Below are positions 1 to 64,000 of a DNA stretch of 64,000 nt, piece by piece. The stretch covers positions 103,582 through 167,581 of the forward strand of contig CAXBYW010000002.1 in NCBI GenBank assembly GCA_963980225.1, in the 5' to 3' direction. The notes beneath the pieces were generated by a model that saw nothing but the letters and a program-made list of their open reading frames with translations, searched no databases and was not told the origin of the DNA. The position numbers and the translations under genes were made by a program. Within the stretch, counting starts at the first letter, position 1. Every line of letters begins with the position of its first letter. The stretch is from an uncultured bacterium (GTDB lineage Bacteria > Patescibacteriota > Microgenomatia > UBA1400 > MFAQ01).

Positions 1-38
1 TAATTTAAACTATTTGTTCAACACACGGGAGGTGTGCT

Positions 39-356
39 ATGGAGGACAACCTTGATATGCTTAAGGTAGCAGAAATGTTAAGAAACGGTGAGGACGCACG
101 ACCTCTTTTTGTTGATGCTGGTCTACTTAAGGCTGACAATCATCCAGAAGATTGGTATGGTTCGCTCGAGCACCAAAAAGACTTACTAACTAGGCTTGGT
201 CTTGATCCAGACAATCTAGATAAAGAAGGGAAGGCGATCACTGAAGCTGAATATAAAATACTTGTTGACGCTCAGGTAGATCTTATAGATGCAAATGATG
301 AACCCTTATTTTCTGGAGACGTGCCAGTGCTGGCAGCAATCACTGGTAAAAATTAA
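39..356 (+). CDS. hypothetical small acidic protein
   Basis: 105-aa ORF followed by hairpin plus T-run; no recognisable motif. Confidence 0.5.
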   Translation: MEDNLDMLKVAEMLRNGEDARPLFVDAGLLKADNHPEDWYGSLEHQKDLLTRLGLDPDNLDKEGKAITEAEYKILVDAQVDLIDANDEPLFSGDVPVLAAITGKN

Positions 357-377
357 CTGAAAAAAATGAATACAGCT

Positions 378-407
378 CATACTTGATAATAAGTGTGAGC
401 TTTTTTT
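378..407 (+). terminator. rho-independent terminator candidate
   Basis: imperfect stem agctcatac/gtgtgagct followed by ttttttt. Confidence 0.45.
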
Positions 408-436
408 ATTGTCTAACATGATGGTAATATGGGAGC

Positions 437-1096
437 ATGGTTGCTTGGATTTTGGCAGTTGACGATAGTGTGGATGTAAAAAAGTTTCTAAAGAGCGAGG
501 GTTTGAGTGAGAAGAATATCTGGAGCTTAGATGTACCAAGTGGTGGAGTTAAGATTGCTGAGTTAAGGACTTGGCTTAAGACAAACTATCTGAGCGTAAA
601 GAAAAAAGAGTCCATGGTTTTTTGGATCAACGGAGCGGACAACTTGAGTGAGCAATGCCAGAACATGTTGCTTAAACCTTTGGAAGAGTCAAGAGATGAA
701 GTGTTGTTTGTTCTAACGGTTGCGAGTGAGTCCAGGTTGTTGCCCACAATAGTATCGCGTTGTAGAGTAAGAAAGATAAAAGGAGTTGAGAGTGATAAGG
801 ATGGTAAGTATGAGCAGCTTTGGGATGAGTTAATAGAAGCTTGGAGGATGGGACCTGGTGCTAGTATTTCTTTGCTTGATAAGTGGGAAAAAGATACAGA
901 GCTAGATATATTAAACTTTTTTATAAAAAAACTGGCTACGGCATTGAGGAATTTACCTAGTATGAAGCGGGTAAAGATGTTGAAGTTAGGGCTGGAGTTA
1001 AAGAAAGACGCAGGATTAATGGTAAACAGAAAGTTGTTGTTGGGACGGTTTTTGCTTGAAGGATGGAAGGTTAGTGGACTTGATTCTTCCAGCTAA
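437..1096 (+). CDS. holB: DNA polymerase III delta-prime-like clamp-loader subunit
   Basis: motifs NMLLKPLEE and LLPTIVSRCR typical of delta-prime; no Walker A visible; N-terminus looks short. Confidence 0.6.
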   Translation: MVAWILAVDDSVDVKKFLKSEGLSEKNIWSLDVPSGGVKIAELRTWLKTNYLSVKKKESMVFWINGADNLSEQCQNMLLKPLEESRDEVLFVLTVASESRLLPTIVSRCRVRKIKGVESDKDGKYEQLWDELIEAWRMGPGASISLLDKWEKDTELDILNFFIKKLATALRNLPSMKRVKMLKLGLELKKDAGLMVNRKLLLGRFLLEGWKVSGLDSSS

Positions 1097-1117
1097 TTTT
1101 GAGATAGTGAATGCAGT

Positions 1118-2896
1118 ATGGTAACGTCTGCCCCGGGTACTAGTAGTTCTAAGGATATATTGGCTGTTTTAGTTGATCTAGGCAAGTTGTCTTTAGAAAA
1201 ATCTGAAGAAGTGCGAATGAAGGCGGCTAGTTTGGGAAAAAAAGCGGAAGAGATTTTAAAAGAAGAAAAACAAGTAGACGAAGAAGGTTTGGTAGAAGCG
1301 AAGGCCGTGATGATGGGTATTCCCTATTTTAAAGAAACGCAGTTAATTGTTCCACCAGAACTACTTAAAATGGTGCCTGAAAGTCTGGCTAGAAACTACA
1401 TGCTTATTCCAGTAGAAATAGATAAAAAGAGTGGTTCGTTGAAGATGGTGATGGCTAGACCGAGCGATCTAGGGACGATTGATTTCTTCCAAAGAAGAAC
1501 TGGCTACAGGATCACGGCAATGATGGCTTCCGAAAAGAATATAAACAACCTGATTGATAAACTTTACTTACAAAGTTTAACTGGTGAGGTGTCTGAGGTG
1601 TTGTCTGAAGAAGGAAGTGCGACGGAGGAAGCAGGTATAAAGACGATAACTAAAGAGAGTTTGTCGGAGATTATTAAAGAACCAAAGATAGTCGAGATAG
1701 TAAAGAAGATACTTGAACACGCGATAAGGTTGAGGGCGAGTGACGTTCATATTGAACCAGAGGAAGAGATTACTAGAATTAGATACAGAATTGATGGAAT
1801 ACTGGAAGAAAAACTAACCTTAGATAAGAAGTATCATGCTTCGTTGGCATCTAGAATAAAGATATTGGGAGGAATGAAGATAGACGAAAGACGTTTACCT
1901 CAAGATGGAAGGTTTAACTTTGAGTCAGAAGATGGTGAGGTTGATTTGAGAATTTCTTCTTTACCTACGGTGTTTGGTGAGAAGATTGTGATGAGGCTTT
2001 TGAAAAAATCTGGCAAGATTCCTACCCTACCAGAGTTAGGTTTGAGGGGTAGAGCCTTAAAAAACCTTGAACAAGCAGTTAACATTCCCCATGGAATTAT
2101 TTTGATTACTGGTCCAACTGGTTCTGGTAAGACCACAACGCTTTATTCAATGTTGACTAAGATCAATACTCCTAAGGTTAATGTAATTACTCTGGAGGAT
2201 CCAGTTGAGTACCAGATGAAGGGAATAAACCAGGTACAGGTTAATCCAGATGCTGGTTTGACTTTTGCTTCTGGGTTGAGATCGTTTTTAAGACAGGACC
2301 CCAACATAATAATGGTCGGTGAGATCAGAGATGAGGAGACGGCTGCTTTGGCGGTCCAGGCTTCTTTAACTGGTCACTTGGTGTTTTCTACTATACATAC
2401 CAACTCTGCGTCTGGTGCCCTACCAAGGCTTTTAGACATGAAGGTGGAGCCATTTTTGTTGTCCAGTTCAATGACTGCAGTGGTGGCCCAAAGAGTTTTA
2501 AGGAAGATCTGTGATGAATGTAAGATGGCTTATGTTCCGGAAAAAGCGGTGGTGGAAGACATGAAGGTGGTTTTGGGTGGTTTGTATGCTGGTTTTTTAA
2601 AGTCTAATGTAGAGAGAACGGCTGAAGCACAGAAAAATGGGCAAGAAGTATTGCTTTATAAGGGTAAGGGGTGTACAAAATGTGGTAATACCGGTTACCA
2701 TGGGAGGATCGGTGTATTCGAGGTGTTGGTGATAAGTGAGAAGGTGGCTAGGTTAATAATGGAACAAGCTGATGCCAGTACAGTAGAGAAACAAGCTGTA
2801 GCTGAAGGAATGATTACCTTGAAGCAGGATGGATACCTTAAGGTTTTGGAGGGAGTTACTACTATAGAGGAAGTTGTAAGGGTGGCCCAAGTATGA
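1118..2896 (+). CDS. pilB: type IV pilus assembly ATPase PilB/GspE
   Basis: N-terminal GSPII-like domain, Walker A GPTGSGKTTT, C-terminal tetracysteine CDEC..CTKCGNTGYHGR. Confidence 0.9.
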   Translation: MVTSAPGTSSSKDILAVLVDLGKLSLEKSEEVRMKAASLGKKAEEILKEEKQVDEEGLVEAKAVMMGIPYFKETQLIVPPELLKMVPESLARNYMLIPVEIDKKSGSLKMVMARPSDLGTIDFFQRRTGYRITAMMASEKNINNLIDKLYLQSLTGEVSEVLSEEGSATEEAGIKTITKESLSEIIKEPKIVEIVKKILEHAIRLRASDVHIEPEEEITRIRYRIDGILEEKLTLDKKYHASLASRIKILGGMKIDERRLPQDGRFNFESEDGEVDLRISSLPTVFGEKIVMRLLKKSGKIPTLPELGLRGRALKNLEQAVNIPHGIILITGPTGSGKTTTLYSMLTKINTPKVNVITLEDPVEYQMKGINQVQVNPDAGLTFASGLRSFLRQDPNIIMVGEIRDEETAALAVQASLTGHLVFSTIHTNSASGALPRLLDMKVEPFLLSSSMTAVVAQRVLRKICDECKMAYVPEKAVVEDMKVVLGGLYAGFLKSNVERTAEAQKNGQEVLLYKGKGCTKCGNTGYHGRIGVFEVLVISEKVARLIMEQADASTVEKQAVAEGMITLKQDGYLKVLEGVTTIEEVVRVAQV

Positions 2897-3945
2897 ACGC
2901 AGAACAATTGTTGAAAAATGTGGTTGATACAAAGTCTTCTGATTTACATTTGATCTTTGGGGTCTCACCCATGGTTAGAACACAGGGTAAGTTGACAGTA
3001 ATTCCAGGAACAGAAAAGTTGACTAAAGAGACGGTGAAGGCACTGGTTTTGTCTTTGATGAGACCTGACCAACAGAAAGTTTTTTTGAAGGAAAAAGAGC
3101 TTGATTTCTCAGTAGATTTACCAGGGCTGGCAAGATTTAGGGTAAACACATATTTTCAAAGGGGCACAATGGCTGCCGCATTGAGACACGTTCCTAGTAA
3201 AATACTTTCTATAGATGAGTTGGGGTTACCACCTGTTTGCCACTCTATTGCAAAGCTAAAACAAGGATTTGTGTTAGTAACCGGCCCGACTGGTTCTGGA
3301 AAAAGTTCTACCTTGGCAGCTATTATTGATGAGATAAATCAGACAAGATCAGAGCATGTTGTGACGGTTGAGGATCCGGTTGAGTTTGTGTTTGAGAATA
3401 AAAAATCGGTTATCTCTCAGCGTGAGTTGGGTGGAGATACAATGAGTTGGGAAAAAGCTTTAAAATCAGTCTTAAGACAAGACCCAGATGTAGTGTTAGT
3501 GGGAGAGATGAGGGACCTGGAAACTATGCAAGCGGCCATCACCACAGCAGAGACTGGTCACTTAGTACTTGCGACTTTACATACCAATTCAGCTGCACAA
3601 ACGATTGATAGACTTGTCGACAGCTTCCCTGCTGGACAGCAGTCTCAGATAAGATCTCAGTTAGCGGGTTCTTTAGAGGTGGTGCTTTCACAGAGACTGA
3701 TCCCTTCGATTGATGGGAAAAGAGCGGTGGCAACGGAAGTGATGGTGGTGACTCCAGCGGTGAAGACGAATATAAGAGAGGGTAAGGTTCATCAGATTGA
3801 TAACATAATCCAGACAGGATCAGAGATGGGTATGCACTTACTTGAGACCAGTCTGATTGAGCTGGTAAATAAAGGGGTTATTGATAGCAAGGTGGCACTA
3901 GCCTACTCCTTAAGACCCACAATACTAGCCAGACTTCTCCAGTAA
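2893..3945 (+). CDS. pilT: twitching-motility retraction ATPase PilT
   Basis: GPTGSGKSST Walker A, VLVGEMRDLET, 350 aa; overlaps pilB stop. Confidence 0.9.
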   Translation: MNAEQLLKNVVDTKSSDLHLIFGVSPMVRTQGKLTVIPGTEKLTKETVKALVLSLMRPDQQKVFLKEKELDFSVDLPGLARFRVNTYFQRGTMAAALRHVPSKILSIDELGLPPVCHSIAKLKQGFVLVTGPTGSGKSSTLAAIIDEINQTRSEHVVTVEDPVEFVFENKKSVISQRELGGDTMSWEKALKSVLRQDPDVVLVGEMRDLETMQAAITTAETGHLVLATLHTNSAAQTIDRLVDSFPAGQQSQIRSQLAGSLEVVLSQRLIPSIDGKRAVATEVMVVTPAVKTNIREGKVHQIDNIIQTGSEMGMHLLETSLIELVNKGVIDSKVALAYSLRPTILARLLQ

Positions 3946-3950
3946 ATAAT

Positions 3951-5153
3951 ATGAAAACGTATAAGTACAAGGCCAAGAATGACAAAGGTGAGACGATTGA
4001 TGGAGTGTTGGAAGCTAATAGTGAAAAAGAGATAGTCACGATATTACGAAGCAAAGGACTGGTTACGATGGGAGTGACGGAAAGTCAGATGAATGAGTTG
4101 ACTGAGTTGTTAAATAAATTTAAAAAACCTAAGGAAGATGAGATAGTTGTCTTTACTAGACAGATGTCGACCATGATTCAAGCAGGACTTTCGTTGGTAG
4201 ATGCTTTGGGTATTCTTAAAGATCAGTCTGGACCTGGGTTAGAGATTGTTTTAAAAAAGGTTCTAATAGATGTTGAGGGAGGTAAATCTTTTGCTGTAGC
4301 TCTTGAGGAGTCGAAGGGTGGATTTACTAGTGTATATATTGCCTTGGTTAAGGCTGGTGAGTCGGCTGGATTGTTGGATGAGGTGTTAATAAAAATGGCG
4401 GATACTTTAGAGGCGGAGAAAGATTTTAGAGGTAAGACCAAGGGCGCCTTAGTTTACCCAGCAATTGTTTTAAGTGCTATGGTAGTGGTGGGAGTAATAA
4501 TGATGATTTTTGTGGTCCCTAAGATGACGGTTATGTATAAGGACATGGGAATTGAGTTGCCGGCAATTACTCAAGCCTTGATATCTATTTCTGACTTTAT
4601 GGTTAAGTTTTGGTATTTATTGTTTTTGGGCTTGGGAGGAGGAGCGGTGTTTTTTTCCAAATGGTCTAAAACAGAGGTGGGAGAACTATTAATAGAACAG
4701 TTTCAGTTTAAGTTGCCTATTTGGGGTCAGTTAAAAAAAGATATTGTGTTGGCTAAGTTTGCCAGGACAACTGGGTTGTTGGTGGCGGCTGGTGTGTCGG
4801 TCCTGGACGCTCTAAGGATAGTAGCAGATACATTAGGAAGTAAGATTTTTGGGGACTCTATTAGACAGGTAGCAACAAAAGTAGAAAAAGGAATAAGTTT
4901 GGCAGATGGAATTGCTTATATTCAAGACTTCCCCCCGGTTTTGAGTAGAATGATTTCTGTGGGTGAAAAAACGGGTAAGATGGATGAGGTGTTGACGAGG
5001 TTGGCGGTGTATTATGAGTCTGAGAGTGCTACAAAAGTTAAGAGTTTAACTACTGCGATAGAGCCGTTAATTATGATAATGATGGGAATTGGAGTTGGCT
5101 TCTTGGTGGCTGCCGTTATCCTACCGATCTACCACTTGACAAGTCAGTTCTAG
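3951..5153 (+). CDS. pilC: type IV pilus platform protein PilC/GspF
   Basis: 400-aa polytopic membrane protein with duplicated GspF-like halves. Confidence 0.85.
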   Translation: MKTYKYKAKNDKGETIDGVLEANSEKEIVTILRSKGLVTMGVTESQMNELTELLNKFKKPKEDEIVVFTRQMSTMIQAGLSLVDALGILKDQSGPGLEIVLKKVLIDVEGGKSFAVALEESKGGFTSVYIALVKAGESAGLLDEVLIKMADTLEAEKDFRGKTKGALVYPAIVLSAMVVVGVIMMIFVVPKMTVMYKDMGIELPAITQALISISDFMVKFWYLLFLGLGGGAVFFSKWSKTEVGELLIEQFQFKLPIWGQLKKDIVLAKFARTTGLLVAAGVSVLDALRIVADTLGSKIFGDSIRQVATKVEKGISLADGIAYIQDFPPVLSRMISVGEKTGKMDEVLTRLAVYYESESATKVKSLTTAIEPLIMIMMGIGVGFLVAAVILPIYHLTSQF

Positions 5154-5198
5154 ATGTTCATAGTTAAGGATAGATATTGAATTATTTATTGAAAAAAA

Positions 5199-5744
5199 AT
5201 GAAAAAACAAACTGGTTTCACATTAATGGAGCTTTTGATAGTTATTGGAGTGTTGGGAATCCTAGCGGCTGGTTTGTTGGCAGCTATTGACCCGTTTGAG
5301 CAGCTAAAGAAGGCTAGAGATGCAAATAATAGGAATGCTTCGGTTGAGCTTTTGAACGGATTCACTAGATACTATGCATCTCATGGAGAGTTTCCTTGGA
5401 ACTTACCAGGTATAAACGTTGGCTGTGATGCCCTTGTTGATACAGTGCCAGGTGCGGCTGCTGGTGGAGTTACCGAGTTGCAGGATATTGGTGACTGTGT
5501 TGCTGCTATTGAAGCTGATGGTGAGTTAAAAAGCGACTTTAATAGTAATGTGAATGCAAATATTTACGTAAGCTCAGAGGATGAAACTGACGTAGCAGTC
5601 TGCTTTGCCCCAGAAGGTAAAGCATTAAGAAATGATGCGACCACCAAGTGGGTATTTGATGGTGTTGCTACGATTACGGAAGACGTTGGAGCTGTTACAT
5701 GTCCTGACGTTACCAACGGAAACTGCTTGCAGTGCTTTAGATAG
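5199..5744 (+). CDS. type IV (pseudo)pilin, probable major pilin
   Basis: class III signal MKKQTGFTLMELLIVIGVLG, Glu+5, C-terminal Cys pair. Confidence 0.8.
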   Translation: MKKQTGFTLMELLIVIGVLGILAAGLLAAIDPFEQLKKARDANNRNASVELLNGFTRYYASHGEFPWNLPGINVGCDALVDTVPGAAAGGVTELQDIGDCVAAIEADGELKSDFNSNVNANIYVSSEDETDVAVCFAPEGKALRNDATTKWVFDGVATITEDVGAVTCPDVTNGNCLQCFR

Positions 5745-6557
5745 ATGGGGTTCGCCTTGATGGCTGGATTGGTTTTCTTGATGGGTCTTTTGTGGGGTAG
5801 TTTTTTGGGAGTAGTGGTTTATAGAACAATTAAAAAAGACAGTTCTCCCCTTTCTGGTAGGTCTAAGTGTGATAAGTGTAGTAAAGCTTTAAGTTGGTGG
5901 CAAAATATTCCTTTGTTTTCGTTTTTACTACTTAAAGGAAAGTGTTTTTACTGTAAGAAATCTATTGACTGGAGCTATCCTTTGACTGAACTCATTACTG
6001 GAGTGTTGTTTTTATGGTGGTTTGTGGTGGGTAGATCATTTTTTCTACTGGCGGGTAGTCCTTGGAGCATACTACAGCCTGTTTTCTGGTTAGTAGTAGG
6101 TATGGCGTTGTTAGTGGTGTTTTTAACGGACTTAAAGTATGGGATTATTTCAGATGGAACTAACCTGTTTCTTTTTAGTTGGGTGCTTTTTTATAGACTT
6201 CTTTTAGTGGGAAATGGAGAGATGATGATGGTTGATTTCGGGAAGGCAGTTGTAAGTGCTATCGTTTTGACTGGGTTTTTTTGGAGCTTATGGTGGTTTA
6301 CAAAAGGAAAAGGATTCGGTTTTGGCGATGTGAAGTTTGCCCCTAGTATTGGTCTTTTGTTGGGTTGGCCAAAAACACTGGTAGGAACAATGAGTAGCTT
6401 CGTTATTGGCTCTGTTGTGGGAGTTTTACTTATCTTGTTGGGTAAAAAGAAGTTTGGACAGACGATTCCTTTTGGCCCCTTCTTGGTTGTGGGTATAGTT
6501 GTTGCTCTGTTGTGGGGTGGTCCCTTGTGGAATTGGTATTTAGGGATGCTACAATGA
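5745..6557 (+). CDS. pilD: prepilin peptidase (A24 family)
   Basis: CDKCSKAL...CFYCKK tetracysteine, polytopic membrane, directly after pilin stop. Confidence 0.85.
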   Translation: MGFALMAGLVFLMGLLWGSFLGVVVYRTIKKDSSPLSGRSKCDKCSKALSWWQNIPLFSFLLLKGKCFYCKKSIDWSYPLTELITGVLFLWWFVVGRSFFLLAGSPWSILQPVFWLVVGMALLVVFLTDLKYGIISDGTNLFLFSWVLFYRLLLVGNGEMMMVDFGKAVVSAIVLTGFFWSLWWFTKGKGFGFGDVKFAPSIGLLLGWPKTLVGTMSSFVIGSVVGVLLILLGKKKFGQTIPFGPFLVVGIVVALLWGGPLWNWYLGMLQ

Positions 6558-7054
6558 TTAGTATGAGGAAAGGATTCACTTTACTTGAGATAATGGTGGC
6601 GGTAGCGATTATGATAATTATCTCTGGTGCTAGTTTGGCCTCTTTTACTTTTAGTCAACGTAAGTCTAGGGATGCAAGAAGGAAAGGTGATTTAAGCCAG
6701 ATATCTAAGGCCTTGCAAGTATTCAATGAGGACTTTGGTAGATATCCTATTGGAGATAGTGGTAATGTAATCGGTTGCAAACCAAGCGCTGTGGCAGAGT
6801 TGGAGGCATGCATTTGGGGAGACACCTTTAGTGCGTATTCAGGAGGCGTAGAACAACTATATATGTCTAAGTTACCAGAAGACCCTAAGGTGGGTTATGC
6901 GTATTATTACGTGAGTGACGGAGATAATTTTAGCTTGTATGCAATACTTGAGAACGATAAGGATAAGGATTATAGAACGGACTTGACTCAAGAGTGTGTC
7001 ACTGGTGTAACATGTAATTATCTGTTAACAGAGTATGGAGTGGAAATAGAATGA
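6554..7054 (+). CDS. pilin-like protein (class III signal)
   Basis: [17 protein letters not shown]; start set at ATG overlapping pilD TGA (ATGA); track ORF starts 6512. Confidence 0.7.
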
Positions 7055-7476
7055 TGAAGAAAGAAGGGTTTACATTAATCGAGCTTTTAGTAGTTATTTC
7101 AATAATTGGTGTTTTAAGTGCCATGGCGGCGTTTAACTTTCAACAAGCTAGAGAGAGAGCAAGAGATGTTCAACGAAAAAATGACCTAAAGCAACTGCAA
7201 AATGCCTTAGAGCTTTATAAGAATGATCAGGCAACAGCTTTTTATCCAGACACTGCAAACTTAGTAGACTTGACACCTGACTATATGAAGAAAATCCCAG
7301 TTGATCCTAAGGAACAAAAACTAGCTGGTAGCTGGGTAGAGTATTCCTATACTAGGAGTGCCAGTAGTGTGTTGGAGTACACGATAATAGCTTGTTTGGA
7401 GAATGATGGAGATTTAAGTAAGGATGACGTGAATGTGTGTGCAAGCGGAGTAAGTTATACATTAATAGAACCATGA
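7051..7476 (+). CDS. pilin-like protein
   Basis: [22 protein letters not shown]; ATGA overlap with upstream stop. Confidence 0.75.
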
Positions 7477-7898
7477 AAAACAAAAAAAGAGGGTTTACAT
7501 TATTAGAGTTGTTGGTGGTGATTGGGATAATCGGAGTTTTGGTCGCTTTGGGTACGGTGTCTTACTCTAGTGCCCAGAGAAAGTCTCGGGATTCAAGACG
7601 TCAAGCTGATATGAAATCGATCCAGAATGCGTTGGAGGTATATTACTCTGAGACGAGTTATGTCTACCCTACTACCTGCAGTGATGGAGGTAGTTACATA
7701 AAAGGTCCTTGGCCAACAGATCCAGTGGATGTCTCCCCGTTGGTTTACACAGAGCTTTGTGATGCAGATAGCTATTATGTATGTGCTGAGATGGAAGTAG
7801 CCTCTAGGGGTAATTCCACGAGCTTACCTACGACTGCTGATGGTACATCGCATGTATGGGGTGCAGGCAATTATTACTGTGTAAGTAACTTACAATGA
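7473..7898 (+). CDS. pilin-like protein
   Basis: [23 protein letters not shown]; start at ATGA overlap; track ORF starts 7437. Confidence 0.7.
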
Positions 7899-8272
7899 AT
7901 AACAAGCTTTTCTCTTCTGGAAAACGAGGATTTACGTTCGTGGAGCTTCTGGTGGTAATTACTATTATTGCTATCTTGACTGGAGCGGCAGCGGTGTCTT
8001 TTACAAATACTAGTATTCGATCTAGAGATTCTCGGAGAAAGTTAGATATCGAGAACATCAGGTCGGCATTAGAACTTTGTAGGACTGAGTCCGGTAGTTA
8101 TCCCCCATCGATTTATAACAGTATTAGTTGTGGTGGTGAGACATATTTAAATGACACCCCCAAAGATCCTAAGACTGATGCTACGTATACTTATGGATTT
8201 GTGTCGGCCACTTCCTACACCATTACTTGTGTGTTGGAGAGTGGTGACAGTTGTTCGTTTATCAATCCATGA
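7895..8272 (+). CDS. pilin-like protein
   Basis: KRGFTFVELLVVITIIAIL; ATGA overlap. Confidence 0.75.
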   Translation: MNNKLFSSGKRGFTFVELLVVITIIAILTGAAAVSFTNTSIRSRDSRRKLDIENIRSALELCRTESGSYPPSIYNSISCGGETYLNDTPKDPKTDATYTYGFVSATSYTITCVLESGDSCSFINP

Positions 8273-8751
8273 AAAATCGATTGGGATTTACTTTATTAGA
8301 AGTTGTGATCGTGATTGGGATCTTATCGTTGTTTGTGGGTGCAGGAATAGTTGCGCTTGTCCCCTTTAGAGAAAGAAGAGAGGTTTTAGGTGACGCTAGA
8401 AATATGGCTTCTCTTTTGAAGCAAGTTCAAGTTAAAGCAAGTGCTGTTGAAATACCGTCTGATTGTGAAATCAGTGGAGTTAGTGAGTTTGAACTACAGT
8501 TTTCTGGTGCGGATGTAGATTTGTTGGTAAAAACATCAAGTGGAGCTACTTGCAAGCAAACTTTAGGTGTTTTAAATCTTTCTAATGGAACCGAGTTTGT
8601 CTTTGCCGGGCAGGTAGTGTTTATTACTCCTTTTGGTTCAACTGATTCAAGCACGATAAGTGTTTGTAATTATGGAATCCAGTATGATCTGGAAATAAAT
8701 GAAAATGGTAGTATTTCTGAGCCGGTAAAGTCAGCGACTCCTGGATGTTAG
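8269..8751 (+). CDS. pilin-like protein
   Basis: MKNRLGFTLLEVVIVIGIL; ATGA overlap; track ORF starts 8251. Confidence 0.7.
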   Translation: MKNRLGFTLLEVVIVIGILSLFVGAGIVALVPFRERREVLGDARNMASLLKQVQVKASAVEIPSDCEISGVSEFELQFSGADVDLLVKTSSGATCKQTLGVLNLSNGTEFVFAGQVVFITPFGSTDSSTISVCNYGIQYDLEINENGSISEPVKSATPGC

Positions 8752-8770
8752 TAAAGTTTGCTAAACTTAA

Positions 8771-9142
8771 ATGATGCGAGATGTTAAAGGGCAGTTATTG
8801 TTGGAGGTATTGGTAGCCCTAACCATTCTGGGGATTGTCGCTGTAGCGGTGGTTAGGGTTTCAACTAGGTCTGTTAAAACTTCAAGAGTGACTGGAGACA
8901 GGCAAGAAGCCTTGAGTCTTGCTAAACAGGTTTTGGTAGATGTAGAAAAGGAAAAAGAAGACGATATTATGACCTTTTTTTCTAGATCGATATTAGAAGA
9001 GGATTGTAGCAACAGTGATTATGTATGTACAACAACTTATGATTTCGAAGGGACTGACAACAAAGTACGAGTTGAGGTGTTGGTCGAATGGGAAGAGACT
9101 AGTGTTGGTTTAAGTAAAATATTTACTAAGACAAAACTGTGA
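8771..9142 (+). CDS. minor pseudopilin-like protein
   Basis: KGQLLLEVLVALTILGI, G...E+5 prepilin motif. Confidence 0.6.
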   Translation: MMRDVKGQLLLEVLVALTILGIVAVAVVRVSTRSVKTSRVTGDRQEALSLAKQVLVDVEKEKEDDIMTFFSRSILEEDCSNSDYVCTTTYDFEGTDNKVRVEVLVEWEETSVGLSKIFTKTKL

Positions 9143-9654
9143 AAAAGAATGCTTACACCCTGATAGAGTTAATTGTGGTTATTGGGATAGTGGTGGTACT
9201 GGTTGGTGCTGGTATGGCGGTTTTCTATCAAAGTTTGCAGAGTGGCTCAAGGGTTGATTTTGAGTTGTTTATGAATACTTCAAGTAGAGTGATCGAGAGT
9301 TCAATGACGGATGTTATTAGTTTTGCTAGAGTAGTTAACGTAGATGGTCAGGGTCAAGATGCATGTTTGGCAGCCGGTGATAGTGGTGTGTCGGGTGATA
9401 ATTTGACGATAGATGTGGCAGGTAGATTAACGCAGTATTCTTTGAGTGGTGATTACATAACCTCTGACTCGGCTCAGATAAGCCCGAGTGGTATACAGGT
9501 TAGCGTTTTAAGCTTTAACTGGGTTTGTTTGTTTGGTGAGCGTGAAAAAGTCATGGTTGATTTTACTGCCCAGGCAGAGAAAGACGGTGAAGCTGTCGCA
9601 ATTGAGAAGGCTTACTCATTCGAAGTATTTTTAAAAAACTCTGGATATTTTTAG
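9139..9654 (+). CDS. pilin-like protein (GTG start)
   Basis: KKNAYTLIELIVVIGIVVVL; GTGA overlap with upstream stop. Confidence 0.6.
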   Translation: MKKNAYTLIELIVVIGIVVVLVGAGMAVFYQSLQSGSRVDFELFMNTSSRVIESSMTDVISFARVVNVDGQGQDACLAAGDSGVSGDNLTIDVAGRLTQYSLSGDYITSDSAQISPSGIQVSVLSFNWVCLFGEREKVMVDFTAQAEKDGEAVAIEKAYSFEVFLKNSGYF

Positions 9655-9660
9655 TATAAA

Positions 9661-10467
9661 ATGAAAGTAATGGTAAATAAAAGTGAAAAAGGTCAGGTAG
9701 CGTTAATACTGGTGTTGGCAGCCACGGTGGCAGGAACATTGGTAATTTCCCTGGCGGATAGGTCGACCAGGAACTTAAGAACGCAAACTTTAGATACAGA
9801 AAAGATCAAGGCACTTAAAGGAGCAGAAAGTGGTGTCGAACAAGCCCTTTTGAGTGAAACTTCTGTGGAAGACCTTAGTTTTAGTGAAGGAGTAAGTTTT
9901 ATCACTGATTACTCAAATGAAGGAGGTGATGGGATGGTTTCTGATTTAGTAGATCCAGGAGACGCGATTGCTGTACTAGTTGAAGGAGCGGATAGCGGGG
10001 TGAGTAGCGTAAGGATCTATTTCTCTTCTGAGTCTTCTCTGGCAGCACTGAAGGTGTCTGAGTACAGAGTTGATGGTGTCCAGTATCTGGTGAGCTCCTA
10101 TGCTTTTGACAGTGATTCTGGTCGGGCTTTGGTAAATAAGTTTGCTGACTTGGTGGAGGGTCCGAGTTTTAGTTTCCAGGGGACAACTTTTGGTGGTAGA
10201 TCTAGTGTAGGTGTGAATGCTAATACATTGTTGCCGCCAACTACTAGGTTATTGAGAATTGAGGTTTTGTATTCTGCTAGTAAAATTGGGATTGAGCCAA
10301 TAGGTGGAAATCTACCTGATCAGCAAGTAGTTATATCTTCTTTAGGATCTTATTCGGTGTCGGGAGATGTTAGTGTAAAGAAAAGATTGGAGCTTAGAAA
10401 AGAGATGGAAAAAGTACCGGCTGTGTTTGATAAAGTACTTTATTCTAACTCTAAGTTGGTTCAGTAA
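9661..10467 (+). CDS. pilus-associated protein, PilX/GspK-like N-terminus
   Basis: N-terminal TM KGQVALILVLAATVAGTLVIS then beta-rich region; position in pilin array. Confidence 0.4.
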   Translation: MKVMVNKSEKGQVALILVLAATVAGTLVISLADRSTRNLRTQTLDTEKIKALKGAESGVEQALLSETSVEDLSFSEGVSFITDYSNEGGDGMVSDLVDPGDAIAVLVEGADSGVSSVRIYFSSESSLAALKVSEYRVDGVQYLVSSYAFDSDSGRALVNKFADLVEGPSFSFQGTTFGGRSSVGVNANTLLPPTTRLLRIEVLYSASKIGIEPIGGNLPDQQVVISSLGSYSVSGDVSVKKRLELRKEMEKVPAVFDKVLYSNSKLVQ

Positions 10468-10487
10468 TATATGTATAATAGATTATT

Positions 10488-11498
10488 ATGCCTGCCTATT
10501 TTGGATTAGATATTGGAAGTAGTTCTATTAAGATTTTAGAGTTAAAGGGAGATAAGAAAGTGGAGTCTGTGGGGATGGCTGTGAATCCTGTGGGCAGAAG
10601 TGATGTGGATTTACCAGGTGAACAAAGAGCAAAGATATCAGAGGTAATAAAAGGTTTACTAAAGGAGTCTGGGATAAAAACAAGAAGTGTCGTTCTATCT
10701 ATTCCTGAAGCCTTGGTGTTCTCTAGAATTTTGAAGTTACCGATAATGAGTACTCCAGAATTAGCTTCGGCTATAAAGTGGGAACTTGATCAAGTGGTCC
10801 CCTTTCCTCCAAATGAGATTGAGGTTTCTTGGGTGGTGATTGATAAACCTAAGAAAAAAGTTGGCAATGAAAAGATGAAAGTTTTTGTGGTTGCGGTTCC
10901 TAAAAAAGTAATGGAGAGTTATGTAAAATTTTTAACATTAACAGGACTTGAACCAGAAAGAATAGAAAATGAGGTATTGTCCTTAGTAAGAGGTCTTTCT
11001 AGTTTCACTAATGATAATAAAGTGAGTTTGATACTAGATGTGGGAGCTAGTACAACCAAAATGGTGCTAGTAGAAGGAAGTGAGATACACATGAGTCACA
11101 TCGTCCCCTTGGCAGGTATGGCTATGACTAGAATGATCTCTGAGACTTTTAAGATTCCAATCAATCAGGCTGAGGAATACAAGAGAACTTATGGAGTGGA
11201 CAAGCAACAGGTGGAAGGAAAGATATACAATACACTGAATGGCTTGATAGACAGTTTGGTTGTGGAGATCAAAAAAGTAGTGGCAAATTTCTCAAATATG
11301 GAGAAAGACAAAAGAATAGAAAAAATTGTTTTGGTTGGAGGAGGTGCTTTTCTTAAAGGTTTTACTAGTGTTTTGGTGGAAAAAACAGGATTAGATGTTG
11401 TAATTGGTGAGCCTTTTGGGCCAGTTGAAGTGCCTGAAAAAATAAAAGCTTCTGGGGTTTTGTATGCGACCACTCTGGGATTAGCAATTTCTGAGTAA
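10488..11498 (+). CDS. pilM: type IV pilus assembly protein PilM (actin-like ATPase fold)
   Basis: N-terminal YFGLDIGSSSIKILEL, 336 aa. Confidence 0.8.
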   Translation: MPAYFGLDIGSSSIKILELKGDKKVESVGMAVNPVGRSDVDLPGEQRAKISEVIKGLLKESGIKTRSVVLSIPEALVFSRILKLPIMSTPELASAIKWELDQVVPFPPNEIEVSWVVIDKPKKKVGNEKMKVFVVAVPKKVMESYVKFLTLTGLEPERIENEVLSLVRGLSSFTNDNKVSLILDVGASTTKMVLVEGSEIHMSHIVPLAGMAMTRMISETFKIPINQAEEYKRTYGVDKQQVEGKIYNTLNGLIDSLVVEIKKVVANFSNMEKDKRIEKIVLVGGGAFLKGFTSVLVEKTGLDVVIGEPFGPVEVPEKIKASGVLYATTLGLAISE

Positions 11499-11500
11499 AG

Positions 11501-12040
11501 ATGGCTAAAATAAATTTACTTAAGCAAGAATGGGTTGGAAAAAGTCAGATCAAGAAATTGAAGATGGCAGCCAGGGTAATTTTGATTTTAACTGTAAGTG
11601 GTTTTTTACTGCAAACCTTTTACATTACAGGTAGATTGGTTTATTTAAGAAATAAGATTAATAACACACAAGATGAGATAAAAACCTTAAATAGTGTGTT
11701 TTCGACTAATAAAAATTTGACAGAAAACTATGTCTGGGCTCAAGGGATGTTAGAGATACTAGAGAGTGAAAGAAACAAGGAATATAAGTACAAGGATTAT
11801 TTAGTAGAAATAAACAGCTGGTTAAATGAAGGAACGTCTTTAGTGGGAGTAAGTTTTACTGAGAGAGATGAAATTACTTTCCTTGTTTATGCTGATGGAA
11901 TAGATGATTATAGAGCTTTTGAGACTAATTTAAACTTAAGACAACTAGATGAAAATTTTGGTTTCACAGTAGTTGAACAAGATTCTTTAAGCAGAATAGA
12001 AGATGGTACTTATAAAGTAAAGATTAAATTAAAAATATGA
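11501..12040 (+). CDS. PilN-like bitopic membrane protein
   Basis: single N-terminal TM, 179 aa, directly after pilM. Confidence 0.5.
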   Translation: MAKINLLKQEWVGKSQIKKLKMAARVILILTVSGFLLQTFYITGRLVYLRNKINNTQDEIKTLNSVFSTNKNLTENYVWAQGMLEILESERNKEYKYKDYLVEINSWLNEGTSLVGVSFTERDEITFLVYADGIDDYRAFETNLNLRQLDENFGFTVVEQDSLSRIEDGTYKVKIKLKI

Positions 12041-12795
12041 CAAAAAAGATTTTTGGGATTTTACTTCCTGAGTGGGTGGATGAAGAAGCATTAAGGAAGT
12101 TGGTGTATAGTTTTTTGGGCTTGGTGGTAGCTATTTTGGTTTCGATATTGTTTGTTTGGCCTAGGTTTGCTGATTTATATAAGGAAGAAAAAGACTTAAA
12201 AAAACTAGAGAACTCCTTGGAAGTTTTATCAGGCTCTGTTGATAGGGTGCAGGAGTTTGAAAATAATTTGGGTGAGGATGAACTATCGATCTTAAGTTTG
12301 GCAGTACCAAAAACTTTTGACCCGGGAATAATACTTTCTTCTTTAAGGCAGATTAGTGCTAGTACAGGAGTAATCATTGAGTCTTATGAATTATCTAAAG
12401 GAGTGGTTGAGATCGATGTAGACAAGAAGATTCAGATAAAGGATGGAATGGTAAACCTAAACAAACATAGGGTTATGTTGAAGTTAGTTGGAAGCTCAGA
12501 TAGATTAATAAGATTTATAGATTTATTAGGTAAAAGCTTACCGGTTTCTATTATTTCTGAACTATCCTTGTCTGAGATTTCAAAGTTATTTACGATACAA
12601 GGATTGAGTCAACTTGAAATGGAGATAACTTATTTTGAATCAGATTTAGCTGAAGTATCTTTGGACAAGGTGGTTGGTTTTACCGATAAAAATGAACAGT
12701 TATTAGGTGAGATATTGCTTTATTCAAAACCTAACATCACTGAAAATAACTTGGGCGGTCAGACCGGAAGGCAGGGAAGTTTGTTTGGGCTTTAA
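12037..12795 (+). CDS. PilO-like bitopic membrane protein
   Basis: single TM then coiled coil; position after pilN-like gene. Confidence 0.45.
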   Translation: MTKKIFGILLPEWVDEEALRKLVYSFLGLVVAILVSILFVWPRFADLYKEEKDLKKLENSLEVLSGSVDRVQEFENNLGEDELSILSLAVPKTFDPGIILSSLRQISASTGVIIESYELSKGVVEIDVDKKIQIKDGMVNLNKHRVMLKLVGSSDRLIRFIDLLGKSLPVSIISELSLSEISKLFTIQGLSQLEMEITYFESDLAEVSLDKVVGFTDKNEQLLGEILLYSKPNITENNLGGQTGRQGSLFGL

Positions 12796-13187
12796 GCTTC
12801 AGGTTTCTCTTCTAAGGTTGGTGCTTCAACCATAGGTTCATCAGCTTTGACTTCTTCTTTCACTTCTTCTTTGGTTTCAACGACGGGTTCGTCGACTTGA
12901 GGTTGATCTTCCATAGTTGGTTCCTCTTGAGAAGGCTTTGGTTGACCATCATCTTTTAAATCTACCCTGACTCTAATCCCCTTTTGGATAGCAGCAATCC
13001 TAACAATCTGCCTGATGGCGTTAATTACTTTACCAGATCTACCAATGACTCTACCAACGTCTTCTGGATTGACCTCAATGGTAATGTTACTTAACTCCTC
13101 TTCCCCGGAGGTCTTGGTTTCTTCTATGATTACATCTTCTGGATGATTAACTAGGTTGGAAACTATGTATTCTACAAGTTGTTTCAT
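12792..13187 (-). CDS. KH-domain RNA-binding protein (KhpA/YlqC-like) with acidic C-terminal tail
   Basis: VGRVIGRSGKVINAIRQIV KH motif; sits beside rpsP. Confidence 0.75.
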   Translation of the reverse strand: MKQLVEYIVSNLVNHPEDVIIEETKTSGEEELSNITIEVNPEDVGRVIGRSGKVINAIRQIVRIAAIQKGIRVRVDLKDDGQPKPSQEEPTMEDQPQVDEPVVETKEEVKEEVKADEPMVEAPTLEEKPEA

Positions 13188-13438
13188 AATGTTTTTTTTG
13201 TGATTGTTAATGTTTTGTTAACTAGTTGTCTGATGGTGTCTGTTGGTTGAGCACCTTTTTTAATCCAAGCTTCATAAAGAGGCTTGTCCAGAGTAATTTC
13301 GTTTTTAGGGTCTCTAGGGTTGTAATGGCCTAGTAGATCTATGTACCTACCAGTTAGCTTGGATCTGTCTCTTGCCACCACAATTCTAAATAATCTTTGG
13401 TTTCTTTTACCGGTTGGTTGTAGCTTAATTTTTAGCAT
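13184..13438 (-). CDS. rpsP: 30S ribosomal protein S16
   Basis: MLKIKLQPTGKRNQRLFRIVVARDRSK. Confidence 0.9.
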   Translation of the reverse strand: MLKIKLQPTGKRNQRLFRIVVARDRSKLTGRYIDLLGHYNPRDPKNEITLDKPLYEAWIKKGAQPTDTIRQLVNKTLTITKKTL

Positions 13439-13446
13439 GATGGTGA

Positions 13447-14130
13447 TTATATCAGTTTTAGAGCCTGTTGTGCAGCTAATTGCTCGGCCTCTTGTTTGTT
13501 TTTACCCTTTCCCAGAGATATTTTTTTAGCACCAATGAAAACAGCAACGGTGAATTCTTTTTGGTGGTCTGGCCCCTTCTCCTTGATGATTTTGTAGGAT
13601 GGAGAGCTCATCTTCTGAGATTGGACCTTTTCTTGGAGTAGAGACTTGGAGTCTTTTAACTCACCTTTTTTAAGTAGTTCTTGGGCGTGAGGGATGACAT
13701 AGTTTTGAAAGAATTTTTTTGCTGCCTCAAATCCTCCGTCTAGGTAGATGGCGCCCATTAAACTTTCTACGGAATCTTCTAAAATAGAAGGGTTTTCTTT
13801 GCCTCCACCAACTTCTTCTCCCTTGCTCATATATATATGCTTGGGGAGACCTAGTTTAATAGCTAAGGCAGATAAAGATTTGGTTCTAACGACTACGGAC
13901 CTAGCGGTCGTCAGGTAGCCCTCGTCACCCTCTTCATAAGTATGGAAAAGATAGTCGGTGATGAGCATTTCTAAAATAGCATCACCTAGGTACTCTAGCC
14001 TCTCGTAGCTTTGAGTTATACCAGTTTCATTGAGAGCTGACCTGTGGGTAAGGGCCTTTTGCAGTAAGGTAATGTCTTTGAAGTTGTAGTTAATTTTTTT
14101 TTGGAGCTGGTCTAGTTGAAAGAATTTCAT
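13447..14130 (-). CDS. rnc: ribonuclease III
   Basis: ERLEYLGDAILE signature, C-terminal dsRBD. Confidence 0.9.
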   Translation of the reverse strand: MKFFQLDQLQKKINYNFKDITLLQKALTHRSALNETGITQSYERLEYLGDAILEMLITDYLFHTYEEGDEGYLTTARSVVVRTKSLSALAIKLGLPKHIYMSKGEEVGGGKENPSILEDSVESLMGAIYLDGGFEAAKKFFQNYVIPHAQELLKKGELKDSKSLLQEKVQSQKMSSPSYKIIKEKGPDHQKEFTVAVFIGAKKISLGKGKNKQEAEQLAAQQALKLI

Positions 14131-14504
14131 TTTTCTGGTTTTATGTCTCGCTTAGTGAGTTTTAAGGCGGAAGCTAGGGCTCCGTTGATAAAACTGCCTG
14201 AGCTGACGCTGCCATATCTTTTGGCAATTTCTATAGCTTCATCGATAATAACTTTTGTTGGTGTGTCTGGTTCGTAGAGTAGTTCATAAACAGCTAGTCT
14301 TAAAATAGCGATGTCAGTTTTGTTTATTTGTTCTAAGGGCCATTCTGTAGCCGATTTTTTAATTATCTTGTCGAGTTCTTCTTGTTTCTCTTCTACCTTG
14401 TTACTTAAATCATTGAAATGACCTTGATCAGTGAAACTTCTGGCAAAGAGAGATTTAAATGTCTTTATCCTACGCAAGTGCCTAGGATCTTGGGCAGTTT
14501 TCAT
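14127..14504 (-). CDS. nusB: transcription antitermination factor NusB
   Basis: 125 aa, DIAILRLAVYELLY motif. Confidence 0.8.
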   Translation of the reverse strand: MKTAQDPRHLRRIKTFKSLFARSFTDQGHFNDLSNKVEEKQEELDKIIKKSATEWPLEQINKTDIAILRLAVYELLYEPDTPTKVIIDEAIEIAKRYGSVSSGSFINGALASALKLTKRDIKPEK

Positions 14505-14508
14505 TGTT

Positions 14509-14652
14509 TTAGCAGTGTTCGCAAGTAAAATGCGATCTTTTTAGTTTCTTGCATTTAGGACAAGAGATAAGTTTTGGTTTTTTTAGAACTATTTGGCTAC
14601 GTCTTTTACCTTGACGAGCGGTAGAGTGTTTTCTTTTTGGTGTTGCTGCCAT
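14509..14652 (-). CDS. rpmF: 50S ribosomal protein L32 (not in ORF track, <60 aa)
   Basis: hand translation MAATPKRKHSTARQGKRRSQIVLKKPKLISCPKCKKLKDSHFTCEHC, zinc-ribbon tetracysteine. Confidence 0.8.
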   Translation of the reverse strand: MAATPKRKHSTARQGKRRSQIVLKKPKLISCPKCKKLKRSHFTCEHC

Positions 14653-14665
14653 GGGTGATATTTTA

Positions 14666-16594
14666 TCAGCTTAGCTTACGAGAGACAATAGCCTGTGATT
14701 TAGCCGTCTGGAAGAGGTCTTTGTTCCAGAAATATTTTAATCGTACTGGGAGACGACCGTGTTGTTTTTTACCAAACATCTCCCCTGCTCCACGAAGTTT
14801 GAGATCTAGTTTGGCCAATTTTAATCCAGAAGAATGTTTTGAGAGTAACTGAAGCCGATCGATACCTGTTTGTTCGGTTTGAGAAGGAATTACTAGGCAG
14901 TAAGACTGTTCTTGTCCCCTACCTACCCGACCACGAAGTTGATGAAGTTGGGCAAGTCCAAACCTATCAGCAGAGTGAATAATGATAATGTTAGCCTTAG
15001 GAATGTCTATACCTACCTCTATTAAAGGAGTGGCTACCAAAATACCAGCTTTTACCTTTCCGAACTCTTTTAGTATCTTGTCTCTTTCATCTGGTGGAGT
15101 TTTGCCGTGTAGTGACCAGATAGGATAGTCTTTGCCAAAGTCTCTTTGGTATTGAGGCAGGGTGTCTTTTATGGATGCAGCCGTTTTTGATTCTATGTTG
15201 GGACAGACTACGAAGGCTTTATTACCCTTCTTTAATTGGCCAGCTAACCAATCTCTACCTTTTTTCAGTCTTTTTTTGTCCATAACCCAGGTTTTTACGG
15301 GTTTTCTATTTTTTGGTTTCTCTTTGATGGTGCTTATTTCGAGTTCTCCAAAAAGTCCTAAAGCTACGGTTCGGGGAATGGGGGTGGCACTCAAGTTTAT
15401 GATGTGAGGAGATGGTTTTCGTTCTAACAAGGCTTGTCTTTGTTTGACGCCAAATTTATGTTGCTCATCTATGGCTAGGATAGCTGGAGGGTTTTTTAAG
15501 GTTGTTGGTAGCTGTTCGATCAAGGCGTGGGTGCCAATGTATATATTAGGTTTGGTGGTGTTTTTGAACTTGTTGTTACCAGTAACCAAACTGATATTTT
15601 TGGGAAAGAGAGACATTTTTTTAAAGGTCTCTTGGTGTTGTTTAGCTAAAATTTGGGTAGGAGCTAGTAAGACAAATGAGAAACCGGAGTGAATACACTG
15701 GTTAGCTAGAAGAATGAGGGCGGCCGTTTTACCTGAACCCGTATCTCCGTGAATTAATCTTCTGCTGGGAGTAGTTGAGTTAACATCTTTGTAAGAATCT
15801 TTTAGAGCTTGTTGTTGGCCCTTGGTGAGTTTGAAAGGGAGTTTTTTTAAGCCTGAGATATGAACTTTTTGATCGATTGATAGCTTAATGGCTGGAGGTC
15901 TTTTGGATTGTTCCTTTAGGTTTTTTAAGTTAATCTTTAAGTGTTGATTGAAAGCTAGGCGTTTATCAGCTAAGTCTTGGTTTTTAAGGTTGAGAGGGAA
16001 ATGAATGTTTTGAATAGCTTGTTGGTTGGTGGGTAAGTTTAGTTTTTTCAAAGTATCTAAAGGAAGGGTTTCTTTTAACTTCGTTTTATCTAAAACTGAG
16101 CGAATCCTTCCCCTGAGCCATTTACTAGAAACTCCCTTGGTAAGTGGATAAATAGGAACAAAACCTTGGGTGTGAAGATTGCCCTTGTCGGTGAATAACT
16201 CGATTTGGGGGGCAAAGATAGCCAGTTTTTTAGCGTAGAAGGAGGGTGCTCCAGCGATAATGTAGGTTGCATTTGGTTTGATTAGAGAGCCTATGAAGCG
16301 TGAATTAAACCAGACGAGATTAATTTGGCCTGTTTTGTCGGTAGCTGTTGCTTGGGTGATGTGTTTGCCTGATTTGCTATAGAATGTGTTTGTTCGGCCG
16401 ATCTGGGCCTTGAAGCTAGCTGATATCTTGGGTTTTAGTTGGTTAATCGGAAGAGTGACGGAAAAGTCCAAGAAACGACTAGGAAAGTGATTCAAAAGAT
16501 CTTTTAGGGTGAATATACCTAAATTTTCAAGGCGTTTTTCGTAAGCTGGTCCGATTCCTGGTAATGTTGATATTTTTTTAGAGGACATAAGCAA
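14666..16594 (-). CDS. recG: ATP-dependent DNA helicase RecG
   Basis: N-terminal wedge/OB region, DTGSGKT Walker A, DEQHKFGV, HQLRGRVGRG. Confidence 0.85.
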   Translation of the reverse strand: MLMSSKKISTLPGIGPAYEKRLENLGIFTLKDLLNHFPSRFLDFSVTLPINQLKPKISASFKAQIGRTNTFYSKSGKHITQATATDKTGQINLVWFNSRFIGSLIKPNATYIIAGAPSFYAKKLAIFAPQIELFTDKGNLHTQGFVPIYPLTKGVSSKWLRGRIRSVLDKTKLKETLPLDTLKKLNLPTNQQAIQNIHFPLNLKNQDLADKRLAFNQHLKINLKNLKEQSKRPPAIKLSIDQKVHISGLKKLPFKLTKGQQQALKDSYKDVNSTTPSRRLIHGDTGSGKTAALILLANQCIHSGFSFVLLAPTQILAKQHQETFKKMSLFPKNISLVTGNNKFKNTTKPNIYIGTHALIEQLPTTLKNPPAILAIDEQHKFGVKQRQALLERKPSPHIINLSATPIPRTVALGLFGELEISTIKEKPKNRKPVKTWVMDKKRLKKGRDWLAGQLKKGNKAFVVCPNIESKTAASIKDTLPQYQRDFGKDYPIWSLHGKTPPDERDKILKEFGKVKAGILVATPLIEVGIDIPKANIIIIHSADRFGLAQLHQLRGRVGRGQEQSYCLVIPSQTEQTGIDRLQLLSKHSSGLKLAKLDLKLRGAGEMFGKKQHGRLPVRLKYFWNKDLFQTAKSQAIVSRKLS

Positions 16595-16702
16595 GGGGCG
16601 CGAAAATGCTTAAGATCATCGAAATAACGACGATGACGATGAAAGCTTGTAAAAGTTTTTTCTTGTTCCTTTTGGTCATGAATTTTATTATACTAAGTAA
16701 AG

Positions 16703-19258
16703 ATGTATAGAAGAAGGAGATATGGGAAAAAATTCAAACTGAAACTTAATATCGACTTGAAGAAGTTGAATTGGGGGAAAGTTTTTTTTGTTGGAAGTAT
16801 TTCAATGGTTGTCTTGATGATAGGCGTGTTCTTTTGGTACTCCAGAGATTTACCAGATCCAGGAGAGGTTTTGAGAAAGACCGGTTTTTCTTCTGTGATT
16901 TTAGATAGAAAAGGAGAAGAAGTTCTGTTTGATGTATATACAGATGAGAATAGAAAGTTCACGCCACTAGAAGAGATACCAGACTACTTGAAGCAAGCTA
17001 CTATTGCGGTTGAAGATAAAGACTTTTACAATCATCAGGGTTTTGATCTCTTTGGCATGTTAAGAGGTGTGAGTAGGTTTTTTACTAGAGGAAGAGCTCA
17101 GGGTGGTTCTACTTTGACACAGCAGTTAGTGAAGAATGTACTTTTAACCACAGAAAGAAGGGTTAGTAGAAAAGTAAGAGAGTTTGTTTTGTCGGTAAGG
17201 ATTGAGAGCAGATTTGATAAAGACGAGATACTACAGATGTATCTAAATGAAGCTCCTTATGGAGGTACGGCCTGGGGAGTAGCAGCAGCTAGTGAGATGT
17301 ACTATGGTAAGGAAGTGGTTGATCTTAATTTGGCTGAGAGTGTGATACTGGCGGGTTTACCACAAGCACCCACCAAGTATTCTCCTTACAACTCTGATGG
17401 GTATCTAGATAGAGCAAAACAGGTAGCTAGAAGAATGAAAGAAGATGGGTATATAGATGATGAAACTGAAGAGGAATTAATAAAGAGTCTGGAGAGCGTT
17501 GAGTTTAGGCCGGCTGGGGCAAGCATCAAAGCACCTCACTTCGTAATGGAAGTTAGGTCTTTACTTGAGGATATGCTTGGTCCACAGATACTAGAAAGAG
17601 GTGGTTTAAAAGTAACCACGACTCTGGACTGGGACTTACAGGAAAAAGCTCAGGATATTGTAGCTAAAGAGATAGACAAGGTGTCGGAAACACTAGACAT
17701 CTCAAATGGCGCCTCCATCATGATTGATGTTAATTCAGGAGATGTTCTATCTATGGTGGGTTCAAAAAATTTCTTTGACGAAGATATTGATGGCGAAGTG
17801 AATGTGGTTACCAGATTGAGACAGCCAGGATCGTCTATAAAGCCGGTGGTTTATGCAACGGCTCTCTCTAAAGGATTTACTCCAGCTAGTGTGCTGGTAG
17901 ACGTAGAGACAGAGTTCCCAGGTAAAGATGAGGCTACACCGTATATACCTAAAAACTATGATGGTGAGGAACATGGCCCCTTACACTTAAGAGATGCTTT
18001 AGCCAGTTCTATTAATGTTCCAGCTGTGAAACTTCTGGCTTTGGTAGGAGTTAAGGACGTTTTGAGTCAGGCGTATAAAATGGGAATGAATAGTTTGGAA
18101 GCAACCCAGGCGAATTTAAGTAGGTTAGGTTTGTCTATGGCTTTGGGAGGCGGAGAAGTTGAGCTTATGGAGTTATCAGCTGCTTACGGAGCATTTGCTA
18201 ACGGTGGTTTTAAGGTAGAGCCTGGATTTATCTTAAAGGTGGAAGATGCGGATGGTGAGGTGTTGTTTGAGAAAAAAGAGGTAAGCAGATCTAGAGTTAT
18301 TGATGAAAAAATTGCTTTCCTGATGAATTCTATTCTGTCTGATAACCAAGCCAGGTTAATTACTTTTGGAGAAAATTCATATCTTAATTTAGGAAGCAGA
18401 AGTGTGGCGGTTAAGACTGGCACGACCAATGATTTAAGAGATAACTGGACGGTGGGTTGGACGAGCGACGTGGTGGTGGGTGTATGGGTAGGAAACAATG
18501 ATAATTCACCGATGAAAAATGTTGCAAGCGGTGTCTCTGGAGCGGCTCCTATCTGGCGAAAACAGATGCTTGAAGTTCTCTCTTCATACCCTGACAAGCC
18601 TTTTAACATCCCTGGAGGAGTGATTCAGGTAGAAGTAGATAGAGTTTCAGGATATCCAGCCCATGATGGCTTTGCAAGTTATAAAGAATGGGTAATTGAG
18701 GGTACTTTGCCTATAGGTGAGGACACAATACATCAACAGGTGAAAGTGTGTAAGAACGACGGCACTAGATTGGCTAATCCAGTTCAAGTAGCGCAAGGAA
18801 ACTTTGATGGCAAAGAGTTTATTGTCTTAAAGGAAAGTGACCCGTTAACAAATAAGAATTTGTGGCAGATCGGGATTGATGCTTGGGTCGCCAAACAAGG
18901 TGATGATAAATATAGAGCACCAACTGAGTACTGTGAATCTGCTAGTGGATTGGATGTCCAGATAATTAGTCCTAAAGACAGATCTAGGGTGAATACTAAC
19001 ACGGTTCAGTTTAGGTTTGAAATAACCAGCGAAAAAGAAATTGAGCAAGCCAAGCTTTATGTAGATGATGTGTTAGAAGAGACTTTTACTAGTTTACCCT
19101 ACACCAAAGAAATTAATCTTGGAGATGGTCAACATAAAGTAAGAGTGGTGGCTAAAGACAAGGGTGGTAAAGAAAGTGACAGAACACACGAGTTTGGAGT
19201 AAATGAAGACTGGAATAGTGCACCGTCCCCTACCCCAACACCAAGTATTACACCTTAA
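16703..19258 (+). CDS. ponA: class A penicillin-binding protein (transglycosylase/transpeptidase) with extra C-terminal beta-domain
   Basis: N-terminal TM, GT51 motif EDKDFYNHQGFD, transpeptidase SxxK/KTGT, 851 aa. Confidence 0.85.
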   Translation: MYRRRRYGKKFKLKLNIDLKKLNWGKVFFVGSISMVVLMIGVFFWYSRDLPDPGEVLRKTGFSSVILDRKGEEVLFDVYTDENRKFTPLEEIPDYLKQATIAVEDKDFYNHQGFDLFGMLRGVSRFFTRGRAQGGSTLTQQLVKNVLLTTERRVSRKVREFVLSVRIESRFDKDEILQMYLNEAPYGGTAWGVAAASEMYYGKEVVDLNLAESVILAGLPQAPTKYSPYNSDGYLDRAKQVARRMKEDGYIDDETEEELIKSLESVEFRPAGASIKAPHFVMEVRSLLEDMLGPQILERGGLKVTTTLDWDLQEKAQDIVAKEIDKVSETLDISNGASIMIDVNSGDVLSMVGSKNFFDEDIDGEVNVVTRLRQPGSSIKPVVYATALSKGFTPASVLVDVETEFPGKDEATPYIPKNYDGEEHGPLHLRDALASSINVPAVKLLALVGVKDVLSQAYKMGMNSLEATQANLSRLGLSMALGGGEVELMELSAAYGAFANGGFKVEPGFILKVEDADGEVLFEKKEVSRSRVIDEKIAFLMNSILSDNQARLITFGENSYLNLGSRSVAVKTGTTNDLRDNWTVGWTSDVVVGVWVGNNDNSPMKNVASGVSGAAPIWRKQMLEVLSSYPDKPFNIPGGVIQVEVDRVSGYPAHDGFASYKEWVIEGTLPIGEDTIHQQVKVCKNDGTRLANPVQVAQGNFDGKEFIVLKESDPLTNKNLWQIGIDAWVAKQGDDKYRAPTEYCESASGLDVQIISPKDRSRVNTNTVQFRFEITSEKEIEQAKLYVDDVLEETFTSLPYTKEINLGDGQHKVRVVAKDKGGKESDRTHEFGVNEDWNSAPSPTPTPSITP

Positions 19259-21249
19259 GAGACTTTTAAGATTTTTCCTTTAATTTGATTCACCTTTGCT
19301 TGCGTTAAGCTTTTTTTGGGATGACTGAAGTGAAGTTTGAACGTGTGTTTGTTGTTATAGCTTTCCTGATATATGACTTTGGTAATTAACGGACTTGTTT
19401 TTTTAATTTTTTCTATCAACTTTCCTATCTTCATGTTAGAGGAAATAGTAATGACTTCTATTACTGGAGGATATTTAGGTAATGGTTGACCAAAGTGGAT
19501 CAGGCTTTCTAGTTTTGAGATCGTGGAAACGCTTAAGTTTGTTACAAAGATAGGGGCTGTCAATTGAAAGTTACTTAAGACTTGAGGAGTTGGTTTACCA
19601 ATTACACCAAGATACTCACTACCAGAGTAAACATGTGCGCTGGAACTAATGTCCCAAGTAAGAGATTCTTCATGGAAATGTTTAAATTTAAGATCTTTTA
19701 TGTTTAGATCCTGAAGAAGTGATTCAACAAACCCCTTGTGTTCTCTGAAAGTTTTTTGATCTGTTGCCATAACAAGAACAGAAGCTTCTTCTGGTAGGTC
19801 TCGCTTTCCCCTAGGTAGGTAGATATTTGAAAGTTCAAAGATGGAGATAGGTTCTTTTTGGTGGGCTTGATTGCCCTTGATGTTTTCTAAGATACTAGGA
19901 ACAAGACTTCGTCTTAAGTATTCTTGGTCACTACTCAAAGGGTTTTCAAGTTTTAAAGCAGGATTTATATCAAGTTTGGTTTTCTTAAATAATTTTTCTG
20001 AGACTAGAGAAGAGTTATATATCTCAGTGAAAGATAAATGCAAGAGCTTATGCTTTAGCCTTTTTTCTGTCTCTAGAATTTTTTCTGATTGAGTGTCTTC
20101 AAGTACGCTAGTGGGTAGGACAGAAGGTAGGCGAAAGTAGCCATAAATTCTAGTAATTTCTTCAGCCAAGTCCTCTTTAATTAAGATATCCTTGCTGCGC
20201 CAGCTAGGTACTTTACAGATAACTTTGTTTGGGGTTGTTTGTTTGACGTTGAAACCTAGATTAGTGAGGATGCTGAAAACTTGTTGTTTTTTTAAGGTTA
20301 TGCCGGTAAATTGATTGAGCCACTTAAGTGAAAGATCGATAGAATGAGCCTTGAAGGTTTCAGGATAGATATCTAGTAAGCTGCTAGATATTACCCCAAA
20401 AGCTCTTTCTTTGATTAAGTTAACCCCTGCTATTAATACGGGTAAAACTAGTTCTATGTTTGGTGATTTCTCGAATATTTGACTAGCTAAGGTTCTTTGT
20501 TGGGTGTATAGTGAGGTTCTTCTAATATGTTTGGGCTCGTAATTTTGGACAAAAAGTAAGACGTTTTTGGTGTTTTTATCTATATGACTTAGTCCCCCAC
20601 CCATGATGCCACAGAGATCAATTAAATTACCTTGCCCATCTTCTATTACGATGTCATCCCCTTTTAGGGTGAGAGTTTTATTATCTAACGTGAGGATTTT
20701 TTCCTTAGGTCTACTTGCCCTAATGATCATGGTTTGGTCCTTTATCTTGTCAAGGTCAAAAACATGGACTGGTTGGCCGTACTTTAAAGCAAGTTCATTA
20801 GAGATATCTATGATGTTGTTTAAAGGTCTAAGTCCAGAACCCTTAAGAATTTTTTGGACGCTTTTAGGAGAAGGCTGGATGACCACATCTTTGAGTGCGA
20901 TGCAGGTAAATCTTGGGACTAGGTCTTTGTTTTTAATAATTAGTTTTATGGGAAGGTTTTTTGGTAGTGGTCCAAGTGATTTTTTATCTAAATCGTAAGG
21001 ATTATTTAAAAGCTTCGCCTTTATATCAAACTGAGGTAGTATGCTGACGGCTTCTCTGGCAATACCAAAGGCGGAGACGGAGTCTATTCTGTTGGTTATT
21101 ATCTCTATGTCGTAGATGGTGTCTCCTTGGGTTTTATGAAGTCTGTCCACTGTTGGTCCACAGAGGCTTAAGGCGTTAGCGATCTTTTTTGGTGTGGCTT
21201 TGGTCTCTAAGAATTCAGATAGAAGTTTGTGGCTTAGTTTGATGTCCAT
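19255..21249 (-). CDS. pheT: phenylalanine--tRNA ligase beta subunit (short form)
   Basis: B3/4 and B5-like regions, follows pheS; 664 aa appears to lack the EMAP-like tRNA-binding domain. Confidence 0.85.
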   Translation of the reverse strand: MDIKLSHKLLSEFLETKATPKKIANALSLCGPTVDRLHKTQGDTIYDIEIITNRIDSVSAFGIAREAVSILPQFDIKAKLLNNPYDLDKKSLGPLPKNLPIKLIIKNKDLVPRFTCIALKDVVIQPSPKSVQKILKGSGLRPLNNIIDISNELALKYGQPVHVFDLDKIKDQTMIIRASRPKEKILTLDNKTLTLKGDDIVIEDGQGNLIDLCGIMGGGLSHIDKNTKNVLLFVQNYEPKHIRRTSLYTQQRTLASQIFEKSPNIELVLPVLIAGVNLIKERAFGVISSSLLDIYPETFKAHSIDLSLKWLNQFTGITLKKQQVFSILTNLGFNVKQTTPNKVICKVPSWRSKDILIKEDLAEEITRIYGYFRLPSVLPTSVLEDTQSEKILETEKRLKHKLLHLSFTEIYNSSLVSEKLFKKTKLDINPALKLENPLSSDQEYLRRSLVPSILENIKGNQAHQKEPISIFELSNIYLPRGKRDLPEEASVLVMATDQKTFREHKGFVESLLQDLNIKDLKFKHFHEESLTWDISSSAHVYSGSEYLGVIGKPTPQVLSNFQLTAPIFVTNLSVSTISKLESLIHFGQPLPKYPPVIEVITISSNMKIGKLIEKIKKTSPLITKVIYQESYNNKHTFKLHFSHPKKSLTQAKVNQIKGKILKVS

Positions 21250-21253
21250 AAGA

Positions 21254-22267
21254 TTAGAACTGGGTTAAAAACCTAAGATCTGTACTGTACAAATCTCTTA
21301 AGTTGCTGCTAACTTGATGTTTCATCATGATGATTCTCTCAACCCCCCAACCAAAGGCGAACCCCGAGTACTTATTAGGATTTAAGCCACCATTTTTTAA
21401 GACTTGAGGATGAACCATTCCAGCTCCACCAAGTTCTAACCAACCCGCTTTACAAACAGGACAGGTTTTATTGTCTTTTTTACCTGATCCTTTGCAAATA
21501 GAACAGTTTATGTCTACCTCAAATGAGGGTTCAGTGAACTGGAAGTGATGAGGTCTTAGACGTATTTCTCTATCGGGGCCAAAGTACTGTCTGACAAAGT
21601 AGTTGCTGATGCCGATTAGATGGGTGATGTTGACTCCCTTGTCTATCATTAGTCCTTCGAACTGGTGAAACATGGGAGAGTGAGTGTTGCTGGCCTGTCT
21701 CCTGTATGTTTTACCTATGTTTATCATTTTGATTGGCGGATTCTTGACCCTTTCCATCTCTCTTAGTTGACCATTAGATGTGTGTGCTGTTAGAACGATG
21801 TTGGGAGTTATATAGAAAGTTTCTTGATCATCTCTGGCTGGGTGATCTTTGGGGATATTTAAGCCTTCAGCATAGTACCAGTCGGTTTCTACCTCTGGAT
21901 ATCTGCGCCTGATGAATCCTAAAGATTTAAATATTTCTTCTACTTCTTCTATGGTTTGGGTTAAAAGATGTAGATGACCCTCTGTTGGTTTTACACCCGG
22001 CATGGTGATGTCTATTTCTTTTTTTGGCTTGACGTTTAATAAGAGAGTTTCAGTTTTTTTTATGCTTTCCTCAGTTTCTTTTTTTAACTGGTTTAGAGCT
22101 TTGCCGTAAGTAGCCTTTTCTTTGGGAGAAAGAGATTGGAAGAGTTTGTTTATTTCTCCTTTACGGCCTAGGTATTTAGTTGAAATCGAATCAAGTTTAG
22201 AAATATTTTTTGTCAAATTTATTTCCGCTAGCAGTTTTTGTTTGGTGTTTTTGATTTTTTGATCCAT
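21254..22267 (-). CDS. pheS: phenylalanine--tRNA ligase alpha subunit
   Basis: class II motifs, FQFTEPS...GAGMVHP...GFAFGWGVER. Confidence 0.9.
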   Translation of the reverse strand: MDQKIKNTKQKLLAEINLTKNISKLDSISTKYLGRKGEINKLFQSLSPKEKATYGKALNQLKKETEESIKKTETLLLNVKPKKEIDITMPGVKPTEGHLHLLTQTIEEVEEIFKSLGFIRRRYPEVETDWYYAEGLNIPKDHPARDDQETFYITPNIVLTAHTSNGQLREMERVKNPPIKMINIGKTYRRQASNTHSPMFHQFEGLMIDKGVNITHLIGISNYFVRQYFGPDREIRLRPHHFQFTEPSFEVDINCSICKGSGKKDNKTCPVCKAGWLELGGAGMVHPQVLKNGGLNPNKYSGFAFGWGVERIIMMKHQVSSNLRDLYSTDLRFLTQF

Positions 22268-22326
22268 GTTGGTACAACAATTTTAGCAGAAACTAATCTT
22301 TTTATAGATAGGTTTCCTTAAAAAAG

Positions 22327-22677
22327 TTATTTGCAAAAGTCTAGGACGGCCTTGAAAGCCTGAGGATTATGAATAGATAACTCAGAGAGTGATTTTCTAT
22401 TTAGTTTAATTTTCTTTAAATTTAGAAGATTAATGAATTTTGAGTATGATGGAGCTTCCGGATACTGTTTCAAGCTAGCACTAATTCTTTGGATCCAGAG
22501 GCGACGTAACTGTCTCTTTCTTTCTTTTCTTCCTTTGAATGCATACTCACCAGCGTGTAGAACGGCTTCATGGGCAACCTTATAAAGGCGCCTTTTGGTC
22601 ATTCTATAACCCTTGGCAAGTTTTAAAACTTTTTTGTGGGCTCTTTTTCTGGTTGGTCCTGTTTTTATTCTTGGCAT
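22327..22677 (-). CDS. rplT: 50S ribosomal protein L20
   Basis: MPRIKTGPTRKRAHKKVLKLAKGY. Confidence 0.9.
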   Translation of the reverse strand: MPRIKTGPTRKRAHKKVLKLAKGYRMTKRRLYKVAHEAVLHAGEYAFKGRKERKRQLRRLWIQRISASLKQYPEAPSYSKFINLLNLKKIKLNRKSLSELSIHNPQAFKAVLDFCK

Positions 22678-22679
22678 GG

Positions 22680-22883
22680 TTAGTTGTGTAACATGGCTTT
22701 AATTTTTTTGGCCATTACTCCTGTAACTTCGATATATTTTCTATATCTTCTTAGTTGTTTCTTTGATTTTTTACGGCGAAGATGTCTCATGTTCGGGGTA
22801 CGTCTTAAGACCTTACCGGTTGAGGTGATCTTGAAGCGCTTGGCTACAATTTTTCTGGTTTTATGTTTAACTTTATTAGACAT
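22680..22883 (-). CDS. rpmI: 50S ribosomal protein L35
   Basis: 67-aa basic protein between infC and rplT. Confidence 0.85.
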   Translation of the reverse strand: MSNKVKHKTRKIVAKRFKITSTGKVLRRTPNMRHLRRKKSKKQLRRYRKYIEVTGVMAKKIKAMLHN

Positions 22884-23389
22884 TATTTTTTAGGTTTAAT
22901 TTGAGCAATTAAAAGCTTACCAACTAGCTTGGGAGGTTGGTCCACCTCGGCTACATCTTCTAGCTTTGAAATTGCGTATTGCATTACACGATCACCAAAA
23001 TCTTTCTTGGTTATTTGTCTGCCGGTGAATTTTACCACTAACTTAACTCGATCTCCACCCCCTAAGAATTTTGTGGCCTTTTTGATTCTAGTATTTAGGT
23101 CGTTTTCAGCCATGAAAGGAGAAAATCTTACCTCTTTGGTGTCTTGGTTGGATTTACCCTGACCAGACTTATTTTTTTTAGATTCTAGATACTTGAACTT
23201 ACTAAAAGCGATGATCTTGACTATTGGTGGCTTGGCTTTGTCAGATATCTCTACAAGATCAAGATTTTGCTCTTTTGCTAGCGAAAAAGCTTTCTCTGCA
23301 GACATAATACCCACCTGTTCGCCGGTTTCACTAATAACCCTGACCTCTGGGTGTCTAATATATTGATTGGTACGGTGGAATTTTCTCAA
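22883..23389 (-). CDS. infC: translation initiation factor IF-3
   Basis: EVRVISETGEQVGIMS, conserved thrS-infC-rpmI-rplT order. Confidence 0.9.
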   Translation of the reverse strand: MRKFHRTNQYIRHPEVRVISETGEQVGIMSAEKAFSLAKEQNLDLVEISDKAKPPIVKIIAFSKFKYLESKKNKSGQGKSNQDTKEVRFSPFMAENDLNTRIKKATKFLGGGDRVKLVVKFTGRQITKKDFGDRVMQYAISKLEDVAEVDQPPKLVGKLLIAQIKPKK

Positions 23390-23400
23390 AGTTACTTAGG

Positions 23401-24669
23401 TTAAAAAATTAATTTGTTTGTTATTTCTTCTTGTATTTTAGCAGAAAATGAGGCTAATTTCATCTGTCCTAGATCTTTTTCCCCTCTTTGGCGAACGGAG
23501 ACTAGATCTTGGTCGATTTCTTTCTGTCCTAGGATGAGCATGTAAGGTGTCTTTTGGCTTTCTGCATTCCTGATTTTCTTACCCAAAGATTCGCTGGTGG
23601 TATCTAGTTCTGCCCTTATCCCCTGGTCGAGCAAGTTCTTTTTTATTTTTTCTGCTTCGCTTAAGAATTTGTCTGAGATAGGCAGGATACTAACCTGAAC
23701 TGGTGCTAGCCAGACGGGGAATGCTCCAGCGTAGTGTTCTATTAGGAAGGCAATAATTCTCTCTACGGCTCCGATGGAAGAACGGTGGATGACGACTGCT
23801 TTTTGCTTTTTACCTTCTTTGTTGATGTAGTTTAGCTTGAACCTATCTGGCATACAGAAGTCGTACTGAACGGTAAACGCGGTGTCTTCCTTGCCGTGAA
23901 TGTTGGTCATCTGGACATCGATCTTTGGGCCGTAAAAGGCGGCTTCGTTTTCGGCTTCTACAAATTTAGAGCCACGTTCTTCTAGTACTTCTCTTAGGAT
24001 TTGCTCTGATCTGTCCCAGGCTTTTGGATTGTCGTAGTACTTCTCCTTATCAGCTCTGTCACCTAATGAGAGACGGTAAGAGTAGTTTTTGCCCAACTTG
24101 AGACCGAAGGTGTCGGCGAGATGTTCTATTAGATCAAGTGCTAGGGCGACCTCTGACTTAGCTTGTTCATCGTCAGCACATATGATGTGGGCATCTGCTA
24201 GACAAAAAGAGCGGACACGAATTAGGCCGGTTAGTACACCTGATAGTTCATATCGATAGAGCTTAGCCATCTCAGCTATACGAAGTGGTAGTTCACGGTA
24301 ACTGTGAGGTCGTCTTAAGAAGAGTTCGAAGTGATGAGGACAGGTCATGGGACGAAGCATGTATTTCTCGTCATCTATCTTGATTGGAGCGTACATGGAG
24401 TCTTTGTAGTAAGGATAGTGACCGGATTTTTTGTAAAGGTCAAGTTTAGCGATGTCTGGAGTGTAGACGTGTTGGTAACCCCAGTTAATTTCTTCGTCGA
24501 CTATGAAGCGTTCTAGTTCACGGCGAACCACAGCTCCTTTGGCGGTCCATAAAGGTAGTCCTTTACCTATTGTGTCTGAGAATGTGAATAGGTCAAGTTT
24601 CTGGCCCAGTGAGCGATGGTCTTTTGGATCAAGAGTTTCTAGTTCGTTTGTTTTGTCTGGTTTGTTCAT
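23401..24669 (-). CDS. thrS: threonine--tRNA ligase, catalytic plus anticodon-binding domains only
   Basis: class II core RPMTCPHHFELF; 422 aa, no TGS or editing domains. Confidence 0.85.
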   Translation of the reverse strand: MNKPDKTNELETLDPKDHRSLGQKLDLFTFSDTIGKGLPLWTAKGAVVRRELERFIVDEEINWGYQHVYTPDIAKLDLYKKSGHYPYYKDSMYAPIKIDDEKYMLRPMTCPHHFELFLRRPHSYRELPLRIAEMAKLYRYELSGVLTGLIRVRSFCLADAHIICADDEQAKSEVALALDLIEHLADTFGLKLGKNYSYRLSLGDRADKEKYYDNPKAWDRSEQILREVLEERGSKFVEAENEAAFYGPKIDVQMTNIHGKEDTAFTVQYDFCMPDRFKLNYINKEGKKQKAVVIHRSSIGAVERIIAFLIEHYAGAFPVWLAPVQVSILPISDKFLSEAEKIKKNLLDQGIRAELDTTSESLGKKIRNAESQKTPYMLILGQKEIDQDLVSVRQRGEKDLGQMKLASFSAKIQEEITNKLIF

Positions 24670-24676
24670 CTTGAGC

Positions 24677-24895
24677 TTATTTTAAACCAGAATTGAGGTA
24701 ATGAGTGGTGTTTTCAATTATCTGGCCGAAGAACTTACCGATTAAAGGTAGGCCTCCAAGCAAGTTGAGGACGTAGGTTAGAAGGGTAATGAGTAAAGCA
24801 AAGCCAATACTGGCGCCTAAAGCCCAGCCGATTCCTCCAACAAATGAGGTTGAAAAAGCTTTTTTATGACTGAATTTTTTTATTTCTTTTTTCAT
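24677..24895 (-). CDS. small membrane protein
   Basis: 72 aa, two hydrophobic segments. Confidence 0.4.
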   Translation of the reverse strand: MKKEIKKFSHKKAFSTSFVGGIGWALGASIGFALLITLLTYVLNLLGGLPLIGKFFGQIIENTTHYLNSGLK

Positions 24896-24922
24896 AACTT
24901 TTAGTATACAGAAAAGTTAGGG

Positions 24923-24996
24923 TGAGTCCGACTGGACTTGAACCAGTGACCTCTTCGATGTCAACGAAGCGCTCTAGCCAGCTGAGCTACGGACTC
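24923..24996 (-). tRNA. tRNA-Val (GAC)
   Basis: cloverleaf on minus strand, acceptor gagtccg/cggactc, anticodon loop ttGACat. Confidence 0.85.
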
Positions 24997-25030
24997 GTGT
25001 GTCTAATATTTTACAACAGTTGAGATGTCT

Positions 25031-25582
25031 TTAGCCAATAGATGTGGCTACTTGTCTTTCGCCGCTCGAAGTAAAGGAACTGCCTTTTTTCTTGGCCATA
25101 CCCCAGTAGTGACCTTTTTTCTTGGATCTTTGGTTGTAAAGAGTTAGCCAAGAGTTGGCCTCTACAATATCTTTTTTAAGAAGCTCAATAACTATTTTGA
25201 TGTGTTCGAAAAAACTGATGTGATAGGAGCCTGGTTCTGGGCTTTCTGTGGAAACAGCTTGGGCGACATTTTGTTCGAACGCAACTACTTGTTTGACCAA
25301 GATTTTAAGTTGTTCTTGTATCTGCCCTATTCTTTTTTCTACTTGTTTTTGCTTGGCAGAGTAGACACCAGCCCATTCTTTGTTTCTAGCCTGGTGGAAC
25401 TGCTCTACTCTCTTTTTTTCTAGTTCTTTGGATCTGCCCATTTCGGAAAATGAGAGAGGAGAAGGAGTTTTTAGAGAGTCGGGACTTTGGGGACCACGAG
25501 TTTGCTGTCTTTGTTTTAAGGCTTCAATGAAACTACTTAATTTGGGAGATGAGTTGCTAGTATTTGATGATCCTGGATTCAT
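25031..25582 (-). CDS. hypothetical coiled-coil protein
   Basis: 183-aa ORF, no motif recognised. Confidence 0.45.
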   Translation of the reverse strand: MNPGSSNTSNSSPKLSSFIEALKQRQQTRGPQSPDSLKTPSPLSFSEMGRSKELEKKRVEQFHQARNKEWAGVYSAKQKQVEKRIGQIQEQLKILVKQVVAFEQNVAQAVSTESPEPGSYHISFFEHIKIVIELLKKDIVEANSWLTLYNQRSKKKGHYWGMAKKKGSSFTSSGERQVATSIG

Positions 25583-25595
25583 GAAACCTATAATA

Positions 25596-26390
25596 TCATA
25601 AAGTTAGTAATAGATCAAGGGTTTTCCTGCGAATGATGATTGGAGCCAGAGAACTGTGTTTTTCTGCTGGTGTGTTGCTAACCTTAGCGAATTCTTCAAT
25701 TTCTTTTGCAGTAACGTCAATTTTAAGGTCCTGAGCTATTTTTGACAAGATTAAGTCAACTTTAATACTTTCCTCTGCTTTTTGAGTGTATTCTTCTTTG
25801 ATTTGTTCTGCGGTCTTGTTTACTGACTTAAGATAGGTCTTTAGGTCAAGATTTAAGGACTCTGTTTGGGCAACCAGTCTTGATAAGCTGTGGTTTACTT
25901 CTCTCTCTATTAAAACGGCTGGTACGATGAAGCTAGTTTTTTTGATTAAAGCGTCTAGTATGGCCGAAAACTTTTGATCTTTGGTCTTGTCTTTGGTTTT
26001 TTCAAGTATGGTGTGAGCGGTCTTTTTGTACTCCCCTAGCTTGATCTCAGGGTTCAAGGGTAAGCTGAGAGTAAATTCCCAAGTAGTTTTTTTGTCTACG
26101 TCAGCTTTGTCGAGTTGAGGAAGACCAAGAAGTGTAAATTTCTTTTCTTTAATCAGTTGAAGAATACCAGACTCTAGAAGAGAGTTAACAGCTTCTTGTT
26201 TTAGTTTTTCTTCCCCTATTTCTTTTTTGGCTACTTCTATTGGAACAGTACCTTTTCTAAAACCTTTAACAGAGATGTCTTTCTTTAGTTTATCTAAAGC
26301 TTGTTTTTTGGCTGAAGAGATTTCTTTTGAGGTAGCCGTAAGCAGTACTTTAGCTGTGTTGTCTTTGGTTCCTAGATGTTTGATCGTCAT
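25596..26390 (-). CDS. tig: trigger factor-like chaperone (short)
   Basis: N-terminal ribosome-binding signature GFRKGTVP; only 264 aa, no obvious PPIase domain. Confidence 0.6.
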   Translation of the reverse strand: MTIKHLGTKDNTAKVLLTATSKEISSAKKQALDKLKKDISVKGFRKGTVPIEVAKKEIGEEKLKQEAVNSLLESGILQLIKEKKFTLLGLPQLDKADVDKKTTWEFTLSLPLNPEIKLGEYKKTAHTILEKTKDKTKDQKFSAILDALIKKTSFIVPAVLIEREVNHSLSRLVAQTESLNLDLKTYLKSVNKTAEQIKEEYTQKAEESIKVDLILSKIAQDLKIDVTAKEIEEFAKVSNTPAEKHSSLAPIIIRRKTLDLLLTL

Positions 26391-26413
26391 ATTTTTTAGA
26401 TTTTACCAGATTG

Positions 26414-26497
<84 letters not shown>

Positions 26498-26532
26498 AGT
26501 GTCTGTATTTTAACCCATTTAGGTTGTTTTCT

Positions 26533-27120
26533 CTATTCTAAGTCGTTGAAAAACTGTAAGACTCCTTTGGCCCAAGAACCTTCGGATGGTGGAGTGTAGG
26601 TTTGCATGACTTGGTGTGGGTCTTTGTCGTGCAAGCCTTTAAGAAATATCCTTTTAAACTGAGGGGCGATTTTGATGATGGCTTGGTCGTAACTTTCGAA
26701 CCTAGTGACTTTGTCACCATATATCCCCCATCCCCAGCAGTTGTAGGATTCGTAAGGGATTTTTTTACAAAGATTAGATTCTTGTTGGGCAATGGCTACC
26801 ATCCAACGATAGTCGAAGTCGTGCTTGTCTGCTACTTGCACCAAAAGATCTGCATAAGGTATCAATGGAGAGTTATATCTTTCGAGGTATTGCCTGATGA
26901 TCTCTGCACGAGCGTCTGCAGTCTTGACGGATGTTTGGATTTGAGAAGCTTGAGCTGGAAGTGAGGCAAAGACGAGAGAGTAGTCCGAAGGGTCTCCAAA
27001 GTTTATGTTGGTATACGCTCCCATGACTTTATCTTGGGAAGATAGGTTGTTGTTTATGGCAATTGCGACTTTGATGTTTAACAAGAAGAGCAAGCTGAGG
27101 ATGATGGTTTTTTTAGTCAT
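26533..27120 (-). CDS. secreted protein, possible lysozyme-like hydrolase
   Basis: signal peptide MTKKTIILSLLFLLNIKVAIA; AIAQQESN motif weakly resembles a lytic-transglycosylase catalytic Glu region. Confidence 0.5.
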   Translation of the reverse strand: MTKKTIILSLLFLLNIKVAIAINNNLSSQDKVMGAYTNINFGDPSDYSLVFASLPAQASQIQTSVKTADARAEIIRQYLERYNSPLIPYADLLVQVADKHDFDYRWMVAIAQQESNLCKKIPYESYNCWGWGIYGDKVTRFESYDQAIIKIAPQFKRIFLKGLHDKDPHQVMQTYTPPSEGSWAKGVLQFFNDLE

Positions 27121-27174
27121 GAGCAGTATGTAATATCACCATCTAATATATCAGTTTTAGATAAAAAAGAAATG

Positions 27175-27248
<74 letters not shown>

Positions 27249-27253
27249 TAATG

Positions 27254-27326
27254 TCGGGACGACTGGGCTCGAACCAGCGACCTCTGCGTCCCAAACGCAG
27301 CGCTCTAGCCATCTGAGCTACGTCCC
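27254..27326 (-). tRNA. tRNA-Pro (TGG)
   Basis: cgggacgtagctcagatggctagagc, anticodon loop ttTGGga. Confidence 0.85.
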
Positions 27327-27382
27327 GATGTTTTATATTTTACCAGACTTGAGGCAAAATATTTGGTAGAATAGGCTTGTAT

Positions 27383-27459
27383 GGTGGATGTAGCTCAGTT
27401 GGTTAGAGCGCCTCTCTGTGGCAGAGGAGGTCGGGGGTTCGAATCCCCTCATCCACCCA
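27383..27459 (+). tRNA. tRNA-His (GTG) with G-1
   Basis: ggtggatgtagctcagttggttagagc, anticodon loop ctGTGgc, extra 5' G. Confidence 0.85.
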
Positions 27460-27502
27460 AAGTAGTGATATAGATTGATATACCGTGATATACCGTGATA
27501 TA
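27459..27502 (+). repeat. direct repeat A copy 1 (tRNA-His 3' flank, with internal tandem ccgtgatata)
   Basis: aaagtagtgatatagattgatataccgtgatataccgtgatata; near-identical copy at 28442. Confidence 0.7.
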
Positions 27503-27571
27503 TTCTATTTTATTTCTCTTCTATCAGTTCACTCGAACTTTAAATCTCTTTTCCCAGGTTTTCTAGTTCAC

Positions 27572-28237
27572 TTATTTAAGCTTACTTTCCCACTCATTAA
27601 AAAAATCTTCTAGAAAATCCTCCATAATTTTATGTCTTTTATTAGCTAGATCAATTCCCGTCTTTGTGTTCATGTTTTCCCTCAACTTAAGAAGTTTTTC
27701 ATAAAAATGGGCAATTGTAGAGGTTCTGTGATTTGGGTCATCAATAAAATCCTTATCATATTCAAGATTTTCGCCTGGATTATATAAAGATAGGCCGTGG
27801 GAACCTCCAAATGCAAATGTTCTAGCAATTCCAATAGCTCCAATTGCATCAAGGTTATCTGCATCTTGAACTATTTTTAATTCTAAAGTCTTGTCTCCAA
27901 TTTTATTAGTCCAGTCATAAATATCGTGTAATTCAACTACTTTAATAATAGGAACAATCTTTGAACTTGAAATCTTAGATTTTTTCAGCACCTCTCTAAT
28001 AATTTCCAGGGCTTCTGGTCCAAAATGAGATTTTCCTGTTTTTTTCTCCCACGGTCTACAGATATCGTGCACTAATGATGCCGCCCCAACCACTACACCA
28101 TCTCCACCTTCTTTTTTTACTAGATACTTAGAAACATTAAAAACCCGCTCAGCATGATAATAATCATGTCCACTAGACTCACTTTCCAAGAATTTCTTAA
28201 CCCTCTTTGATAGCTCGCTAAATTTACTCTCAATCAT
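27572..28237 (-). CDS. HD-domain phosphohydrolase
   Basis: H..HDYYHAERV, LVHDI, QDADNLDA metal-binding motifs. Confidence 0.8.
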   Translation of the reverse strand: MIESKFSELSKRVKKFLESESSGHDYYHAERVFNVSKYLVKKEGGDGVVVGAASLVHDICRPWEKKTGKSHFGPEALEIIREVLKKSKISSSKIVPIIKVVELHDIYDWTNKIGDKTLELKIVQDADNLDAIGAIGIARTFAFGGSHGLSLYNPGENLEYDKDFIDDPNHRTSTIAHFYEKLLKLRENMNTKTGIDLANKRHKIMEDFLEDFFNEWESKLK

Positions 28238-28383
28238 ATTCTGAATTATATACCAAGCAAAAAAGGTTCGTGTTACCTCTAGAGTTGTTTTTGAAGAGTC
28301 CGATCTATGCTCGCCTGTTAAGCCCTTAGATCCTATTCTGCATTTTAAAAGACATATTCTTTCTTGAGACCTTTCAAGGCTAC

Positions 28384-28441
28384 GTGTCTGCCTAGATAGT
28401 TAGTATAGTAATTAGTCCGAACATCGTTGCATAAGGGACCC
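28384..28441 (+). repeat. cassette-junction repeat R copy 1
   Basis: gtgtctgcctagatagttagtatagtaattagtccgaacatcgttgcataagggaccc; four direct copies at 28.4-31.2 kb. Confidence 0.7.
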
Positions 28442-28475
28442 AAAGTAATGATATAGATTGATATATCGTGATATA
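28442..28475 (+). repeat. direct repeat A copy 2
   Basis: aaagtaatgatatagattgatatatcgtgatata matches tRNA-His flank. Confidence 0.7.
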
Positions 28476-28507
28476 TTTTATTTAACCCCCTTTCATCAGC
28501 ATTTTTT

Positions 28508-28555
28508 ATGCATATTCTGACCACTCCCCTGTCACGGAAGAGATTGTGCGTAATT
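28508..28555 (+). repeat. intergenic repeat family 2, copy a
   Basis: catattctgaccactcccctgtcacggaagagattgtg; similar copy at 29786. Confidence 0.5.
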
Positions 28556-28567
28556 AAGAGTGTCTCC

Positions 28568-29713
28568 CTATTCGACTATAATTGCGTCTTTTTTCAATAG
28601 AGCATTCCAATCGTTTATTTTCCCTTGACCCAACCCATCCTTCCTTAATAATAATTCATGAGCCTCAATCGAAACTACTTTAGCGTGTGGAGTATTTTTA
28701 CTAACCCATTGCTTCAATTTATCGAGATATATTTGCTCACAGTAAATTACATCTACAAGATCCAAAGGTATCTCAGGACCCAACCTGATTCCTTCCCCGG
28801 CCCAATTTATAAATGCAGTATCTGACTTTTCATCAATCTCCTTAAGGTGTTTTCTAGTTCTCTCCTCAGCAATACCAAATGCTAAAGGATACTCATTGAA
28901 CCACCTTGCGATAGCGTAACCAGTGTGTAATGAACGAGATACATGAACATCGCCAAGACCCTGTTTTCTCCCGCTTACGGAATGATTGTCATGACCAATA
29001 TATGTATTATATTCTCCGGTCTTTACTTCTTCTTCTCTCTTGATTGCCTCCCGAGCACTCAAGATTGCCTTTTGCTTAGAGATACCATCAAGTGTCGCAG
29101 AGCCAGTTGTGTGATATAGGCCGGGCTTCATATAGCCAGACTCTTTTAAGTCGATAATTTCTTTCAACAAACCCAGCTCAATATATTCCACTCCAGACCA
29201 ACGCTTATGCTCCAGTGGTACCCAAGCACCTTCATGTTTGTAAATACCCATTTCATAAAACCCCTTCATTCTATGTCCTTCGGGCCATGCCTTCATTATT
29301 CTTTTTGGATGTACGACAATTTGGATGAACCTATCCACCCTTTGCATAAAATTACCAAGTGTCTTTCTGTCAACTCCTTTGGCAAATACTGAAATAAAGG
29401 ACTCAAAGTCCTTCAGTTGAGCCGAAAGCTCGTAAAACTCTGAAGACGCGTCAACATTCTTTGTGGCTTCGTAACATTGATAAACAAAGTCAATCTGAGA
29501 GTTAAGTTCATCATCGATTATGGACGCATTTTCTTTACAGTGCGCAAAGATTCCCTTAAGTTTGTCCGAAAGTAGGTCGGGTAATTCTTCCGGAGTAACT
29601 CCCTCTGTTTTGCATATATCGTCTGCCGAAGGAGCCTTTATTTTCCTCAAACTACTAATCAATAGGTCTCGTTCACTATTTGGTTGTATGTATCTATTTT
29701 CAAAATCACTCAC
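28568..29713 (-). CDS. hypothetical protein (cassette gene)
   Basis: 381-aa ORF bounded by R repeats; no confident domain. Confidence 0.55.
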   Translation of the reverse strand: MSDFENRYIQPNSERDLLISSLRKIKAPSADDICKTEGVTPEELPDLLSDKLKGIFAHCKENASIIDDELNSQIDFVYQCYEATKNVDASSEFYELSAQLKDFESFISVFAKGVDRKTLGNFMQRVDRFIQIVVHPKRIMKAWPEGHRMKGFYEMGIYKHEGAWVPLEHKRWSGVEYIELGLLKEIIDLKESGYMKPGLYHTTGSATLDGISKQKAILSAREAIKREEEVKTGEYNTYIGHDNHSVSGRKQGLGDVHVSRSLHTGYAIARWFNEYPLAFGIAEERTRKHLKEIDEKSDTAFINWAGEGIRLGPEIPLDLVDVIYCEQIYLDKLKQWVSKNTPHAKVVSIEAHELLLRKDGLGQGKINDWNALLKKDAIIVE

Positions 29714-29785
29714 AGTCTCAATTATATACGCAATTCTTCAACCCCTCAATATTTTCTTGTAAAGTGTAATTAATAGCATCTCTTA

Positions 29786-29835
29786 TACATATTCAGACCA
29801 CTCCTCTGTCATGGAAAAAGTTGAGTGTTTGAATT
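29786..29835 (+). repeat. intergenic repeat family 2, copy b
   Basis: catattcagaccactcctctgtcatggaaaaagttgag. Confidence 0.5.
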
Positions 29836-29877
29836 CCATCAGCGCCTGTAGCTGTTCTTGAAGCTCGTCAACAGTAA

Positions 29878-29935
29878 GTGTTTCTGCAAGTAGTTAGCTT
29901 GGTAATTAGTTCGAACATCGTTGCATAAGGGACCC
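29878..29935 (+). repeat. repeat R copy 2
   Basis: gtgtttctgcaagtagttagcttggtaattagttcgaacatcgttgcataagggaccc. Confidence 0.7.
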
Positions 29936-30049
29936 TAGAGTCCTATAGTTTGACTTTTACTGATATATTTGGTAAAATATAATCCTGGTTTAAACACTCG
30001 TAGTAGTACATTTACAGCTTAAATATATAGATCCTAGGAGGACCTACCC

Positions 30050-30535
30050 ATGACAACGATTAGTTTAGTTGGTCTAGACAAAGCAGCTGTACTTGCTGCG
30101 TTATACAATGTTGCCAAACCGCAAGGTATGGGCTTCATGCATTATGATCCTGCTCCAATGACTTATGATCAGGCGAAAGCCATATTGGAGGGAGGACAAA
30201 CCGATTTTGATTATCTTAAAGGAAGAGTTATGAAAATAAATCTTTCTGGTGATGATCTCGATGTCTGGGGGTTTGATCGTAATAATGGAGAAGGTGTAGC
30301 GAAAGCTGCTATTGACTCCATTGAAGAAACTTCCAATGTAAATAACTCCCTAATTCAGAAGATACACTCTGATAATACTTTTTTATCTGCAGTTGATACT
30401 GAAAGCCATCTTGGCGACAAGTCAACCGTCTCTGAAGAAGGTGACTTTGTGCATATGGAATTAGGTCTTGATGATGTCAAAGATGTTTTAGGCCCAAAAG
30501 TCAGGGATGCTAAAGAACATCAAAGTTCAAAATAA
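30050..30535 (+). CDS. hypothetical protein (cassette gene)
   Basis: 161-aa ORF, own terminator. Confidence 0.5.
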   Translation: MTTISLVGLDKAAVLAALYNVAKPQGMGFMHYDPAPMTYDQAKAILEGGQTDFDYLKGRVMKINLSGDDLDVWGFDRNNGEGVAKAAIDSIEETSNVNNSLIQKIHSDNTFLSAVDTESHLGDKSTVSEEGDFVHMELGLDDVKDVLGPKVRDAKEHQSSK

Positions 30536-30555
30536 CTATATTTAAAATGCTGTAC

Positions 30556-30588
30556 CCACTGATCCCATAAGAACTCAGTGGTTTTTTT
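30556..30588 (+). terminator. rho-independent terminator
   Basis: ccactga...tcagtgg stem followed by ttttttt. Confidence 0.6.
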
Positions 30589-30647
30589 ATTGTCTAAGTA
30601 GTTAAATAAAAATTTCGAACGTCGTTTCGTATACCTCGTAACTGTAG

Positions 30648-30706
30648 GTGTCTCTGTCTATATTTAGCCTCGTAATTAGTCCGAACATCATTGCATAAGG
30701 GACTCT
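30648..30706 (+). repeat. repeat R copy 3
   Basis: gtgtctctgtctatatttagcctcgtaattagtccgaacatcattgcataagggactc. Confidence 0.7.
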
Positions 30707-30781
30707 CGATTTGAAAAATACCTGTATGTAAGTTTTATTATGCTTTACTGTGTGAATGTTTTAAGATCTTTCTTTCAAAGA

Positions 30782-31093
30782 TTAATAGGACTCCACTACA
30801 CTTTTGCTTTCTGTGCACTCGAAACAGAAAAAAACGTAAATCATTCCTACATCACCAAACATATATTCTTGCTTATCTGAATCATTTTCGAATGAGTCAA
30901 TTTGAGCAATAAAGCTCATTTCCTTTTTACATGATGGACAGCTTTCATTATTGTCAGAACCTCCTTGTGTTTGTATCCAATCTGGTTTGCCACCAAGCTT
31001 AGTTTTTTGTCCTAACTTCTTTGAATCTGAGTCGATTGCAGAGTCTTCTGCTTTTTCAAGTGTAACTTTGTACTGTTGAAGTGTTTTAACCAT
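30782..31093 (-). CDS. zinc-ribbon protein (cassette gene)
   Basis: CPSCKK...CFECTE tetracysteine, 103 aa. Confidence 0.5.
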   Translation of the reverse strand: MVKTLQQYKVTLEKAEDSAIDSDSKKLGQKTKLGGKPDWIQTQGGSDNNESCPSCKKEMSFIAQIDSFENDSDKQEYMFGDVGMIYVFFCFECTESKSVVESY

Positions 31094-31181
31094 ATGTTAA
31101 ATTATATCAAGTATTAAATAAAAAGTTCGGATTAAACTAGAAAATTAGCATAATTTTGCTTAAAATGCTTTAATTCGATAT

Positions 31182-31236
31182 GTTTCCCGATATATTGAGC
31201 ATGGTAATTAGTCCGAACATCATTGCATAAGGGCCC
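31182..31236 (+). repeat. repeat R copy 4
   Basis: gtttcccgatatattgagcatggtaattagtccgaacatcattgcataagggccc. Confidence 0.7.
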
Positions 31237-31314
31237 ACTTACTTGATATAGTTTGGTATATCAGCATATTCTCTCTATTTATTTTCTGGTTTTCGTTCAG
31301 TGTAGAATATTGGT

Positions 31315-32103
31315 ATGGAAGAGTCTACTCTCGAGCCTTTAACAAAAACTAGATTGACCTCTTTAAGGGGAAAGTGGTCTAAGCCTGATAGGGATAAAGG
31401 ACGCACTTGGGAATTTGATGGCGTGCCTTATTCTCCAGAACATTTCATGAGCTATAACCATGAAATGAGAGAGGGATTGAGTGATTATGACTGTAAAACT
31501 TTTGATGAATTGGTGACTATTTTAGAGAAAAAATTAGGTAGAAAGCCAGATGTTATTGATTTAATGGGAGGGGCGTATTTTTTAAGTGAACCAGGGAATG
31601 TAAATACATTAGTGGCTATAAGAGTGCATGATAAGGACAAGGAGTTTATTGAAGTCGCTAATGAAAAAGATGGTAAGGAGTCTCGTTTGATTAAGAAGGT
31701 TACAGGTGCATCTAATAGGCGTGTTATTGATGCGGATGTGTTGACAACCAAAGGCTGGAAAGATATCGAGAAGGCTGGCTTGCCAAAGGCTGACTTGTTG
31801 GTATGTCGTCCAGTTGGACCGTTTGACGTTAAACATGCTATGGATAGTAGGTGGGATGAACCAGGGGCATATGTAGGATTGTATGCTTCGTTGTTTGGGC
31901 GTATGTTAAGGTTGGTAAATAAAAAAGATGGGGTGATTTTTACTGAAGTTCCAGACATTTATACCGAAAAAGAGGTTAAGAAATTCTTTGTAGGAGTTGA
32001 TGAAAAAGAGGGTTCACAGACTGAGGTGTTCACTGTGCCTGATAAGGATTATCATTGGGGTGGAAGAAAAAGAAGATATGCAGTTATTGAATTTACTAAA
32101 TAG
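31315..32103 (+). CDS. hypothetical protein, possible Rossmann-like fold
   Basis: 262-aa ORF; VIDLMGG weakly resembles SAM-methyltransferase motif I. Confidence 0.45.
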   Translation: MEESTLEPLTKTRLTSLRGKWSKPDRDKGRTWEFDGVPYSPEHFMSYNHEMREGLSDYDCKTFDELVTILEKKLGRKPDVIDLMGGAYFLSEPGNVNTLVAIRVHDKDKEFIEVANEKDGKESRLIKKVTGASNRRVIDADVLTTKGWKDIEKAGLPKADLLVCRPVGPFDVKHAMDSRWDEPGAYVGLYASLFGRMLRLVNKKDGVIFTEVPDIYTEKEVKKFFVGVDEKEGSQTEVFTVPDKDYHWGGRKRRYAVIEFTK

Positions 32104-33775
32104 TTAGAAACTGATATTCTGGTTGTCGGTTGAACTGATAAATAAAGATTTTCATCTCGTCTAGCGAATAATCAAATTCAGTCTTTTGGTTGCGGAATGT
32201 GTCCAGTAATCCACCCATTACCGACAAAGTTTTTGAGTTCATGCCTGAGCTGGGCACGACTTGAGAGTTCGGACCGAGCCTCTTTATGTTAGAGAATAAT
32301 TTATCTGGCTTTATGTGTAGTTTTCTGTCTTCATGGATAATATCTGCTCCTACAATAGACAGGAGCGTTCGTTTGGTATCAATGTCCCCTGTTTTCCATA
32401 GAGTTTGAGCGTTACAAGAGAAGTTGAATACGTCAATCAGGTAATCAGTCCATTTGTCATGAGCTTTATCTTCCTTCTTTAGCTGGTTGGCTAGTTTAAC
32501 TTTACCTATTACATACTTCTGCTTAAGCTGCCTGTATTCATCATTAGTTAAGAAACTCCTATCTTCGTTCATGGGAGAAAGCCATTGCTCAGTAAGGTTA
32601 TCTATTGTCTTTGTAATTCGCTCATGTTCTCTTTTAATTGATTCTCTTGTCTTGTCTCGGACTGTCTTATCCTGTTCTTCCATCTTTCTAACCCATTTAG
32701 TTGCAAACTTAACAAAGCTTTTTTTCAGTTTTATTTGACCGAGAAAGTTGGTTACTTGCTCTTCTAATTTGGGAGATGAAATCATGGGTTGACTGCATCC
32801 TTTATTACCATGCTTGGTGCACCTGTAATAGGAATATGTCTTTCCAGACTTTTTAGTGTGTGTTTCTCCCGATAGTTGATAACCGCATTTACATTTAATG
32901 AATCCTGTTAAAGGGAAGTCGTGAGATTTACCTCTGGGTTTAGACTTTATTGCTAACTTTTCTTGCACTAGATTAAACTCATCATCGGTTACCATTACCT
33001 TATGGATACCCTGATGGAGAGTCCTTGAATACAAGAACCGACCAGTATAAAAAGGGTTTCTTAGGATCTTGTACATCTGAGTTCGAGAGACTAGTTTGTC
33101 TCTGGAGTTTCGGATTCCCATTTCTTGTGCTTTCTTGGCTAGGGCATCTGTTGAGAAGTTCCCTGTCATTGCTAGTTCGAAGATTTTTCTGATAAGGTCG
33201 AATGAAATTGGATCAGGTGAAATAGTTTTCTCTCCCTGTGTCATATGTTTATCGTTTACATAGCCTACTGGAGCAAGTACAGGAGCCAAGCCCTTATCCA
33301 CCTTTGCTTGTAGGCCTCTCTTGGTGTCCTCTCTAAGGTCTCTGATGAAGCGTTGAGCCTGACTACCTTCAACCGCCAGGATGAAGTCGCTGTCGTCTGC
33401 TGTGTATGTCTTGGTGGGAGTAACAATCTCTTTGATTGTGCCATCATAGAGGAGTTGTCTAATCATTCCTTCGTCTTGGGGATTTCTGAATAGTCTGTTT
33501 GGCTTCCAACAAACAATACCTTTAATATCTTTTTCGTTTAAGGTATGAACCATGTTGTTAAATTCTGGACGACCAGGTTTTTTTGCTGATTTACTCTCAG
33601 TGAATGTATCTGATATCGTGAGATCTTTTGATTGGATAATATCTTTTAGTGCAGCTAGTTGGCTTTCAACGGAAGCAACCTGTCTATCTTCACTCTCGGT
33701 AGATTTCCTAACGTATATAACGTAATCCTGACTTTGCGCTTTCATCTTCTCTGGCTTATATTTACTTAACTTCAT
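32096..33775 (-). CDS. large serine recombinase (resolvase/invertase catalytic domain plus zinc-ribbon and coiled-coil C-terminus)
   Basis: N-terminal YVRKSTESEDRQ..SVESQ catalytic Ser region, C..C zinc ribbon, 559 aa. Confidence 0.85.
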   Translation of the reverse strand: MKLSKYKPEKMKAQSQDYVIYVRKSTESEDRQVASVESQLAALKDIIQSKDLTISDTFTESKSAKKPGRPEFNNMVHTLNEKDIKGIVCWKPNRLFRNPQDEGMIRQLLYDGTIKEIVTPTKTYTADDSDFILAVEGSQAQRFIRDLREDTKRGLQAKVDKGLAPVLAPVGYVNDKHMTQGEKTISPDPISFDLIRKIFELAMTGNFSTDALAKKAQEMGIRNSRDKLVSRTQMYKILRNPFYTGRFLYSRTLHQGIHKVMVTDDEFNLVQEKLAIKSKPRGKSHDFPLTGFIKCKCGYQLSGETHTKKSGKTYSYYRCTKHGNKGCSQPMISSPKLEEQVTNFLGQIKLKKSFVKFATKWVRKMEEQDKTVRDKTRESIKREHERITKTIDNLTEQWLSPMNEDRSFLTNDEYRQLKQKYVIGKVKLANQLKKEDKAHDKWTDYLIDVFNFSCNAQTLWKTGDIDTKRTLLSIVGADIIHEDRKLHIKPDKLFSNIKRLGPNSQVVPSSGMNSKTLSVMGGLLDTFRNQKTEFDYSLDEMKIFIYQFNRQPEYQFLTI

Positions 33776-33975
33776 GATATCTTATTTGGATTAATTGTTG
33801 GTGGTGGAATTTTCTTAAACTCTTTGAATAACAAGATTAATCCATTGGCTTTTTGAGTTGCATCTTCTGTATTTAGGATTTCTCCATATTCCCTGCGGTA
33901 GATTTTGATAAATTCAGTGATAGCATTTTTTGGTAGCATTTTATTTTTTTGTAAATACATCCACTGCATCCTCAT
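33772..33975 (-). CDS. small hypothetical protein upstream of recombinase
   Basis: 67 aa, overlaps recombinase start by 4 nt. Confidence 0.35.
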   Translation of the reverse strand: MRMQWMYLQKNKMLPKNAITEFIKIYRREYGEILNTEDATQKANGLILLFKEFKKIPPPTINPNKIS

Positions 33976-35239
33976 AGGTTTTGTAATTCAAGCTTGTTTG
34001 TTCGGGAGAATCTAACTCCTTTTCCTTGTAAATTTCTGTTTCCGAATTGAAATCTAATCTAATTAAGTTGCTTCCTTTGGCCTCTGCTGAATCTCTGTCT
34101 GAATCAATGATGATTGCCACCTTGCTATTGAGATGTGATTGATCAAATTTTTGCAAGGGACGCCAAAAAAGAATTACTTTGTCGAATTGAGAACTGAATC
34201 CTCCACCACCATAAATGTCTTTAGTTGATGGGCGCAACATGATGACAGCTGGCCGATCAAACATCTCTTCTTCTCTGCCAGTAGCAATTAACTCGTTTAA
34301 ACCCTCTGCTTTTTCATTCCATGCAACATTAGAAGGGATGGTGTGCGCAACTACGATTACGGCTGACTCTAGAGTCTTAGTGAGGCTAACCATCTGCTGA
34401 CCGACCTTAGCTGCTGTCTTCCAGTTGCCTTGGTTTTTGAATACTGTAATATTGTCCACAATAATGACCTTGCAACCTTCCTCAGACTGATTTTTAATGC
34501 TCCCTAATACTTTTTCAGCATCTACTAATCCATCAGTCATGAGTTCTCCTGAGTCTGTCCCTGCATAAACCATGTTTTTAATGATCTTGGATCTAAGCTC
34601 TCTAGCAACTTCAAGTTTGTCCCTAGTAACTCCATTCATTTTGGCTAGTTTCCTGGCTATTTGTTTAAGAGTGAGTTCGGTCGAGGTGATTTTTTTAGCC
34701 TGGTCATTTTTTTTGGGATCACTATCGTAAACACCGTCAACAGTACTCGCTTTAAGAATTAAATCACAAGCTAGTTCGCTGGCAAATTGGGCTACTGCAG
34801 AGTCAGTAGAAAAACCAGGCTTACCTAATCCACCCGCCAAGATTACTAGACGGTCTTCATCAAGGTGATGTTTTGCCTTTAGTCTGATATATGGCTCGGC
34901 TAGTTCTGGTATGTGAATCGTGGTCATTAACCTGGTGTCTTTAGCCCCGTTTCTTATAAAAGCCTCCCTTAAGGCAATGCCGTTAATTATTGTAGCCATC
35001 ATTCCCATAGAATCGGCCTCGTTTGAGTCAACGTATTCAGATTTTTCTCTACCACGAAAGATATTACCCCCACCAACCACCATCGCTAGTTGTATGCCTG
35101 TGTTCTTTACGATCTCAATTATTTGTTTGGCTACTGCATCATAACGAGAGAAGCTAATATCATCTTCCTTATTGGAAAATAGTTCTCCGCTAACTTTGAC
35201 AATGTATCTACTTGAATTCCTTTCTGTTTCCGGCATCAA
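33941..35239 (-). CDS. fusion protein: UMP-kinase (PyrH, amino-acid-kinase fold) N-terminal domain plus degenerate DnaB-C/RecA-like C-terminal domain
   Basis: IVKVSGELF, VVGGGNIFRG, MGMMATIINGIAL, ILAGGLGKPGFSTDSAVAQFASE match PyrH; C-terminal half VIIVDNITVF...VVAHT...GREEEMFDRPAVIMLRP matches DnaB C-terminal Walker B/H4 but has no P-loop lysine. Confidence 0.7.
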   Translation of the reverse strand: MMPETERNSSRYIVKVSGELFSNKEDDISFSRYDAVAKQIIEIVKNTGIQLAMVVGGGNIFRGREKSEYVDSNEADSMGMMATIINGIALREAFIRNGAKDTRLMTTIHIPELAEPYIRLKAKHHLDEDRLVILAGGLGKPGFSTDSAVAQFASELACDLILKASTVDGVYDSDPKKNDQAKKITSTELTLKQIARKLAKMNGVTRDKLEVARELRSKIIKNMVYAGTDSGELMTDGLVDAEKVLGSIKNQSEEGCKVIIVDNITVFKNQGNWKTAAKVGQQMVSLTKTLESAVIVVAHTIPSNVAWNEKAEGLNELIATGREEEMFDRPAVIMLRPSTKDIYGGGGFSSQFDKVILFWRPLQKFDQSHLNSKVAIIIDSDRDSAEAKGSNLIRLDFNSETEIYKEKELDSPEQTSLNYKTYEDAVDVFTKK

Positions 35240-35333
35240 GGACAGAGTATATCAAATATGTTTGGGTTTACTACCTAGATATTTTTATATAGCGTGAGTT
35301 TAGTAGTATAAGAGTGTAAAATATACCGAGATT

Positions 35334-35407
35334 GGGTCTGTAGCTCAGCTGGTTAGAGCGTCTGCCTCTTAAGCAGAATGTCGTGGGTTCGAGTCCCACC
35401 AGACCCA
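35334..35407 (+). tRNA. tRNA-Lys (CTT)
   Basis: gggtctgtagctcagctggttagagc, anticodon loop ctCTTaa. Confidence 0.85.
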
Positions 35408-37140
35408 CACACGCGCCCGTAGCTCAGTGGATTAGAGCATTTCGCTTCGGACGAAAGGGTCGGGGGTTCGAGTCCCTCCGGGCGCACCATATCTACTTTC
35501 TTTCCGATCTTGATCTCTTTTAGACTGAAGATGCCGTCTAAATTAGGTGTTCCAGAAACTAAGTTTTCATAAGTCGGTATTTCTTCGAATAATAGACCGA
35601 AAAGAACCCCTTTTTGTTGTGGATCAGGCTCGTTTCTTATCAATTTATCTGGGTGTTCCATAAAATAAATATAAAGGTTAATAGTTTCTTCGATATCTAC
35701 CTGCTCGTCTTCTCTTTTATCTCTTTGTTGCTTTGCTTGTGCAATATTAAGTTCTATCTTATTGATTTCATCCTCTACTTTTTTCATCATAATCTTACCA
35801 GTTACAATTGGTACTTTGTCTAGCCAAGCTTGCTGTTCTCCTTGAAGTCTAATTACGTTTTTTCCGTAGTCTATTGCTTCCTGTTGAGCTTCTTTTTGTT
35901 TTTTCTTCCATGTGTCTAATACAACACCTTTAAATAATCTTAAAAAATCTTTATCAAATTTAACTGATTCAAGGAATGAATAAATTTGATCGTGAAGTTT
36001 CTGTCTAGGGACACCCCAATATTTATGGTTTCTATCACAATGGTATGTTGGAAACTTTTTGCCTGATTTGCCCTTGGGGCTACTTGCCAATAAAGGTTTG
36101 TTGCATAGTTCACATCTTACGTGATTTTTAAATGGAAATAGAGGGTTGTGTCGACTTCTTACTTGTTCTTTGACATTGAGCTTTACTTCTAAGTGGTTAT
36201 TAGGAAGCTCCAGAATGACGACCTTGCCCCTATTAGCTCTGTTAAAGGTATCAATAGACACCAATCCTTTATATTGGGTTCTAACAGGTTTAGGTTTTGT
36301 CCAAGTCTCGTGAATGACCCCAGCGTATTCAGTTTGCTGTATGAATCTTTGTAGCTGCTTAACCCCTAACGGTTTGCCTATTATTTTTCCTATTGGTGTC
36401 TTTTTGCCAGTAGATGATTCACCCCATCTCACTCTGTCCCTGTTTTTAAAACCTAAACGATTGATTCTTTTAACGATCTGTTTGTCATTTAAGGTTGTAT
36501 TTACCCTTAAGTTAAACATTTTTTTAATCCACTTAACTTCTTCTGGATGAGGAGTGCGAACAACTCTAATACCATCAACCTTAGTTGCTATTTTTTCGTT
36601 TACAAAACCAAAAGGTGCGTTCCTGACTGCATAACCCTTTTGGCGATAACTAATTTCAGCCCCAATCATTCTTGTTAGGATGTCTGACACTTCTCGTTCC
36701 GCTCTGTTGGCTTCCATCAGCTCAGCTTGTTCAGAAGGATTTATGACACTCCATGAGTACTTAAGTCCTAGATGATCAAGAGTATTTATTTCTTCACCAA
36801 TCACCTGATAAGTGTCGATCAATTTAACTCCATATTTTCTAATTTGCTTTTTTAGTTCTTTGTATCCAATAATTCCGTGTCTGCTGAAACGATCTATGCT
36901 CTTGATAATTAAGAAGTCTATATTTGAATGCGACTTAAGGTATTCACAAATGTCGTCTATATAACTCACTCCGACTTTTGTTGAACTGTGTACATATTCA
37001 AATGTTTCTATTATGTTCCAATTCTGCCTCTGAGCAAATCTTTCACATTGTATTTTTTGATCTCCAAGCGTTTCTCCTTGCTGAAATTGTCTGTCTGTTG
37101 AGATCCTAACTAGAATGATGGCGTTTTTCTGGTCATTCAT
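35353..37140 (-). CDS. large serine recombinase; ORF 3' end runs through tRNA-Arg/tRNA-Lys, true stop uncertain
   Basis: N-terminal ILVRISTDRQ catalytic region, C..C zinc ribbon; last ~45 codons are antisense of the tRNA genes. Confidence 0.8.
   Translation of the reverse strand: MNDQKNAIILVRISTDRQFQQGETLGDQKIQCERFAQRQNWNIIETFEYVHSSTKVGVSYIDDICEYLKSHSNIDFLIIKSIDRFSRHGIIGYKELKKQIRKYGVKLIDTYQVIGEEINTLDHLGLKYSWSVINPSEQAELMEANRAEREVSDILTRMIGAEISYRQKGYAVRNAPFGFVNEKIATKVDGIRVVRTPHPEEVKWIKKMFNLRVNTTLNDKQIVKRINRLGFKNRDRVRWGESSTGKKTPIGKIIGKPLGVKQLQRFIQQTEYAGVIHETWTKPKPVRTQYKGLVSIDTFNRANRGKVVILELPNNHLEVKLNVKEQVRSRHNPLFPFKNHVRCELCNKPLLASSPKGKSGKKFPTYHCDRNHKYWGVPRQKLHDQIYSFLESVKFDKDFLRLFKGVVLDTWKKKQKEAQQEAIDYGKNVIRLQGEQQAWLDKVPIVTGKIMMKKVEDEINKIELNIAQAKQQRDKREDEQVDIEETINLYIYFMEHPDKLIRNEPDPQQKGVLFGLLFEEIPTYENLVSGTPNLDGIFSLKEIKIGKKVDMVRPEGLEPPTLSSEAKCSNPLSYGRVCGSGGTRTHDILLKRQTL
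35413..35489 (+). tRNA. tRNA-Arg (TCG)
   Basis: gcgcccgtagctcagtggattagagc, anticodon loop ctTCGga, encoded CCA. Confidence 0.85.
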
Positions 37141-37290
37141 ACCTTAAGTTTATCTTAGTACTGGCGCCAATAGGATGTCTGCTTAATAAAATAACAGCAA
37201 AACTTTGCATCTTATCAATAATCCGCAGTATTTCCTTGTCCTTCATTTTGATAGCCTTGTTTCCTAGTAGTTTTCGGGCTTTTTTAATTG

Positions 37291-37617
37291 TCATGGGTAA
37301 GATGTGCCCTTACCATTACCAAACCGCTCTTGACGCTCTCTGTCCGCCTTGTTCCATACGTCTTTTAGTTGTTCTATGTCTTCTCTTACTTGTTTTCTAG
37401 CACTACCAACTACTCTCGATATCTCACCAGTAGTTTTAAGGGAAGATTTATCAATAATCTTATGACTTAACCTCAAGTCGAACAACTCGTCACATAGTTG
37501 ATCTAAGCTGTGAAAATAGCGTCTATTATTCTTGTTTCCTATTTCCAAAACCCAATTAAGTTTTTCAGCATAAATTTTTATTTTTTCTGGTAGTTCTAGT
37601 ATGAGTTTTAGTTTCAT
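37291..37617 (-). CDS. hypothetical protein
   Basis: 108-aa ORF. Confidence 0.4.
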   Translation of the reverse strand: MKLKLILELPEKIKIYAEKLNWVLEIGNKNNRRYFHSLDQLCDELFDLRLSHKIIDKSSLKTTGEISRVVGSARKQVREDIEQLKDVWNKADRERQERFGNGKGTSYP

Positions 37618-37624
37618 ATATATA

Positions 37625-37672
37625 AAAAAACGACTGACAAAGAAAACGATAATGTTTCCTAATTCAGTCGTC
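37625..37672 (-). terminator. rho-independent terminator for the 37754-38086 gene
   Basis: minus-strand hairpin gacgactga...tcagtcgt then T-run. Confidence 0.5.
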
Positions 37673-37753
37673 TTTCGATCGAATGCTACCCCAATTACTC
37701 TAAAACTTTTATATAGCTTGTTTTACACCTGTCAACAGGAGGGTATCAGCTTA

Positions 37754-38086
37754 TCAGTCTTTTAAAATGTCTTTAATTTCTAATTTAAATTTGTCCCAGT
37801 CACTAAGTTTAGGATTGGTTTTCCATCTAAGGCCTTCAGAAGTTTTTCCACGCGATTTGATTAACGGTTCTCCATCGATTTTTATTTTAGAGAGTGATGA
37901 TAATAGAGAGCCTGTTTTTCTCCCATCTTTTTTTAGGTGTTTTGCAATTTGGAATGAGGTGATAGTAGCCCCGCTATTTATAGCGCTAATGTAATCCATG
38001 ACCTCAAGGTGTTCTAGGCTCATTGTCGATAGCCGTCTCATCACCTTCTCACTTCTTTGTCTATTTGTACTATCCATACTATTCAT
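37754..38086 (-). CDS. putative winged-helix DNA-binding protein
   Basis: 110 aa, helix-turn-helix-like ATITSFQIAKHL. Confidence 0.4.
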   Translation of the reverse strand: MNSMDSTNRQRSEKVMRRLSTMSLEHLEVMDYISAINSGATITSFQIAKHLKKDGRKTGSLLSSLSKIKIDGEPLIKSRGKTSEGLRWKTNPKLSDWDKFKLEIKDILKD

Positions 38087-38122
38087 TCTATCATAACTAT
38101 CCCTGCTTTGATAGATAGTATC

Positions 38123-38800
38123 TTATTTGTCGGATTTTGTTGGTTTGGAATAACGTTTTTGTATTTTCCAGTGGTAAAAAATAAAAAATACTTTTATATA
38201 TGTAAACATGCTTTTCAAAAATATCATTGAGCTTATTCCCAGGGTTTGCTCAGTTGGTGGAGAAATTAGTTTAGCCATATTCTCCCCTACCGACATTCTC
38301 ATAACAAACAACTTGCCAATAGAGTTTTGAAAATAAATGTTTAGGGGATAGTTTCTTTGCTGATAAAAATATGTAATCAAATCGGTGCTTATTCCTTCTT
38401 TATTTTTCGAACCTACTTCCTTGTATTCTAAATCTAACTTAACTTCATTTCGATCATTGACTCCGAGAATATTTGACTCTTTCAAGGATAAACGTAATCG
38501 CCAGATAACTTTTATGTCAGTGAGTATTAAAAAAAGTGGCTCAAAATTGATTGAATGACATACACCTTTTCCTACATTTTGGAGGATAAATTCTGGACTT
38601 ATGTTGTTAGGTGTCTTTCTATATATAAGTTTTAAAAAAGGCATTTCACTGGCCCTAACTTGCCTTGTCGCATTAAGGAAACTACTCCACGCTATTAATA
38701 AGGCTAACAAAGGCACAAATGGTAAAAAGTTTTTTATTGCTTCTAAGAGAATTGGGTTTTGAACCTGTTGAAGGAAGTTCATTCGTTCCACTCTATACAA
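38123..38800 (-). CDS. hypothetical membrane-associated protein
   Basis: 225-aa ORF. Confidence 0.4.
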   Translation of the reverse strand: MYRVERMNFLQQVQNPILLEAIKNFLPFVPLLALLIAWSSFLNATRQVRASEMPFLKLIYRKTPNNISPEFILQNVGKGVCHSINFEPLFLILTDIKVIWRLRLSLKESNILGVNDRNEVKLDLEYKEVGSKNKEGISTDLITYFYQQRNYPLNIYFQNSIGKLFVMRMSVGENMAKLISPPTEQTLGISSMIFLKSMFTYIKVFFIFYHWKIQKRYSKPTKSDK

Positions 38801-39465
38801 CTTCCATTCCAGCCTGGGGTTTTACATGTTTTAATTTTTATTGGTGTGGGTGTAAAGGTGGGTGCGGGAGATACAAATTTTATTGGGTCTGGGTTGAATG
38901 GTTTATTTATTTCGAAATACCAGTTTATCCACCCAAGACAGTCAGAATAAGTATATTCTCCGATATAGACAGATGTTTCCTTTGAAGGATCATAAACATT
39001 ACATGGGAACGTTGCGGCCTTATAAGAGGATGTGGATGGCGCAATTGCTGGCTGGCTTTGGGTTGATTTTTCTGAAGTTTGATTCATCGTAGTAGAGTTT
39101 CTATCGCGTTCGATGCATTGTAAATCCTCACTTGTTATCCAATAAGATTTATCATTGAATTTATACTCTTGAAGCTCACTTCTCCAAACCTGAGTATCTT
39201 CCCTGTTGCAGTAATCATAATAATCAAGGATATAATCACCGCCTTGGTTGTTTGTGTTGGTTTTTGCTTGGATACTAGTTGGTGTAGGAGTTGTTGCTGC
39301 TAAATCTAAAGGTTTCTTTTGTGATTTACGTTTGTATTGTATATCTTGATTTTTAGCATAAAGAAAACCGACTGATGATAGAGATACGGCAAATATTATT
39401 AGTAAGCATACTTTCATGGAAAAAGGGTGGTGTTTCTTCTGTTTAACTTGATTTTCTCTCTTCAT
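38779..39465 (-). CDS. secreted Cys-containing protein
   Basis: N-terminal TM/signal MKVCLLIIFAVSLSSVGFLYA. Confidence 0.45.
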   Translation of the reverse strand: MKRENQVKQKKHHPFSMKVCLLIIFAVSLSSVGFLYAKNQDIQYKRKSQKKPLDLAATTPTPTSIQAKTNTNNQGGDYILDYYDYCNREDTQVWRSELQEYKFNDKSYWITSEDLQCIERDRNSTTMNQTSEKSTQSQPAIAPSTSSYKAATFPCNVYDPSKETSVYIGEYTYSDCLGWINWYFEINKPFNPDPIKFVSPAPTFTPTPIKIKTCKTPGWNGSCIEWNE

Positions 39466-39688
39466 TTTAATGGTTGTAACTTTTTCTATAATTTAGACAT
39501 ATCGTACCATTATCTAAAGCTTTTGGTGCGATGTGTCGCACAACTATGGATTGGCGACGTTGGTTTGTGGCTAGAATAGTAATAACCATTTTCTTGACGA
39601 CTTATAGATAAAATATTTATGCGTGAGTTGTTGTAAAATAGGATATTAACACGGCTCTTTATCTGATGTAGTTTCCGTCCGTCTTGTG

Positions 39689-39979
39689 CTACTTATATGT
39701 ACTTTTTCCTCTTGTGCCGAATTTAGCTGGATATATTGTATTGGTATTACCGTCAGGGTAATATATATATCTGTAAGGTGGTTTTTTTACTTTTCTATAG
39801 TCACCATATCGTCCACCCTTTATTTTGCTATGAGAAAATGGTGCTTCAGTGGCTGATTGTTCGCATTTTTCATATACTTTTCTCGCTCTTTCGTCTTTAA
39901 TTTTTGAATAAACTCTTTTGCTTTGTTTTTGGTCTACTAACCATTTGCCTGTTGTGGTGTTATTAGTTGAAGTACTCAT
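39689..39979 (-). CDS. hypothetical basic protein
   Basis: 96-aa ORF. Confidence 0.35.
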   Translation of the reverse strand: MSTSTNNTTTGKWLVDQKQSKRVYSKIKDERARKVYEKCEQSATEAPFSHSKIKGGRYGDYRKVKKPPYRYIYYPDGNTNTIYPAKFGTRGKSTYK

Positions 39980-40135
39980 ATTGTGACTCTATTCGTACTA
40001 TTCTTAATATGATTCACCTCAGTGTTAAATTCTTTATCTTCTAGGAGTTCGCAGTATTCTTCCCAGTCTTCAATTAAATCCATATAACGATTCCTCACCA
40101 CGAAATTGGATAGTAAATCTTTGAGAAGTAAAAAC

Positions 40136-40468
40136 TTATCTTTTGCTTTTAGTTTTCCCCACAGTCTTTTTACTCTTAGGCTTAGGAGTTGTGTGTTTTT
40201 GGAATTTTTCATAATTAGTTTGTAGTGCTTCTATAAGTGAAGGTATGAGGTCGTTTGGTATTGCTACTTGGCATTGTAGAGGAACTGGTATGTCTTTATC
40301 AGCTCTTAATAACTTCAAATCTGCTTTTGTTGGAGGAGGAACGTCCATAAAGCTGATGGTAAAGTCTAATCCAGTGTTGCGTACTTCGATATGATTAGAA
40401 TAAATTCGATTATTAATTCTTTCGCTGTCTGAGATAAAACGAGGACCCTTGGTTTTATTTGTCGCCAT
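40136..40468 (-). CDS. DUF3467-like small protein
   Basis: 110 aa; overlaps the 39976-40212 ORF, so a frameshift or overlap is possible. Confidence 0.4.
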   Translation of the reverse strand: MATNKTKGPRFISDSERINNRIYSNHIEVRNTGLDFTISFMDVPPPTKADLKLLRADKDIPVPLQCQVAIPNDLIPSLIEALQTNYEKFQKHTTPKPKSKKTVGKTKSKR

Positions 40469-40512
40469 AAGTGTTATTGTACATTAACGATATAACAAAT
40501 TAAAGTTAAGCA

Positions 40513-40654
40513 GTGTTTTATTCTCAACTTGTTAAAGGTTAAGCGATTAAATAGCCTTGGTTTGTGGGTTCAAGAATTGATCTATAAAGGATTGGATAAT
40601 ACGCGGAGAACCTAGAAGACAAAGTGTTCCAATTCAAAACCACTTGGCGCACAA
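40513..40654 (+). repeat. Rep-B copy 1 (~135-nt intergenic repeat)
   Basis: gtgtttta...cttgttaaaggttaagcgattaaatagccttgg...gagaacctagaagacaaagtgttccaattcaaaaccacttggcgcacaa. Confidence 0.7.
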
Positions 40655-40689
40655 TTCTAAAATTTAGCCTCTGGTGATATACTTGAATT

Positions 40690-41478
40690 ATGGATTTCAA
40701 AGAGATACATTTCCCCGGAGTACTACCAAAAATAAGGTTTCCCACAGATATCTTACTTGCTCTTCCTGAAAACTCTTTACTCCCCTTAGAACAACAACAC
40801 TTCTTGTTATACATTCCTTGGAAAGATGAATACCTATCTTTAGTTCCAGAAGAGTTTCAAGATTTTTACAAACAGATACTCCCCTATTTACGGGTTCGTA
40901 CCACGGACGTACACACTGCCATCTCATCAAGCTATCTAGATCTCCTTCTTAATAGAATTAACAAACCTATTAATCGTAGAGTAGTCGCCCTCTCTCTGTT
41001 TCTACATGACGTAGGTTGGAGTAAGTTAACTGAAAAGGAAATTGCTAATAGCCTAGGAATAAAAGGTCTAAGGTTAACTAATGCTGCCTTGAGTCCTAAA
41101 GAGAAACATGCTGTTGAGGGTGAAAAAATAGCTCGAGAGATCCTCACGTCCTATCAATTTGACCCACCACTTACCACTGAAAAAATCGACTTAATCTGCA
41201 AGGCAGTTTTATATCACGATAAGCCAGAAGCAGTGGCTGGCTCCAAAGAATCAGTGCCACTAGAAATACAGGTTTTAATTGATCTAGATCACCTCTGGTC
41301 TTTTACTCACGAGAACTTTTGGCAAGACTCTGTTAGAAAAGGTGTAGCTCCAATAGAATATCTTCAAAATCTTACCGACGACCTTGACTCTTACTTTGTA
41401 ACTACAGAAGGCAAAATCTTAGCCAGAGAACTACTTACAAAAAGAGCGGTGGAAGTTAAATCTTGGGAGGGGAAATAG
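40690..41478 (+). CDS. HD-domain phosphohydrolase
   Basis: LFLHDVGW and YHDKPE motifs. Confidence 0.7.
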   Translation: MDFKEIHFPGVLPKIRFPTDILLALPENSLLPLEQQHFLLYIPWKDEYLSLVPEEFQDFYKQILPYLRVRTTDVHTAISSSYLDLLLNRINKPINRRVVALSLFLHDVGWSKLTEKEIANSLGIKGLRLTNAALSPKEKHAVEGEKIAREILTSYQFDPPLTTEKIDLICKAVLYHDKPEAVAGSKESVPLEIQVLIDLDHLWSFTHENFWQDSVRKGVAPIEYLQNLTDDLDSYFVTTEGKILARELLTKRAVEVKSWEGK

Positions 41479-41535
41479 TTTCCAATATAGTTTCATAACC
41501 CTGCGTATATTTATATAGAGTTTAATACTCTATAT

Positions 41536-41658
41536 GTTAAAGATTAAGCGAATGAATAGCCTTGATTTTCAGATCCAGGAATAGATTTATAAAGAACAGG
41601 GTAATACTTTGAGAACCTAGAAGACAAAGTGTTCCAGCTCAAAACCACTTGGCGCACA
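41536..41658 (+). repeat. Rep-B copy 2
   Basis: gttaaagattaagcgaatgaatagccttg...gttccagctcaaaaccacttggcgcacaa. Confidence 0.7.
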
Positions 41659-41684
41659 AAAATAAAATGGGTTGGTATGACGGC

Positions 41685-42473
41685 TTATTTTCTTACTACT
41701 TCTTTTTTAAGAATATTATAAAACTTGTCTTTTGCCATTCGTTCAACCCATGGTTTATGTCCACATTTTTTTAATAAAATAAAACGAAACTTCTTGAGAG
41801 CAGATGTAAGAGGGATTTTAACTCCACTAAATGGATGGGGATCATAATCACCATGAATAGCGACTACTGAACATTGGATTTGTTTAGCTAGACTTAATAG
41901 CTCCCCACTGCTTCTAAATTTGTCTGCTGCTGGCCATACACCCTGAAAAGCATCGAACTGAACCTGAAGCATCTCGTCCTCATAAGGTAAAGGGTCATAT
42001 GAATCAGCTTTGGAAATTAGCTTTCCAAACTGAGACATTATGGCGTTCTTGTTTTTGATTGTTGAATCGTTGAGAGATTTAATTAGACTTTGAACTTCCG
42101 ATTTTTCTTGATCATCAAGGCGATCCAATCTGGTTTTCATGATATTCTCGGCATATTCTTTTTCAAATGGACCACTACCAACAAGTATGAGTTTCTTTAC
42201 GAGAGAAGGATGTTTGGCGGTGAAAATAAAACTAAGCCATGCTCCCCAAGAATAACCAATTAACACAACAGGAAGATTCCCGTTTTTCTTTAAAACATCA
42301 TATAGTTCTTGAACCTGACCTTCAAGAGAAGTTGCTGTCTGGAGCGGTTCTAAAACACCCCAACTAGAGGAAAGTTCCCTAGCTACTGGAGCCACTTCTC
42401 CAGGTGCACCTGGCCCTCCGTGAATCACAGCTATAGAAAAAGGCTCCTCACCATATTTTCTTAAGTTCTTCAT
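41685..42473 (-). CDS. alpha/beta-fold hydrolase
   Basis: GYSWGAW nucleophile elbow GxSxG. Confidence 0.7.
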   Translation of the reverse strand: MKNLRKYGEEPFSIAVIHGGPGAPGEVAPVARELSSSWGVLEPLQTATSLEGQVQELYDVLKKNGNLPVVLIGYSWGAWLSFIFTAKHPSLVKKLILVGSGPFEKEYAENIMKTRLDRLDDQEKSEVQSLIKSLNDSTIKNKNAIMSQFGKLISKADSYDPLPYEDEMLQVQFDAFQGVWPAADKFRSSGELLSLAKQIQCSVVAIHGDYDPHPFSGVKIPLTSALKKFRFILLKKCGHKPWVERMAKDKFYNILKKEVVRK

Positions 42474-42487
42474 GTCTGTAATTGTAT

Positions 42488-42630
42488 AGTGTTTTATCCC
42501 CCACCTGTTAGAGATTAAATAGTTAGATAGCCTTGATTTACAGGCTCAGGGATTGACTTGTAAAGGACAGGATAATACTGGGAGAACCTATTTGCCAGGG
42601 TGTTCCAGTTCAAAACCACTTGGTGCACAA
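42488..42630 (+). repeat. Rep-B copy 3
   Basis: gtgttttatcc...atagccttgatttacaggctcagg...gttccagttcaaaaccacttggtgcacaa. Confidence 0.7.
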
Positions 42631-42633
42631 AGA

Positions 42634-43179
42634 CTAAATAGACCGATCTAGGGGTATTTTAATGCTCTTAATTATTGGCCAAAATACTCTTTGAACTGTG
42701 GATTTGGTTAGTTTTGATAGTTCTGTAAATCCGACATCGAAAGAGTCGATTTGGTTACCCTCTTTGACGACCTTACCCCCCTCCTTGCTTACCTCGTAGA
42801 ATATTAGTATGCCGTGGGCATCCTCGCCCTTGTGAGTAAAGAAGTCTTCGGTAATTGATATAAGTTTGCCTGGTTTGACTATTAGCCCTGTTTCTTCTTT
42901 AAATTCTCTTACCAAGGCATCTGATATTTTTTCACCTATCTCGACTGCACCACCTGGCAAGGCAAGAGTGTCTGTATTGGGATGTTTTTGGGTTAATAGC
43001 AAACCATTTTGGCGAAGAATACCGTAAGTACTAATTCTAAAGCGGAAGTTTTTAAGATTTCTTTGATGTTTGTTCCCAAATAAATCAAAGGCGGTTATTA
43101 GTTTCTTTTGAGGAGGATTGAATAATGGTTCTGGTTTCTGCATTAACATCTTAGTTATTATATATCTTTGCGAAAACAT
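42634..43179 (-). CDS. NUDIX hydrolase
   Basis: Nudix box GGAVEIGEKISDALVREFKEETGL. Confidence 0.8.
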   Translation of the reverse strand: MFSQRYIITKMLMQKPEPLFNPPQKKLITAFDLFGNKHQRNLKNFRFRISTYGILRQNGLLLTQKHPNTDTLALPGGAVEIGEKISDALVREFKEETGLIVKPGKLISITEDFFTHKGEDAHGILIFYEVSKEGGKVVKEGNQIDSFDVGFTELSKLTKSTVQRVFWPIIKSIKIPLDRSI

Positions 43180-43202
43180 CTATTGATTACTAGTGTTTTA
43201 CT

Positions 43203-43333
43203 CTCTACTTGTTAAAGATTAGATACTTAGATAGCCTTGGTAGTTAGGGTCAGGAATTGATCTGTAAAGGACAGGATAATACTTGGAGAACCTAGACGAC
43301 AAGGTGTTCCAGTTCAAAACCACTTGGCGCACA
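43203..43333 (+). repeat. Rep-B copy 4
   Basis: gtgttttactc...atagccttggtagttagggtcagg...gttccagttcaaaaccacttggcgcaca. Confidence 0.7.
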
Positions 43334-43345
43334 TGGATAAAATAG

Positions 43346-43828
43346 TTAGAGTTTAATGGGATTGTTTTTGAAATATTTTTTTAAGCCATTGGAAAAGGGC
43401 TTCCTCTCCTCTTTCGTAGCTACCCAGCTTTTAGACATGTTTTCATGAAGACCATCATTGCTAAACCTTGGAAAGATGTGAAAGTGATAATGAAAGGCGT
43501 GTTGCCCACCAGCCGGCTCGTTGTTTTGTAGTGTGGTGATACCATCGCACTTTCTAGTTTCCTTTATGGCTAGAGCTATTTGCTGAGCTACATCAGAGAT
43601 TCGATGGGAGACTTCATTTGGAATATCGTAGATGTTTTCGTAATGTTCCAGTGGGACGATAATGATGTGGCCTGGGTTGTTACCGACAAATTTAGAGTTG
43701 ACCATAGCAAATACAAGATCGTCTTTGTAAAAAATATCTTCTTGATTAGCCATAGTATCTTTACTCTCGATACCTGTGGCTGTCAAACATAAGGGGCATT
43801 TATAGTCCTTTGGTGCGTGATTAAACAT
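43346..43828 (-). CDS. HIT-family nucleotide hydrolase
   Basis: histidine triad HYHFHIFPR. Confidence 0.75.
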   Translation of the reverse strand: MFNHAPKDYKCPLCLTATGIESKDTMANQEDIFYKDDLVFAMVNSKFVGNNPGHIIIVPLEHYENIYDIPNEVSHRISDVAQQIALAIKETRKCDGITTLQNNEPAGGQHAFHYHFHIFPRFSNDGLHENMSKSWVATKEERKPFSNGLKKYFKNNPIKL

Positions 43829-43840
43829 ATTGACTCTATT

Positions 43841-44557
43841 TTACTTTTTAACTTGAATAGTTAGAGAGTACTCTTTAATTTCTCTTGGTTTCAAAATTTC
43901 TCCGCTGCCGACATCGCCCCAAAATGGTTCAACGCAAATATATTTATTAATATCATCAGACCAAATTACCCACTGATGAGGAGGTGTATTGGTATTAAGT
44001 GTTATCTCCATATCATTAACTGTAAAAATAACCTCATTAATATTTGTCTTGTTTTTTAGTGCTATAGATTTTTTATTTTCAAAACCTTTAAGCATATCCT
44101 CGAAAAGTTCATCTTTAAATGTAACTTTTTCTCCGTTGGTTGCAAAATAAGGATGAAAACCATGAGCAACTTCTCTGGGTTTGTCTTCGAGGTTTTCTGC
44201 TTTTAAACTTATCTTTAGTCCATTATCTAATAATGAGTGTGAAACCTGAACTCTTCCAGCGAAAAGAAATTTTTTGGTGGAAGTAATCCGTTCATATTTG
44301 ACGCTGTTTGTATCTCTATTTATCTCTTTCCAGTCAGCAATTCTATGTGTTCCGTGCTGTGGTAGTTTTGGATAAAGATTTTTCCATCCTTTTAAGGCAG
44401 CCCCCACAATTGGACCGAGTATTGGTACACCACCTCTTTTGTTACCATCAAATGGATAAATAACATTGTTACCATTAATCGTCAACTCATGAACCAAGGC
44501 TCCTCTCGAGTTTACTTCAAGATGACTATTGTTATTTTCAATTCTTTCGTTGGACAT
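43841..44557 (-). CDS. aldose 1-epimerase (mutarotase)-like protein
   Basis: HGFHPYF motif, beta-rich 238 aa. Confidence 0.45.
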   Translation of the reverse strand: MSNERIENNNSHLEVNSRGALVHELTINGNNVIYPFDGNKRGGVPILGPIVGAALKGWKNLYPKLPQHGTHRIADWKEINRDTNSVKYERITSTKKFLFAGRVQVSHSLLDNGLKISLKAENLEDKPREVAHGFHPYFATNGEKVTFKDELFEDMLKGFENKKSIALKNKTNINEVIFTVNDMEITLNTNTPPHQWVIWSDDINKYICVEPFWGDVGSGEILKPREIKEYSLTIQVKK

Positions 44558-44596
44558 GTAACGTATTTTATCATCTAATAAATACCCACTTCTTAC

Positions 44597-46411
44597 TTAA
44601 GAACGACGATCACGTCTTCTCTCGACGTCGGTTAAAAGCTTCTTTCTTAGTCTTAAAGATTGGGGAGTGATTTCTAAAAGCTCATCTGACTCTATGAAGT
44701 CTATGGATTGTTCTAAGCTTAAGACAATTGGAGGGGCTAGTTGGATGATTCCATCCGATGACTTGGAACGCATGTTGGTTAGTTGCTTTCCTTTACAAGC
44801 GTTTACTTCTAAGTCTTCACCTTTGGCGTTTTGACCGATGATCTGACCTTCATAGACTTTAGTGCCTGGAGCAACAAATGTGTTTCCTCTTCCTTGGGCA
44901 CTACGAAGTCCGTAGGCCAATATACTACCAGCTGTTGAAGAGATTAAGGCTCCAGACCTTAACTTAGATAAAGGCTTACCTAGTGGTCTGTACTCTAAGA
45001 CGTGGGAGCTAAACATGATGGTTCCTTTGGTTAAGGTTAAAAGCAAACTTCTTAAACCAATGATGTTTCTAGTTGGTAGATGGTAGATGAACTCTGTTTC
45101 TGCGTCTGAGACAGGTTCCATCTTGATTAGCTCAGCAAGTCTCTTGCCTAGGGTCTGGCTAATGGCACCGACGTATTCAGAGGGTGTAATTAAGGAAAGT
45201 TCCTCTATTGGTTCCATCTTCACTCCATTCTCTTCTATGATGATGGCTTGTGGGTTACCCACCTCCATCTCGAAGCCTTCTCTTCGTAGTGTTTCTAGTA
45301 AGACAGCTAGATGAAGCTCTCCCCTACCAGAAAGTTTGAATTTACCACTGGGAAGCTTGTCTACCTTTAGACTTAAGTTTGATTCTAGTTCGTTATTTAG
45401 TCTTTGCTCTAGTTGTCTGCTGGTGCCTAGTTTACCTTCGTTTCCGGCAAACGGTGAGGTGTTGGGACCGATGGTCATGTGTAGGGCGGGTTTGGTGATC
45501 TGGATATCAGGTAATGCTTCGGTTTTAGGGTCGGTGGAGATAGTGGTGCCGATAGGAACCTTGGTGGCTCCAGAGATGTAGACGATGTCCCCTACTTCAA
45601 CCTTATCTACTTCTTTTTTGGTGAGTCCCTCTGAAACCATTAAGTGTTCTAAGGAAAAGGATTTGTTTGGTTGATTAGAGGAAAATAGCTTTTGACCTAC
45701 TTTCAGTTGGCCTTGAAGTAACTTACCGATCATGATCTGCCCAAGATGTGAATTAAACTCGAGAGATGAAACTTGGAATACGGGAGGTAAGGAAGAATCG
45801 CTTTTGGGAGCGGGAATAAAGTTTATGATTTCGTCTAAAAGTGGAGTGATGTTGCCTTTTTTGTCTAGGTCTTCTGGTAATGAGGAAAATACAGTTCCGT
45901 TTCTACCGACTGCAAAAAGGGTTTTAAACTCTAGTTGATCGTTATCACTTGCAAGTTCTAGGAAAAGATCGTCTGTTTTACTTAAGGTTTTTTCGATTCT
46001 AGCTAGCTTTTTGTCGATCTTGTTTACCACAACGATGATTTTTAGGTTTAAAGATAAGGCTTTTTTCAAGACAAATCTAGTTTGAGGCATAGGACCCTCT
46101 TGGGCATCGATGATCAAGAGGGCACCATCGGCCATGCTCAGGGTTCTTTCTACTTCACCGGAGAAGTCTGCGTGCCCAGGGGTGTCGATGATGTTTATCT
46201 TGACGTCTTTGTACTCCACAGAACAAGTTTTGGCAGTAATGGTGATACCTCGCTCTTTTTCTTGATCGTTACTATCTAGTAAGCGTTCCTCGGCCATTTC
46301 TAGCTGATTATCCCTAAAAGCATGAGTTTGCTTTAGTAGAGCGTCTATAAGGGTGGTTTTACCGTGGTCGACGTGGGCGATGACGGCTATATTTCTGATT
46401 TGTTTGGGCAT
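44597..46411 (-). CDS. typA: ribosome-associated GTPase TypA/BipA
   Basis: AHVDHGKTT, DTPGHADF, NKID G-domain plus EF-G-like domains, 604 aa. Confidence 0.9.
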   Translation of the reverse strand: MPKQIRNIAVIAHVDHGKTTLIDALLKQTHAFRDNQLEMAEERLLDSNDQEKERGITITAKTCSVEYKDVKINIIDTPGHADFSGEVERTLSMADGALLIIDAQEGPMPQTRFVLKKALSLNLKIIVVVNKIDKKLARIEKTLSKTDDLFLELASDNDQLEFKTLFAVGRNGTVFSSLPEDLDKKGNITPLLDEIINFIPAPKSDSSLPPVFQVSSLEFNSHLGQIMIGKLLQGQLKVGQKLFSSNQPNKSFSLEHLMVSEGLTKKEVDKVEVGDIVYISGATKVPIGTTISTDPKTEALPDIQITKPALHMTIGPNTSPFAGNEGKLGTSRQLEQRLNNELESNLSLKVDKLPSGKFKLSGRGELHLAVLLETLRREGFEMEVGNPQAIIIEENGVKMEPIEELSLITPSEYVGAISQTLGKRLAELIKMEPVSDAETEFIYHLPTRNIIGLRSLLLTLTKGTIMFSSHVLEYRPLGKPLSKLRSGALISSTAGSILAYGLRSAQGRGNTFVAPGTKVYEGQIIGQNAKGEDLEVNACKGKQLTNMRSKSSDGIIQLAPPIVLSLEQSIDFIESDELLEITPQSLRLRKKLLTDVERRRDRRS

Positions 46412-46499
46412 ATTTTAAAAAAAATAAAACAACCTGTTTTTCAGGTTGGTATACGGGCATTATACCATGTTTGATTTGGTAGTGTAGACTGAGTAGGTT

Positions 46500-47795
46500 A
46501 TGAAGTTAGATATAAATAAACAGTTTGAAGATGTTTTGGAGGTTTTAGAAAGTACTAACCATCATGTGTTCTTAACGGGTAAAGCAGGAACGGGCAAGTC
46601 TACTCTGCTAGATTTGTTTCGTGAGAAAACCGCTAAGCAAATAGCGGTAGTTGCTCCGACAGGGGTGGCGGCGGTGAATGTAAAGGGTGAGACGATTCAT
46701 TCTTTTTTTGGTTTTAGACCGGGCACCACCTTGGTACAAGCCAAAAGACTGGCTGGTAGGACCAAAAACAAGAAGCTGTATAACTCGCTTGAGACACTGG
46801 TGATTGACGAGATCTCTATGGTCAGGGCAGATCTTTTGGACATGATAAATGTGTTTTTGCAGGCGGTGCGGGGAGATAATAGTGTGTTTGGTGGAGTACA
46901 GGTGGTGATGGTGGGAGACATGCACCAGTTGCCCCCGGTGGTTACTAGAGAGGATGCAGAGAGTTTGGACATGATGTATGACACACCCTATTTCTTCTCG
47001 TCTGAAGCAGTATCTCAGATCGGTCAGGATTTTTTCCAGCCTCTGAAATTTATGGAATTGGAGAAGATTTATAGACAGGAAGATGAGAAGTTTATCTCTC
47101 TTTTAAATGATGTTCGAGAAAACAATATAGATGAAAAAAAACTGTCTAGCTTGCAAGTCTTGGAGGATGGTTGGGAACACATAAAAGACCATGTAATCTT
47201 AACGGCGGTTAACTATGTAGCTGACAAGATTAACCAACAAAGACTAGCTCAGATAAAAAGTGAACCAAAAACATACATGGCCAGTTTATCTGGTGAGTTT
47301 GATGGTAAGAGACTGCCAACCGATGAAAAACTAATTTTAAAGGAAGGTGCGAGAATTATGATGCTTAATAATGATGACCAAGGTCGATGGATAAACGGGA
47401 CCATGGGAACAGTGAGTAAACTGAAACGGTCTGCAGTAGATGTAGATCTTGATGATGGAGAGACTTATGAAGTTACTCCTTTTACTTGGAGCATGTATAA
47501 GTCGGTTTATGATGAGAAGAAGGGGGTGATAAGAAAGGAAGAGAAAGGATCTTTAACTCAGCTACCGATTAGACTGGCTTGGGCAATTACGGTACATAAA
47601 AGCCAGGGTAAGACTTTTGACAAAGTAATTATTGATCTAAGTCGGGGAATGTTTGCTCACGGCCAGGCCTATGTGGCTTTGTCACGATGCACGACCCTAT
47701 CTGGAGTGAAACTTACTCAGCCAATGGAGAAAAGACATGTGATTATGGATGATAGAGTAGTAAAGTTTGTGGAGAGGATAAGAAAAGAGAAATAG
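46500..47795 (+). CDS. Pif1/RecD-family 5'-3' DNA helicase
   Basis: LTGKAGTGKSTLL Walker A, VIDEISMV Walker B, C-terminal SH3/2B region, 431 aa. Confidence 0.7.
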   Translation: MKLDINKQFEDVLEVLESTNHHVFLTGKAGTGKSTLLDLFREKTAKQIAVVAPTGVAAVNVKGETIHSFFGFRPGTTLVQAKRLAGRTKNKKLYNSLETLVIDEISMVRADLLDMINVFLQAVRGDNSVFGGVQVVMVGDMHQLPPVVTREDAESLDMMYDTPYFFSSEAVSQIGQDFFQPLKFMELEKIYRQEDEKFISLLNDVRENNIDEKKLSSLQVLEDGWEHIKDHVILTAVNYVADKINQQRLAQIKSEPKTYMASLSGEFDGKRLPTDEKLILKEGARIMMLNNDDQGRWINGTMGTVSKLKRSAVDVDLDDGETYEVTPFTWSMYKSVYDEKKGVIRKEEKGSLTQLPIRLAWAITVHKSQGKTFDKVIIDLSRGMFAHGQAYVALSRCTTLSGVKLTQPMEKRHVIMDDRVVKFVERIRKEK

Positions 47796-47813
47796 GATAA
47801 AATATAGGCATAA

Positions 47814-47887
47814 GCGGGTGTCGTATACCGGTATTACCTCAGCTTTCCAAGCTGATGAAGGGGGTTCGACTCCCCCCACCCGCTCCA
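47814..47887 (+). tRNA. tRNA-Gly (TCC), unusual D-arm
   Basis: acceptor gcgggtg/cacccgc, anticodon loop ttTCCaa, T-arm ggggttcgactcccc, CCA. Confidence 0.7.
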
Positions 47888-48545
47888 TATCGGACTGCAT
47901 TTCCAAAAGTGCTCTTTTAGTCCGATCTGTGGGCATATTTTTCGGTTCGAGCCGTTGTTTTTTCTCATTCATACTTTTTTCAATCTTCTTGAGATAGATG
48001 AACGCGTTTTTCGCGTCGATTCGGACAATTCTGTCTTTTAAGATAAGGTTCGAGCCAAGAATGCGTAACACCATACGTTTAGCTTCTGTATCCTCTTTAT
48101 GAAATATTTTTGTTACGTTTGAAGCAAAGGCTAAGATCTCTTCCATTGTTTTTGCCCACCCTCCTAGATTATCGGAAGCAATCTGGTTTTTTGTCTGATG
48201 TTCTTCTCGAAGAAGCCGCTCCTTCTCTTTTTGGTAGTCTTCTTCCGTAACTAAATTTTCAATTTTCATTCCGTATAATTGTTTTTTTTCAACAAGAATG
48301 GCATCTAAGCGTTTCGTAAGCTTTGCTTTCTGGTTCCTCTCAAATTCAAATTCACGCGCATTTCTGCGTTTAAGATTTTTCCTGACCCACTGAATAAAAG
48401 AAGGTTTAATTTCTAGGCTATTAATGAAGACATCTACTTGTTTCTTTAATTCAATAGCATTGAGATATTGTTGACCACAAGGTCCCTTTTTTTTGACACA
48501 GCGAGCCCTACAAAAGATGATTTTAGAAGAATTAGACCTAGATCA
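47888..48545 (-). pseudogene. 3' remnant of a large serine recombinase gene (zinc-ribbon/coiled-coil C-terminal region only) abutting tRNA-Gly
   Basis: in-frame hand translation CGQQYLNAIELKKQVDVFINSLEIKPSFIQWVRKNL...MVLRILGSNLILKDRIVRIDAKNAFIYLKKI parallels the C-terminal halves of both intact recombinases in this window; no catalytic domain and no upstream start; ORF tail is antisense of the tRNA. Confidence 0.6.
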
Positions 48546-48833
48546 ATACGTGGACATTCTTATTGGCCCCGAAATAAAGCAAAACAAAGAAGAAACCCAG
48601 GAAACGCCACCAAATGAGGAGCCGGTAGCCCCTGTAGTGCCTTCTAACGACGCTTTGCCACCTCAACCAGTGAATGCATCACCAGTAGCAAATAAGAACA
48701 AAATTCGAGAGCTAATCGGGAAAATTCCAGGTTTGGGGAAAATGCTCAATGCCTGACTTTATTGTTTGATTTATTCTTTCAAGCAAATATAATGAAGTCA
48801 TGAAAGTAGGAAATGTAAGATTTCTGGTATAGC

Positions 48834-50417
48834 ATGGATAAAATAACTCTCTCCCTACAGACAATCTCCTTACTTATCAATTCAGGAGAGTCAAAAAAAG
48901 CTCTTGAGAGATTGGCTGAATTCGAAAGGGAAAACTCTGACGACAAAAGGCTGATATTTTATAAGCCTGGTTTTTTAGTTGATATAGGGAATGATCTCAG
49001 GGACGTAAAAATCATTAGTGAAGGGATTGATATTGGTGAGCTAACGCTAACAAAAACAAAGAATAACAAGACACAGGCTTATCTCCACTACTGTTTGGCA
49101 AATGGGTACACATGTATGTATCAGCTTACGGAAAGAATGGGTGGTGCTGTAGACAGGACTATACCTCAAAGTGAGAATCTCCTCAAAGCAAAACAGCACC
49201 TATTTCAAGCTAGAGATATTAAAATTGATGACCCAAACCTAGAAGTACAATTGTTTGTTAACTTGGGTAACTGCTTAGATACATTCGGCAGAGGCATTGA
49301 AGCAATTAGTGTTTACGATAAAGCATTGCGAATAAATAAAAGCTTTTCCATGGCTATTGCCAATAAAGCCAAGGCTCTGAGAGCATTTGCAGAAATTTCC
49401 GATAAATACAGAGCATCAATATATGTTGAAGCATATCAAGATATAAAATCGGTTATTGATAAACCAGATCTTGTTGCAGTTGGTGGTTTAGGAGCGAAGC
49501 AGGATTTTGAGCGTGAACTTTCTTACATAGAATCCCGTTTCCAAGACAAAACGCTTCTACAGAAAAAGCTTAAACATCCCCCGTACAAAACCGCAAACCT
49601 CTCTGATTTTGAAAAGTTCTATTTAAAATTTTGCAATAAAGAGAAATTGTTCTTAAACTTCCACCTCCATCAGGATCATTGTGAGGCAGCAATCGAGGAT
49701 CCAGTATTTATCAGACTAATAACTAAAGTCGATGATAATGATACTTTTTACAATCTAGCCAAGCACCTCAATCAAATTAAAGAAGACTATGCCGTCGCCA
49801 GGTTGAATCTGGTCCAATCCCAATACAAGCAGAAAGCCTTCAATAACATTAGCAAGAGAACCAGTTATGTATATGCTTTGGACTACTCCCAATTTAATCT
49901 CTATGTTGGTTTATTGAAGTCAGCGTTTAGAGACGCATTCAACATATTAGATAAAATCGCCATATTTATTAATGACTACTATAAACTTGGATTCAATGAA
50001 AATGATATATATTTCGATTCATTAAGGCGAACCGGAGGAACAGCTTCAATCTGGGAAGATAAAGGAGTTATTAGAAAAGAAATTCTCAACTCAGAAAACC
50101 TAAGCCTATATGCCCTTTATGACATTTATCGTGATTTTAAGCAAAATCGATACAGAAGAATTCAGGATATTAGGAATGCTCTTACACACAGGAGGTTAAT
50201 CGTTTTTGACTCGCTAATTACGAGTGTTGCCGATAAAACCGATAAACACAACATTGACTCTGATACTATTCTTCAAGAAACAGTGGATCTGATGCGCTTA
50301 ACCAAGGCAGCAATCATTTACCTGATTAACTTTGTGAACTCTGAGGAAGAAAAGAAGCACAAGAACAGTGATAAACCAATCCTGAATATGTATGCCGATA
50401 CCTCACAGTTCTTGTAA
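48834..50417 (+). CDS. HEPN-domain protein (Abi-like candidate RNase effector)
   Basis: C-terminal R-x4-H motif in DIRNALTHRRL; helical N-terminal region; 527 aa. Confidence 0.5.
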   Translation: MDKITLSLQTISLLINSGESKKALERLAEFERENSDDKRLIFYKPGFLVDIGNDLRDVKIISEGIDIGELTLTKTKNNKTQAYLHYCLANGYTCMYQLTERMGGAVDRTIPQSENLLKAKQHLFQARDIKIDDPNLEVQLFVNLGNCLDTFGRGIEAISVYDKALRINKSFSMAIANKAKALRAFAEISDKYRASIYVEAYQDIKSVIDKPDLVAVGGLGAKQDFERELSYIESRFQDKTLLQKKLKHPPYKTANLSDFEKFYLKFCNKEKLFLNFHLHQDHCEAAIEDPVFIRLITKVDDNDTFYNLAKHLNQIKEDYAVARLNLVQSQYKQKAFNNISKRTSYVYALDYSQFNLYVGLLKSAFRDAFNILDKIAIFINDYYKLGFNENDIYFDSLRRTGGTASIWEDKGVIRKEILNSENLSLYALYDIYRDFKQNRYRRIQDIRNALTHRRLIVFDSLITSVADKTDKHNIDSDTILQETVDLMRLTKAAIIYLINFVNSEEEKKHKNSDKPILNMYADTSQFL

Positions 50418-50455
50418 GACTTTTTCACAGAATTTTTGTATAATTTAGATAACCT

Positions 50456-52549
50456 ATGGAACCAAAGGCCGATCATATGGAGAGAGAAACACCAACAACC
50501 CTACATGCATTGCGTAAAGATAATCAAACTGAAATTCTCGGTCATTTTTCTCCTGACCAACAACAAGATATCCGCCATAGACAACAAATCCTCTCTTCAC
50601 TTGCCTACTTTATCGGTAAAGATTTTCAGATACCTGTTGAATTGAATCAACCCGGTGCAGGCTGGCATTGGGATTTTGGTCAAAACAAAATTCGCATTGA
50701 CCCAAAAGACTTACTGGAGAAAGAAATGGACTATCTCCGCTTTGTTATTTCCCACGAAGGCGGTCATAGGCGAGTTTCTCGAACTGAAGATATTCCCACA
50801 GAAACATGGCGACAACCAGGATTCTCTTTCATGATGAATGCAATTGAGGATCCTAGAACTAATAACTTTGTGGCGGAAGCCTACCCTCGCTTCCGTGATC
50901 AAATGGATATTGCTTACCAAGAAGACTTGGATTTTGAAGATAAAGCTAAAGACAAAGCTCATGAACAGCTAGGCTATACTCCCAGATTTATGCAGGCCGG
51001 GTTTGAATATATTCGCCAGTGGTACGGAGAAACCCAAGGCGAAGAACTAGGTACTTTGAAAGAAGATCTTCCCGAAGAAGTAAGAATCGTGGTTGATCAA
51101 ACTTTAGAAAGTGCTAGAGACTCTTGGTTACGTTATCCCTCAAAACGGGAAGCTGATGAGAGCGAGGAGTTAATCAGAAGATATGCCAACGTCAGCTATG
51201 AAATAAACCGTGACGAAGTCTGGCCGGAATTTCAGAAACTGGTTGAGCAGGATATGCAGGATCAAGAAATGCAAGAGTTTATGAAAGATATGCAGGGTGA
51301 TGGCGATGGTGAAGGACAGCAGGGACTTCCTCAGGAACTTACCGATTCGCTTACGGAAGAAGAACAAAGAGAACTGGAGGAGGCCATAGAGAACGCTCAG
51401 CAGGGAAACCAAGCAGGTCAGGAAGGCGATGGTCAACCAAGAGCTATAGACCTCGATTCTCTTTCCGAAGGGCTGAAACAAAAAATCAAGGACTATATTG
51501 ACTCCTTACCTGAAGATGTCAAACGGGAGCTGGTAGAAAAAGCACAACAGGCTCTACAGGACTTTGAGCGAGAGATAAATGAAGAATTTGAAGGAAAATT
51601 GTCCGATAGCCCTGAGAAGCAAACCCAGCGAGGTGAGATGGAAGGAAAAAAAAGCAAAACCCAACCTGAATCTGGAGATGAAACTCAAGGAGAACAACAA
51701 CCCGAACAGACAGCAGACCAAAAAAGATTTAAAGATCTTATTGAAAAAACTTTGCTTGGTGACGAAAATATTTACGAAGAATACCGACGTGATGTCCTTC
51801 CTCAGATAGACGCTCTTGAAGCTGACTTACGAGAAATATTTGTAGCCAGACGAGCACAAAAATGGCAGACTGGTTATAAGTCAGGAAAGCGCATTGACAT
51901 TAAAAGAAGAATGCAAGAAAAAGCTTTGGGTATCTCTGCTGTAGAAAGTCGAGCTTGGCAAAAACGAGAAATACCCCAGGAGAAAGATTATGCAATCGGT
52001 CTTTTGGTTGATTTGTCAGGCTCTATGAGGGGTTCAAAAATACGAGAAACATTTAAAGCAACCATTGTATTGGCCGAAGTACTCAACAGGCTCTCAATAA
52101 ATACTGAAATTTTAGGTTTTAACGACAGGTTATATGAATATCAGCCATTTGGGTACGATATGGGTCGGGAGGTACGAGAACATATGGGTGGAATGTTACA
52201 AGAAGTAGACACAGAAGCTGCTTCTTATAACGATGATGGCTGGGCAGTTCAACAAGCCTCGAAAAGGCTTGCGCGCCAAAAAGCAGCTGAAAAATTCCTG
52301 TTTGTCCTTTCTGACGGCTTACCTGAAGAATCAAGAGCGCACTCCGGTTCTCAATATGAACTTGGCAAAATGGTTAGTCAAATAATGGAAGAGACTGATC
52401 AAAAACTAATAGGGCTAGGAATTGGTCCTGGGACAGATCACGTTGAACGCTATTATCCTAACAGCGTAGCAAACATTGGAGTGCGTGAAATGTCAGAAAA
52501 ATTAGCTGACATTATCAGGGAAGTAATCGCCAATTATGACACTTTCTAG
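50456..52549 (+). CDS. HExxH metallopeptidase-like N-terminal domain plus C-terminal von Willebrand A domain
   Basis: VISHEGGHRRV (HExxH); acidic Q/E-rich linker; MIDAS DLSGSMRG; 697 aa. Confidence 0.7.
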   Translation: MEPKADHMERETPTTLHALRKDNQTEILGHFSPDQQQDIRHRQQILSSLAYFIGKDFQIPVELNQPGAGWHWDFGQNKIRIDPKDLLEKEMDYLRFVISHEGGHRRVSRTEDIPTETWRQPGFSFMMNAIEDPRTNNFVAEAYPRFRDQMDIAYQEDLDFEDKAKDKAHEQLGYTPRFMQAGFEYIRQWYGETQGEELGTLKEDLPEEVRIVVDQTLESARDSWLRYPSKREADESEELIRRYANVSYEINRDEVWPEFQKLVEQDMQDQEMQEFMKDMQGDGDGEGQQGLPQELTDSLTEEEQRELEEAIENAQQGNQAGQEGDGQPRAIDLDSLSEGLKQKIKDYIDSLPEDVKRELVEKAQQALQDFEREINEEFEGKLSDSPEKQTQRGEMEGKKSKTQPESGDETQGEQQPEQTADQKRFKDLIEKTLLGDENIYEEYRRDVLPQIDALEADLREIFVARRAQKWQTGYKSGKRIDIKRRMQEKALGISAVESRAWQKREIPQEKDYAIGLLVDLSGSMRGSKIRETFKATIVLAEVLNRLSINTEILGFNDRLYEYQPFGYDMGREVREHMGGMLQEVDTEAASYNDDGWAVQQASKRLARQKAAEKFLFVLSDGLPEESRAHSGSQYELGKMVSQIMEETDQKLIGLGIGPGTDHVERYYPNSVANIGVREMSEKLADIIREVIANYDTF

Positions 52550-52566
52550 TATACTATGCATAACTT

Positions 52567-52977
52567 ATGAAAAATACACTTGATGATTTCTTAAAATACG
52601 TAATTTCTCAAAAAGAAGTCTCTTTAATTCTTGCGAAAGATGATGAGGAACTCAAAAAGCTAACAGAAAAACTAGAAAAAGCTGGTTTTAGACAGGCGGT
52701 CGATACGTCTGATTTGTTTAAACAAATCACTAAAGCTTCGAAAACGTTTGTTGCAGTTAAGGATAGTTTATCCAAAGACCTATACGATTTTGCCGTTCAA
52801 TACCCCACTGGCCAGGTAGAAATCTATGACAAATTCAATTTAAAATCTCAGACAGTAATACCAACCTATAAAGACGTTTCTGTTGTTTACGCATTAACTA
52901 AAGCTACCCTTAAAAAGACTCAAGAATCTGGATTTAGGATCCTTGAGTTAATGGGTATAACTTACCAAAGTAAATAA
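52567..52977 (+). CDS. hypothetical protein between the vWA and AAA+ genes
   Basis: 136-aa ORF. Confidence 0.45.
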   Translation: MKNTLDDFLKYVISQKEVSLILAKDDEELKKLTEKLEKAGFRQAVDTSDLFKQITKASKTFVAVKDSLSKDLYDFAVQYPTGQVEIYDKFNLKSQTVIPTYKDVSVVYALTKATLKKTQESGFRILELMGITYQSK

Positions 52978-52982
52978 AACAT

Positions 52983-54926
52983 ATGCCAGACGAAACCATG
53001 GAAAGACATGAATTCACACCCACACCTGAACATCCTGTTGAGGAAACACAAGACACAATTGCATATTTAGGTGTTCGTTTACCAAAAGCCCAGAATGCTG
53101 AGGGTCATTTTGTTCCTCGCCGGGAACAGTATGCCGATTATATTAACGACAGATTCTCGCTAGGTTTACAAAAAGACATAGCGGTCAGTTTTCTACAAGG
53201 AGATCCTATATTAGTTGAAGGAGGAACCAGTATTGGTAAAACCACTACAGTGAGAAAAATGGCAGCAGATCTTGGTTGGGAAGTCCATTATGCAAACTTG
53301 AATGGCGCTACTGATGTTGAAGACTTAATGGGAAGGTATATTCCCAATCCAGACAAACGAGGTTCTGATGATACTGAGTATGTTTTTGCTGACGGAAAGG
53401 TTACTTCAGGCTTAAGACAGGAAGACGGTAAAGTTAAAGTGATTATTCTGGATGAATTCAACTCAGCCGCTCCAAACATTGTTATCCGCCTTCATGAGGT
53501 TTTAGATGCAATTGACCGCGGTGAATCGGTTGTACTTTCAGAAGACGCTTCAGAATCCATCCCCGTCAGCAAAAAGACAACTAAAGTAGTGGCTCTCATG
53601 AATCCCCCAGGAAAGGGATATTTTGGTCGAGAACCACTTGATCCTGCTCAATTAAGGCGTTGGGTGTATCTTAAAGCTCCTTCAGACCTGCCTGAAGACA
53701 CATTTTCTTATTCAACAGATGCCTTGTTTGCCCTTGCTTCTCAAGATGAAGAAGTTCCTCCTGAAGCATTTTTAGTGTCACAAGACTATGCTCTCCTACC
53801 CGAACAGTTGCAAGAAATCCCAGGAATTGATTCCATCCTTGGAAAATATAAGGAATTTCATAAGGCTGCTAAAGAATTAGTTAAGGGAAGAAGAATAGCT
53901 GCCGATCAACCCCAACCTTTTACTTATGACGACAGAATGGAACCACGAAGGGTTAGAGATTTCATCCTAAGATTTTATAACGGCGATATCAATGAAACAT
54001 TCCAGGGTGCTCTGCGTTATTACTATTCAAACAAACTTGATTCCGATGTTGACAGACAAAAATTAGAAGAACTGATCCGACACGTCGAGTATATGGCGCC
54101 TCAAAATGTTTCCTCAAGGAGAGGTCTTGACCGAACTTCCACAGAGGCTCCAGAAAGACAAAGAGAAACGGTAGAGATATCTCATGAGCAAGACGCTTGG
54201 AGTGATGTGTTGGGTACGAACATAGAAGTTCCACCACTTCCTTCGGAAGTAACCCCAGAGGTACAAAGAAACCTAGAACGCCTTGGTTTTGAACTAAGAT
54301 TTATTCCCAAGCTTGACATCGGAACCTTGGATGAACTCCAGCGAAATGGCCAAGAAGAATTTTTGAACGATATACAACGTCGTTATCCCAATTGGCGAAG
54401 GTATGAAACTCTCTCCGGAGAGGAACGGGAAGATCACAGTGTGGGAAGAAACTTAGAAGAATGGTTTTGGGGATTGGCTAAAGATGGCAGAATGGAGTTT
54501 CCTCAATTGCCTGGTACTTGGGTAGCAGTGGAAACCATGCCTAAACCGTCTTACGGTGATTCCTATGAAAAAACTCTCGCAGGTGAAGCCTTGGGTTTAG
54601 AAGACCGTTTCAATGTTTCTTGGGATGATGCTCATCAAGCAATCGAAACTCATAAACGTGAGCTCTTAGATGACATGGGATTAGCCACTTCTGTGGATGT
54701 GCGGATGTTAGAAGCTGTTGAGTGGAATTTGCTGGCTAATCGTGAAGGCTGGGGTACAACTGACACTTATGAATGGACAAATACTGAAGCACGTGCTGGC
54801 GGCGATCCTCGCCGTGTCGTTGTTGGTGCCTCCGACGATGGTGGGGCCGCTAGCGCCCCTTGGGGTCACCCGACGTTCTCGGGTGGCCGCGTTGGTTTCC
54901 GTGTCGCTGTAGTTCTTGGTACTTGA
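52983..54926 (+). CDS. MoxR-like AAA+ ATPase with C-terminal C-type-lectin/FGE-sulfatase-like domain carrying the DGR variable region
   Basis: Walker A GGTSIGKTT, Walker B VIILDEFN, sensor ALMNPP, DPAQLRRW; C-terminus RRVVVGASDDGG..W.HPT.S...VGFRVAVVL resembles the FGE/CLec terminal motif. Confidence 0.8.
   Translation: MPDETMERHEFTPTPEHPVEETQDTIAYLGVRLPKAQNAEGHFVPRREQYADYINDRFSLGLQKDIAVSFLQGDPILVEGGTSIGKTTTVRKMAADLGWEVHYANLNGATDVEDLMGRYIPNPDKRGSDDTEYVFADGKVTSGLRQEDGKVKVIILDEFNSAAPNIVIRLHEVLDAIDRGESVVLSEDASESIPVSKKTTKVVALMNPPGKGYFGREPLDPAQLRRWVYLKAPSDLPEDTFSYSTDALFALASQDEEVPPEAFLVSQDYALLPEQLQEIPGIDSILGKYKEFHKAAKELVKGRRIAADQPQPFTYDDRMEPRRVRDFILRFYNGDINETFQGALRYYYSNKLDSDVDRQKLEELIRHVEYMAPQNVSSRRGLDRTSTEAPERQRETVEISHEQDAWSDVLGTNIEVPPLPSEVTPEVQRNLERLGFELRFIPKLDIGTLDELQRNGQEEFLNDIQRRYPNWRRYETLSGEEREDHSVGRNLEEWFWGLAKDGRMEFPQLPGTWVAVETMPKPSYGDSYEKTLAGEALGLEDRFNVSWDDAHQAIETHKRELLDDMGLATSVDVRMLEAVEWNLLANREGWGTTDTYEWTNTEARAGGDPRRVVVGASDDGGAASAPWGHPTFSGGRVGFRVAVVLGT
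54791..54918 (+). repeat. DGR variable repeat (VR), last ~42 codons of the AAA+ gene
   Basis: ~125 nt near-identical to 55386-55512; 22 internal mismatches, all at positions that are A in the downstream copy. Confidence 0.85.
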
Positions 54927-54972
54927 TCTCTTGAATTCTTGGTTCTTTTGGTTTCTTGTTACTTGGTCCCTT

Positions 54973-54998
54973 GACCCGCGAAGCGGGTCATTTTTTTT
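54973..54998 (+). terminator. GC-rich hairpin plus T8 just after the VR (terminator; also the usual position of a DGR VR-flanking hairpin)
   Basis: gacccgc gaa gcgggtc then tttttttt. Confidence 0.7.
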
Positions 54999-55385
54999 CA
55001 AAAAAATTTATACCCTATCTTTTGATGTTTATAAATAGCATTTACCCTTGATTTTTACTCCCCACCTTATTTATACTTCAACTTAGATTTTGTTAATGAA
55101 AATACAAGCACGCTTGCATTTCACAAAATTGCTCTTCTTTAGAGCTAGGCCGGAATTCTTGCGGTTACGGCTGCAAGGAGAGTGCTGATAAAGGAGAGAT
55201 AAAACTACTTGCTTACTTTTGAAGATCTCAGGGAAGCCTGAGTCAATTAAAATACAGGAGAGAGTTTTTAAGAAATTAAAAACAATCTTGGGTAGTATCG
55301 AAAGAGTGAAAAGAACATTAAGAATCCAGTGGTAATAATGAGTCAGAGTTATTCTCTAACTCAGGAAAGAAAGTAGGCAACGCGA

Positions 55386-55512
55386 AACGTGATGACGGCG
55401 ATCCTAACCGTGTCATTGTTGGTAACTCCGACAATGGTGGAGCCGCTAACGCCAATTGGAATCACCCGACGAACTCGAATGACAACGTTGGTTTCCGTGT
55501 CGCTGTAGTCTT
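55386..55512 (+). repeat. DGR template repeat (TR)
   Basis: Asn-codon (AAC/AAT)-rich copy of the VR; adenines correspond to all variable VR positions. Confidence 0.85.
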
Positions 55513-55555
55513 ATCTCAGAACGCTCAAAAAAATCTGCCCAGAGAGTCAGGTAAC

Positions 55556-55942
55556 TCAAGAACGATAGGTAGATGCTTTAATCCAGCCACCAAGCATCTT
55601 GCCTATCTCTTGAAGTTGAGACTCAAGAAGGAGGTATTTCTTGTTATCAAGAATCTTTAAATCTTTACAACACCTTATGAGAACTTTTAATACATCAAGC
55701 TTTATGCTCGCCCCTTGTAAAGTGGGAACTTTTTCTGATTTTGATAATTGGCTGGCAGTAATAATATCTTCAATCAATCCCAAAATACCATTTTCAATTT
55801 TTTGTCCAATGGTATATCGATCTTTTTTAGGAAAATGAGATACAAGTTGATAGAAAAACTTATAAAGCTCGTATGTTTTCTGAAAGATCGGAATGTCTAA
55901 ATTAAGCCTGCCTGATTCAAAATCAGTATGAGAATTTGCCAT
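55556..55942 (-). CDS. avd: four-helix-bundle protein (23S rRNA IVS protein family), Avd-like DGR accessory candidate
   Basis: 128 aa, FQKTYELYKFFYQLVSHFPKKDRYTIGQKI typical of this family; sits between TR and RT. Confidence 0.65.
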   Translation of the reverse strand: MANSHTDFESGRLNLDIPIFQKTYELYKFFYQLVSHFPKKDRYTIGQKIENGILGLIEDIITASQLSKSEKVPTLQGASIKLDVLKVLIRCCKDLKILDNKKYLLLESQLQEIGKMLGGWIKASTYRS

Positions 55943-56506
55943 AATAATTATAATGAAATTATAACACTTGAAAATCTATTTCTGGCATGGGAAGGGTTTG
56001 CTAAAGGCAAGAGATCGAAAGCTGATGTAATAAATTTTGAACGAAACTTAGAAGATAATATTTTCAGCCTACACAAAGAGCTTAAGGATAAAGTATATCA
56101 ACACGGAAACTATCAGGAGTTTTATGTTCGAGATCCCAAAATACGCCATATCCACAAAGCTTGCGTCAAAGATAGGGTTGTTCATCATTTAACTAGTAAA
56201 ATACTGGAACAGGTTTTTGATCCAACTTTTTATCCCCACTCCTACTCTTGTCGCAAAGGAAAAGGTACACACAAAGCTGTCCAGGCATTTACAAAGATGG
56301 CTCAGGGCGAGCTGGATGAAGCTAATAAAGCCAAGGGGCGTGCGCTTATTGAAACCCAGGAGTATAAGGGTAAATTTAAAAACTGCCAGAAAGACAAGGG
56401 TAAATTTGATCCAACACCACAGATTATTCTCTCTTTGGCTATTCAGTACATTGGAAACATTATTAGAAGAAAAGGAGGTGATCAATATGAACAACATTTA
56501 CCCTGA
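55928..56506 (+). pseudogene. reverse transcriptase, N-terminal fingers/palm region only (domains 1-2); truncated
   Basis: LENLFLAWEGFAKGKRSK..F.....L...L....Y.......YVRDPKIRHIHKACVKDRVVHHL...FDPTFYPHSYSCRKGKGTHKAV matches RT motifs 1-2; no motif 3-7 or YxDD in any downstream frame. Confidence 0.65.
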
Positions 56507-56750
56507 ATGGAAGAAGGTGTTGTGGAGATTCGGCCGCATTTTCCTGTCAGCATTTCTATTTACTGGCTCACTAGTGCTTATCAACACACAGCCAGAAGCA
56601 CTGACTAGCTGGGACAAATTTTTCAATATGCTGGTTTTACCCTTCCTCTTGTCCGGAGGAATAGCAGGTATCAATGCTGTCGGTAAGCTTTTGCGTGACA
56701 CGTTTGGATCGGAAGATAAAAATAGTCTAGTCGATAAATTACCATTCTAA
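56487..56750 (+). CDS. small two-TM membrane protein (holin-like size)
   Basis: strong RBS aaaggagg 8 nt upstream of ATG; MNNIYPEWKKVLWRFGRIFLSAFLFTGSLVL, 87 aa; within the 56217 track ORF. Confidence 0.45.
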   Translation: MNNIYPEWKKVLWRFGRIFLSAFLFTGSLVLINTQPEALTSWDKFFNMLVLPFLLSGGIAGINAVGKLLRDTFGSEDKNSLVDKLPF

Positions 56751-57007
56751 TGCCCATGAAAGATGATGAATCGGTAAACACCATAAAAATGTTTGAACGA
56801 GTAGCCAAACTTGAAGAAAGAGTTGATGGTGGCTTTGGGTTTATTGGCAAGGAACTAAAGGAGATCAAAGAAAACCACCTGCACCAATTACAAGCAGACG
56901 TGAGCGACCTGAAAATAAAAGTAAATACGATTACGGTAAAGGTTGGTGTGGTGGTTGCGGTTGCAACCATATTGATCGACTTAGCTTTTCGCTTTCTGTT
57001 TCGGTGA
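56750..57007 (+). CDS. hypothetical coiled-coil protein with C-terminal TM
   Basis: 85-aa ORF. Confidence 0.35.
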   Translation: MPMKDDESVNTIKMFERVAKLEERVDGGFGFIGKELKEIKENHLHQLQADVSDLKIKVNTITVKVGVVVAVATILIDLAFRFLFR

Positions 57008-57340
57008 AGATGTCTTTTTCTTGGCTTTTTTTTCAGTGATTTTTTTGTTGCCACTGAAAATTAGATTACTAAGGTCTTCAGTGAAGCCTTTAAAGGAATT
57101 TGCATTTAAAACATGGAAGTGACCAGCCTCGGGGCTTCCAGTAAAAATAAGAGTATCTCCAGAACTGATATTATGCGCTTTTCTCAATTTAGCTGGAATT
57201 ACTATCTGTCCTTTGGAACTTACTGGTGCGGTACCGAAAACAGTCATCTTAACTGATTGTTTCTTTTTTTTAGTCTTACTTTTCATATTCTTTTTAAAAC
57301 TATAATTTGAATTGGATCTCTTCGTGTGAGACAAAATCAT
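56981..57340 (-). CDS. AbrB/MazE/SpoVT-family DNA-binding protein with lysine-rich tail (antitoxin-like)
   Basis: GQIVIPAKLRKAHNISSGDTL swapped-hairpin motif; true start probably the internal Met (MTVFG). Confidence 0.5.
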   Translation of the reverse strand: MILSHTKRSNSNYSFKKNMKSKTKKKKQSVKMTVFGTAPVSSKGQIVIPAKLRKAHNISSGDTLIFTGSPEAGHFHVLNANSFKGFTEDLSNLIFSGNKKITEKKAKKKTSSPKQKAKS

Positions 57341-57682
57341 TCAGGGGCAGATCTAACAATTCCTACATTTAAGAAATCTCTTTAATTAAGGTCATAAGTA
57401 TTATACAATATATCTTGTAGAAGTTAGCATAAAAACGACAAAACTGACAGTAGTTAACAGTAACAACCTTGTGTAAACAGGCATTGAGGAAGTAAAATAT
57501 GAAGAATGCTAATTGTAAACAGTAAAAGATTTGATATCCAAATGTTCTTTAAGCAAGGCAAGCTGGAATTCCAAATTTGGCGTAACCAGAGGTTTTAGGT
57601 TCGAGCCAAGTACGGTGACCAGCTCTTTTAATTTGGGTCTTGACGGAGTAATAATAAGTCGTATATATTCAAGTAATCGAAT

Positions 57683-58165
57683 ATGTATCAACAAATCTTT
57701 GAACTCCATGCGGATTTACTTAAGGCTTTGTCCCACCCCAAACGACTGGAGGTAGTTAACCTACTTCGAGATAAAGGTTTAAATGTAGGAGAGATGCAGG
57801 AAATGTTAGGGTTACCCCAGGCAAACTTGAGTCAACACTTAATGGTTTTACGTGAAGCAGGAGTGGTAGAGACAGAAAAAAAGGGCAAGGAAGTGTTTTA
57901 TAAACTGACTAGTAAGAATTTTGTTAAGGCCAGTGATTTACTTAGAGAAGTACTGATTAAGATACACAAAGATGATGACTTGGCGGATGAGTTAACTATA
58001 AAAATGAAGGATCTGGTGCCGGTAGTGGCGGATCCGGTTTGCAAGATGCGGGTATCCCCTAAGACGGCGGCCAGAGGATTTAAGTATGAAGGACAGACCT
58101 ACTATTTCTGTGCAAGTGGATGTTTGGAGAGTTTTAAAAAGAAGCCTAAAAAATATATTAATTAA
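57683..58165 (+). CDS. ArsR/SmtB-family metalloregulator fused to C-terminal TRASH/YHS metal-binding domain
   Basis: HTH LKALSHPKRLEVVNLL...NLSQHL; C-terminal DPVCKMRV...YYFCASGC. Confidence 0.75.
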   Translation: MYQQIFELHADLLKALSHPKRLEVVNLLRDKGLNVGEMQEMLGLPQANLSQHLMVLREAGVVETEKKGKEVFYKLTSKNFVKASDLLREVLIKIHKDDDLADELTIKMKDLVPVVADPVCKMRVSPKTAARGFKYEGQTYYFCASGCLESFKKKPKKYIN

Positions 58166-58175
58166 ATAATAAAAA

Positions 58176-58661
58176 ATGGATAAAAAAATAATAGCAGGTA
58201 TCGTGTTTGGAGTTTTGGTCTTGTTGGGAGGAACTGTCTTTTTGGCTACAAAAGTAAGTTCTCCTGCACAAATAGAGATGGTTCAAGGTGCTATGGTGGA
58301 AGTTGGTGAAACCGCATGGGAGTGGGGAGATATAGGAATAAGTGATGGTAAGGTAGAAAAAGAGTTTGAGATAAGGAACACCGGTTCTGAAACATTAAAA
58401 CTTTTTAATGTTGCTACTTCTTGTATGTGTACTACTGCAATGTTTGTAGATGATGAAAGTCGTATTTTTGGAATGCACACCAAGTCTGGCTATGCAAAAG
58501 AAGTCCCGGCAGGAGAAAGTGTTAAGGTCAGAGTGGTTTTTGATCCACTGTTTCATGGCCCAGATGGAGTTGGTCCTATTAGTCGTCAGGTTACCATGAT
58601 GACTAACGATTCTGAAAATAGCCAGTTAAGTTTTATGCTTACCGCTACGGTTAGAAAATAA
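58176..58661 (+). CDS. DUF1573-like membrane-anchored beta-sandwich protein
   Basis: N-terminal TM, CMC motif, 161 aa; copper-cluster context. Confidence 0.5.
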   Translation: MDKKIIAGIVFGVLVLLGGTVFLATKVSSPAQIEMVQGAMVEVGETAWEWGDIGISDGKVEKEFEIRNTGSETLKLFNVATSCMCTTAMFVDDESRIFGMHTKSGYAKEVPAGESVKVRVVFDPLFHGPDGVGPISRQVTMMTNDSENSQLSFMLTATVRK

Positions 58662-58682
58662 TAATTATTAATATATTAAAGA

Positions 58683-59615
58683 ATGAATAAAAAAATAAAG
58701 AAAGTAATGCCAGTATTTATCATATTAATAGCTGTCTTAGGTGTGTCTATTGTCTGGGCAAGTTTGTTTGACGTTAAAATAAAAGCAAGTGACGGCTTAG
58801 TATCTTTGGTAAATCGAATTTACCCTACACCCACTCCCCTACCAGAACCAAGTATAGAAAACTTAGAAGTAGCAGTAGTACCAGAAGAAGGTTATGAAGT
58901 GAAGATCAACTGGGGTGATACGGGTAAGAAGCTGGTGAAGGCTGGTGGGATTGATATGGGTAAATTTGAGAAGAATTACTCGACTCCTAACTACGCGGAA
59001 CTTATGTCTTACTTAACTGAGAGTAAGGATAAGGGAATTAATATAAACAAAGAAAGCTCGTATTTTTGGGTAAACACTCTGTGGGCCCTGGGGTTAACGC
59101 AAAATTCCAAGGTGCTTTCTGAAGGGATTATGGGTACGGAGTATAAAGATAGACTGGCTAATTTTGCTTCTACTGGAGGCTGGACCTTGGGATCTAAGGC
59201 GGCAGTAGACCTTTATAGTTCTAGCAATATTCTTGATTTGGATGAGGCAGAGCAAGAGATGGTGAGTGAGATCACTTCTAATATATATAGACCTTGTTGT
59301 GGTAATCCCACCTCTTTCCCTGACTGTAACCACGGTATGGCTATTTTAGGATTAGTTGAGTTAATGGTAGACCAAGGTTTTAGTGAGGATGAGATTTACA
59401 AAGCCTCGCTGATGTTTAATTCGTACTGGTTCCCCCAGACATATATTGATCTGGCCTATTACTTCCAGACCGAAGAAAATACGTTGTGGGAAGAGTTAGA
59501 TGCTAAAGAGCTCTTGTCAGCTCAGTATAGTTCTGCACCCGGTTATCAGGCAATTAAAGAAAAAATAGGTGATGTTCCGGGAACGGAATCTAGAGGTGGA
59601 AGTTGTGGAGCTTAA
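58683..59615 (+). CDS. membrane-anchored Cys-rich hypothetical protein
   Basis: N-terminal TM, CCGNPTSFPDCNHG, 310 aa. Confidence 0.45.
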   Translation: MNKKIKKVMPVFIILIAVLGVSIVWASLFDVKIKASDGLVSLVNRIYPTPTPLPEPSIENLEVAVVPEEGYEVKINWGDTGKKLVKAGGIDMGKFEKNYSTPNYAELMSYLTESKDKGININKESSYFWVNTLWALGLTQNSKVLSEGIMGTEYKDRLANFASTGGWTLGSKAAVDLYSSSNILDLDEAEQEMVSEITSNIYRPCCGNPTSFPDCNHGMAILGLVELMVDQGFSEDEIYKASLMFNSYWFPQTYIDLAYYFQTEENTLWEELDAKELLSAQYSSAPGYQAIKEKIGDVPGTESRGGSCGA

Positions 59616-59630
59616 AAAATATAAAAAATT

Positions 59631-60344
59631 ATGAAAAACAAAATACTGTTGGTTTTAGGGTTAGTAGGGATACTAGGAGTTTGGTCTTTGAAAAAAACTA
59701 GTAAACTTCAAGACTCGTCTCCTAAGGTTGTTTCTTTGCAGTCACAAGACTTTGATGAATTGGTCGCTAGCAAAGATGTGTTCTTATTGGATGTTCACAC
59801 ACCAGAACAAAAACATATTGCAGGAACCGATGCTTTCATTCCCTATGATGACATAAAGGGAGGGTTGGGGCAGTTACCTGAGGATAAAAGTACCCCGATC
59901 TTGGTTTACTGTAGATCTGGTTCTATGAGCAAAAGCGCAAGTAAGGATTTGGTGGAGTTAGGTTATAGCGAGGTTTATGACTTGGTGGGTGGGATTAATG
60001 CATATAGGGAAACCCATGTTGGAGTAACTTTAATGCCAGAGACAGTTGAATTGGGAGAAGTGATTTACAAAGATGGAGCAAGTACAGAGTTTGTTTTGAC
60101 TAACAATACTCCCAATGAACTAAAAATAGAGAGAGTTACTGGGTCGTGTGCTTGCACCCAGCCAAGTATAGAAAAGGATGTCTTGGCTCCGTATGAGTCT
60201 ACTATCATTAAGGTTAAATTTGAACCTTCTGTTCATAAGGATGACTCGGATATAGGAGACTTAGTAAGACTGGTGTTTGTAGACACAGATAATGAGAATT
60301 TTGAGCACCTGGTAGGTAAGATTACGGCAAAAGTAGTAAAGTAA
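59631..60344 (+). CDS. rhodanese-domain protein with DUF1573-like C-terminal domain
   Basis: active-site loop LVYCRSGSMS, C-terminal CAC motif, N-terminal TM. Confidence 0.65.
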   Translation: MKNKILLVLGLVGILGVWSLKKTSKLQDSSPKVVSLQSQDFDELVASKDVFLLDVHTPEQKHIAGTDAFIPYDDIKGGLGQLPEDKSTPILVYCRSGSMSKSASKDLVELGYSEVYDLVGGINAYRETHVGVTLMPETVELGEVIYKDGASTEFVLTNNTPNELKIERVTGSCACTQPSIEKDVLAPYESTIIKVKFEPSVHKDDSDIGDLVRLVFVDTDNENFEHLVGKITAKVVK

Positions 60345-60350
60345 TATTAG

Positions 60351-62531
60351 ATGATAAAAAAAAGTTTTTCGATTGTTGGAATGCACTGTGCTGGTTGTGC
60401 GTCGACTTTAACTAAAGCTATTGGTAAGGTTAAGGGTGTGAGTGAGGTACAGGTAACCTACGCCACTGATAAGGCTATTATTGCTTATGATGAGAAGAAG
60501 ATAGACTGGGAGGCTTTAAAAAAAGCGGTAGAAAGTGTAGGGAGCTACAAAATTGTTTTGGATGAGGAAAGAAAACATGAAGATCATGGAAACAACAAAA
60601 GACACGATCACGGTCAGATGTTGGCTGAGGACAAGTTCAAGACGTTACGGTATAAGGTGATTGTTTCTTTAGGTATATTCGCTATATTGTTTATTGGTTC
60701 TTTATTGGGTTGGATGTCGATGCAAGTAGCTTTTGTTTTGACAACAATAGTAATGTTTTATTCTGGAAGTGAGTTTTTTGTTAATGCCTGGGCTGGACTT
60801 TTAAATAAATCAGCTAATATGGATACCTTGGTGGCTATGGGGACGGGTTCTGCTTATGTCTACTCTGCCCTATCTGGAGTAATGTACTTTGAGACCGCTG
60901 TGGCGATTGTAGGACTTGTTTTGCTGGGGAGATATCTAGAGGCCAAAGCGAAGCTAAAGGCGGGTCAAGATATAAAAGAACTGCTTAAACTGCAGGCAAA
61001 AGAGGCAGTGTTGCTAGTTAACGGTAAGGAAGTTATGGTGGCGGTAGAAAACTTGAAATTAGGTGATGTTTTAGTGATAAAGCCAGGTAGTAAAGTAGCA
61101 GTAGATGGAGTAGTAATAGAAGGAAGTTCTTACATAGACGAGTCTCTGGTAACGGGAGAGAGTAAGCCAGTCAAAAAGAAAAAAGGAGACAAGCTTATTG
61201 GAGGTACGATTAACTTTAAAGGAAGGTTAATAATGAAGGTAACCCAAGTAGGAGCAGACACGGTCCTATCTAAGATTGCCACCATGGTCCAGGAAGCACA
61301 GAACAGTCAGGCTCCGATTCAGAAGTTGGCGGACAAGGTTTCTTCTATATTTGTACCTGTGGTGATACTCTTGGCGCTTAGCTCTTTTATGGTTTGGTAC
61401 TTTGTTTTGGGAGCTAGTTTTAGTACGGCCTTGACCTTTTTTATTACGGTGTTAATTATTTCTTGTCCATGTGCATTGGGTCTAGCCACTCCTATTGCTA
61501 TTATGGTGGGTACCGGAAGAGGAGCTTCTTTGGGGATCTTGATTAAGACGGCAGAGAAATTGCAGATAGCGGGTAAGGTTGATACTTTGGTGTTTGACAA
61601 GACAGGGACATTGACTAAAGGTAACTTTGTGGTAACTAATGTACTGGGAGTAAGTCCAGACTGGAGCAGAAAGAAATTACTTAAGCTAGCAGCTGGAATA
61701 GAAATAGGATCTGAACATCCGGTAGCAATGGCTATTTTAGAAGAGTCCGGAAAGATGAAGTTAGACAGACTAACGGGCTTTCAGGCCATAGAAGGAATGG
61801 GTGTAGAGGGAAAGTTATCGGACAAGAAAGTGGTGGTAGGAAATAAAAAATTGATGGATAAAAAAAGATACGTAATATCTAAAGACTTACACCTTAAGGG
61901 TGGGAAAATGATGAGTGAAGGAAAGACTGTGGTCTATGTGGGATTTGAAGGAGAAGTGGTTGGGGTGATGGCTTTAGCAGATGAGGCTAAGGAAGAAGCC
62001 CAGAAGACGGTTAAAGACCTGCAAATGAAAGACATTGATGTGTGGATGATGACTGGAGATAATGAAGAAACAGCTAAGGGAGTAGCAAAAAATTTGGGAA
62101 TTAAAAATGTATTGTTTGAGGTTTTACCTAAAGATAAAGTGAGTGAGATAAAGAAACTTCAGGATAAAGGAAAGCTTGTAGCAATGGTGGGAGATGGGGT
62201 GAATGACGCTCCGGCTTTGGCAAAGGCAGATATAGGGATGGCTATGGCAACTGGTACAGAGGTAGCTATGGAGACAGCGGATATATCTTTGGTTAGAGGT
62301 AAAGTAGAGCTAGTGAACCAAGCACTTCTACTGTCTAAGAAGACCATGAGGGTGATTTCCCAGAACTTGTTTTGGGCATTTGGGTACAACGTCCTACTTA
62401 TTCCGGTAGCTGCCGGGCTATTTGCACCTTTAGGAGTTAAGGTCTCCCCTATTTTGGCATCTGGAGCGATGGCGTTTTCTTCATTGTCTGTTGTCTTGAA
62501 TTCCTTGAGATTAAGAAGAATTAAGTTGTAG
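60351..62531 (+). CDS. copA: copper-translocating P1B-type ATPase
   Basis: N-terminal HMA GMHCAGC, CPC, DKTGTLT, GDGVNDAP; 726 aa. Confidence 0.9.
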   Translation: MIKKSFSIVGMHCAGCASTLTKAIGKVKGVSEVQVTYATDKAIIAYDEKKIDWEALKKAVESVGSYKIVLDEERKHEDHGNNKRHDHGQMLAEDKFKTLRYKVIVSLGIFAILFIGSLLGWMSMQVAFVLTTIVMFYSGSEFFVNAWAGLLNKSANMDTLVAMGTGSAYVYSALSGVMYFETAVAIVGLVLLGRYLEAKAKLKAGQDIKELLKLQAKEAVLLVNGKEVMVAVENLKLGDVLVIKPGSKVAVDGVVIEGSSYIDESLVTGESKPVKKKKGDKLIGGTINFKGRLIMKVTQVGADTVLSKIATMVQEAQNSQAPIQKLADKVSSIFVPVVILLALSSFMVWYFVLGASFSTALTFFITVLIISCPCALGLATPIAIMVGTGRGASLGILIKTAEKLQIAGKVDTLVFDKTGTLTKGNFVVTNVLGVSPDWSRKKLLKLAAGIEIGSEHPVAMAILEESGKMKLDRLTGFQAIEGMGVEGKLSDKKVVVGNKKLMDKKRYVISKDLHLKGGKMMSEGKTVVYVGFEGEVVGVMALADEAKEEAQKTVKDLQMKDIDVWMMTGDNEETAKGVAKNLGIKNVLFEVLPKDKVSEIKKLQDKGKLVAMVGDGVNDAPALAKADIGMAMATGTEVAMETADISLVRGKVELVNQALLLSKKTMRVISQNLFWAFGYNVLLIPVAAGLFAPLGVKVSPILASGAMAFSSLSVVLNSLRLRRIKL

Positions 62532-62533
62532 TG

Positions 62534-62617
62534 TGGTCCGGGCGGGAATCGAACCCGCACGAGATTGCTCTCAAGAGATTTTAAGTCTCTCGTGTATACC
62601 AATTTCACCACCGGACC
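62534..62617 (-). tRNA. tRNA-Leu (TAA)
   Basis: ggtccggtggtgaaattggtatacac, long variable arm, anticodon loop ctTAAaa. Confidence 0.8.
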
Positions 62618-62635
62618 TGTTGATGATATTTTACC

Positions 62636-63076
62636 CTATGTTCGGTTCTTGTTGGAGCGTTTGACTACTTTGGCGGTATAGACGATCTCCCTGACTTGCC
62701 CTTCTTCGTCTTCTAGTTGGTTGGTACCCGAGAGCTTGCCGTAGTTTTGTAGGTGGTTAGATAGGGTGTCTCTCATGGTTCTTAGTTGTCCTTGACCATC
62801 CTTAACGTCTGCGTATATTTTTTCGACTTCTGGTTGTCTAATTATTCTAGCTTTCTCCTCTTGTTTTTTCTTACTTAACTCTTTGGCTTGTTTGGCTGCT
62901 TCTTGGTAGTTGGGATCATTTTCTAGATTACTCTCCAGCATTTCCTTTTTACTTCTTAAGATTTCTTGGTGTTTCTCGATCTTGTCGATGTAGTTTAGAA
63001 CCAATCCTTCTAGAGCGACTAGGTCTGCGGCAGGATTACTGTTGTCTATGGTTGTCTGGTTGTCTGGTGTGGTCAC
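62636..63076 (-). CDS. hypothetical coiled-coil protein
   Basis: 146-aa ORF. Confidence 0.45.
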   Translation of the reverse strand: MTTPDNQTTIDNSNPAADLVALEGLVLNYIDKIEKHQEILRSKKEMLESNLENDPNYQEAAKQAKELSKKKQEEKARIIRQPEVEKIYADVKDGQGQLRTMRDTLSNHLQNYGKLSGTNQLEDEEGQVREIVYTAKVVKRSNKNRT

Positions 63077-63171
63077 AAGGAGTAACTATAGTGGGGGAAA
63101 CGACTTGAATCAAGGGTTAATTTTAATCCAAGACTAGACTTTAATTGTGAACGTAGTTAAACTGAAAGAAG

Positions 63172-64000
63172 ATGAAAAATTTGAGAAACTCTTTTTTAGC
63201 GAGAGTGATTTTTGTTATGGTGGTTGTTTCTTTGGTGTTTGAGCCTTTACTTTCTTTTGTCTTTCCTCCTGAAATTTATGCATATCTAGCTACCGGTGGA
63301 ACTATTACCACGAGTGGAGAGTATGTGATTCATACTTTTACTAGTAGTGGGACCTTTACTCCAGGAAACTCTGTGAATGTTGAATATCTTGTAGTTGCTG
63401 GTGGCGGTGGTGGTGGCTGGGCTTATGGCGGTGGTGGCGGTGGTGGCGGTGTACTTGAAGGTGTGGGTAGAGTTATTTCTTCTGGCGGCAAACCTGTCGT
63501 AGTTGGAAGCGGTGGTTCAGGTGGGTGGCGCGATAACCACTTAGCTACAAGTGGTGAGGATTCAACCTTTGACGGATTGACAGCCGAAGGTGGTGGACAC
63601 GGTGGTGATTCCCGAACTACTGCCGGATCTACTGGTGATTCTGGAGGTACCGGTGGTGGTGCACGTGATGGTGCTGGCGCTGGTGGGGCAGGCTCTCAAG
63701 GCGGCAATGGTGGAACAGGTGGATCTGAAGATGGTTATCAAGGTGCCGGTGGTGGTGGTATGGGGCAAAATGGATACTCCAATACTTACGGAAGTGACTT
63801 AAGGGCTCACGGTGGAGACGGCATCGCCAATGATATCTCAGGCGTATCCACATATTATGGTGGTGGTGGTGGTGCTGGAGAGTATTCAGCAGACCCATAC
63901 GGAGCAGGACTTGGTGGGCTCGGCGGCGGCGGCAATGGTTCCAGGTACAGCGGTACTGACGGTGAAGCCAATACGGGTGGTGGTGGTGGTTCTGCTGGAT
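63172..64000 (+). CDS. glycine-rich repeat surface protein (partial; runs off window end)
   Basis: ATG at 63172, N-terminal TM VIFVMVVVSLVF, long GGGGxGG tracts, no stop before window end; short ORFs inside on both strands are artefacts of the GC-rich repeats. Confidence 0.6.
   Translation, partial: MKNLRNSFLARVIFVMVVVSLVFEPLLSFVFPPEIYAYLATGGTITTSGEYVIHTFTSSGTFTPGNSVNVEYLVVAGGGGGGWAYGGGGGGGGVLEGVGRVISSGGKPVVVGSGGSGGWRDNHLATSGEDSTFDGLTAEGGGHGGDSRTTAGSTGDSGGTGGGARDGAGAGGAGSQGGNGGTGGSEDGYQGAGGGGMGQNGYSNTYGSDLRAHGGDGIANDISGVSTYYGGGGGAGEYSADPYGAGLGGLGGGGNGSRYSGTDGEANTGGGGGSAG

Follow-up and report, generated by a model that had tools for sequence, protein, structure and literature searches.

Downstream of a tRNA-His gene in the window (the whole 64-kb stretch of DNA analysed here), five single genes alternate with copies of one repeated sequence, R, which raises the question of how such an array was assembled and by which enzyme. 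A sequence-only reading had suggested serial site-specific insertion of one-gene cassettes at tRNA-His, linked to the neighbouring serine recombinases rather than to an integron integrase, and this is supported by the anatomy of the sites, by the behaviour of the recombinase family and by a pair of empty and occupied sites in a relative. The explanation we favour as a whole, with a probability of roughly 0.68, is serial accretion at tRNA-His of mini-cassettes lacking a large serine recombinase (LSR) gene, mediated by an LSR, with R being the P arm of an LSR attP.

Layout of the array

The features of the array are as follows.

27384-27458, + strand: tRNA-His(GTG) gene (ARAGORN, Rfam)
27456-27540, + strand: F1, right arm after tRNA-His, with TGATATA repeats of 10-bp period and a sigma-70-like promoter (27475-27504) directed into the cassette
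27572-28237, - strand: cargo 1, HD-domain phosphohydrolase, 221 aa (Pfam HD 4e-8; phrog_3921)
28351-28441, + strand: R1, P-type half-site copy; GTCCGAAC at 28415-28422 occupies positions 17-24; crossover A/C at 28438/28439
28439-28510, + strand: F2, right arm, 95% identical to F1 across 38 nt
28498-28551, + strand: D4a, first copy of a 54-nt direct repeat beside cargo 2
28568-29713, - strand: cargo 2, 381-aa protein, no assigned function
29775-29828, + strand: D4b, second copy of the 54-nt repeat
29848-29935, + strand: R2, P-type half-site copy; crossover 29932/29933
29933-29985, + strand: F3, degenerate F arm; promoter-like motif (29950-29983) upstream of cargo 3
30050-30535, + strand: cargo 3, 161-aa protein, no assigned function
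30617-30705, + strand: R3, P-type half-site copy; crossover 30702/30703
30782-31093, - strand: cargo 4, 103-aa protein, DUF1963 fragment-like (Pfam DUF1963 5e-5)
31149-31237, + strand: R4, P-type half-site copy; core GGGCCCA
31235-31300, + strand: F5, F-type right arm; promoter-like motif (31243-31272) upstream of cargo 5
31315-32103, + strand: cargo 5, 262-aa protein, no assigned function (weak PADLOC mad2 match)

With a slash marking each junction, the order in the window is tRNA-His/F1, HD, R1/F2, 381 aa, R2/F3, 161 aa, R3/F4, 103 aa, R4/F5, 262 aa, and Q/L with the LSR. The 30-nt core of R, GTAATTAGTCCGAACATCRTTGCATAAGGG, occurs four times, on the + strand only (28408, 29902, 30672 and 31204), each copy having at most one mismatch, while none was expected from 100 shuffles. 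The four direct copies described earlier as a 58-nt element, starting at 28384, 29878, 30648 and 31182, are confirmed and their coordinates agree; however, the true extent of R is about 90-110 nt, not 58 nt. The copies align upstream to about 88 nt at 68-73% identity (repeat family D1). One copy lies in each gap between the five cargo genes irrespective of gene orientation, as had been observed. The core of R3 is changed to ACTC and its right arm is not recognisably F, and R4 has lost the A on the left of the crossover.

A stretch made up of the last 4 nt of tRNA-His and the adjoining 33 nt of 3' flank (27455-27492) is found again at 28438-28475 with 95% identity, so that the reported recurrence of the flank behind the HD gene, following R1, is borne out. 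The degenerate GATATAG tract that was thought to follow every R is clear after R1, weaker after R2 and R4, and barely recognisable after R3. This tract (F) forms the right arm of the recombination site to which R belongs, contains a promoter-like motif, and is conserved in contigs L018, L020 and L021. A second repeat family was likewise correctly noticed: D4a and D4b are 80% identical and bracket the 381-aa gene. The D4 repeat was not found in the other loci examined, and the pair possibly reflects a nested event around cargo 2, a protein with no match in Pfam, NCBIfam, PADLOC, PHROGs or PDB sequences. Cargo 1 additionally has an NCBIfam phosphohydrolase match (1e-27) that falls under the curated cut-off.

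The region from 27.4 to 32.2 kb is a series of six LSR recombination sites in direct orientation with a common crossover core, (A)CCC: the attB-like tRNA-His/F1, then R1/F2, R2/F3, R3/F4 and R4/F5, and finally Q/L, the attP-like site of the LSR gene itself. Each array interval is a small cassette composed of an F arm with its promoter, one gene and an R arm.

Site geometry and the resident recombinase

Within tRNA-His, the motif GTTCGAAT (27437-27444) lies at positions 12-19 from the inferred A/C crossover (27455/27456), whereas in R and R' the motif lies at 17-24. When R1, the window's Q arm, a Q-like copy from L018 and the attP of the free element L030 are aligned (A4), the GTTCGAA-like motif stands exactly 5 nt further from CCACCC in all of these P arms than it does in tRNA-His. 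This 5-bp shift follows the rule published for serine integrases, in which the ZD motif is found at 16-24 in attP and 11-19 in attB (PMC3783163). The 3' part of tRNA-His is the host-side (B-type) left half-site. R is the element-side left half-site, namely the attP P arm of an LSR family of Patescibacteria that integrates at tRNA 3' ends. It is colinear with the P arm in the attP that lies within the 3' end of LSR P0083, encoded on a phage-like, tRNA-free contig (24/36 positions identical), and also with the arm inside the 3' end of the window's own LSR gene. In LSR-carrying elements the P arm is at the same time the 3' coding end of the recombinase gene and specifies the C-terminal tail of the protein. 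Two results count against the favoured explanation: neither 5.8 billion proteins searched by profile nor the GTDB representative genomes nor IMG/VR yielded an LSR with a full R-type tail, and the profile similarity between R tails and LSR tails covers 10 residues only (P=0.0076).

The resident recombinase and its surroundings comprise three features.

32096-32240, + strand: Q/L, intact attP-like site within the LSR gene 3' end
32096-33775, - strand: LSR, 559 aa (Pfam Resolvase, Recombinase, Zn_ribbon_recom; phrog_95 integrase)
33772-33975, - strand: 67-aa ORF directly upstream of the LSR, with a homologue upstream of LSR P0040 in L033

The catalytic motif of the window LSR is intact (R23-K24-S25, invariant in family alignment A6). 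Its P arm Q holds the motif GTTGCGGAAT at 32189-32198, next to a dyad, GTCCAGTAAT-CCACCC-ATTACCGAC (32201-32225), the centre of which, TCCACCCA (32210-32217), is identical to the tRNA-His 3' end. The protein matches homologues ending in tRNA-His up to ...SVMGG; thereafter its last 40 codons are encoded by arm Q, giving a tail that crosses the dyad-symmetric site. A Q-type orphan copy is present in L018. The 120 homologues nearest to the window LSR include 73 whose sequence stops at x-G-[GDE], about 17 that continue into an antisense-tRNA peptide (RRDLNPQ...), and only 4 with P-arm tails. The most similar of them end within tRNA-His and lie in prophage-like contexts (L022-24, L034-37, L048). 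The family therefore targets tRNA 3' ends. There are two more LSRs or LSR remnants in the window, which read in antisense into tRNA-Arg and tRNA-Gly. The 67-aa ORF is a conserved partner of the family LSRs, with ORFs of 60, 57 and 48 aa at the same position in L034, L037 and L030, and is possibly a directionality factor or regulator.

Related arrays and the history of the locus

Comparison across contigs finds the array invariant within this species and similar arrays with different cargo in related contigs. Cassette gain, loss or reordering was not seen in the 22 contigs of the species obtained per look-up, which represent many samples, and the activity of the array may accordingly be ancient. 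Four other contigs carry arrays of 2-6 R-type or Q-type arms in a single orientation with unrelated cargo. Intact arms are spaced about 0.6-2.3 kb apart, and L020 has in addition a truncated copy at a distance of about 3.5 kb. The array of L020 adjoins tRNA-His. In the near-isogenic L049 (flanks 96-97% identical), tRNA-His directly meets an Rsm22 gene (...CATTCACCCCA/ATCTTGACAGG), the protein of which ends in ...DWGE*. Relative to this empty tRNA-His junction, L020 contains 1,846 nt, consisting of two F-cargo-R units, inserted exactly at the junction and bounded by tRNA-His/F* and R/M. Precise insertion at the tRNA-His junction is thus observed in a relative.

Under the favoured explanation, an LSR prophage would first have integrated at tRNA-His and then decayed to the LSR and the 67-aa ORF, leaving tRNA-His/L as in the sister species, where the LSR gene lies directly beside tRNA-His. 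LSR-less mini-elements with a circular R/F junction would next have been inserted serially at the tRNA-proximal junction by an LSR supplied in trans, every insertion remaking the tRNA-His/F target and shifting the earlier R/F site outward. We infer the resident LSR to be the enzyme responsible, and likewise the insertion order and the circular intermediates. By canonical LSR rules attL (tRNA/P') is not a substrate. Repeated insertion at the tRNA junction therefore needs F, L and M all to be acceptable as right arms, and the one feature that speaks for their interchangeability is a TGAYA motif common to the three at about +9 to +15. Moreover, the array sits between attB-like and attP-like sites in direct orientation, an arrangement in which deletion by an active integrase would be expected, but the array is stable.

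Alternatively, the R/F sites could be attR scars of several full-size LSR prophages or elements at tRNA-His, each decayed to one moron gene, with no family of mini-cassettes at all. A P arm joined to a tRNA-His-type flank does have the look of attR, the family LSRs are prophage-borne, and R-type and Q-type subfamily arms are mixed in L018. Synonymous change among the R copies is also more frequent than expected (0.49 versus 0.21), which suggests that they diverged while translated, and tails belonging to separate LSR elements would account for this better than a single family of non-coding mini-elements; the excess is ambiguous, however, because the complementary forward frame yields a comparable value. 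However, LSR integration places the recombinase gene beside the tRNA (tRNA/L) and not an F arm, whereas each unit starts with a conserved, non-coding F of about 70 nt directly followed by cargo. The units inserted in L020 relative to L049 bring their own F arms, the native right arm being the Rsm22 3' end. Remnants of LSR genes between the sites were not found, and it would be unparsimonious for five elements to have decayed independently, each to exactly one gene and with precise F ends. We regard this scenario as unlikely.

It is very improbable that R is instead the displaced 3' end of a host Rsm22-like methyltransferase gene (as in L020), with islands bringing replacement ends. Every R copy translates on the reverse strand to (W)GPLCNDVRTNYQAQYMQKHL...*, and in L020 the R-derived peptide forms the C-terminus of an intact 393-aa Rsm22-family ORF. 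Yet proteins in the same 90% cluster stop at residue 358 (...DWGE* or ...DWGS*), and the gene of the ...DWGE* member abuts tRNA-His, which identifies the tail as a junction fusion. The Pfam domain stops ahead of the tail, the window contains no Rsm22 body, and the colinearity of R with LSR attP arms points elsewhere.

Being short, intergenic and repeated, and adjacent to an F tract with a promoter-like motif, R might also be taken for a generic repeat (MITE/REP), a small structured RNA or a regulatory element without a role in recombination. This is scarcely credible: the only 4 copies in the 64-kb window are at this one locus, in one orientation whatever the gene direction, and in other contigs R occurs only in same-orientation arrays. 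RNAalifold found 0 conserved pairs among 13 copies and there was no Rfam match; a structured RNA is rejected, and a MITE is very improbable. A true integron or other tyrosine-recombinase system with its integrase outside the window, as compact single-gene cassettes separated by a conserved site-like repeat might suggest, is close to negligible in probability, given that the Pfam lists record no Phage_integrase-family gene up to 10 kb from the array in either direction, hairpin symmetry of the attC type is missing from R, cassette orientation is mixed and the site geometry fits serine integrases. The earlier description as integron-like holds for the outcome, a cassette array, but not for R, which is a P-type half-site without a consensus structure.

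Comparison with known systems

Of the known systems, the closest are LSR-driven tandem islands, namely the Dehalococcoides ssrA-GIs and SCCmec composites. In the former, tandem islands downstream of ssrA carry a same-orientation repeat at every junction, about half lack an integration module and were interpreted as cis-mobilisable or accreted, and a conserved motif upstream of each repeat is not alignable with the RNA gene (McMurdie et al. 2011, PMC3146451). That motif is the equivalent of the P arm. Both systems have tandem units downstream of a small RNA gene, same-orientation junction repeats and an LSR gene (CcrB-like in Dehalococcoides) beside the RNA gene and reading towards it. Here, however, the target is tRNA-His rather than tmRNA, and the crossover falls at the extreme 3' end of that tRNA gene, which makes the repeated right arm a stretch of downstream flank (F) instead of gene sequence. 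The units are also much shorter: those in the window hold a single gene in about 0.5-1.5 kb, and those in related contigs reach about 2.3 kb with two genes. The repeated left arm is long, at about 90-110 nt, and comes from the recombinase coding tail. The host phylum is Patescibacteria, and no second small recombinase (DsiA/CcrA-like) was seen.

In SCCmec and composite SCC (orfX/rlmH, Ccr LSRs), too, an LSR inserts DNA at the 3' terminus of a conserved gene. Repeated integration-site sequences bound the cassettes, which lie in tandem and of which some lack recombinase genes, and the junction rewrites the target gene's last codons, comparable here to the Rsm22 and LSR tails. SCC elements measure 20-60 kb, have repeats of about 15-18 bp, target a protein-coding gene (orfX/rlmH), and use recombinases acting as a CcrAB pair or as CcrC. 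In ICE/IME/CIME accretion, tyrosine recombinases act at tRNA or gene 3' ends, and att-flanked non-autonomous elements, mobilisable in cis or in trans, pile up in tandem beside an integrase-bearing element; the tandem non-autonomous units are alike, while recombinase class, site architecture and element size differ. Mobile integrons (IntI and attC) resemble the array in outcome, with compact single-gene cassettes each ending in a conserved site beside a recombinase gene. Unlike them, the array has no tyrosine IntI, hairpin attC or common Pc. Its genes point in both directions, its cassettes each seem to come with a promoter-like F arm of their own, and its sites follow serine-integrase geometry.

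With the attP/attB sites of phage serine integrases (A118/LI, Bxb1, phiC31; PMC3783163) the array shares attP- and attB-type half-sites with the outer binding motif displaced by 5 bp, a short common crossover core and a dyad-symmetric attP beside the integrase gene. It differs from the canonical one attL and one attR, with attL not re-used, in its stack of many P-type arms and in the apparent interchangeability of the right arms F, L and M. On the favoured explanation, the tRNA-His array is a compact variant of the tandem island build-up that is known from other bacteria.

Array at tRNA-His and related arrays

Between tRNA-His and a large serine recombinase (LSR) gene, the window carries an array of five units and six sites, the sites all in direct orientation with an (A)CCC core. 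We write X|Y for a left arm X joined to a right arm Y across the crossover core, with R1-R4 as the four candidate P-type left half-sites, F1-F5 as right arms and Q|L as the attP-like site at the LSR gene 3' end. The order is then tRNA-His|F1 - HD - R1|F2 - 381aa - R2|F3 - 161aa - R3|F4 - 103aa - R4|F5 - 262aa - Q|L-LSR - 67aa, and the features are located as follows.

Features of the array in the window
27384-27458, +, tRNA-His(GTG), putative B-type half-site
27572-28237, -, HD phosphohydrolase (cargo)
28568-29713, -, 381-aa protein (cargo)
30050-30535, +, 161-aa protein (cargo)
30782-31093, -, 103-aa DUF1963-like protein (cargo)
31315-32103, +, 262-aa protein (cargo)
32096-33775, -, LSR, 559 aa, after the fifth cargo gene
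27475-27504, 28448-28477, 29950-29983 and 31243-31272, pointing away from the tRNA, promoter-like TTGATA-N16-18-(TG)TATATT in F arms

The four direct copies of R described in the sequence-only reading are present: a 30-nt core (GTAATTAGTCCGAACATCRTTGCATAAGGG) is found at 28408, 29902, 30672 and 31204, all on the + strand with at most one mismatch, where chance would give 0 copies. The length of 58 nt proposed there was too short for what is a real repeat, as the family including its flanks extends to about 88 nt. Recurrence of the tRNA-His 3' flank after the HD gene was also confirmed, the last bases of the tRNA together with 33 nt of flank (27455-27492) being repeated at 28438-28475 with 95% identity, directly after R1. 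A degenerate tract had been claimed behind every R copy; right-arm copies do follow R1, R2 and R4 (degenerate after R2 and R4), but after R3 hardly any is recognisable. The second repeat family that had been noted proved to be a pair of 54-nt direct repeats (28498-28551 and 29775-29828, 80% identity) bracketing the 381-aa gene in cassette 2. This pair was not found in the other loci, and may stem from a nested insertion or belong to a second family of sites.

Beyond the HD domain, the cargo gave no matches in PADLOC, NCBIfam or PDB. Genes flanking the array include DUF5660, DUF5665 and a short trigger factor, and are among the indications of Patescibacteria (CPR). Proteins identical to those of the window are located on many marine metagenome contigs, and the strain and bin comparison suggested earlier for presence, absence and order of cassettes could thus be run on recovered contigs of the window species (22–23 contigs per look-up, from several projects). 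Cassette order was the same in every one of them, so that no present-day presence/absence variation is seen within the species; variation was found only between species or contigs.

The exact R pattern was scanned against GTDB representative genomes, IMG/VR and metagenome contigs, followed by a fuzzy search of the matching contigs. The DNA pattern gave 0 hits in GTDB representative genomes and 0 in IMG/VR, while four metagenome contigs (L018-L021) contained it, and the fuzzy search revealed arrays in all four. L018 carries five R-type copies and one Q-type copy on one strand, 1.1–2.3 kb apart. Two R copies are found in each of L019 (582 nt apart) and L021 (693 nt apart), and L020 has one canonical R, one diverged copy (R') and one truncated copy. 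The L020 array begins at tRNA-His, which belongs there to the tRNA-Arg/Pro/His cluster also found in the window. Units in series between same-orientation site repeats, some without a recombinase, are present in the window and in L018-L021. Contig ends of L018 and L019 fall inside an R copy, which is the expected behaviour of an assembler at a repeat. Cargo is wholly different between arrays (HicAB-like genes, a cupin, an NlpC/P60-like protein, an ABC ATPase and two 372-aa paralogues), and no homologues of the window cargo were found among genes of the related loci.

Several P arms in these contigs (L019 915-960; L018 ~5960, ~7600 and ~11480) have, in place of F, a right arm of a second type, AAAGGATTTTAGGCATAAAAAATGCC, with a hairpin. 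Which right arm is present goes with the R variant (CCATACTCCACCC or CTGGACCC), suggesting two subfamilies of sites in L018 and L019. The L018 array also contains a 259-aa ORF (7851-8630, +) made of about 30 tandem 21-nt (7-aa) repeats and resembling a coiled-coil or lipoprotein. On the tRNA-Arg(TCT) side of L023, a contig from a sister species, another intergenic repeat family is located at 3032-3217, 5520-5561 and 6842-7026, and includes a strong GC hairpin (GGCCCTCTCTGCC...GGCAGAGAGAGGG). These repeats separate RhuM, DHH, Fic and DUF2130 genes; the accessory block concerned is 7.4 kb long, runs from tRNA-Arg to a 195-aa core gene and may be another cassette-type array.

Half-site geometry and insertion at the tRNA-His junction

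From the spacing of its motifs, R is a putative P arm of a serine-recombinase attP, with tRNA-His as the corresponding B-type half-site. A GTYCGAAC motif lies at 17-24 from the A|C of the shared core in R1-R4, in R' of L020, in the L018 variants and in the attP of L030, a free phage-like contig carrying LSR P0083. Q has its counterpart at 16-25, and in tRNA-His GTTCGAAT is found at 12-19. The att-arm alignment accordingly has a 5-nt gap in the tRNA-His rows versus all P arms (R1, Q, the Q-like copy in L018 and the L030 attP). In serine integrases the ZD motif occupies 16-24 in attP versus 11-19 in attB half-sites (PMC3783163); in the left arms here the outer motif likewise lies 5 bp further from the crossover in attP- than in attB-type half-sites. 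The right arms F, L, F* (a diverged F in L020) and M (the Rsm22-gene 3' end as right arm) have a TGAYA motif in common at about +9 to +15. The motif offsets of F, G, L and M are 4, 7 and 8 bp versus the 5 expected for a P'/B' classification.

The core (A)CCC is common to tRNA-His, R1, R2, Q|L, the L030 attP and the L020/L049 junctions, and is mutated in R3 (ACTC) and R4 (GCCC). The crossover dinucleotide would lie within this short shared core. Dyad symmetry is clear in Q|L, where GTCCAGTAAT-CCACCC-ATTACCGAC (32201-32225) lies in the 3' end of the LSR gene itself and is centred on TCCACCCA, identical to the tRNA-His 3' end; it is weak or absent in R|F. The L030 P arm, GTAGTAGGTTCGAACTTCATCCGGTAAGTCACCCCA, is colinear with R (GGTAATTAGTTCGAACATCGTTGCATAAGGGACCCCA) and identical at 24/36 positions. 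Because L030 is an unintegrated element (a tRNA-free, phage-like contig), the end of its P0083 gene contains attP. Profile comparison of R tails with LSR tails was significant over the first 10 residues only (WGPLCNDVRT ~ MGGLLDTFRN, P=0.0076), and this stretch is the half-site itself. R is a candidate att site, which would recombine via the window LSR.

Insertion at this junction can be observed directly in L049 and L020, two near-isogenic contigs. In L049 the Rsm22 gene abuts tRNA-His with a 12-nt overlap (gene end 1364; tRNA-His 1353-1429) and the junction reads ...CATTCACCCCA|ATCTTGACAGG. Both flanks are 96–97% identical in L020, which has 1,846 nt inserted exactly at the tRNA-His junction, consisting of two units, F*-HicB-HicA-R' and F-159aa-cupin-R. 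Compared with each other, the empty and the occupied contig clearly demonstrate that insertion at the tRNA-His 3' end is site-specific. Precise insertion at one RNA-gene 3' junction is also seen in the sister species, which have a tRNA-His|LSR junction where the window holds the array.

On its reverse strand every R copy encodes a conserved peptide, (W)GPLCNDVRTNYQAQYMQKHL..., followed by a stop, and it forms the C-terminal end of an intact Rsm22-family ORF of 393 aa in L020. All R copies match only residues 357-394 of that ORF. R was considered as a displaced 3' end of the host Rsm22 gene, and this was rejected: the 90% cluster of L020 Rsm22 contains members 358 aa long that end ...CQDWGE or ...CQDWGS, with ...DWGE and its stop against tRNA-His. 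The R tail on Rsm22 is a junction fusion. Differences between R copies are enriched in synonymous changes in the reverse frame (0.49 vs 0.21 expected), yet the complementary forward frame is similar, so that the excess does not identify a coding strand. Rsm22 methyltransferase is 393 aa in L020 (2529-3710) vs 358 aa in L049 (288-1364) according to what adjoins the tRNA-His junction, the last 37 residues in L020 being encoded by the R arm, and the window LSR gains 40 residues likewise. C-termini of genes at these junctions depend on the neighbouring element.

Candidate recombinase, mechanism and alternatives

The window LSR carries PF00239, PF07508 and PF13408 (Resolvase, Recombinase and zinc-ribbon) and matches the phrog_95 integrase. 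R23-K24-S25 is invariant in the LSR family alignment, and the gene with its catalytic Ser adjoins the site. It aligns to its closest relatives up to ...KTLSVMGG and then has 40 extra residues. In the sister species (L022-24) and further relatives (L034-37), where DnaB-like and terminase-like genes give a prophage-like context, the orthologous ORF ends within tRNA-His exactly where the window LSR diverges (...LSLMGE or ...SLVGE, then stop). One IMG/VR contig has the same arrangement, with the LSR ORF stopping inside tRNA-His; the window LSR itself was not found in IMG/VR, nor were P-arm arrays found beside LSR P0040 in L033. Among the 120 nearest LSR homologues, 73 end x-G-[GDE], about 17 read through the antisense tRNA (RRDLNPQ...ALPLSY), and only 4, P0083 among them, have other tails, starting L.D.[FV]R[TN]. 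Upstream of the LSR lies a 67-aa ORF that is conserved alongside LSRs of this family. The start of this 67-aa ORF is overlapped by a 432-aa ORF (33941-35239, -) with 234 N-terminal residues corresponding to UMP kinase (pyrH) and then an unassigned extension of about 200 aa, which may be a fusion made during prophage decay.

The best-supported reading of the site arrangement is that small elements lacking an LSR would have been inserted serially at the tRNA-His junction by LSR activity. The serial site-specific insertion of cassettes proposed in the sequence-only reading was essentially right, and site geometry and the L049/L020 pair now give it a mechanistic basis. The inserted elements would be circles with an R|F junction. 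As L049 and L020 show, inserted units bring their own F arms, and the native right arm M ends joined to the outermost R. By analogy, the outermost P arm of the window, Q, is joined to L, the 3' end of the resident LSR gene that abuts tRNA-His in the sister species. Since every insertion would leave tRNA-His|F, of the same form as the target, the site would be re-usable and the newest cassette would lie nearest the tRNA; F1 and F2 are the best-preserved arms, which fits this order. The resident LSR is the candidate catalyst. Predicted circle junctions would join an R copy to F1, e.g. GCATAAGGGACCCAAAGTAGTGATATAGATTGATATACCG, or Q to F1, CCAGTAATCCACCCAAAGTAGTGATATAG, and predicted deletion junctions would join tRNA-His to L, CCTCATCCACCCATTACCGACAAAG, or to F3, F4 or F5.

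The F arm, about 70 nt long, non-coding and conserved, is also present in L018, L020 and L021 and has 10-bp-periodic TGATATA repeats and a sigma-70-like promoter motif directed into the cassette. The predicted promoter could drive the + strand cargo (161 aa and 262 aa) and would be antisense to the other cargo. F was rejected as a remnant of an LSR 3' end because its reverse translation (...NRIYHDISIYIITLG) is unlike LSR C-termini and contains stops.

In the main alternative, each R|F would mark, as an attR scar, a separate full-size LSR element now decayed to a single gene. The pattern of synonymous changes among R copies and the mixing of R-type and Q-type arms would suit such an origin, yet we consider it unlikely, as the left ends of F are conserved and LSR remnants are absent between the sites.

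Serial insertion by an LSR leaves the stability of the array to be accounted for. With attB-like and attP-like sites flanking it in direct orientation, an active integrase should excise the array by attB x attP, but the array has become fixed in the population. A silent enzyme, inactive sites or an inverse logic of the system could each account for this. The last option leads to a doubtful reading, in which the locus would be a Patescibacterial LSR-based gene-cassette platform, analogous to integrons in function, with the array moving by inverse prophage logic. If so, a resident LSR of prophage origin would capture and stack, and perhaps shuffle, promoter-bearing F-ORF-R mini-cassettes without a recombinase at tRNA-His. 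Exit of the array, whole or in part, would take place through the ‘integrative’ reaction (attB x attP, integrase alone), and its entry into tRNA sites already occupied by a prophage through the ‘excisive’ reaction (attL x attR), so that the array would be a hitchhiker on lysogenised tRNA sites.

Other identities were considered for R. It resembles the tRNA-His 3' half only in GGT..GTTCGAA..CCACCC, which is offset by 5 nt, and it has no T-stem; instead of a decayed tRNA copy, the likeness can be reinterpreted as half-site mimicry. A forward mini-ORF of 16 codons (MFLHILSLVISPNIVA, then stop; 28384-28434, +, and equivalents) is open in R2-R4 and several copies elsewhere; it was rejected as a gene, being interrupted in R1 and L018_8773. 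Its synonymous excess mirrors that of the reverse frame, and it is probably a by-product of constraint on the opposite strand. A profile of the R-tail peptide matched nothing in 5.8 billion proteins, GTDB or IMG/VR. Within the 64-kb window R occurs at this locus only and on one strand, a distribution over that span that would be unusual for a MITE. The lack of an integron integrase was borne out, no Phage_integrase-family (tyrosine recombinase) gene being recorded within 10 kb either side of the array; with IntI-type recombinases absent from that span, R lacking an attC-type hairpin and no inverted-repeat pair having both arms inside one R copy, an integron was rejected. A known structured RNA was rejected as well, since nothing at R matched Rfam at either the gathering or a permissive threshold (tRNAs only, plus chance-level matches elsewhere) and RNAalifold on 13 R copies gave 0 conserved pairs.

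Other LSR events and comparison with known systems

Two further LSR events at tRNA 3' ends lie in the same 64-kb window, so that tRNA-targeting LSR elements are a general trait of this genome.

Further LSR genes and adjoining tRNAs
35334-35408, +, tRNA-Lys
35353-37140, -, LSR2, 595-aa ORF, antisense through tRNA-Arg(TCG) and tRNA-Lys (...KVDMVRPEGLEPPT...)
35413-35489, +, tRNA-Arg(TCG)
47697-48269 (ORF; similarity to 48542), -, C-terminal remnant of a third LSR, matching LSR1 residues 305-500
47814-47887, +, tRNA-Gly(TCC), adjoining the third LSR remnant

For LSR2 the arrangement resembles integration of an LSR element at the 3' end of tRNA-Arg. The third ORF ends ...MERVGGVEPPSSAWKAEV..., which is antisense tRNA-Gly, and is a decayed LSR element at a third tRNA. 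A P-arm-like regex match at 48047 was rejected as a P arm because it falls inside this remnant.

Patescibacteria (CPR) have tiny genomes, and to our knowledge little has been described of how they acquire accessory genes. The locus offers a concrete route, in which tRNA 3' ends serve as landing pads for a phage-borne LSR family, with three events in this one 64-kb window. Its site grammar, an ACCC core with a T-loop-like GTTCGAA at 12-19 or 17-24, would supply natural attB/attP pairs from a so far uncharacterised clade of LSRs, of use in genome engineering with integrases, as well as a simple signature for finding arrays in metagenomes, where contigs break at them. Care should be taken in annotation, as C-termini are junction-dependent (559 vs ~522 aa for the LSR, 393 vs 358 aa for Rsm22).

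SCCmec composites are built by the same accretion logic. Serial accretion has been proposed for the Dehalococcoides ssrA islands, which are tandem islands beside an RNA gene, towards which a CcrB-like LSR reads, and of which many lack an integrase (PMC3146451), and the window array would follow the same logic. The locus is as such no new category of system but a compact example, from a new lineage, of tandem accretion driven by LSRs. What is distinctive here is that the repeat is a recombinase half-site mimicking the tRNA T-loop with the canonical 5-bp offset, that this half-site is also a coding tail for whichever gene abuts the junction, and that the cassettes are integron-sized.

Follow-up and report, generated by a model that had tools for sequence, protein, structure and literature searches.

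Organization of the locus

The DNA analysed here (the window, a stretch of 64 kb) contains, at 33941..35239 on the minus strand, a single uninterrupted open reading frame (ORF) of 432 codons when read from a TTG; an ATG at 35236 is an alternative start that would give a product of 431 aa. The ORF has a PyrH-like N-terminal part and a DnaB-like C-terminal part without Walker A. A previous sequence-only reading of this DNA had described the gene as lying between two serine recombinases and as sitting beside tRNA-Lys/Arg genes. Our analysis showed the same: phage-type recombinase genes at 32096..33775 and 35490..37140 (Pfam, PHROG 95) flank it, and tRNA-Lys(CTT) and tRNA-Arg(TCG) are found immediately upstream. 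The features of the locus are as follows.

32096..33775, minus strand: large serine recombinase of the phage integrase type, 559 aa (Pfam Resolvase, Recombinase and Zn_ribbon_recom; PHROG 95)
32209..32217, plus strand: putative att core ATCCACCCA, 9 nt (alignment of recombinase 3′ ends with tRNA-His)
33772..33975, minus strand: small ORF, 67 codons as listed, with a conserved part from MLPKN, just past the stop codon of the chimera
33941..34687, minus strand: 3′ fragment of a phage DnaB-type (SF4) helicase gene, codons 185–432 plus the stop; the N-terminal ~68 residues with the Walker A are missing
34676..34699, minus strand: junction GCTAAAAAAAT / CACCTCGACCGAA, pyrH on the left and helicase on the right (three-way DNA alignment)
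34688..35239, minus strand: pyrH-derived 5′ fragment (codons 1–184 of the ORF), which encodes the N-terminal ~77% of a bacterial UMP kinase
35334..35489, plus strand: tRNA-Lys(CTT) and tRNA-Arg(TCG) (ARAGORN, Rfam)
35490..37140, minus strand: another large serine recombinase, its real coding sequence being for about 550 aa (Pfam Resolvase, 1.3e-9; PHROG 95, 1.6e-29)

The PyrH part of the ORF

The PyrH motifs VKVSGE, GGGNIFRG, MGMMATIINGIAL and ILAGGLGKPGFSTDSAVA were all found in the ORF, and the N-terminal motifs of the amino-acid-kinase fold (the K-x-S-G-E loop, GGGN, the acceptor-site segment and G-x-P-x-F-S-T-D) are present and conserved. Pfam AA_kinase (PF00696) matched aa 11–187 with an E-value of 4e-22. 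The motifs had been recognized from the sequence alone, but the PyrH span of ~225 aa proposed with them was too long, as the homology covers residues 1–184 (profile positions 2–195 of 234 in Pfam and 3–179 of 233 in TIGR02075).

A search of 5.8 billion clustered proteins gave 1,739 PyrH relatives. Only one match, P0001, covered the whole protein, and it is identical to the query. The other matches listed were ordinary PyrH proteins of 237–275 aa, with at most 81% identity and 38–50% of the query covered; several of these carry the name Saccharimonadales or Saccharibacteria in their sources, and the normal length of PyrH among the Saccharibacteria relatives is 237–245 aa. When the query was aligned with nine close relatives, the similarity, high as far as NDQAKKI (residue 184), stopped abruptly there. 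Beyond this residue, intact relatives contain ~56 conserved residues (TYxEALLKELxVMDSTAFAMC...PIFVF...SFGSL) that the query does not have. The complete C-terminal lobe of PyrH (VMDxTAF, PIFVF, SFGSL) is absent from the chimera and was found in no frame of the window. Solved UMP kinases could be aligned only to about their residue 185–200 of ~240. The PyrH part is truncated.

In the search against the TIGR02075 UMP kinase equivalog, the chimera scored 181.7 bits and failed the cut-off of 243.9, and the closest intact relative (P0002) scored 246.1 bits over profile positions 2–228. Only one of 79 conserved PyrH positions deviates in the chimera, and the average among intact homologues is 0.79. 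No other, intact pyrH allele of this species was found in the protein database, where the best other match is 81% identical; in the genome collection, which contains neither this species nor its closest relative and was searched for a second pyrH, the best match is 74% identical. In JGI, the chimeric protein is named uridylate kinase.

The helicase part of the ORF

One close relative of residues 185–432 was found, a DnaB-type helicase of 304 aa (P0121). Residues 186–419 of the chimera align without gaps with residues 70–303 of this protein, and 122 of the 234 positions are identical (52%). P0121 possesses the Pfam DnaB_C domain (54.2 bits against a cut-off of 27) and a KaiC ATPase domain, and its contigs, which are phage-like, carry genes for a phage head-tail adaptor and a CHAP lysin. 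The helicase half matched PHROG 239 'DNA primase/helicase' at 4.6e-7. The second half of the ORF is of phage origin. No closer relative of the phage-derived element, above ~26% identity, was found in the viral collections and the phage database, and a metagenome scan with the helicase half found nothing.

Of the two domain models suggested for checking the ORF in the sequence-only reading, AA_kinase matched as given above, but DnaB_C (PF03796) gave no match in Pfam at E<=1; NCBIfam likewise gave none for residues 185–432. An HMMER scan of 1.84 billion representatives identified 82 relatives of the helicase half, 54 of them at E<=1e-10. These are either stand-alone proteins of ~300 aa or proteins of ~560–745 aa in which a CHC2 zinc finger and a Toprim primase domain precede the helicase part. 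The profile of this family matched DnaB (4a1f, 3.7e-20; 2r6a) and a phage DnaB-like helicase (3bgw/3bh0, presumably SPP1 G40P) in the PDB, and also T7 gp4 (1e0j, 1cr0), RecA and KaiC, in agreement with the DnaB-like nature that had been supposed for the C-terminal half. The AlphaFold2 models had a mean pLDDT of 40.7 for the C-terminal half (alignment of two sequences) and 37.3 for the whole chimera (single sequence) and are unusable.

The chimeric ORF does not contain a Walker A P-loop (G-x-x-x-x-G-K-[ST]). Among the homologues checked, 33 of 38 have a Walker A, G-x-E-K-S-G-K-[ST] and mostly G-L-E-K-S-G-K-S/T, upstream of the position equivalent to the breakpoint, at a distance of 23–42 and usually 27 residues. 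The helicase half is therefore without a P-loop because the gene was cut 27 codons after it, and the helicase, which had been called 'inactivated' before, lost the motif by truncation rather than in the course of evolution. The helicase part is truncated as well. Downstream of the cut, all 12 family-invariant helicase columns (17-sequence family alignment) are kept in the chimera, and the kept positions include T-E, D-N-x-T in the Walker B region, a His, YGGG, a Q and W-R-P. Our analysis thus agreed with the previous description of a DnaB-like body lacking Walker A, but not with its length of ~200 aa, since this part has 248 residues (185–432).

The junction and the missing gene pieces

A three-way DNA alignment of the window, an intact pyrH gene (L016) and an intact helicase gene (L001) located the switch within GCTAAAAAAAT / CACCTCGACC. 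The breakpoint is sharp, and the exact joint is at 34687/34688, not at about 34560, the place named earlier for a joint that would refute the fusion. The junction sequence occurs only once in the window, and no direct or inverted repeat or dyad symmetry was found at the junction.

The window, which extends 34 kb downstream and 29 kb upstream, encodes neither the 3′ end of pyrH nor the 5′ end of the helicase gene. Upon tblastn with E. coli PyrH, the C-termini of nine close PyrH proteins and the helicase N-terminus, only chance-level matches were obtained, for example at 26614–26694, antisense inside a real gene (E 0.06–0.28). A profile made from eight synthetic sequences, each with a helicase N-terminus and a PyrH C-terminus, found no protein spanning both halves of such a reciprocal chimera. 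Its short matches to the PyrH C-terminus come from ordinary fragments, which overlap the stretch that the chimera retains. No ancestral, undeleted locus was found.

Recombinases, the small ORF and the putative att site

For the recombinase at 32096..33775, PF00239, PF07508 and PF13408 were all above their cut-offs, the match to the PHROG 95 integrase was 1e-73, and the catalytic-serine motif YVRKSTESEDRQ is visible. This recombinase and the helicase fragment are parts of the same phage-derived remnant. A metagenome scan with the recombinase found a relative with 73% identity (381/521) in L029/L030. The 3′ end of that gene abuts a tRNA-His gene, and terminase genes and a small-ORF homologue lie ahead of it. 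The small ORF of the window is 64% identical to that homologue, an ORF of 60 aa, and is a conserved partner gene located immediately upstream of the recombinase.

The homology between the recombinases of the window and of L029/L030 ends at ATCCACCCA, at residue 521, and the gene in the window runs 38 codons further. ATCCACCCA is also the 3′ end of the tRNA-His of the window (27451–27459). This suggests that the att core of the recombinase at 32096..33775 lies inside the 3′ end of its own gene and is specific for tRNA-His. The relative with 73% identity is integrated at precisely this site. The putative core is 2.5 kb away from the pyrH::helicase joint; the joint is thus not an att site. The junction was considered as a recombinase site and rejected, with neither a repeat nor a dyad there and the att core elsewhere.

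The second recombinase abuts the 3′ end of tRNA-Arg, and its ORF continues antisense through tRNA-Arg and tRNA-Lys to 35353. It opens a separate island across the tRNA pair.

Genomic context of the pyrH fragment

The pyrH fragment and both tRNA genes form a block of 785 bp that is conserved with the closest relative, L016 (82% DNA identity), in which the same tRNA-Arg/tRNA-Lys/pyrH layout is found. The homology to L016 is limited to 35491..34707 of the window, from the 3′ end of tRNA-Arg to about codon 176 of pyrH. On the other side of the pyrH fragment, the helicase fragment, the small ORF and the 559-aa recombinase follow in that order. Two local intergenic repeat families flank the block, and they flank pyrH in L016 too, in the same order and orientation. 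Moreover, a HIT-BipA-PIF1 gene group lies 4–10 kb from pyrH both here and in another Saccharibacteria contig. Because the repeat families match L016 and this gene group is near pyrH, the pyrH fragment appears to be at its native place. Other host genes (tig, a class II aminoacyl-tRNA synthetase and tRNA genes) are found within 6–10 kb.

As for the nature of the repeat families, they did no better than shuffled controls as remnants of tRNA 3′ ends (p about 0.5–0.99), and as structured RNAs they gave no Rfam match and at most one compensatory pair per fold. Two ORFs of 262 aa considered as duplicates look unrelated when their translations are compared by eye.

Distribution of the chimeric ORF

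Searches of 5.8 billion clustered and 1.84 billion representative proteins found the PyrH plus helicase architecture in P0001 and P0122 only. This agrees with the previous remark that the architecture is absent from described families. At least 22 contigs, drawn from ENA, JGI, Logan and NCBI, encode exactly this protein. Ten of these contigs, from different samples and assemblers, match the window at 99.95–100% DNA identity over as much as 21.3 kb, without any difference in the ORF. At least ten independently assembled contigs with identical sequence indicate that the ORF does not result from an assembly or sequencing error. Their near-identity also indicates that all the observations come from one near-clonal population: the contigs that carry the chimera represent one near-clonal Saccharibacteria population, and the chimera is restricted to it. 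The only variant, P0122, has two residue differences, one of which is F142L; the Phe at this position is invariant in the ten closest PyrH proteins and at least 90% conserved in a 50-sequence alignment.

Origin of the chimeric ORF

These results suggest, with a probability of roughly 0.8 in our judgement, that the ORF is a junction chimera, in which the host pyrH is broken after codon 184 and joined in-frame to about codon 69 of a phage helicase gene, that is, the scar of a deletion and not an evolved two-domain protein. In it, the first three-quarters of pyrH would be united with the last three-quarters of the helicase gene. A phage-derived element with the helicase gene, the small ORF and the serine integrase would once have been located downstream of pyrH. 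A non-reciprocal deletion by illegitimate recombination may then have removed the 3′ end of pyrH, the DNA between the two and most of the element, up to about codon 68 of the helicase. The two frames would be in register by a one-in-three chance, so that the reading frame now runs on to the helicase's own stop codon. Deletion is the most likely mechanism, as judged from the fact that the missing pieces were not found.

Any product expressed from the pyrH promoter would combine an amino-acid-kinase fold that is incomplete with a RecA-like core that lacks the P-loop. It probably works neither as a UMP kinase nor as a helicase, because part of the kinase C-terminal lobe is lost and the score falls below the equivalog threshold, and because the P-loop of the helicase is lost. 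No decay was observed in either fragment: the 432-codon frame is open and the conserved residues are kept. This fits a recent event and also fits selection, and the two are inseparable here because the data come from a single clone with no polymorphism among the contigs; we consider that the event was probably recent.

Several other explanations were weighed. According to the first, the block of tRNA-Arg, tRNA-Lys and truncated pyrH is captured, formerly host DNA lying between two mobile elements, so that an intact pyrH would exist elsewhere and the chimera would be harmless. The conserved part is indeed only 785 bp long with foreign DNA carrying recombinase genes on both sides, its best relative has only 82% DNA identity, and the population maintains itself in many samples with the truncated gene. 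However, the repeat families surround pyrH in the same order and orientation in L016, and the distance of 4–10 kb between pyrH and the HIT-BipA-PIF1 group is shared with another Saccharibacteria contig. We consider a captured block unlikely.

There is a very slim chance that the ORF arose by a reciprocal, recombinase-catalysed integration or a large inversion, with sites in pyrH and in the helicase gene, and represents a reversible split of the kind called 'active lysogeny'. The ORF does lie between two large serine recombinase genes that seem to be intact and have catalytic-serine motifs, and such recombinases are known to split and restore comK, spsM and sigK. But the reciprocal pieces are absent within 34 kb downstream and 29 kb upstream, where host genes (tig, the aminoacyl-tRNA synthetase, tRNAs) are already met within 6–10 kb, and the database holds no reciprocal chimeric protein although the clone is well represented. 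In addition, the putative att core of the adjacent recombinase matches tRNA-His and lies in the 3′ end of the recombinase gene, away from the junction.

The sequence-only reading had suggested that the protein could be a mobile-element replication factor or a defence/anti-defence protein. As a selected, functional fusion it would combine a nucleotide-binding kinase head with an oligomerising helicase body. The open frame, the intact conserved residues of both halves, the mobile-element context and the fixation in the sampled population are what one would expect of it. Yet the protein is known from one clonal lineage only and hence without evolutionary replication, both domains are cut within their folds and not at their borders, and one of the two known variants alters a near-invariant (at least 90%) Phe of PyrH (F142L). 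We found the proposal unsupported, and a functional fusion extremely improbable. An assembly or sequencing artefact joining separate genes, which only the unusual architecture would suggest, is a negligible possibility, as SPAdes, MEGAHIT and JGI contigs from different samples have the same DNA sequence at the junction. Two genes joined by a sequencing error had been named earlier as a case that would refute the fusion; fragments of two genes are indeed joined, but by a rearrangement of the genome itself.

Nearly all bacteria have pyrH, in a single copy, and it is normally essential. Here all sampled members of a natural Saccharibacteria population have the gene in truncated form. That a population should live with a truncated pyrH allele alone needs explaining, above all how it phosphorylates UMP or makes UDP. 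If the chimera were the sole pyrH of the lineage, either the fragment of 184 residues, possibly held by the oligomerising helicase remnant, would still act as a UMP kinase, or the organism would do without a canonical UMP kinase and take UDP/UTP from its host; we regard this as very unlikely. The case is of practical value in showing that, where mobile elements decay, an in-frame junction can look like a domain fusion, and that mapping each half to its intact homologues exposes such false fusions. Neither the name 'UMP kinase' nor the status of a new family should be passed on with the chimera.

Comparison with known systems

With bacterial UMP kinases, the chimera shares residues 1–184, which are those of a typical Saccharibacteria PyrH with 78 of the 79 conserved positions kept, but it lacks the last ~56 residues, has a foreign tail of 248 residues and remains below the equivalog cut-off. 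Similarly, residues 185–432 resemble the replicative helicases and primase-helicases of phages in the DnaB family (SF4), such as T7 gp4, SPP1 G40P and DnaB itself, in keeping the downstream core motifs. They differ from this family (PF03796) in lacking the first ~68 residues with the Walker A, and the fragment alone reaches no Pfam or NCBIfam helicase model.

Serine-integrase elements are known to split host genes, as A118 does in comK, SPbeta in spsM and skin in sigK, and these genes can be restored. In contrast to these three, the break found here is not at an att site, the 3′ part of the host gene is not kept nearby, and nothing suggests reversibility. The locus nevertheless resembles both such integrase-split host genes and the chimeric ORFs at the borders of decaying prophages and islands, in that a host gene is broken beside a phage-type serine integrase and a hybrid frame runs across the boundary. 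It belongs to a type of structure that is already known, in which a hybrid frame forms at the margin of a mobile element in decay.

A second serine recombinase at tRNA-Arg

35353-37140, minus strand: ORF of the second serine recombinase
35334-35489, plus strand: tRNAs opposite this ORF

The ORF of the second serine recombinase reaches the tRNA-Arg 3′ end without a stop codon of its own, and it reads on through tRNA-Arg and tRNA-Lys in antisense for about 45 codons. The tRNA-Arg 3′ end is also the exact limit of homology to L016, the closest relative locus. Together, these results suggest integration of a roughly 5-kb element, spanning 35490 to ~40500, at the tRNA-Arg 3′ end. On the plus strand, GC skew was very strongly positive (0.25-0.44 per kb) at 1-12000 and 58000-64000 of the window, and much weaker or negative at ~27 to 45 kb, where the islands sit.

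A variant of the chimera and a possible gene fragment

30782-31093, minus strand: ORF of 103 aa, DUF1963 match (profile 133-196 of 216)

The sole sequence variant of the pyrH-helicase chimera was P0122, found on a 5.4 kb ENA contig. It carries two changes, A386G and F142L; the second falls in G-F-S-T-D, a conserved PyrH segment. This single observation may hint at relaxed constraint on the chimera. The match of the 103-aa ORF is restricted to the C-terminal third of DUF1963, and this ORF may be a further gene fragment in the region.

Intergenic repeats

40513-40670, 41473-41659, 42488-42630, 43192-43334: GTGTTCCAGTTCAAAACCACTTGGCGCACA repeat
L016 478-635, 2246-2449: GTGTTCCAGTTCAAAACCACTTGGCGCACA repeat
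28353-28475, 29847-29970, 30617-30704, 31149-31270, also 27455-27492: GTAATTAGTCCGAACATCGTTGCATAAGGGACC repeat
L016 5871-5947: GTAATTAGTCCGAACATCGTTGCATAAGGGACC repeat

An intergenic repeat of ~160 nt with the core GTGTTCCAGTTCAAAACCACTTGGCGCACA separates successive single genes that are unrelated. Its conservation in a second species, where the adjoining proteins have no detectable similarity, is 76-89%. The repeat had no match in Rfam and showed almost no covariation. On the opposite side of the locus, single genes are separated by a second intergenic repeat family, with the core GTAATTAGTCCGAACATCGTTGCATAAGGGACC. There, the HD-domain gene 27572..28237 is bracketed by a 38-nt direct repeat (copies 95% identical), one copy of which directly follows tRNA-His. 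When compared with tRNA 3′ ends, the repeat cores showed no significant similarity.

The 559-aa serine recombinase and its att core

32096-32220: recombinase gene 3′ end
27451-27459: tRNA-His 3′ end
L029 3484-3674, L030 2980-3170: regions in metagenome contigs with a related recombinase

For the 559-aa serine recombinase, we infer an att core within the 3′ end of the gene's own coding sequence. The recombinase of the relative that is integrated at tRNA-His stops at 522 aa, just within the tRNA; the one in the window continues for another 38 codons. With such a core and these differing protein ends, integration would alter the integrase C-terminus. Some mycobacteriophages have integration-dependent control, which such a change would recall.

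Follow-up and report, generated by a model that had tools for sequence, protein, structure and literature searches.

Does the group of genes next to tRNA-Gly in this chromosome constitute one defence system, or do separate items of cargo lie there side by side? A preliminary description of the window (the whole 64-kb stretch of DNA that was analysed) had assigned four genes to a single module, namely a Pif1/RecD-like helicase, a HEPN protein, a protein with an HExxH head and a vWA tail, and a MoxR-like AAA+ ATPase. The features of the locus are listed below.

46500-47795, 431-aa ORF: PIF1/RecD-like SF1B helicase (Pfam PIF1, 1.9e-29)
47814..47887, plus strand: tRNA-Gly(tcc), left border of a decayed mobile element (ARAGORN; Rfam tRNA, 58 bits)
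48487..48747, plus strand: remnant of the portal gene of an SU10-like phage, last 87 codons (tblastn with the 635-aa L002 portal: residues 547-633, 66% identity)
48834..50417, plus strand: TPR and HEPN_LA2681 protein, 527 aa (Pfam, 3.2e-32)
50456..52549, plus strand: cassette gene 1, zincin-like head and vWA tail, 697 aa (Pfam CobT_C, 3.5e-17)
52567..52977, plus strand: cassette gene 2, 136-aa protein with the motif YDFxxQYPTGQxE, between the vWA and AAA+ genes
52983..54926, plus strand: cassette gene 3, AAA_5 ATPase, 647 aa (Pfam AAA_5, 2.7e-13)
54791..54913, plus strand: VR, about residues 603-644 of the AAA+ protein, 83% identical to TR
54972..54990, plus strand: GC-rich hairpin with an 8-bp stem and a GAA loop, followed by T8, 46 nt past the AAA+ stop codon (terminator scan)
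55387..55509, plus strand: TR, rich in AAC codons, translation KRDDGDPNRVIVGNSDNGGAANANWNHPTNSNDNVGFRVAVVL
55556..55942, minus strand: Avd, 128 aa, intact (NCBIfam DivGenRetAVD, 7.5e-29, 100 bits against a cut-off of 80)
55928..56305, plus strand: truncated DGR RT (tblastn with the L002 RT: only residues 1-126, 83% identity)

Left flank, phage remnant and HEPN gene

The Pif1/RecD-like helicase is present as described and was identified by its Pfam match. However, the gene does not lie downstream of tRNA-Gly on the island, as had been stated, but upstream, stopping 18 nt before the tRNA, and in no relative was Pif1 found to be linked. Pif1 is an unrelated chromosomal neighbour outside the island and has to be removed from the proposed module. 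No att-like repeat of the tRNA-Gly 3' end was found elsewhere in the 64-kb window. The recombinase remnant reported beside the tRNA could not be confirmed: neither Pfam nor phmmer returned a significant match for the frame on the minus strand (47888-48500), also when it was extended. An apparently Cys-rich stretch in it, followed by a charged and apparently helical one, may recall the C-termini of serine recombinases. The verifiable remnant at this place is the phage portal, and the view that the genes sit on a decayed mobile element adjoining tRNA-Gly was supported. The window also contains a type IV pilus cluster, which is unlinked to the cassette.

The intact portal of L002 matches Pfam SU10_portal (3.6e-10) and the PHROG portal and head-tail adaptor families. 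Intact phages (L002, L004 and the viral contigs L054-L056) show the order portal, c21, HEPN, cassette, c6, and further on SU10_MCP, tail fibre and lysin, and the full set of SU10_portal, SU10_MCP, tail fibre and amidase was found in L002, L054-L056 and L060. Phage structural genes in this conserved order are not kept in the window. Because only the 87-codon portal piece is left and the capsid genes are gone, while relatives carry the full set, the window copy is a remnant and not a prophage. Descent of the window and L001 from one ancestral decayed insertion was considered and rejected, since the CopA/ArsR flanks of the two share only about 34% identity.

The 527-aa protein was correctly recognized as a HEPN protein with an R-x4-H motif. 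Its HEPN_LA2681 match scores 112 bits, above the family gathering score of 27, and the motif survives proper alignment, with R447 and H452 (R-N-A-L-T-H) unchanged in all 16 homologues compared, the most distant at about 51% identity. Weak Pfam TPR matches lie in its N-terminal part. With a TPR N-terminus, a HEPN C-terminus and a conserved Rx4H it is a regular member of the HEPN_LA2681 family (Anantharaman et al. 2013, PMC3710099), and it is predicted to be an RNase of the abortive-infection or toxin kind. No match to it was found in PADLOC-DB 2.0. Here the gene is cargo of a phage and directly follows the portal; other members are appended to MmeI-like R-M genes or lie on conjugative elements.

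Whether this HEPN protein is the effector of the vWA-MoxR pair decides the fate of the four-gene reading, in which the pair would regulate a HEPN RNase, with the DGR domain as sensor and Pif1 as a further member. The genes are indeed adjacent and co-oriented, only 38 nt without a terminator-like site separate HEPN from vWA, the HEPN domain is predicted to be catalytically competent, and HEPN and cassette are found together in 8 loci of one phage lineage. However, of the 53 genome loci with a cassette only 4 have HEPN alongside, as do 3 viral contigs, all from one SU10-like lineage; HEPN is missing at the other 49, including L009 of the same phage lineage. In L055 a 4.9-kb insertion separates HEPN from the vWA gene. 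Conversely, all seven HEPN homologues checked (L058, L060, L062, L064, L065, L066 and L067; 56-71% identity) lack the vWA and AAA+ neighbours. One is in a sister phage, two are in phages that carry another DGR, and one each is on a conjugative element and on a serine-recombinase island; the remaining two belong to MmeI-like R-M genes, where HEPN is fused at the end of the restriction gene. The sister phage, L060, has the same backbone (portal 75% and MCP 87% identical) and keeps the order portal, HEPN, capsid genes, with no cassette. Given also that Pif1 lies beyond the tRNA and accompanies the genes in no relative, we regard a single four-gene system as highly improbable. The HEPN gene is an independent phage cargo and not a component of the cassette.

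The conserved cassette and its DGR

The cassette is widespread in ultra-small bacteria of this kind. Cassette loci numbered 53 in all, from MAGs of Patescibacteria and a few DPANN, of which 47 were evaluable for gene order and 41 for RT. The conserved unit is vWA(HExxH), 136-aa protein, AAA+ with C-terminal VR, TR, Avd and RT. The vWA and 136-aa genes lie upstream of the AAA+ gene in the same order and on the same strand in 47/47 evaluable loci. The gene-neighbourhood comparison therefore divides the originally described linkage: the vWA-MoxR pairing is borne out very strongly, with the 136-aa gene included, while the association with HEPN and Pif1 is not. A DGR RT was located at most 10 kb from the cassette in 31 of the 41 loci, and the remaining 10 had no nearby RT. 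The 122 flanking proteins, a mix of housekeeping genes and recombinases, include no further recurrent gene family; most cassettes stand amid housekeeping genes of tiny genomes and not in obvious defence islands. Many loci possess a second, CLec-only target of about 330 aa. When six window proteins were scanned with PADLOC, no system model was matched and Pif1 alone matched helicase models, in agreement with the initial impression that no named defence family is represented.

The 697-aa product of gene 1 has the HExxH head and vWA MIDAS tail attributed to it. An N-terminal HExxH...E zincin-like domain (about aa 40-260) is followed by an acidic, Gln-rich linker (260-435; 27% D+E, 15% Q) and a C-terminal CobT/NorD-type vWA domain with intact MIDAS. 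The motifs HEGGHRR (100-106), IEDPR (130-134), and DLSGSM and SDG of the MIDAS are each at least 90% conserved in 49 homologues. Moreover, HE[GA]xH[RK] together with a downstream N-x-[IVA]-E-D is kept in 94/101 full-length representatives, down to about 28% identity and with the same architecture throughout. From these motifs we infer peptidase activity for the protein. For the vWA domain, PDB sequence search returned the CobT vWA (5.5e-10) and the Midasin MIDAS (1.4e-3), and Foldseek returned vWA matches only, among them the NorD vWA (6.7e-5). The AF2 model has a pLDDT of 62.9 overall and below 50 around HExxH, so the zincin part is unreliable; on this low-confidence part, Foldseek gave no solved fold matching the head. 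The search for a DUF2201_N-like family that had been suggested came out negative, as no Pfam family (DUF2201_N, SprT or other) was found over aa 1-260 in 30 close and 10 distant homologues. Against PADLOC-DB 2.0 the protein gave only a marginal match (SspF, 0.064).

The 136-aa gene between the vWA and AAA+ genes had been overlooked in the preliminary description. It is duplicated along with the AAA+ gene in L016 and L052. No match to its product was found in Pfam, NCBIfam, PHROG, PADLOC or PDB, and a profile searched against PDB gave nothing below E = 0.3.

The identification of gene 3 as a MoxR-like AAA+ ATPase was upheld by the AAA_5 match and by structural matches to CbbQ, NorQ and RavA. 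In the 647-aa protein, an AAA_5 domain (MoxR/midasin/dynein clade) is followed by a helical middle part, and the domain targeted by the DGR forms the C-terminus. Its AAA+ domain is nearest to midasin, CbbQ, NorQ and dynein, and nearer to midasin than to CobS. The PADLOC-DB 2.0 match was only marginal (mad8, 2e-4), and no relative was found in GenBank phages except a weak match in a haloarchaeal virus. No TM segment or hydrophobic N-terminus was detected in the HEPN, vWA, 136-aa and AAA+ proteins. The dN/dS values of these four genes against relatives are at most 0.08 with saturated synonymous sites, and show only overall purifying selection, not selection after decay.

A DGR-diversified domain had been proposed, and a genuine VR does lie at the extreme C-terminus of the AAA+ protein. 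The VR and TR repeats span 123 nt; 21/21 mismatches fall at TR adenines, and 20/21 are at codon positions 1 or 2. The structural model is confident in this part (pLDDT about 90). In 3/4 sister clusters examined, hypervariable residues are confined to aa 605-638 of the AAA+ protein. In the window's own 90% cluster of 7 members, differences occur only outside the VR. As for the nature of the variable domain, none of 33 cassette C-termini gave an FGE-sulfatase Pfam match, no PDB sequence match was obtained, and fold searches, dominated by the AAA+ domain, listed AAA+ matches only. The hairpin downstream of the AAA+ gene is probably a terminator and/or a DGR target-recognition hairpin; in the Bordetella phage DGR, too, a hairpin lies downstream of the VR.

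The RT of L002 is full-length (345 aa; RVT_1, 4.7e-29), and relatives keep a complete RT. In the window, the RT ORF (55928-56506, 192 aa) reads into unrelated sequence past residue 126 and covers only positions 24-119 of the 353 of the NCBIfam model, and no second RT was found within the 64 kb. The diversifier is dead in the window: the RT is truncated and the VR frozen. Meanwhile, the vWA, 136-aa and AAA+ genes, the TR and avd are all intact.

Possible functions of the cassette

Taken as a whole, the locus is best read as a decayed phage remnant with a HEPN cargo and a separate cassette that would act as a DGR-programmed AAA+/MIDAS/zincin conflict machine, a reading to which we assign a probability of about one half. 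The 48.5-56.3 kb part of the window would be the rest of an SU10-like phage integrated by tRNA-Gly in a chromosome of candidate division WWE3 (Patescibacteria). Between portal and capsid genes, this phage would have borne two independent pieces of cargo: the stand-alone TPR-HEPN(LA2681) protein, and a cassette of about 7.5 kb, complete in itself and horizontally mobile, comprising the zincin-vWA gene, the 136-aa gene, the AAA+ gene with its hypervariable C-terminus, TR, Avd and RT. The AAA+ protein may form a MoxR/midasin-type ring that shows DGR-diversified ligand-binding domains in the cytoplasm, and the vWA protein may dock on this ring by means of the MIDAS domain and the acidic linker, in the manner of midasin, CobS-CobT, NorQ-NorD and CbbQ-CbbO. 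Binding of a ligand (a foreign or host protein) by the variable domain would lead to ATP-driven remodelling coupled to the HExxH zincin domain, which would then cut either the protein that was captured or some target in the cell. The 136-aa protein could be a dedicated partner of the ATPase, such as an adaptor, an inhibitor or a MIDAS ligand. This logic would be shared with the DGR-linked vWA-MoxR ternary conflict systems, and it is because of the proposed ring/MIDAS/zincin mechanism that we would class the cassette as a conflict system of that kind. The data are also compatible with a function in the interaction of symbiont and host or in the biology of the phage.

Alternatively, the cassette might serve the phage or mobile element itself, as a DGR-programmed machine that binds and disables variable host proteins (e.g. 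defence factors) or as a means of superinfection exclusion. Within SU10-like genomes it occupies a cargo hot spot between portal and capsid genes where DGR modules are swapped, for L064 and L065 have the same backbone (portal 86-98% identical) with a different DGR (RT 32%) and a different target. The cassette is also present on a more distant phage (L017), recombinases are close to several chromosomal copies, and CobS/CobT-like AAA_5+vWA pairs are common in phages according to PHROG matches. Nevertheless, a close relative of the cassette was found on only 3 of 2.9 million IMG/VR contigs and in no GenBank phage, most loci are flanked by housekeeping genes, and in the window the cassette has outlasted the phage, which makes a phage-serving role doubtful.

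We consider it rather unlikely that the variable protein acts outside the cytoplasm in attachment of the episymbiont to its host or in host recognition, with the AAA+/vWA pair as an export or assembly chaperone. Attachment outside the cell is the role that DGR targets in CPR are usually given: as a rule they are binding proteins, and CPR bacteria, being episymbionts, have to adapt to hosts (10.1101/2020.04.01.020958). The second, CLec-only target at many loci and the type IV pilus cluster in the same window, though unlinked, point in the same direction. However, the vWA, 136-aa and AAA+ proteins contain no signal peptide or TM segment, CPR targets are without TM domains according to Roux et al., and AAA+ proteins of the MoxR/midasin type are cytoplasmic remodelling machines. 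Hardly credible, finally, is an ordinary housekeeping pair of the CobS/CobT chelatase or metallo-cofactor insertion type that lies near a DGR by chance. Although the source annotation reads 'cobalamin biosynthesis protein CobT' and NCBIfam gives weak matches to both models, these are far under the equivalog cut-offs (CobS 22 versus 558 bits, CobT 21 versus 759 bits), and no CobN-like gene was found in the window or the 53 loci. Besides, it is the AAA+ gene itself that contains the VR, its ATPase domain resembles midasin more closely than CobS, and the Pfam/NCBIfam CobT matches cover the vWA domain only, leaving the zincin head unmatched.

Relation to known systems and significance

Among the DGR targets of CPR are AAA ATPases to which a C-type-lectin variable domain is fused (Paul et al. 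2017, cited in PMC10907252). The cassette shares with these AAA-CLec targets, as they are summarised there, the organisms, a VR at the ATPase C-terminus, a CPR-type DGR and the lack of a TM or secretion signal. The 647-aa protein itself almost certainly belongs to these targets. The summary in PMC10907252 mentions the fusion alone, and it is by that description that the group is set beside the cassette.

The cassette also represents the already known theme of DGR-linked vWA-MoxR systems in a new form. DGR-diversified FGS/CLec domains are known in vWA-MoxR conflict systems (PMC7159879), the ternary types of which include VMAP, iSTAND, FtsH and beta-propeller (Kaur et al. 2020, PMC7159879), and DGR-linked versions occur in multicellular bacteria (Dore et al. 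2024, PMC10907252). Like the cassette, these systems combine an AAA+ ATPase of the MoxR clade with a vWA protein and one further protein. A cytoplasmic location (predicted for the cassette), frequent peptidase domains and a DGR-diversified domain as proposed sensor are also shared. The differences are considerable in arrangement. The variable domain of the cassette is on the ATPase, whereas theirs is on the vWA protein; the third component is the 136-aa protein and not VMAP or iSTAND; and no VMAP, iSTAND, FtsH pair or beta-propeller on a vWA protein was found in the flanks of the 53 loci. Effector and FGS domains are C-terminal on vWA in the systems of Kaur et al., while in the cassette the vWA itself is C-terminal and the zincin N-terminal. 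Midasin, CobST and NorQD are the nearest matches of the cassette pair; Kaur et al. derive theirs from CoxD-CoxE. Its hosts are unicellular ultra-small bacteria and phages instead of multicellular bacteria, and the CPR RT clade is distant from the RT clade of the DGR-linked vWA-MoxR systems (PMC10907252).

Mechanically, the best structural matches (NorQ, the NorD VWA, CbbQ and the CobT VWA) belong to NorQ-NorD, CbbQ-CbbO and CobS-CobT, in which an AAA+ ring with a vWA/MIDAS adaptor grips a client protein. These pairs have a fixed enzyme client (NOR, Rubisco or CobN), with no hypervariable domain, zincin head or DGR. In midasin (Rea1/Mdn1), a eukaryotic protein that works on pre-60S ribosomes, six AAA modules are united in a single giant polypeptide, whereas the cassette ATPase and MIDAS protein are separate and zincin and DGR-variable domains are added. 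In comparison with the DGR of Bordetella phage BPP-1 (Mtd tail fibre), adenine-specific TR/VR, Avd, RT, the hairpin downstream of the VR and carriage by a phage are alike, but the target here is a predicted cytoplasmic ATPase instead of a tail fibre, avd lies on the opposite strand head-to-head with RT, and the RT is truncated.

CPR bacteria and DPANN archaea are exceptionally rich in DGRs, whose commonest target there is an AAA ATPase with a variable domain. Large surveys noted the absence of secretion and membrane signals from these targets. What is added here is that this DGR-targeted ATPase is never alone, a zincin-vWA protein and a small protein being always along; that the AAA+/vWA pair is of the midasin/CobST/NorQD mechanical type; that the whole block is mobile as a unit, into phages too; and that it can outlast its own reverse transcriptase. 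For annotation, the labels 'CobT' and 'MoxR' on cassette genes are misleading, and an adjacent HEPN gene should not count as part of the cassette system. A gene trio so far labelled 'hypothetical/CobT/MoxR' is thus turned into a testable hypothesis of a ring, a MIDAS adaptor and a protease with programmable specificity. In its furthest form, which we advance tentatively and hold to be unlikely as yet, this would be programmable protein targeting: the DGR would rewrite a recognition domain on a midasin/MoxR-type ring, and the ring with its MIDAS partner would extract almost any protein so chosen and pass it to a built-in metalloprotease. If true, it would amount to a prokaryotic 'adaptive targeted proteolysis' moving among Patescibacteria, DPANN archaea and their phages, and would explain the cytoplasmic location of the commonest DGR target in ultra-small organisms.

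The cassette as a conserved unit

Comparison of the neighbourhoods of 53 loci demonstrated that the object of interest is a three-gene DGR cassette, not the HEPN-vWA-MoxR-Pif1 module put forward in the preliminary description. That observation was largely real, and its calls for PIF1, HEPN, vWA and AAA+ domains were all borne out by Pfam, but the boundaries drawn around the system were wrong.

Features of the tRNA-Gly region (window positions, strand, feature)
46500-47795, +, PIF1 gene, 431 aa (Pfam PIF1, 1.9e-29)
47814-47887, +, tRNA-Gly(tcc)
about 950 nt between tRNA-Gly and the 527-aa gene, +, gap lacking an intact gene
48834-50417, +, HEPN gene, 527 aa (Pfam HEPN_LA2681, 3.2e-32, plus weak TPR matches)
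50456-52549, +, vWA gene, 697 aa (Pfam CobT_C-type vWA, 3.5e-17)
52567-52977, +, small gene, 136 aa (absent from the preliminary description)
52983-54926, +, AAA+ gene, 647 aa (Pfam AAA_5, 2.7e-13)
54791-54913, +, VR, 3' end of the AAA+ gene, 83% identity to TR
46 nt past the AAA+ stop codon, strong hairpin followed by T8
55387-55509, +, TR, second copy of the VR repeat
55556-55942, -, avd, intact (DivGenRetAVD, 7.5e-29)
55928-56305, +, RT gene, truncated (only the first 126 codons homologous to full-length relatives)

The AAA+ protein, which is identical to the deposited MBT6401285.1 (candidate division WWE3 bacterium), has close homologues numbering in the hundreds. Scanning a single genome for each species yielded the 53 loci, nearly all of them from Patescibacteria of many classes, plus one Micrarchaeota MAG. 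The vWA and small genes lay upstream of the AAA+ gene in constant order and strand in 47/47 loci with sufficient upstream sequence, and a DGR RT was located less than 10 kb from the AAA+ gene in 31 of the 41 evaluable loci. The unit is therefore vWA - small - AAA+/VR - TR - Avd(-) - RT(+). Clustering of all 866 neighbouring proteins gave no further recurrent family, and when 122 flanking proteins were sorted by Pfam they proved to be mixed housekeeping genes, plus a few serine recombinases, integrases and methylases. HEPN was found in just 4 of the 53 cassette loci and has homologues elsewhere without the cassette, while Pif1 was present in none of the 53; hence neither can be retained as a system member.

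Variants of the unit were also observed. The small and AAA+ genes are tandemly duplicated behind a single vWA gene in two loci (L016, 9570-14709, and L052). An additional CLec-only target, some 330 aa long, accompanies the unit in many loci; in L034, L046, L047 and L053 a CLec-only protein sits between the vWA and small genes. Cassettes with 63-72% identity to bacterial copies were found on contigs binned as DPANN (Micrarchaeota, Anstonellales; locus L036, protein P0064), which points to cross-domain transfer or else to misbinning.

The remaining window is ordinary chromosome with a type IV pilus cluster, RecG, PBP1A, PheT, TypA and nine tRNAs. The co-oriented, densely packed pilus run (1118-12795) encodes PilB-like and PilT-like ATPases, PilC, prepilin peptidase A24, PilM and several small genes, and coding-strand GC skew is very high (0.32-0.36) across 4-12 kb. 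A metal-handling cluster at 57683-62531, followed by a tRNA-Leu, contains an ArsR-type HTH fused to a YHS domain, three small genes and a 726-aa gene, a candidate copper-type P-type ATPase as judged from its translation.

Cassette proteins and the DGR

Walker A, Walker B, the sensor-1 Asn and the RR pair are all invariant in the AAA+ protein. Its profile matched midasin AAA modules at 1.7e-29, far ahead of NorQ or CobS, and its AF2 model (pLDDT 78.6) matched CbbQ, midasin, dynein, NorQ and RavA. When the C-terminal 260 aa were searched, five other cassette AAA+ proteins (alignment A8) gave weak Pfam matches to Mg296, a Mycoplasma protein family (best E = 1.4e-4), between the AAA+ and VR domains. 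The vWA domain has an intact MIDAS motif; its nearest match is CobT in sequence searches (5.5e-10) and NorD in structure searches. Ahead of this domain runs a linker of some 175 residues (27% D+E, 15% Q); midasin likewise has an acidic linker in front of its MIDAS domain. The N-terminal 260 residues contain HE[GA]xH[RK] and, 25-40 residues on, N-x-[IVA]-E-D. Of 101 full-length representatives, reaching as low as about 28% identity, 94 retain both motifs, and representatives with the HExxH head always show the architecture of the window protein. This head has no assignable Pfam family or solved fold, and the structure model is poor there. The 136-aa protein gave zero matches in Pfam, PADLOC, NCBIfam, PHROGs and PDB, and TM segments and hydrophobic N-termini are absent from all of the proteins.

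The DGR-diversified domain of the preliminary description was confirmed: the 3' end of the AAA+ gene is a VR whose 21 differences from TR all fall at TR adenines, 20 of them at codon positions 1 or 2. The layout at 55387-56305 is unusual, with TR on the plus, avd on the minus and RT on the plus strand, and the RT start overlaps the avd start head-to-head by 15 nt. A TR-RT transcript would therefore pass antisense through avd. The Avd(-)/RT(+) order is common to most cassette loci.

The diversifier is dead in the window lineage. Within the 90% cluster of the window AAA+ protein (n=7), differences are single residues, all outside VR, and the exact window protein alone occurs on 21 contigs. Of four sister clusters examined, three have between four and nine residue states, nearly all of them at the positions facing TR adenines (aa 605-638).

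A phage remnant at a cargo hot spot

The window copy is a decayed phage remnant. Positions 48487-48747 encode the final 87 residues of a 635-aa SU10-type phage portal that is intact in relatives. In an SU10-like phage relative (L002), L004 and three IMG/VR viral contigs (L054-L056), the layout is portal - 83-aa protein - HEPN - vWA - small - AAA+ - TR - Avd - RT - small genes - SU10 major capsid protein - tail fibre - amidase. Most of the portal is missing from the window, as are two thirds of RT and all genes past RT, and a search found no att repeat left. The protein genes are intact, with dN/dS <=0.08 versus relatives, a purifying selection not datable to after the decay because synonymous sites are saturated.

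The recombinase remnant assumed beside tRNA-Gly was unsupported. The minus-strand open frame 47888-48500, which enters the tRNA-Gly gene from the opposite strand and encodes a Cys-rich stretch (CRARCVKKKGPCG) and then a charged, apparently helical region, had no significant Pfam or phmmer match; it may be the tail of the assumed integrase. Around the junction at which RT homology stops (56306-57340) lie two small ORFs, 56217-56750 and 56750-57007, that encode hydrophobic segments (max KD19 1.8 and 2.3), and a minus-strand MazE/AbrB-like gene (56981-57340; MazE_antitoxin, 8e-8) has no visible toxin partner.

TPR plus HEPN is the standard LA2681 family architecture (PMC3710099). The proposed R-x4-H motif survived alignment with R447 and H452 invariant, suggesting that the HEPN protein is probably an active RNase. 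Its adjacency to the cassette could be taken as a common mechanism, yet the HEPN loci lacking the cassette point elsewhere. L060 shares the phage backbone (75% identity in the portal, 87% in the capsid), and there the capsid module directly follows HEPN. L064 and L065, with portals matching the L002 portal at 86-98% identity, carry HEPN and then a different DGR (32% identity in RT, avd on the opposite strand), targeting in L065 a 1530-aa FN3/FGE-sulfatase protein (L065 5895-16495); the pattern suggests that DGR modules are exchanged at a single phage hot spot. HEPN homologues also occur on a conjugative element (L058) and adjoining a serine recombinase (L062). In L066 (4910-9611) and L067 (5222-9590) the 3' end of an MmeI-like type IIG restriction-modification gene runs into HEPN_LA2681, which starts 29-41 nt ahead of the R-M stop codon; this suggests translational coupling of HEPN with R-M in these non-phage contexts. 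In L055 an insertion of 4.9 kb separates HEPN from vWA, and L009 carries the cassette without HEPN. Thus, the space 3' of the portal is a cargo hot spot at which HEPN and DGR modules are swapped independently, and their adjacency in the window is a hot-spot effect, not a common mechanism.

Upstream of the portal and on the opposite strand, L002 (2-3241), L064 and L065 carry large methyltransferase and SNF2/ResIII helicase genes (PHROG 2713/6380; N6_N4_Mtase, Eco57I), so the phage may hold its own R-M-like module beside HEPN.

Known systems and proposed role

No PADLOC model matched the cassette as a system, and CobST identity was rejected, with scores 20-fold under cut-offs and no CobN-like gene in the window or the 53 loci. 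The VMAP/iSTAND ternary systems share the theme of MoxR, vWA, a third protein and a DGR. However, the cassette contains no VMAP or iSTAND component, its variable domain sits on the ATPase, its zincin is N-terminal on the vWA protein, and both the AAA+/vWA lineage and the hosts differ. In CobS-CobT, NorQ-NorD, CbbQ-CbbO and midasin, an AAA+ ring is paired with a MIDAS adaptor gripping the client. The AAA-ATPase-CLec DGR target has been reported as the commonest CPR architecture (PMC10907252, citing Paul 2017), the CLec fold of the cassette variable domain being putative, and DGR-linked vWA-MoxR systems have been proposed as sensors of invaders (PMC7159879, PMC10907252). By analogy with these MIDAS-adaptor and DGR-linked systems, a cytoplasmic ATPase ring would display the diversified binding domains, the vWA protein would dock onto it, and ATP hydrolysis would couple the captured ligand to the putative zincin domain, which may cleave the captured protein or a cellular target.

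The cell, the phage or the symbiosis may be the beneficiary. Three observations favour a conflict function rather than a housekeeping one: the frequent horizontal transfer, with copies from different CPR classes, and also those in DPANN MAGs, 60-70% identical; a location beside a HEPN gene in a phage cargo hot spot; and the recombinases that occasionally flank the cassette.
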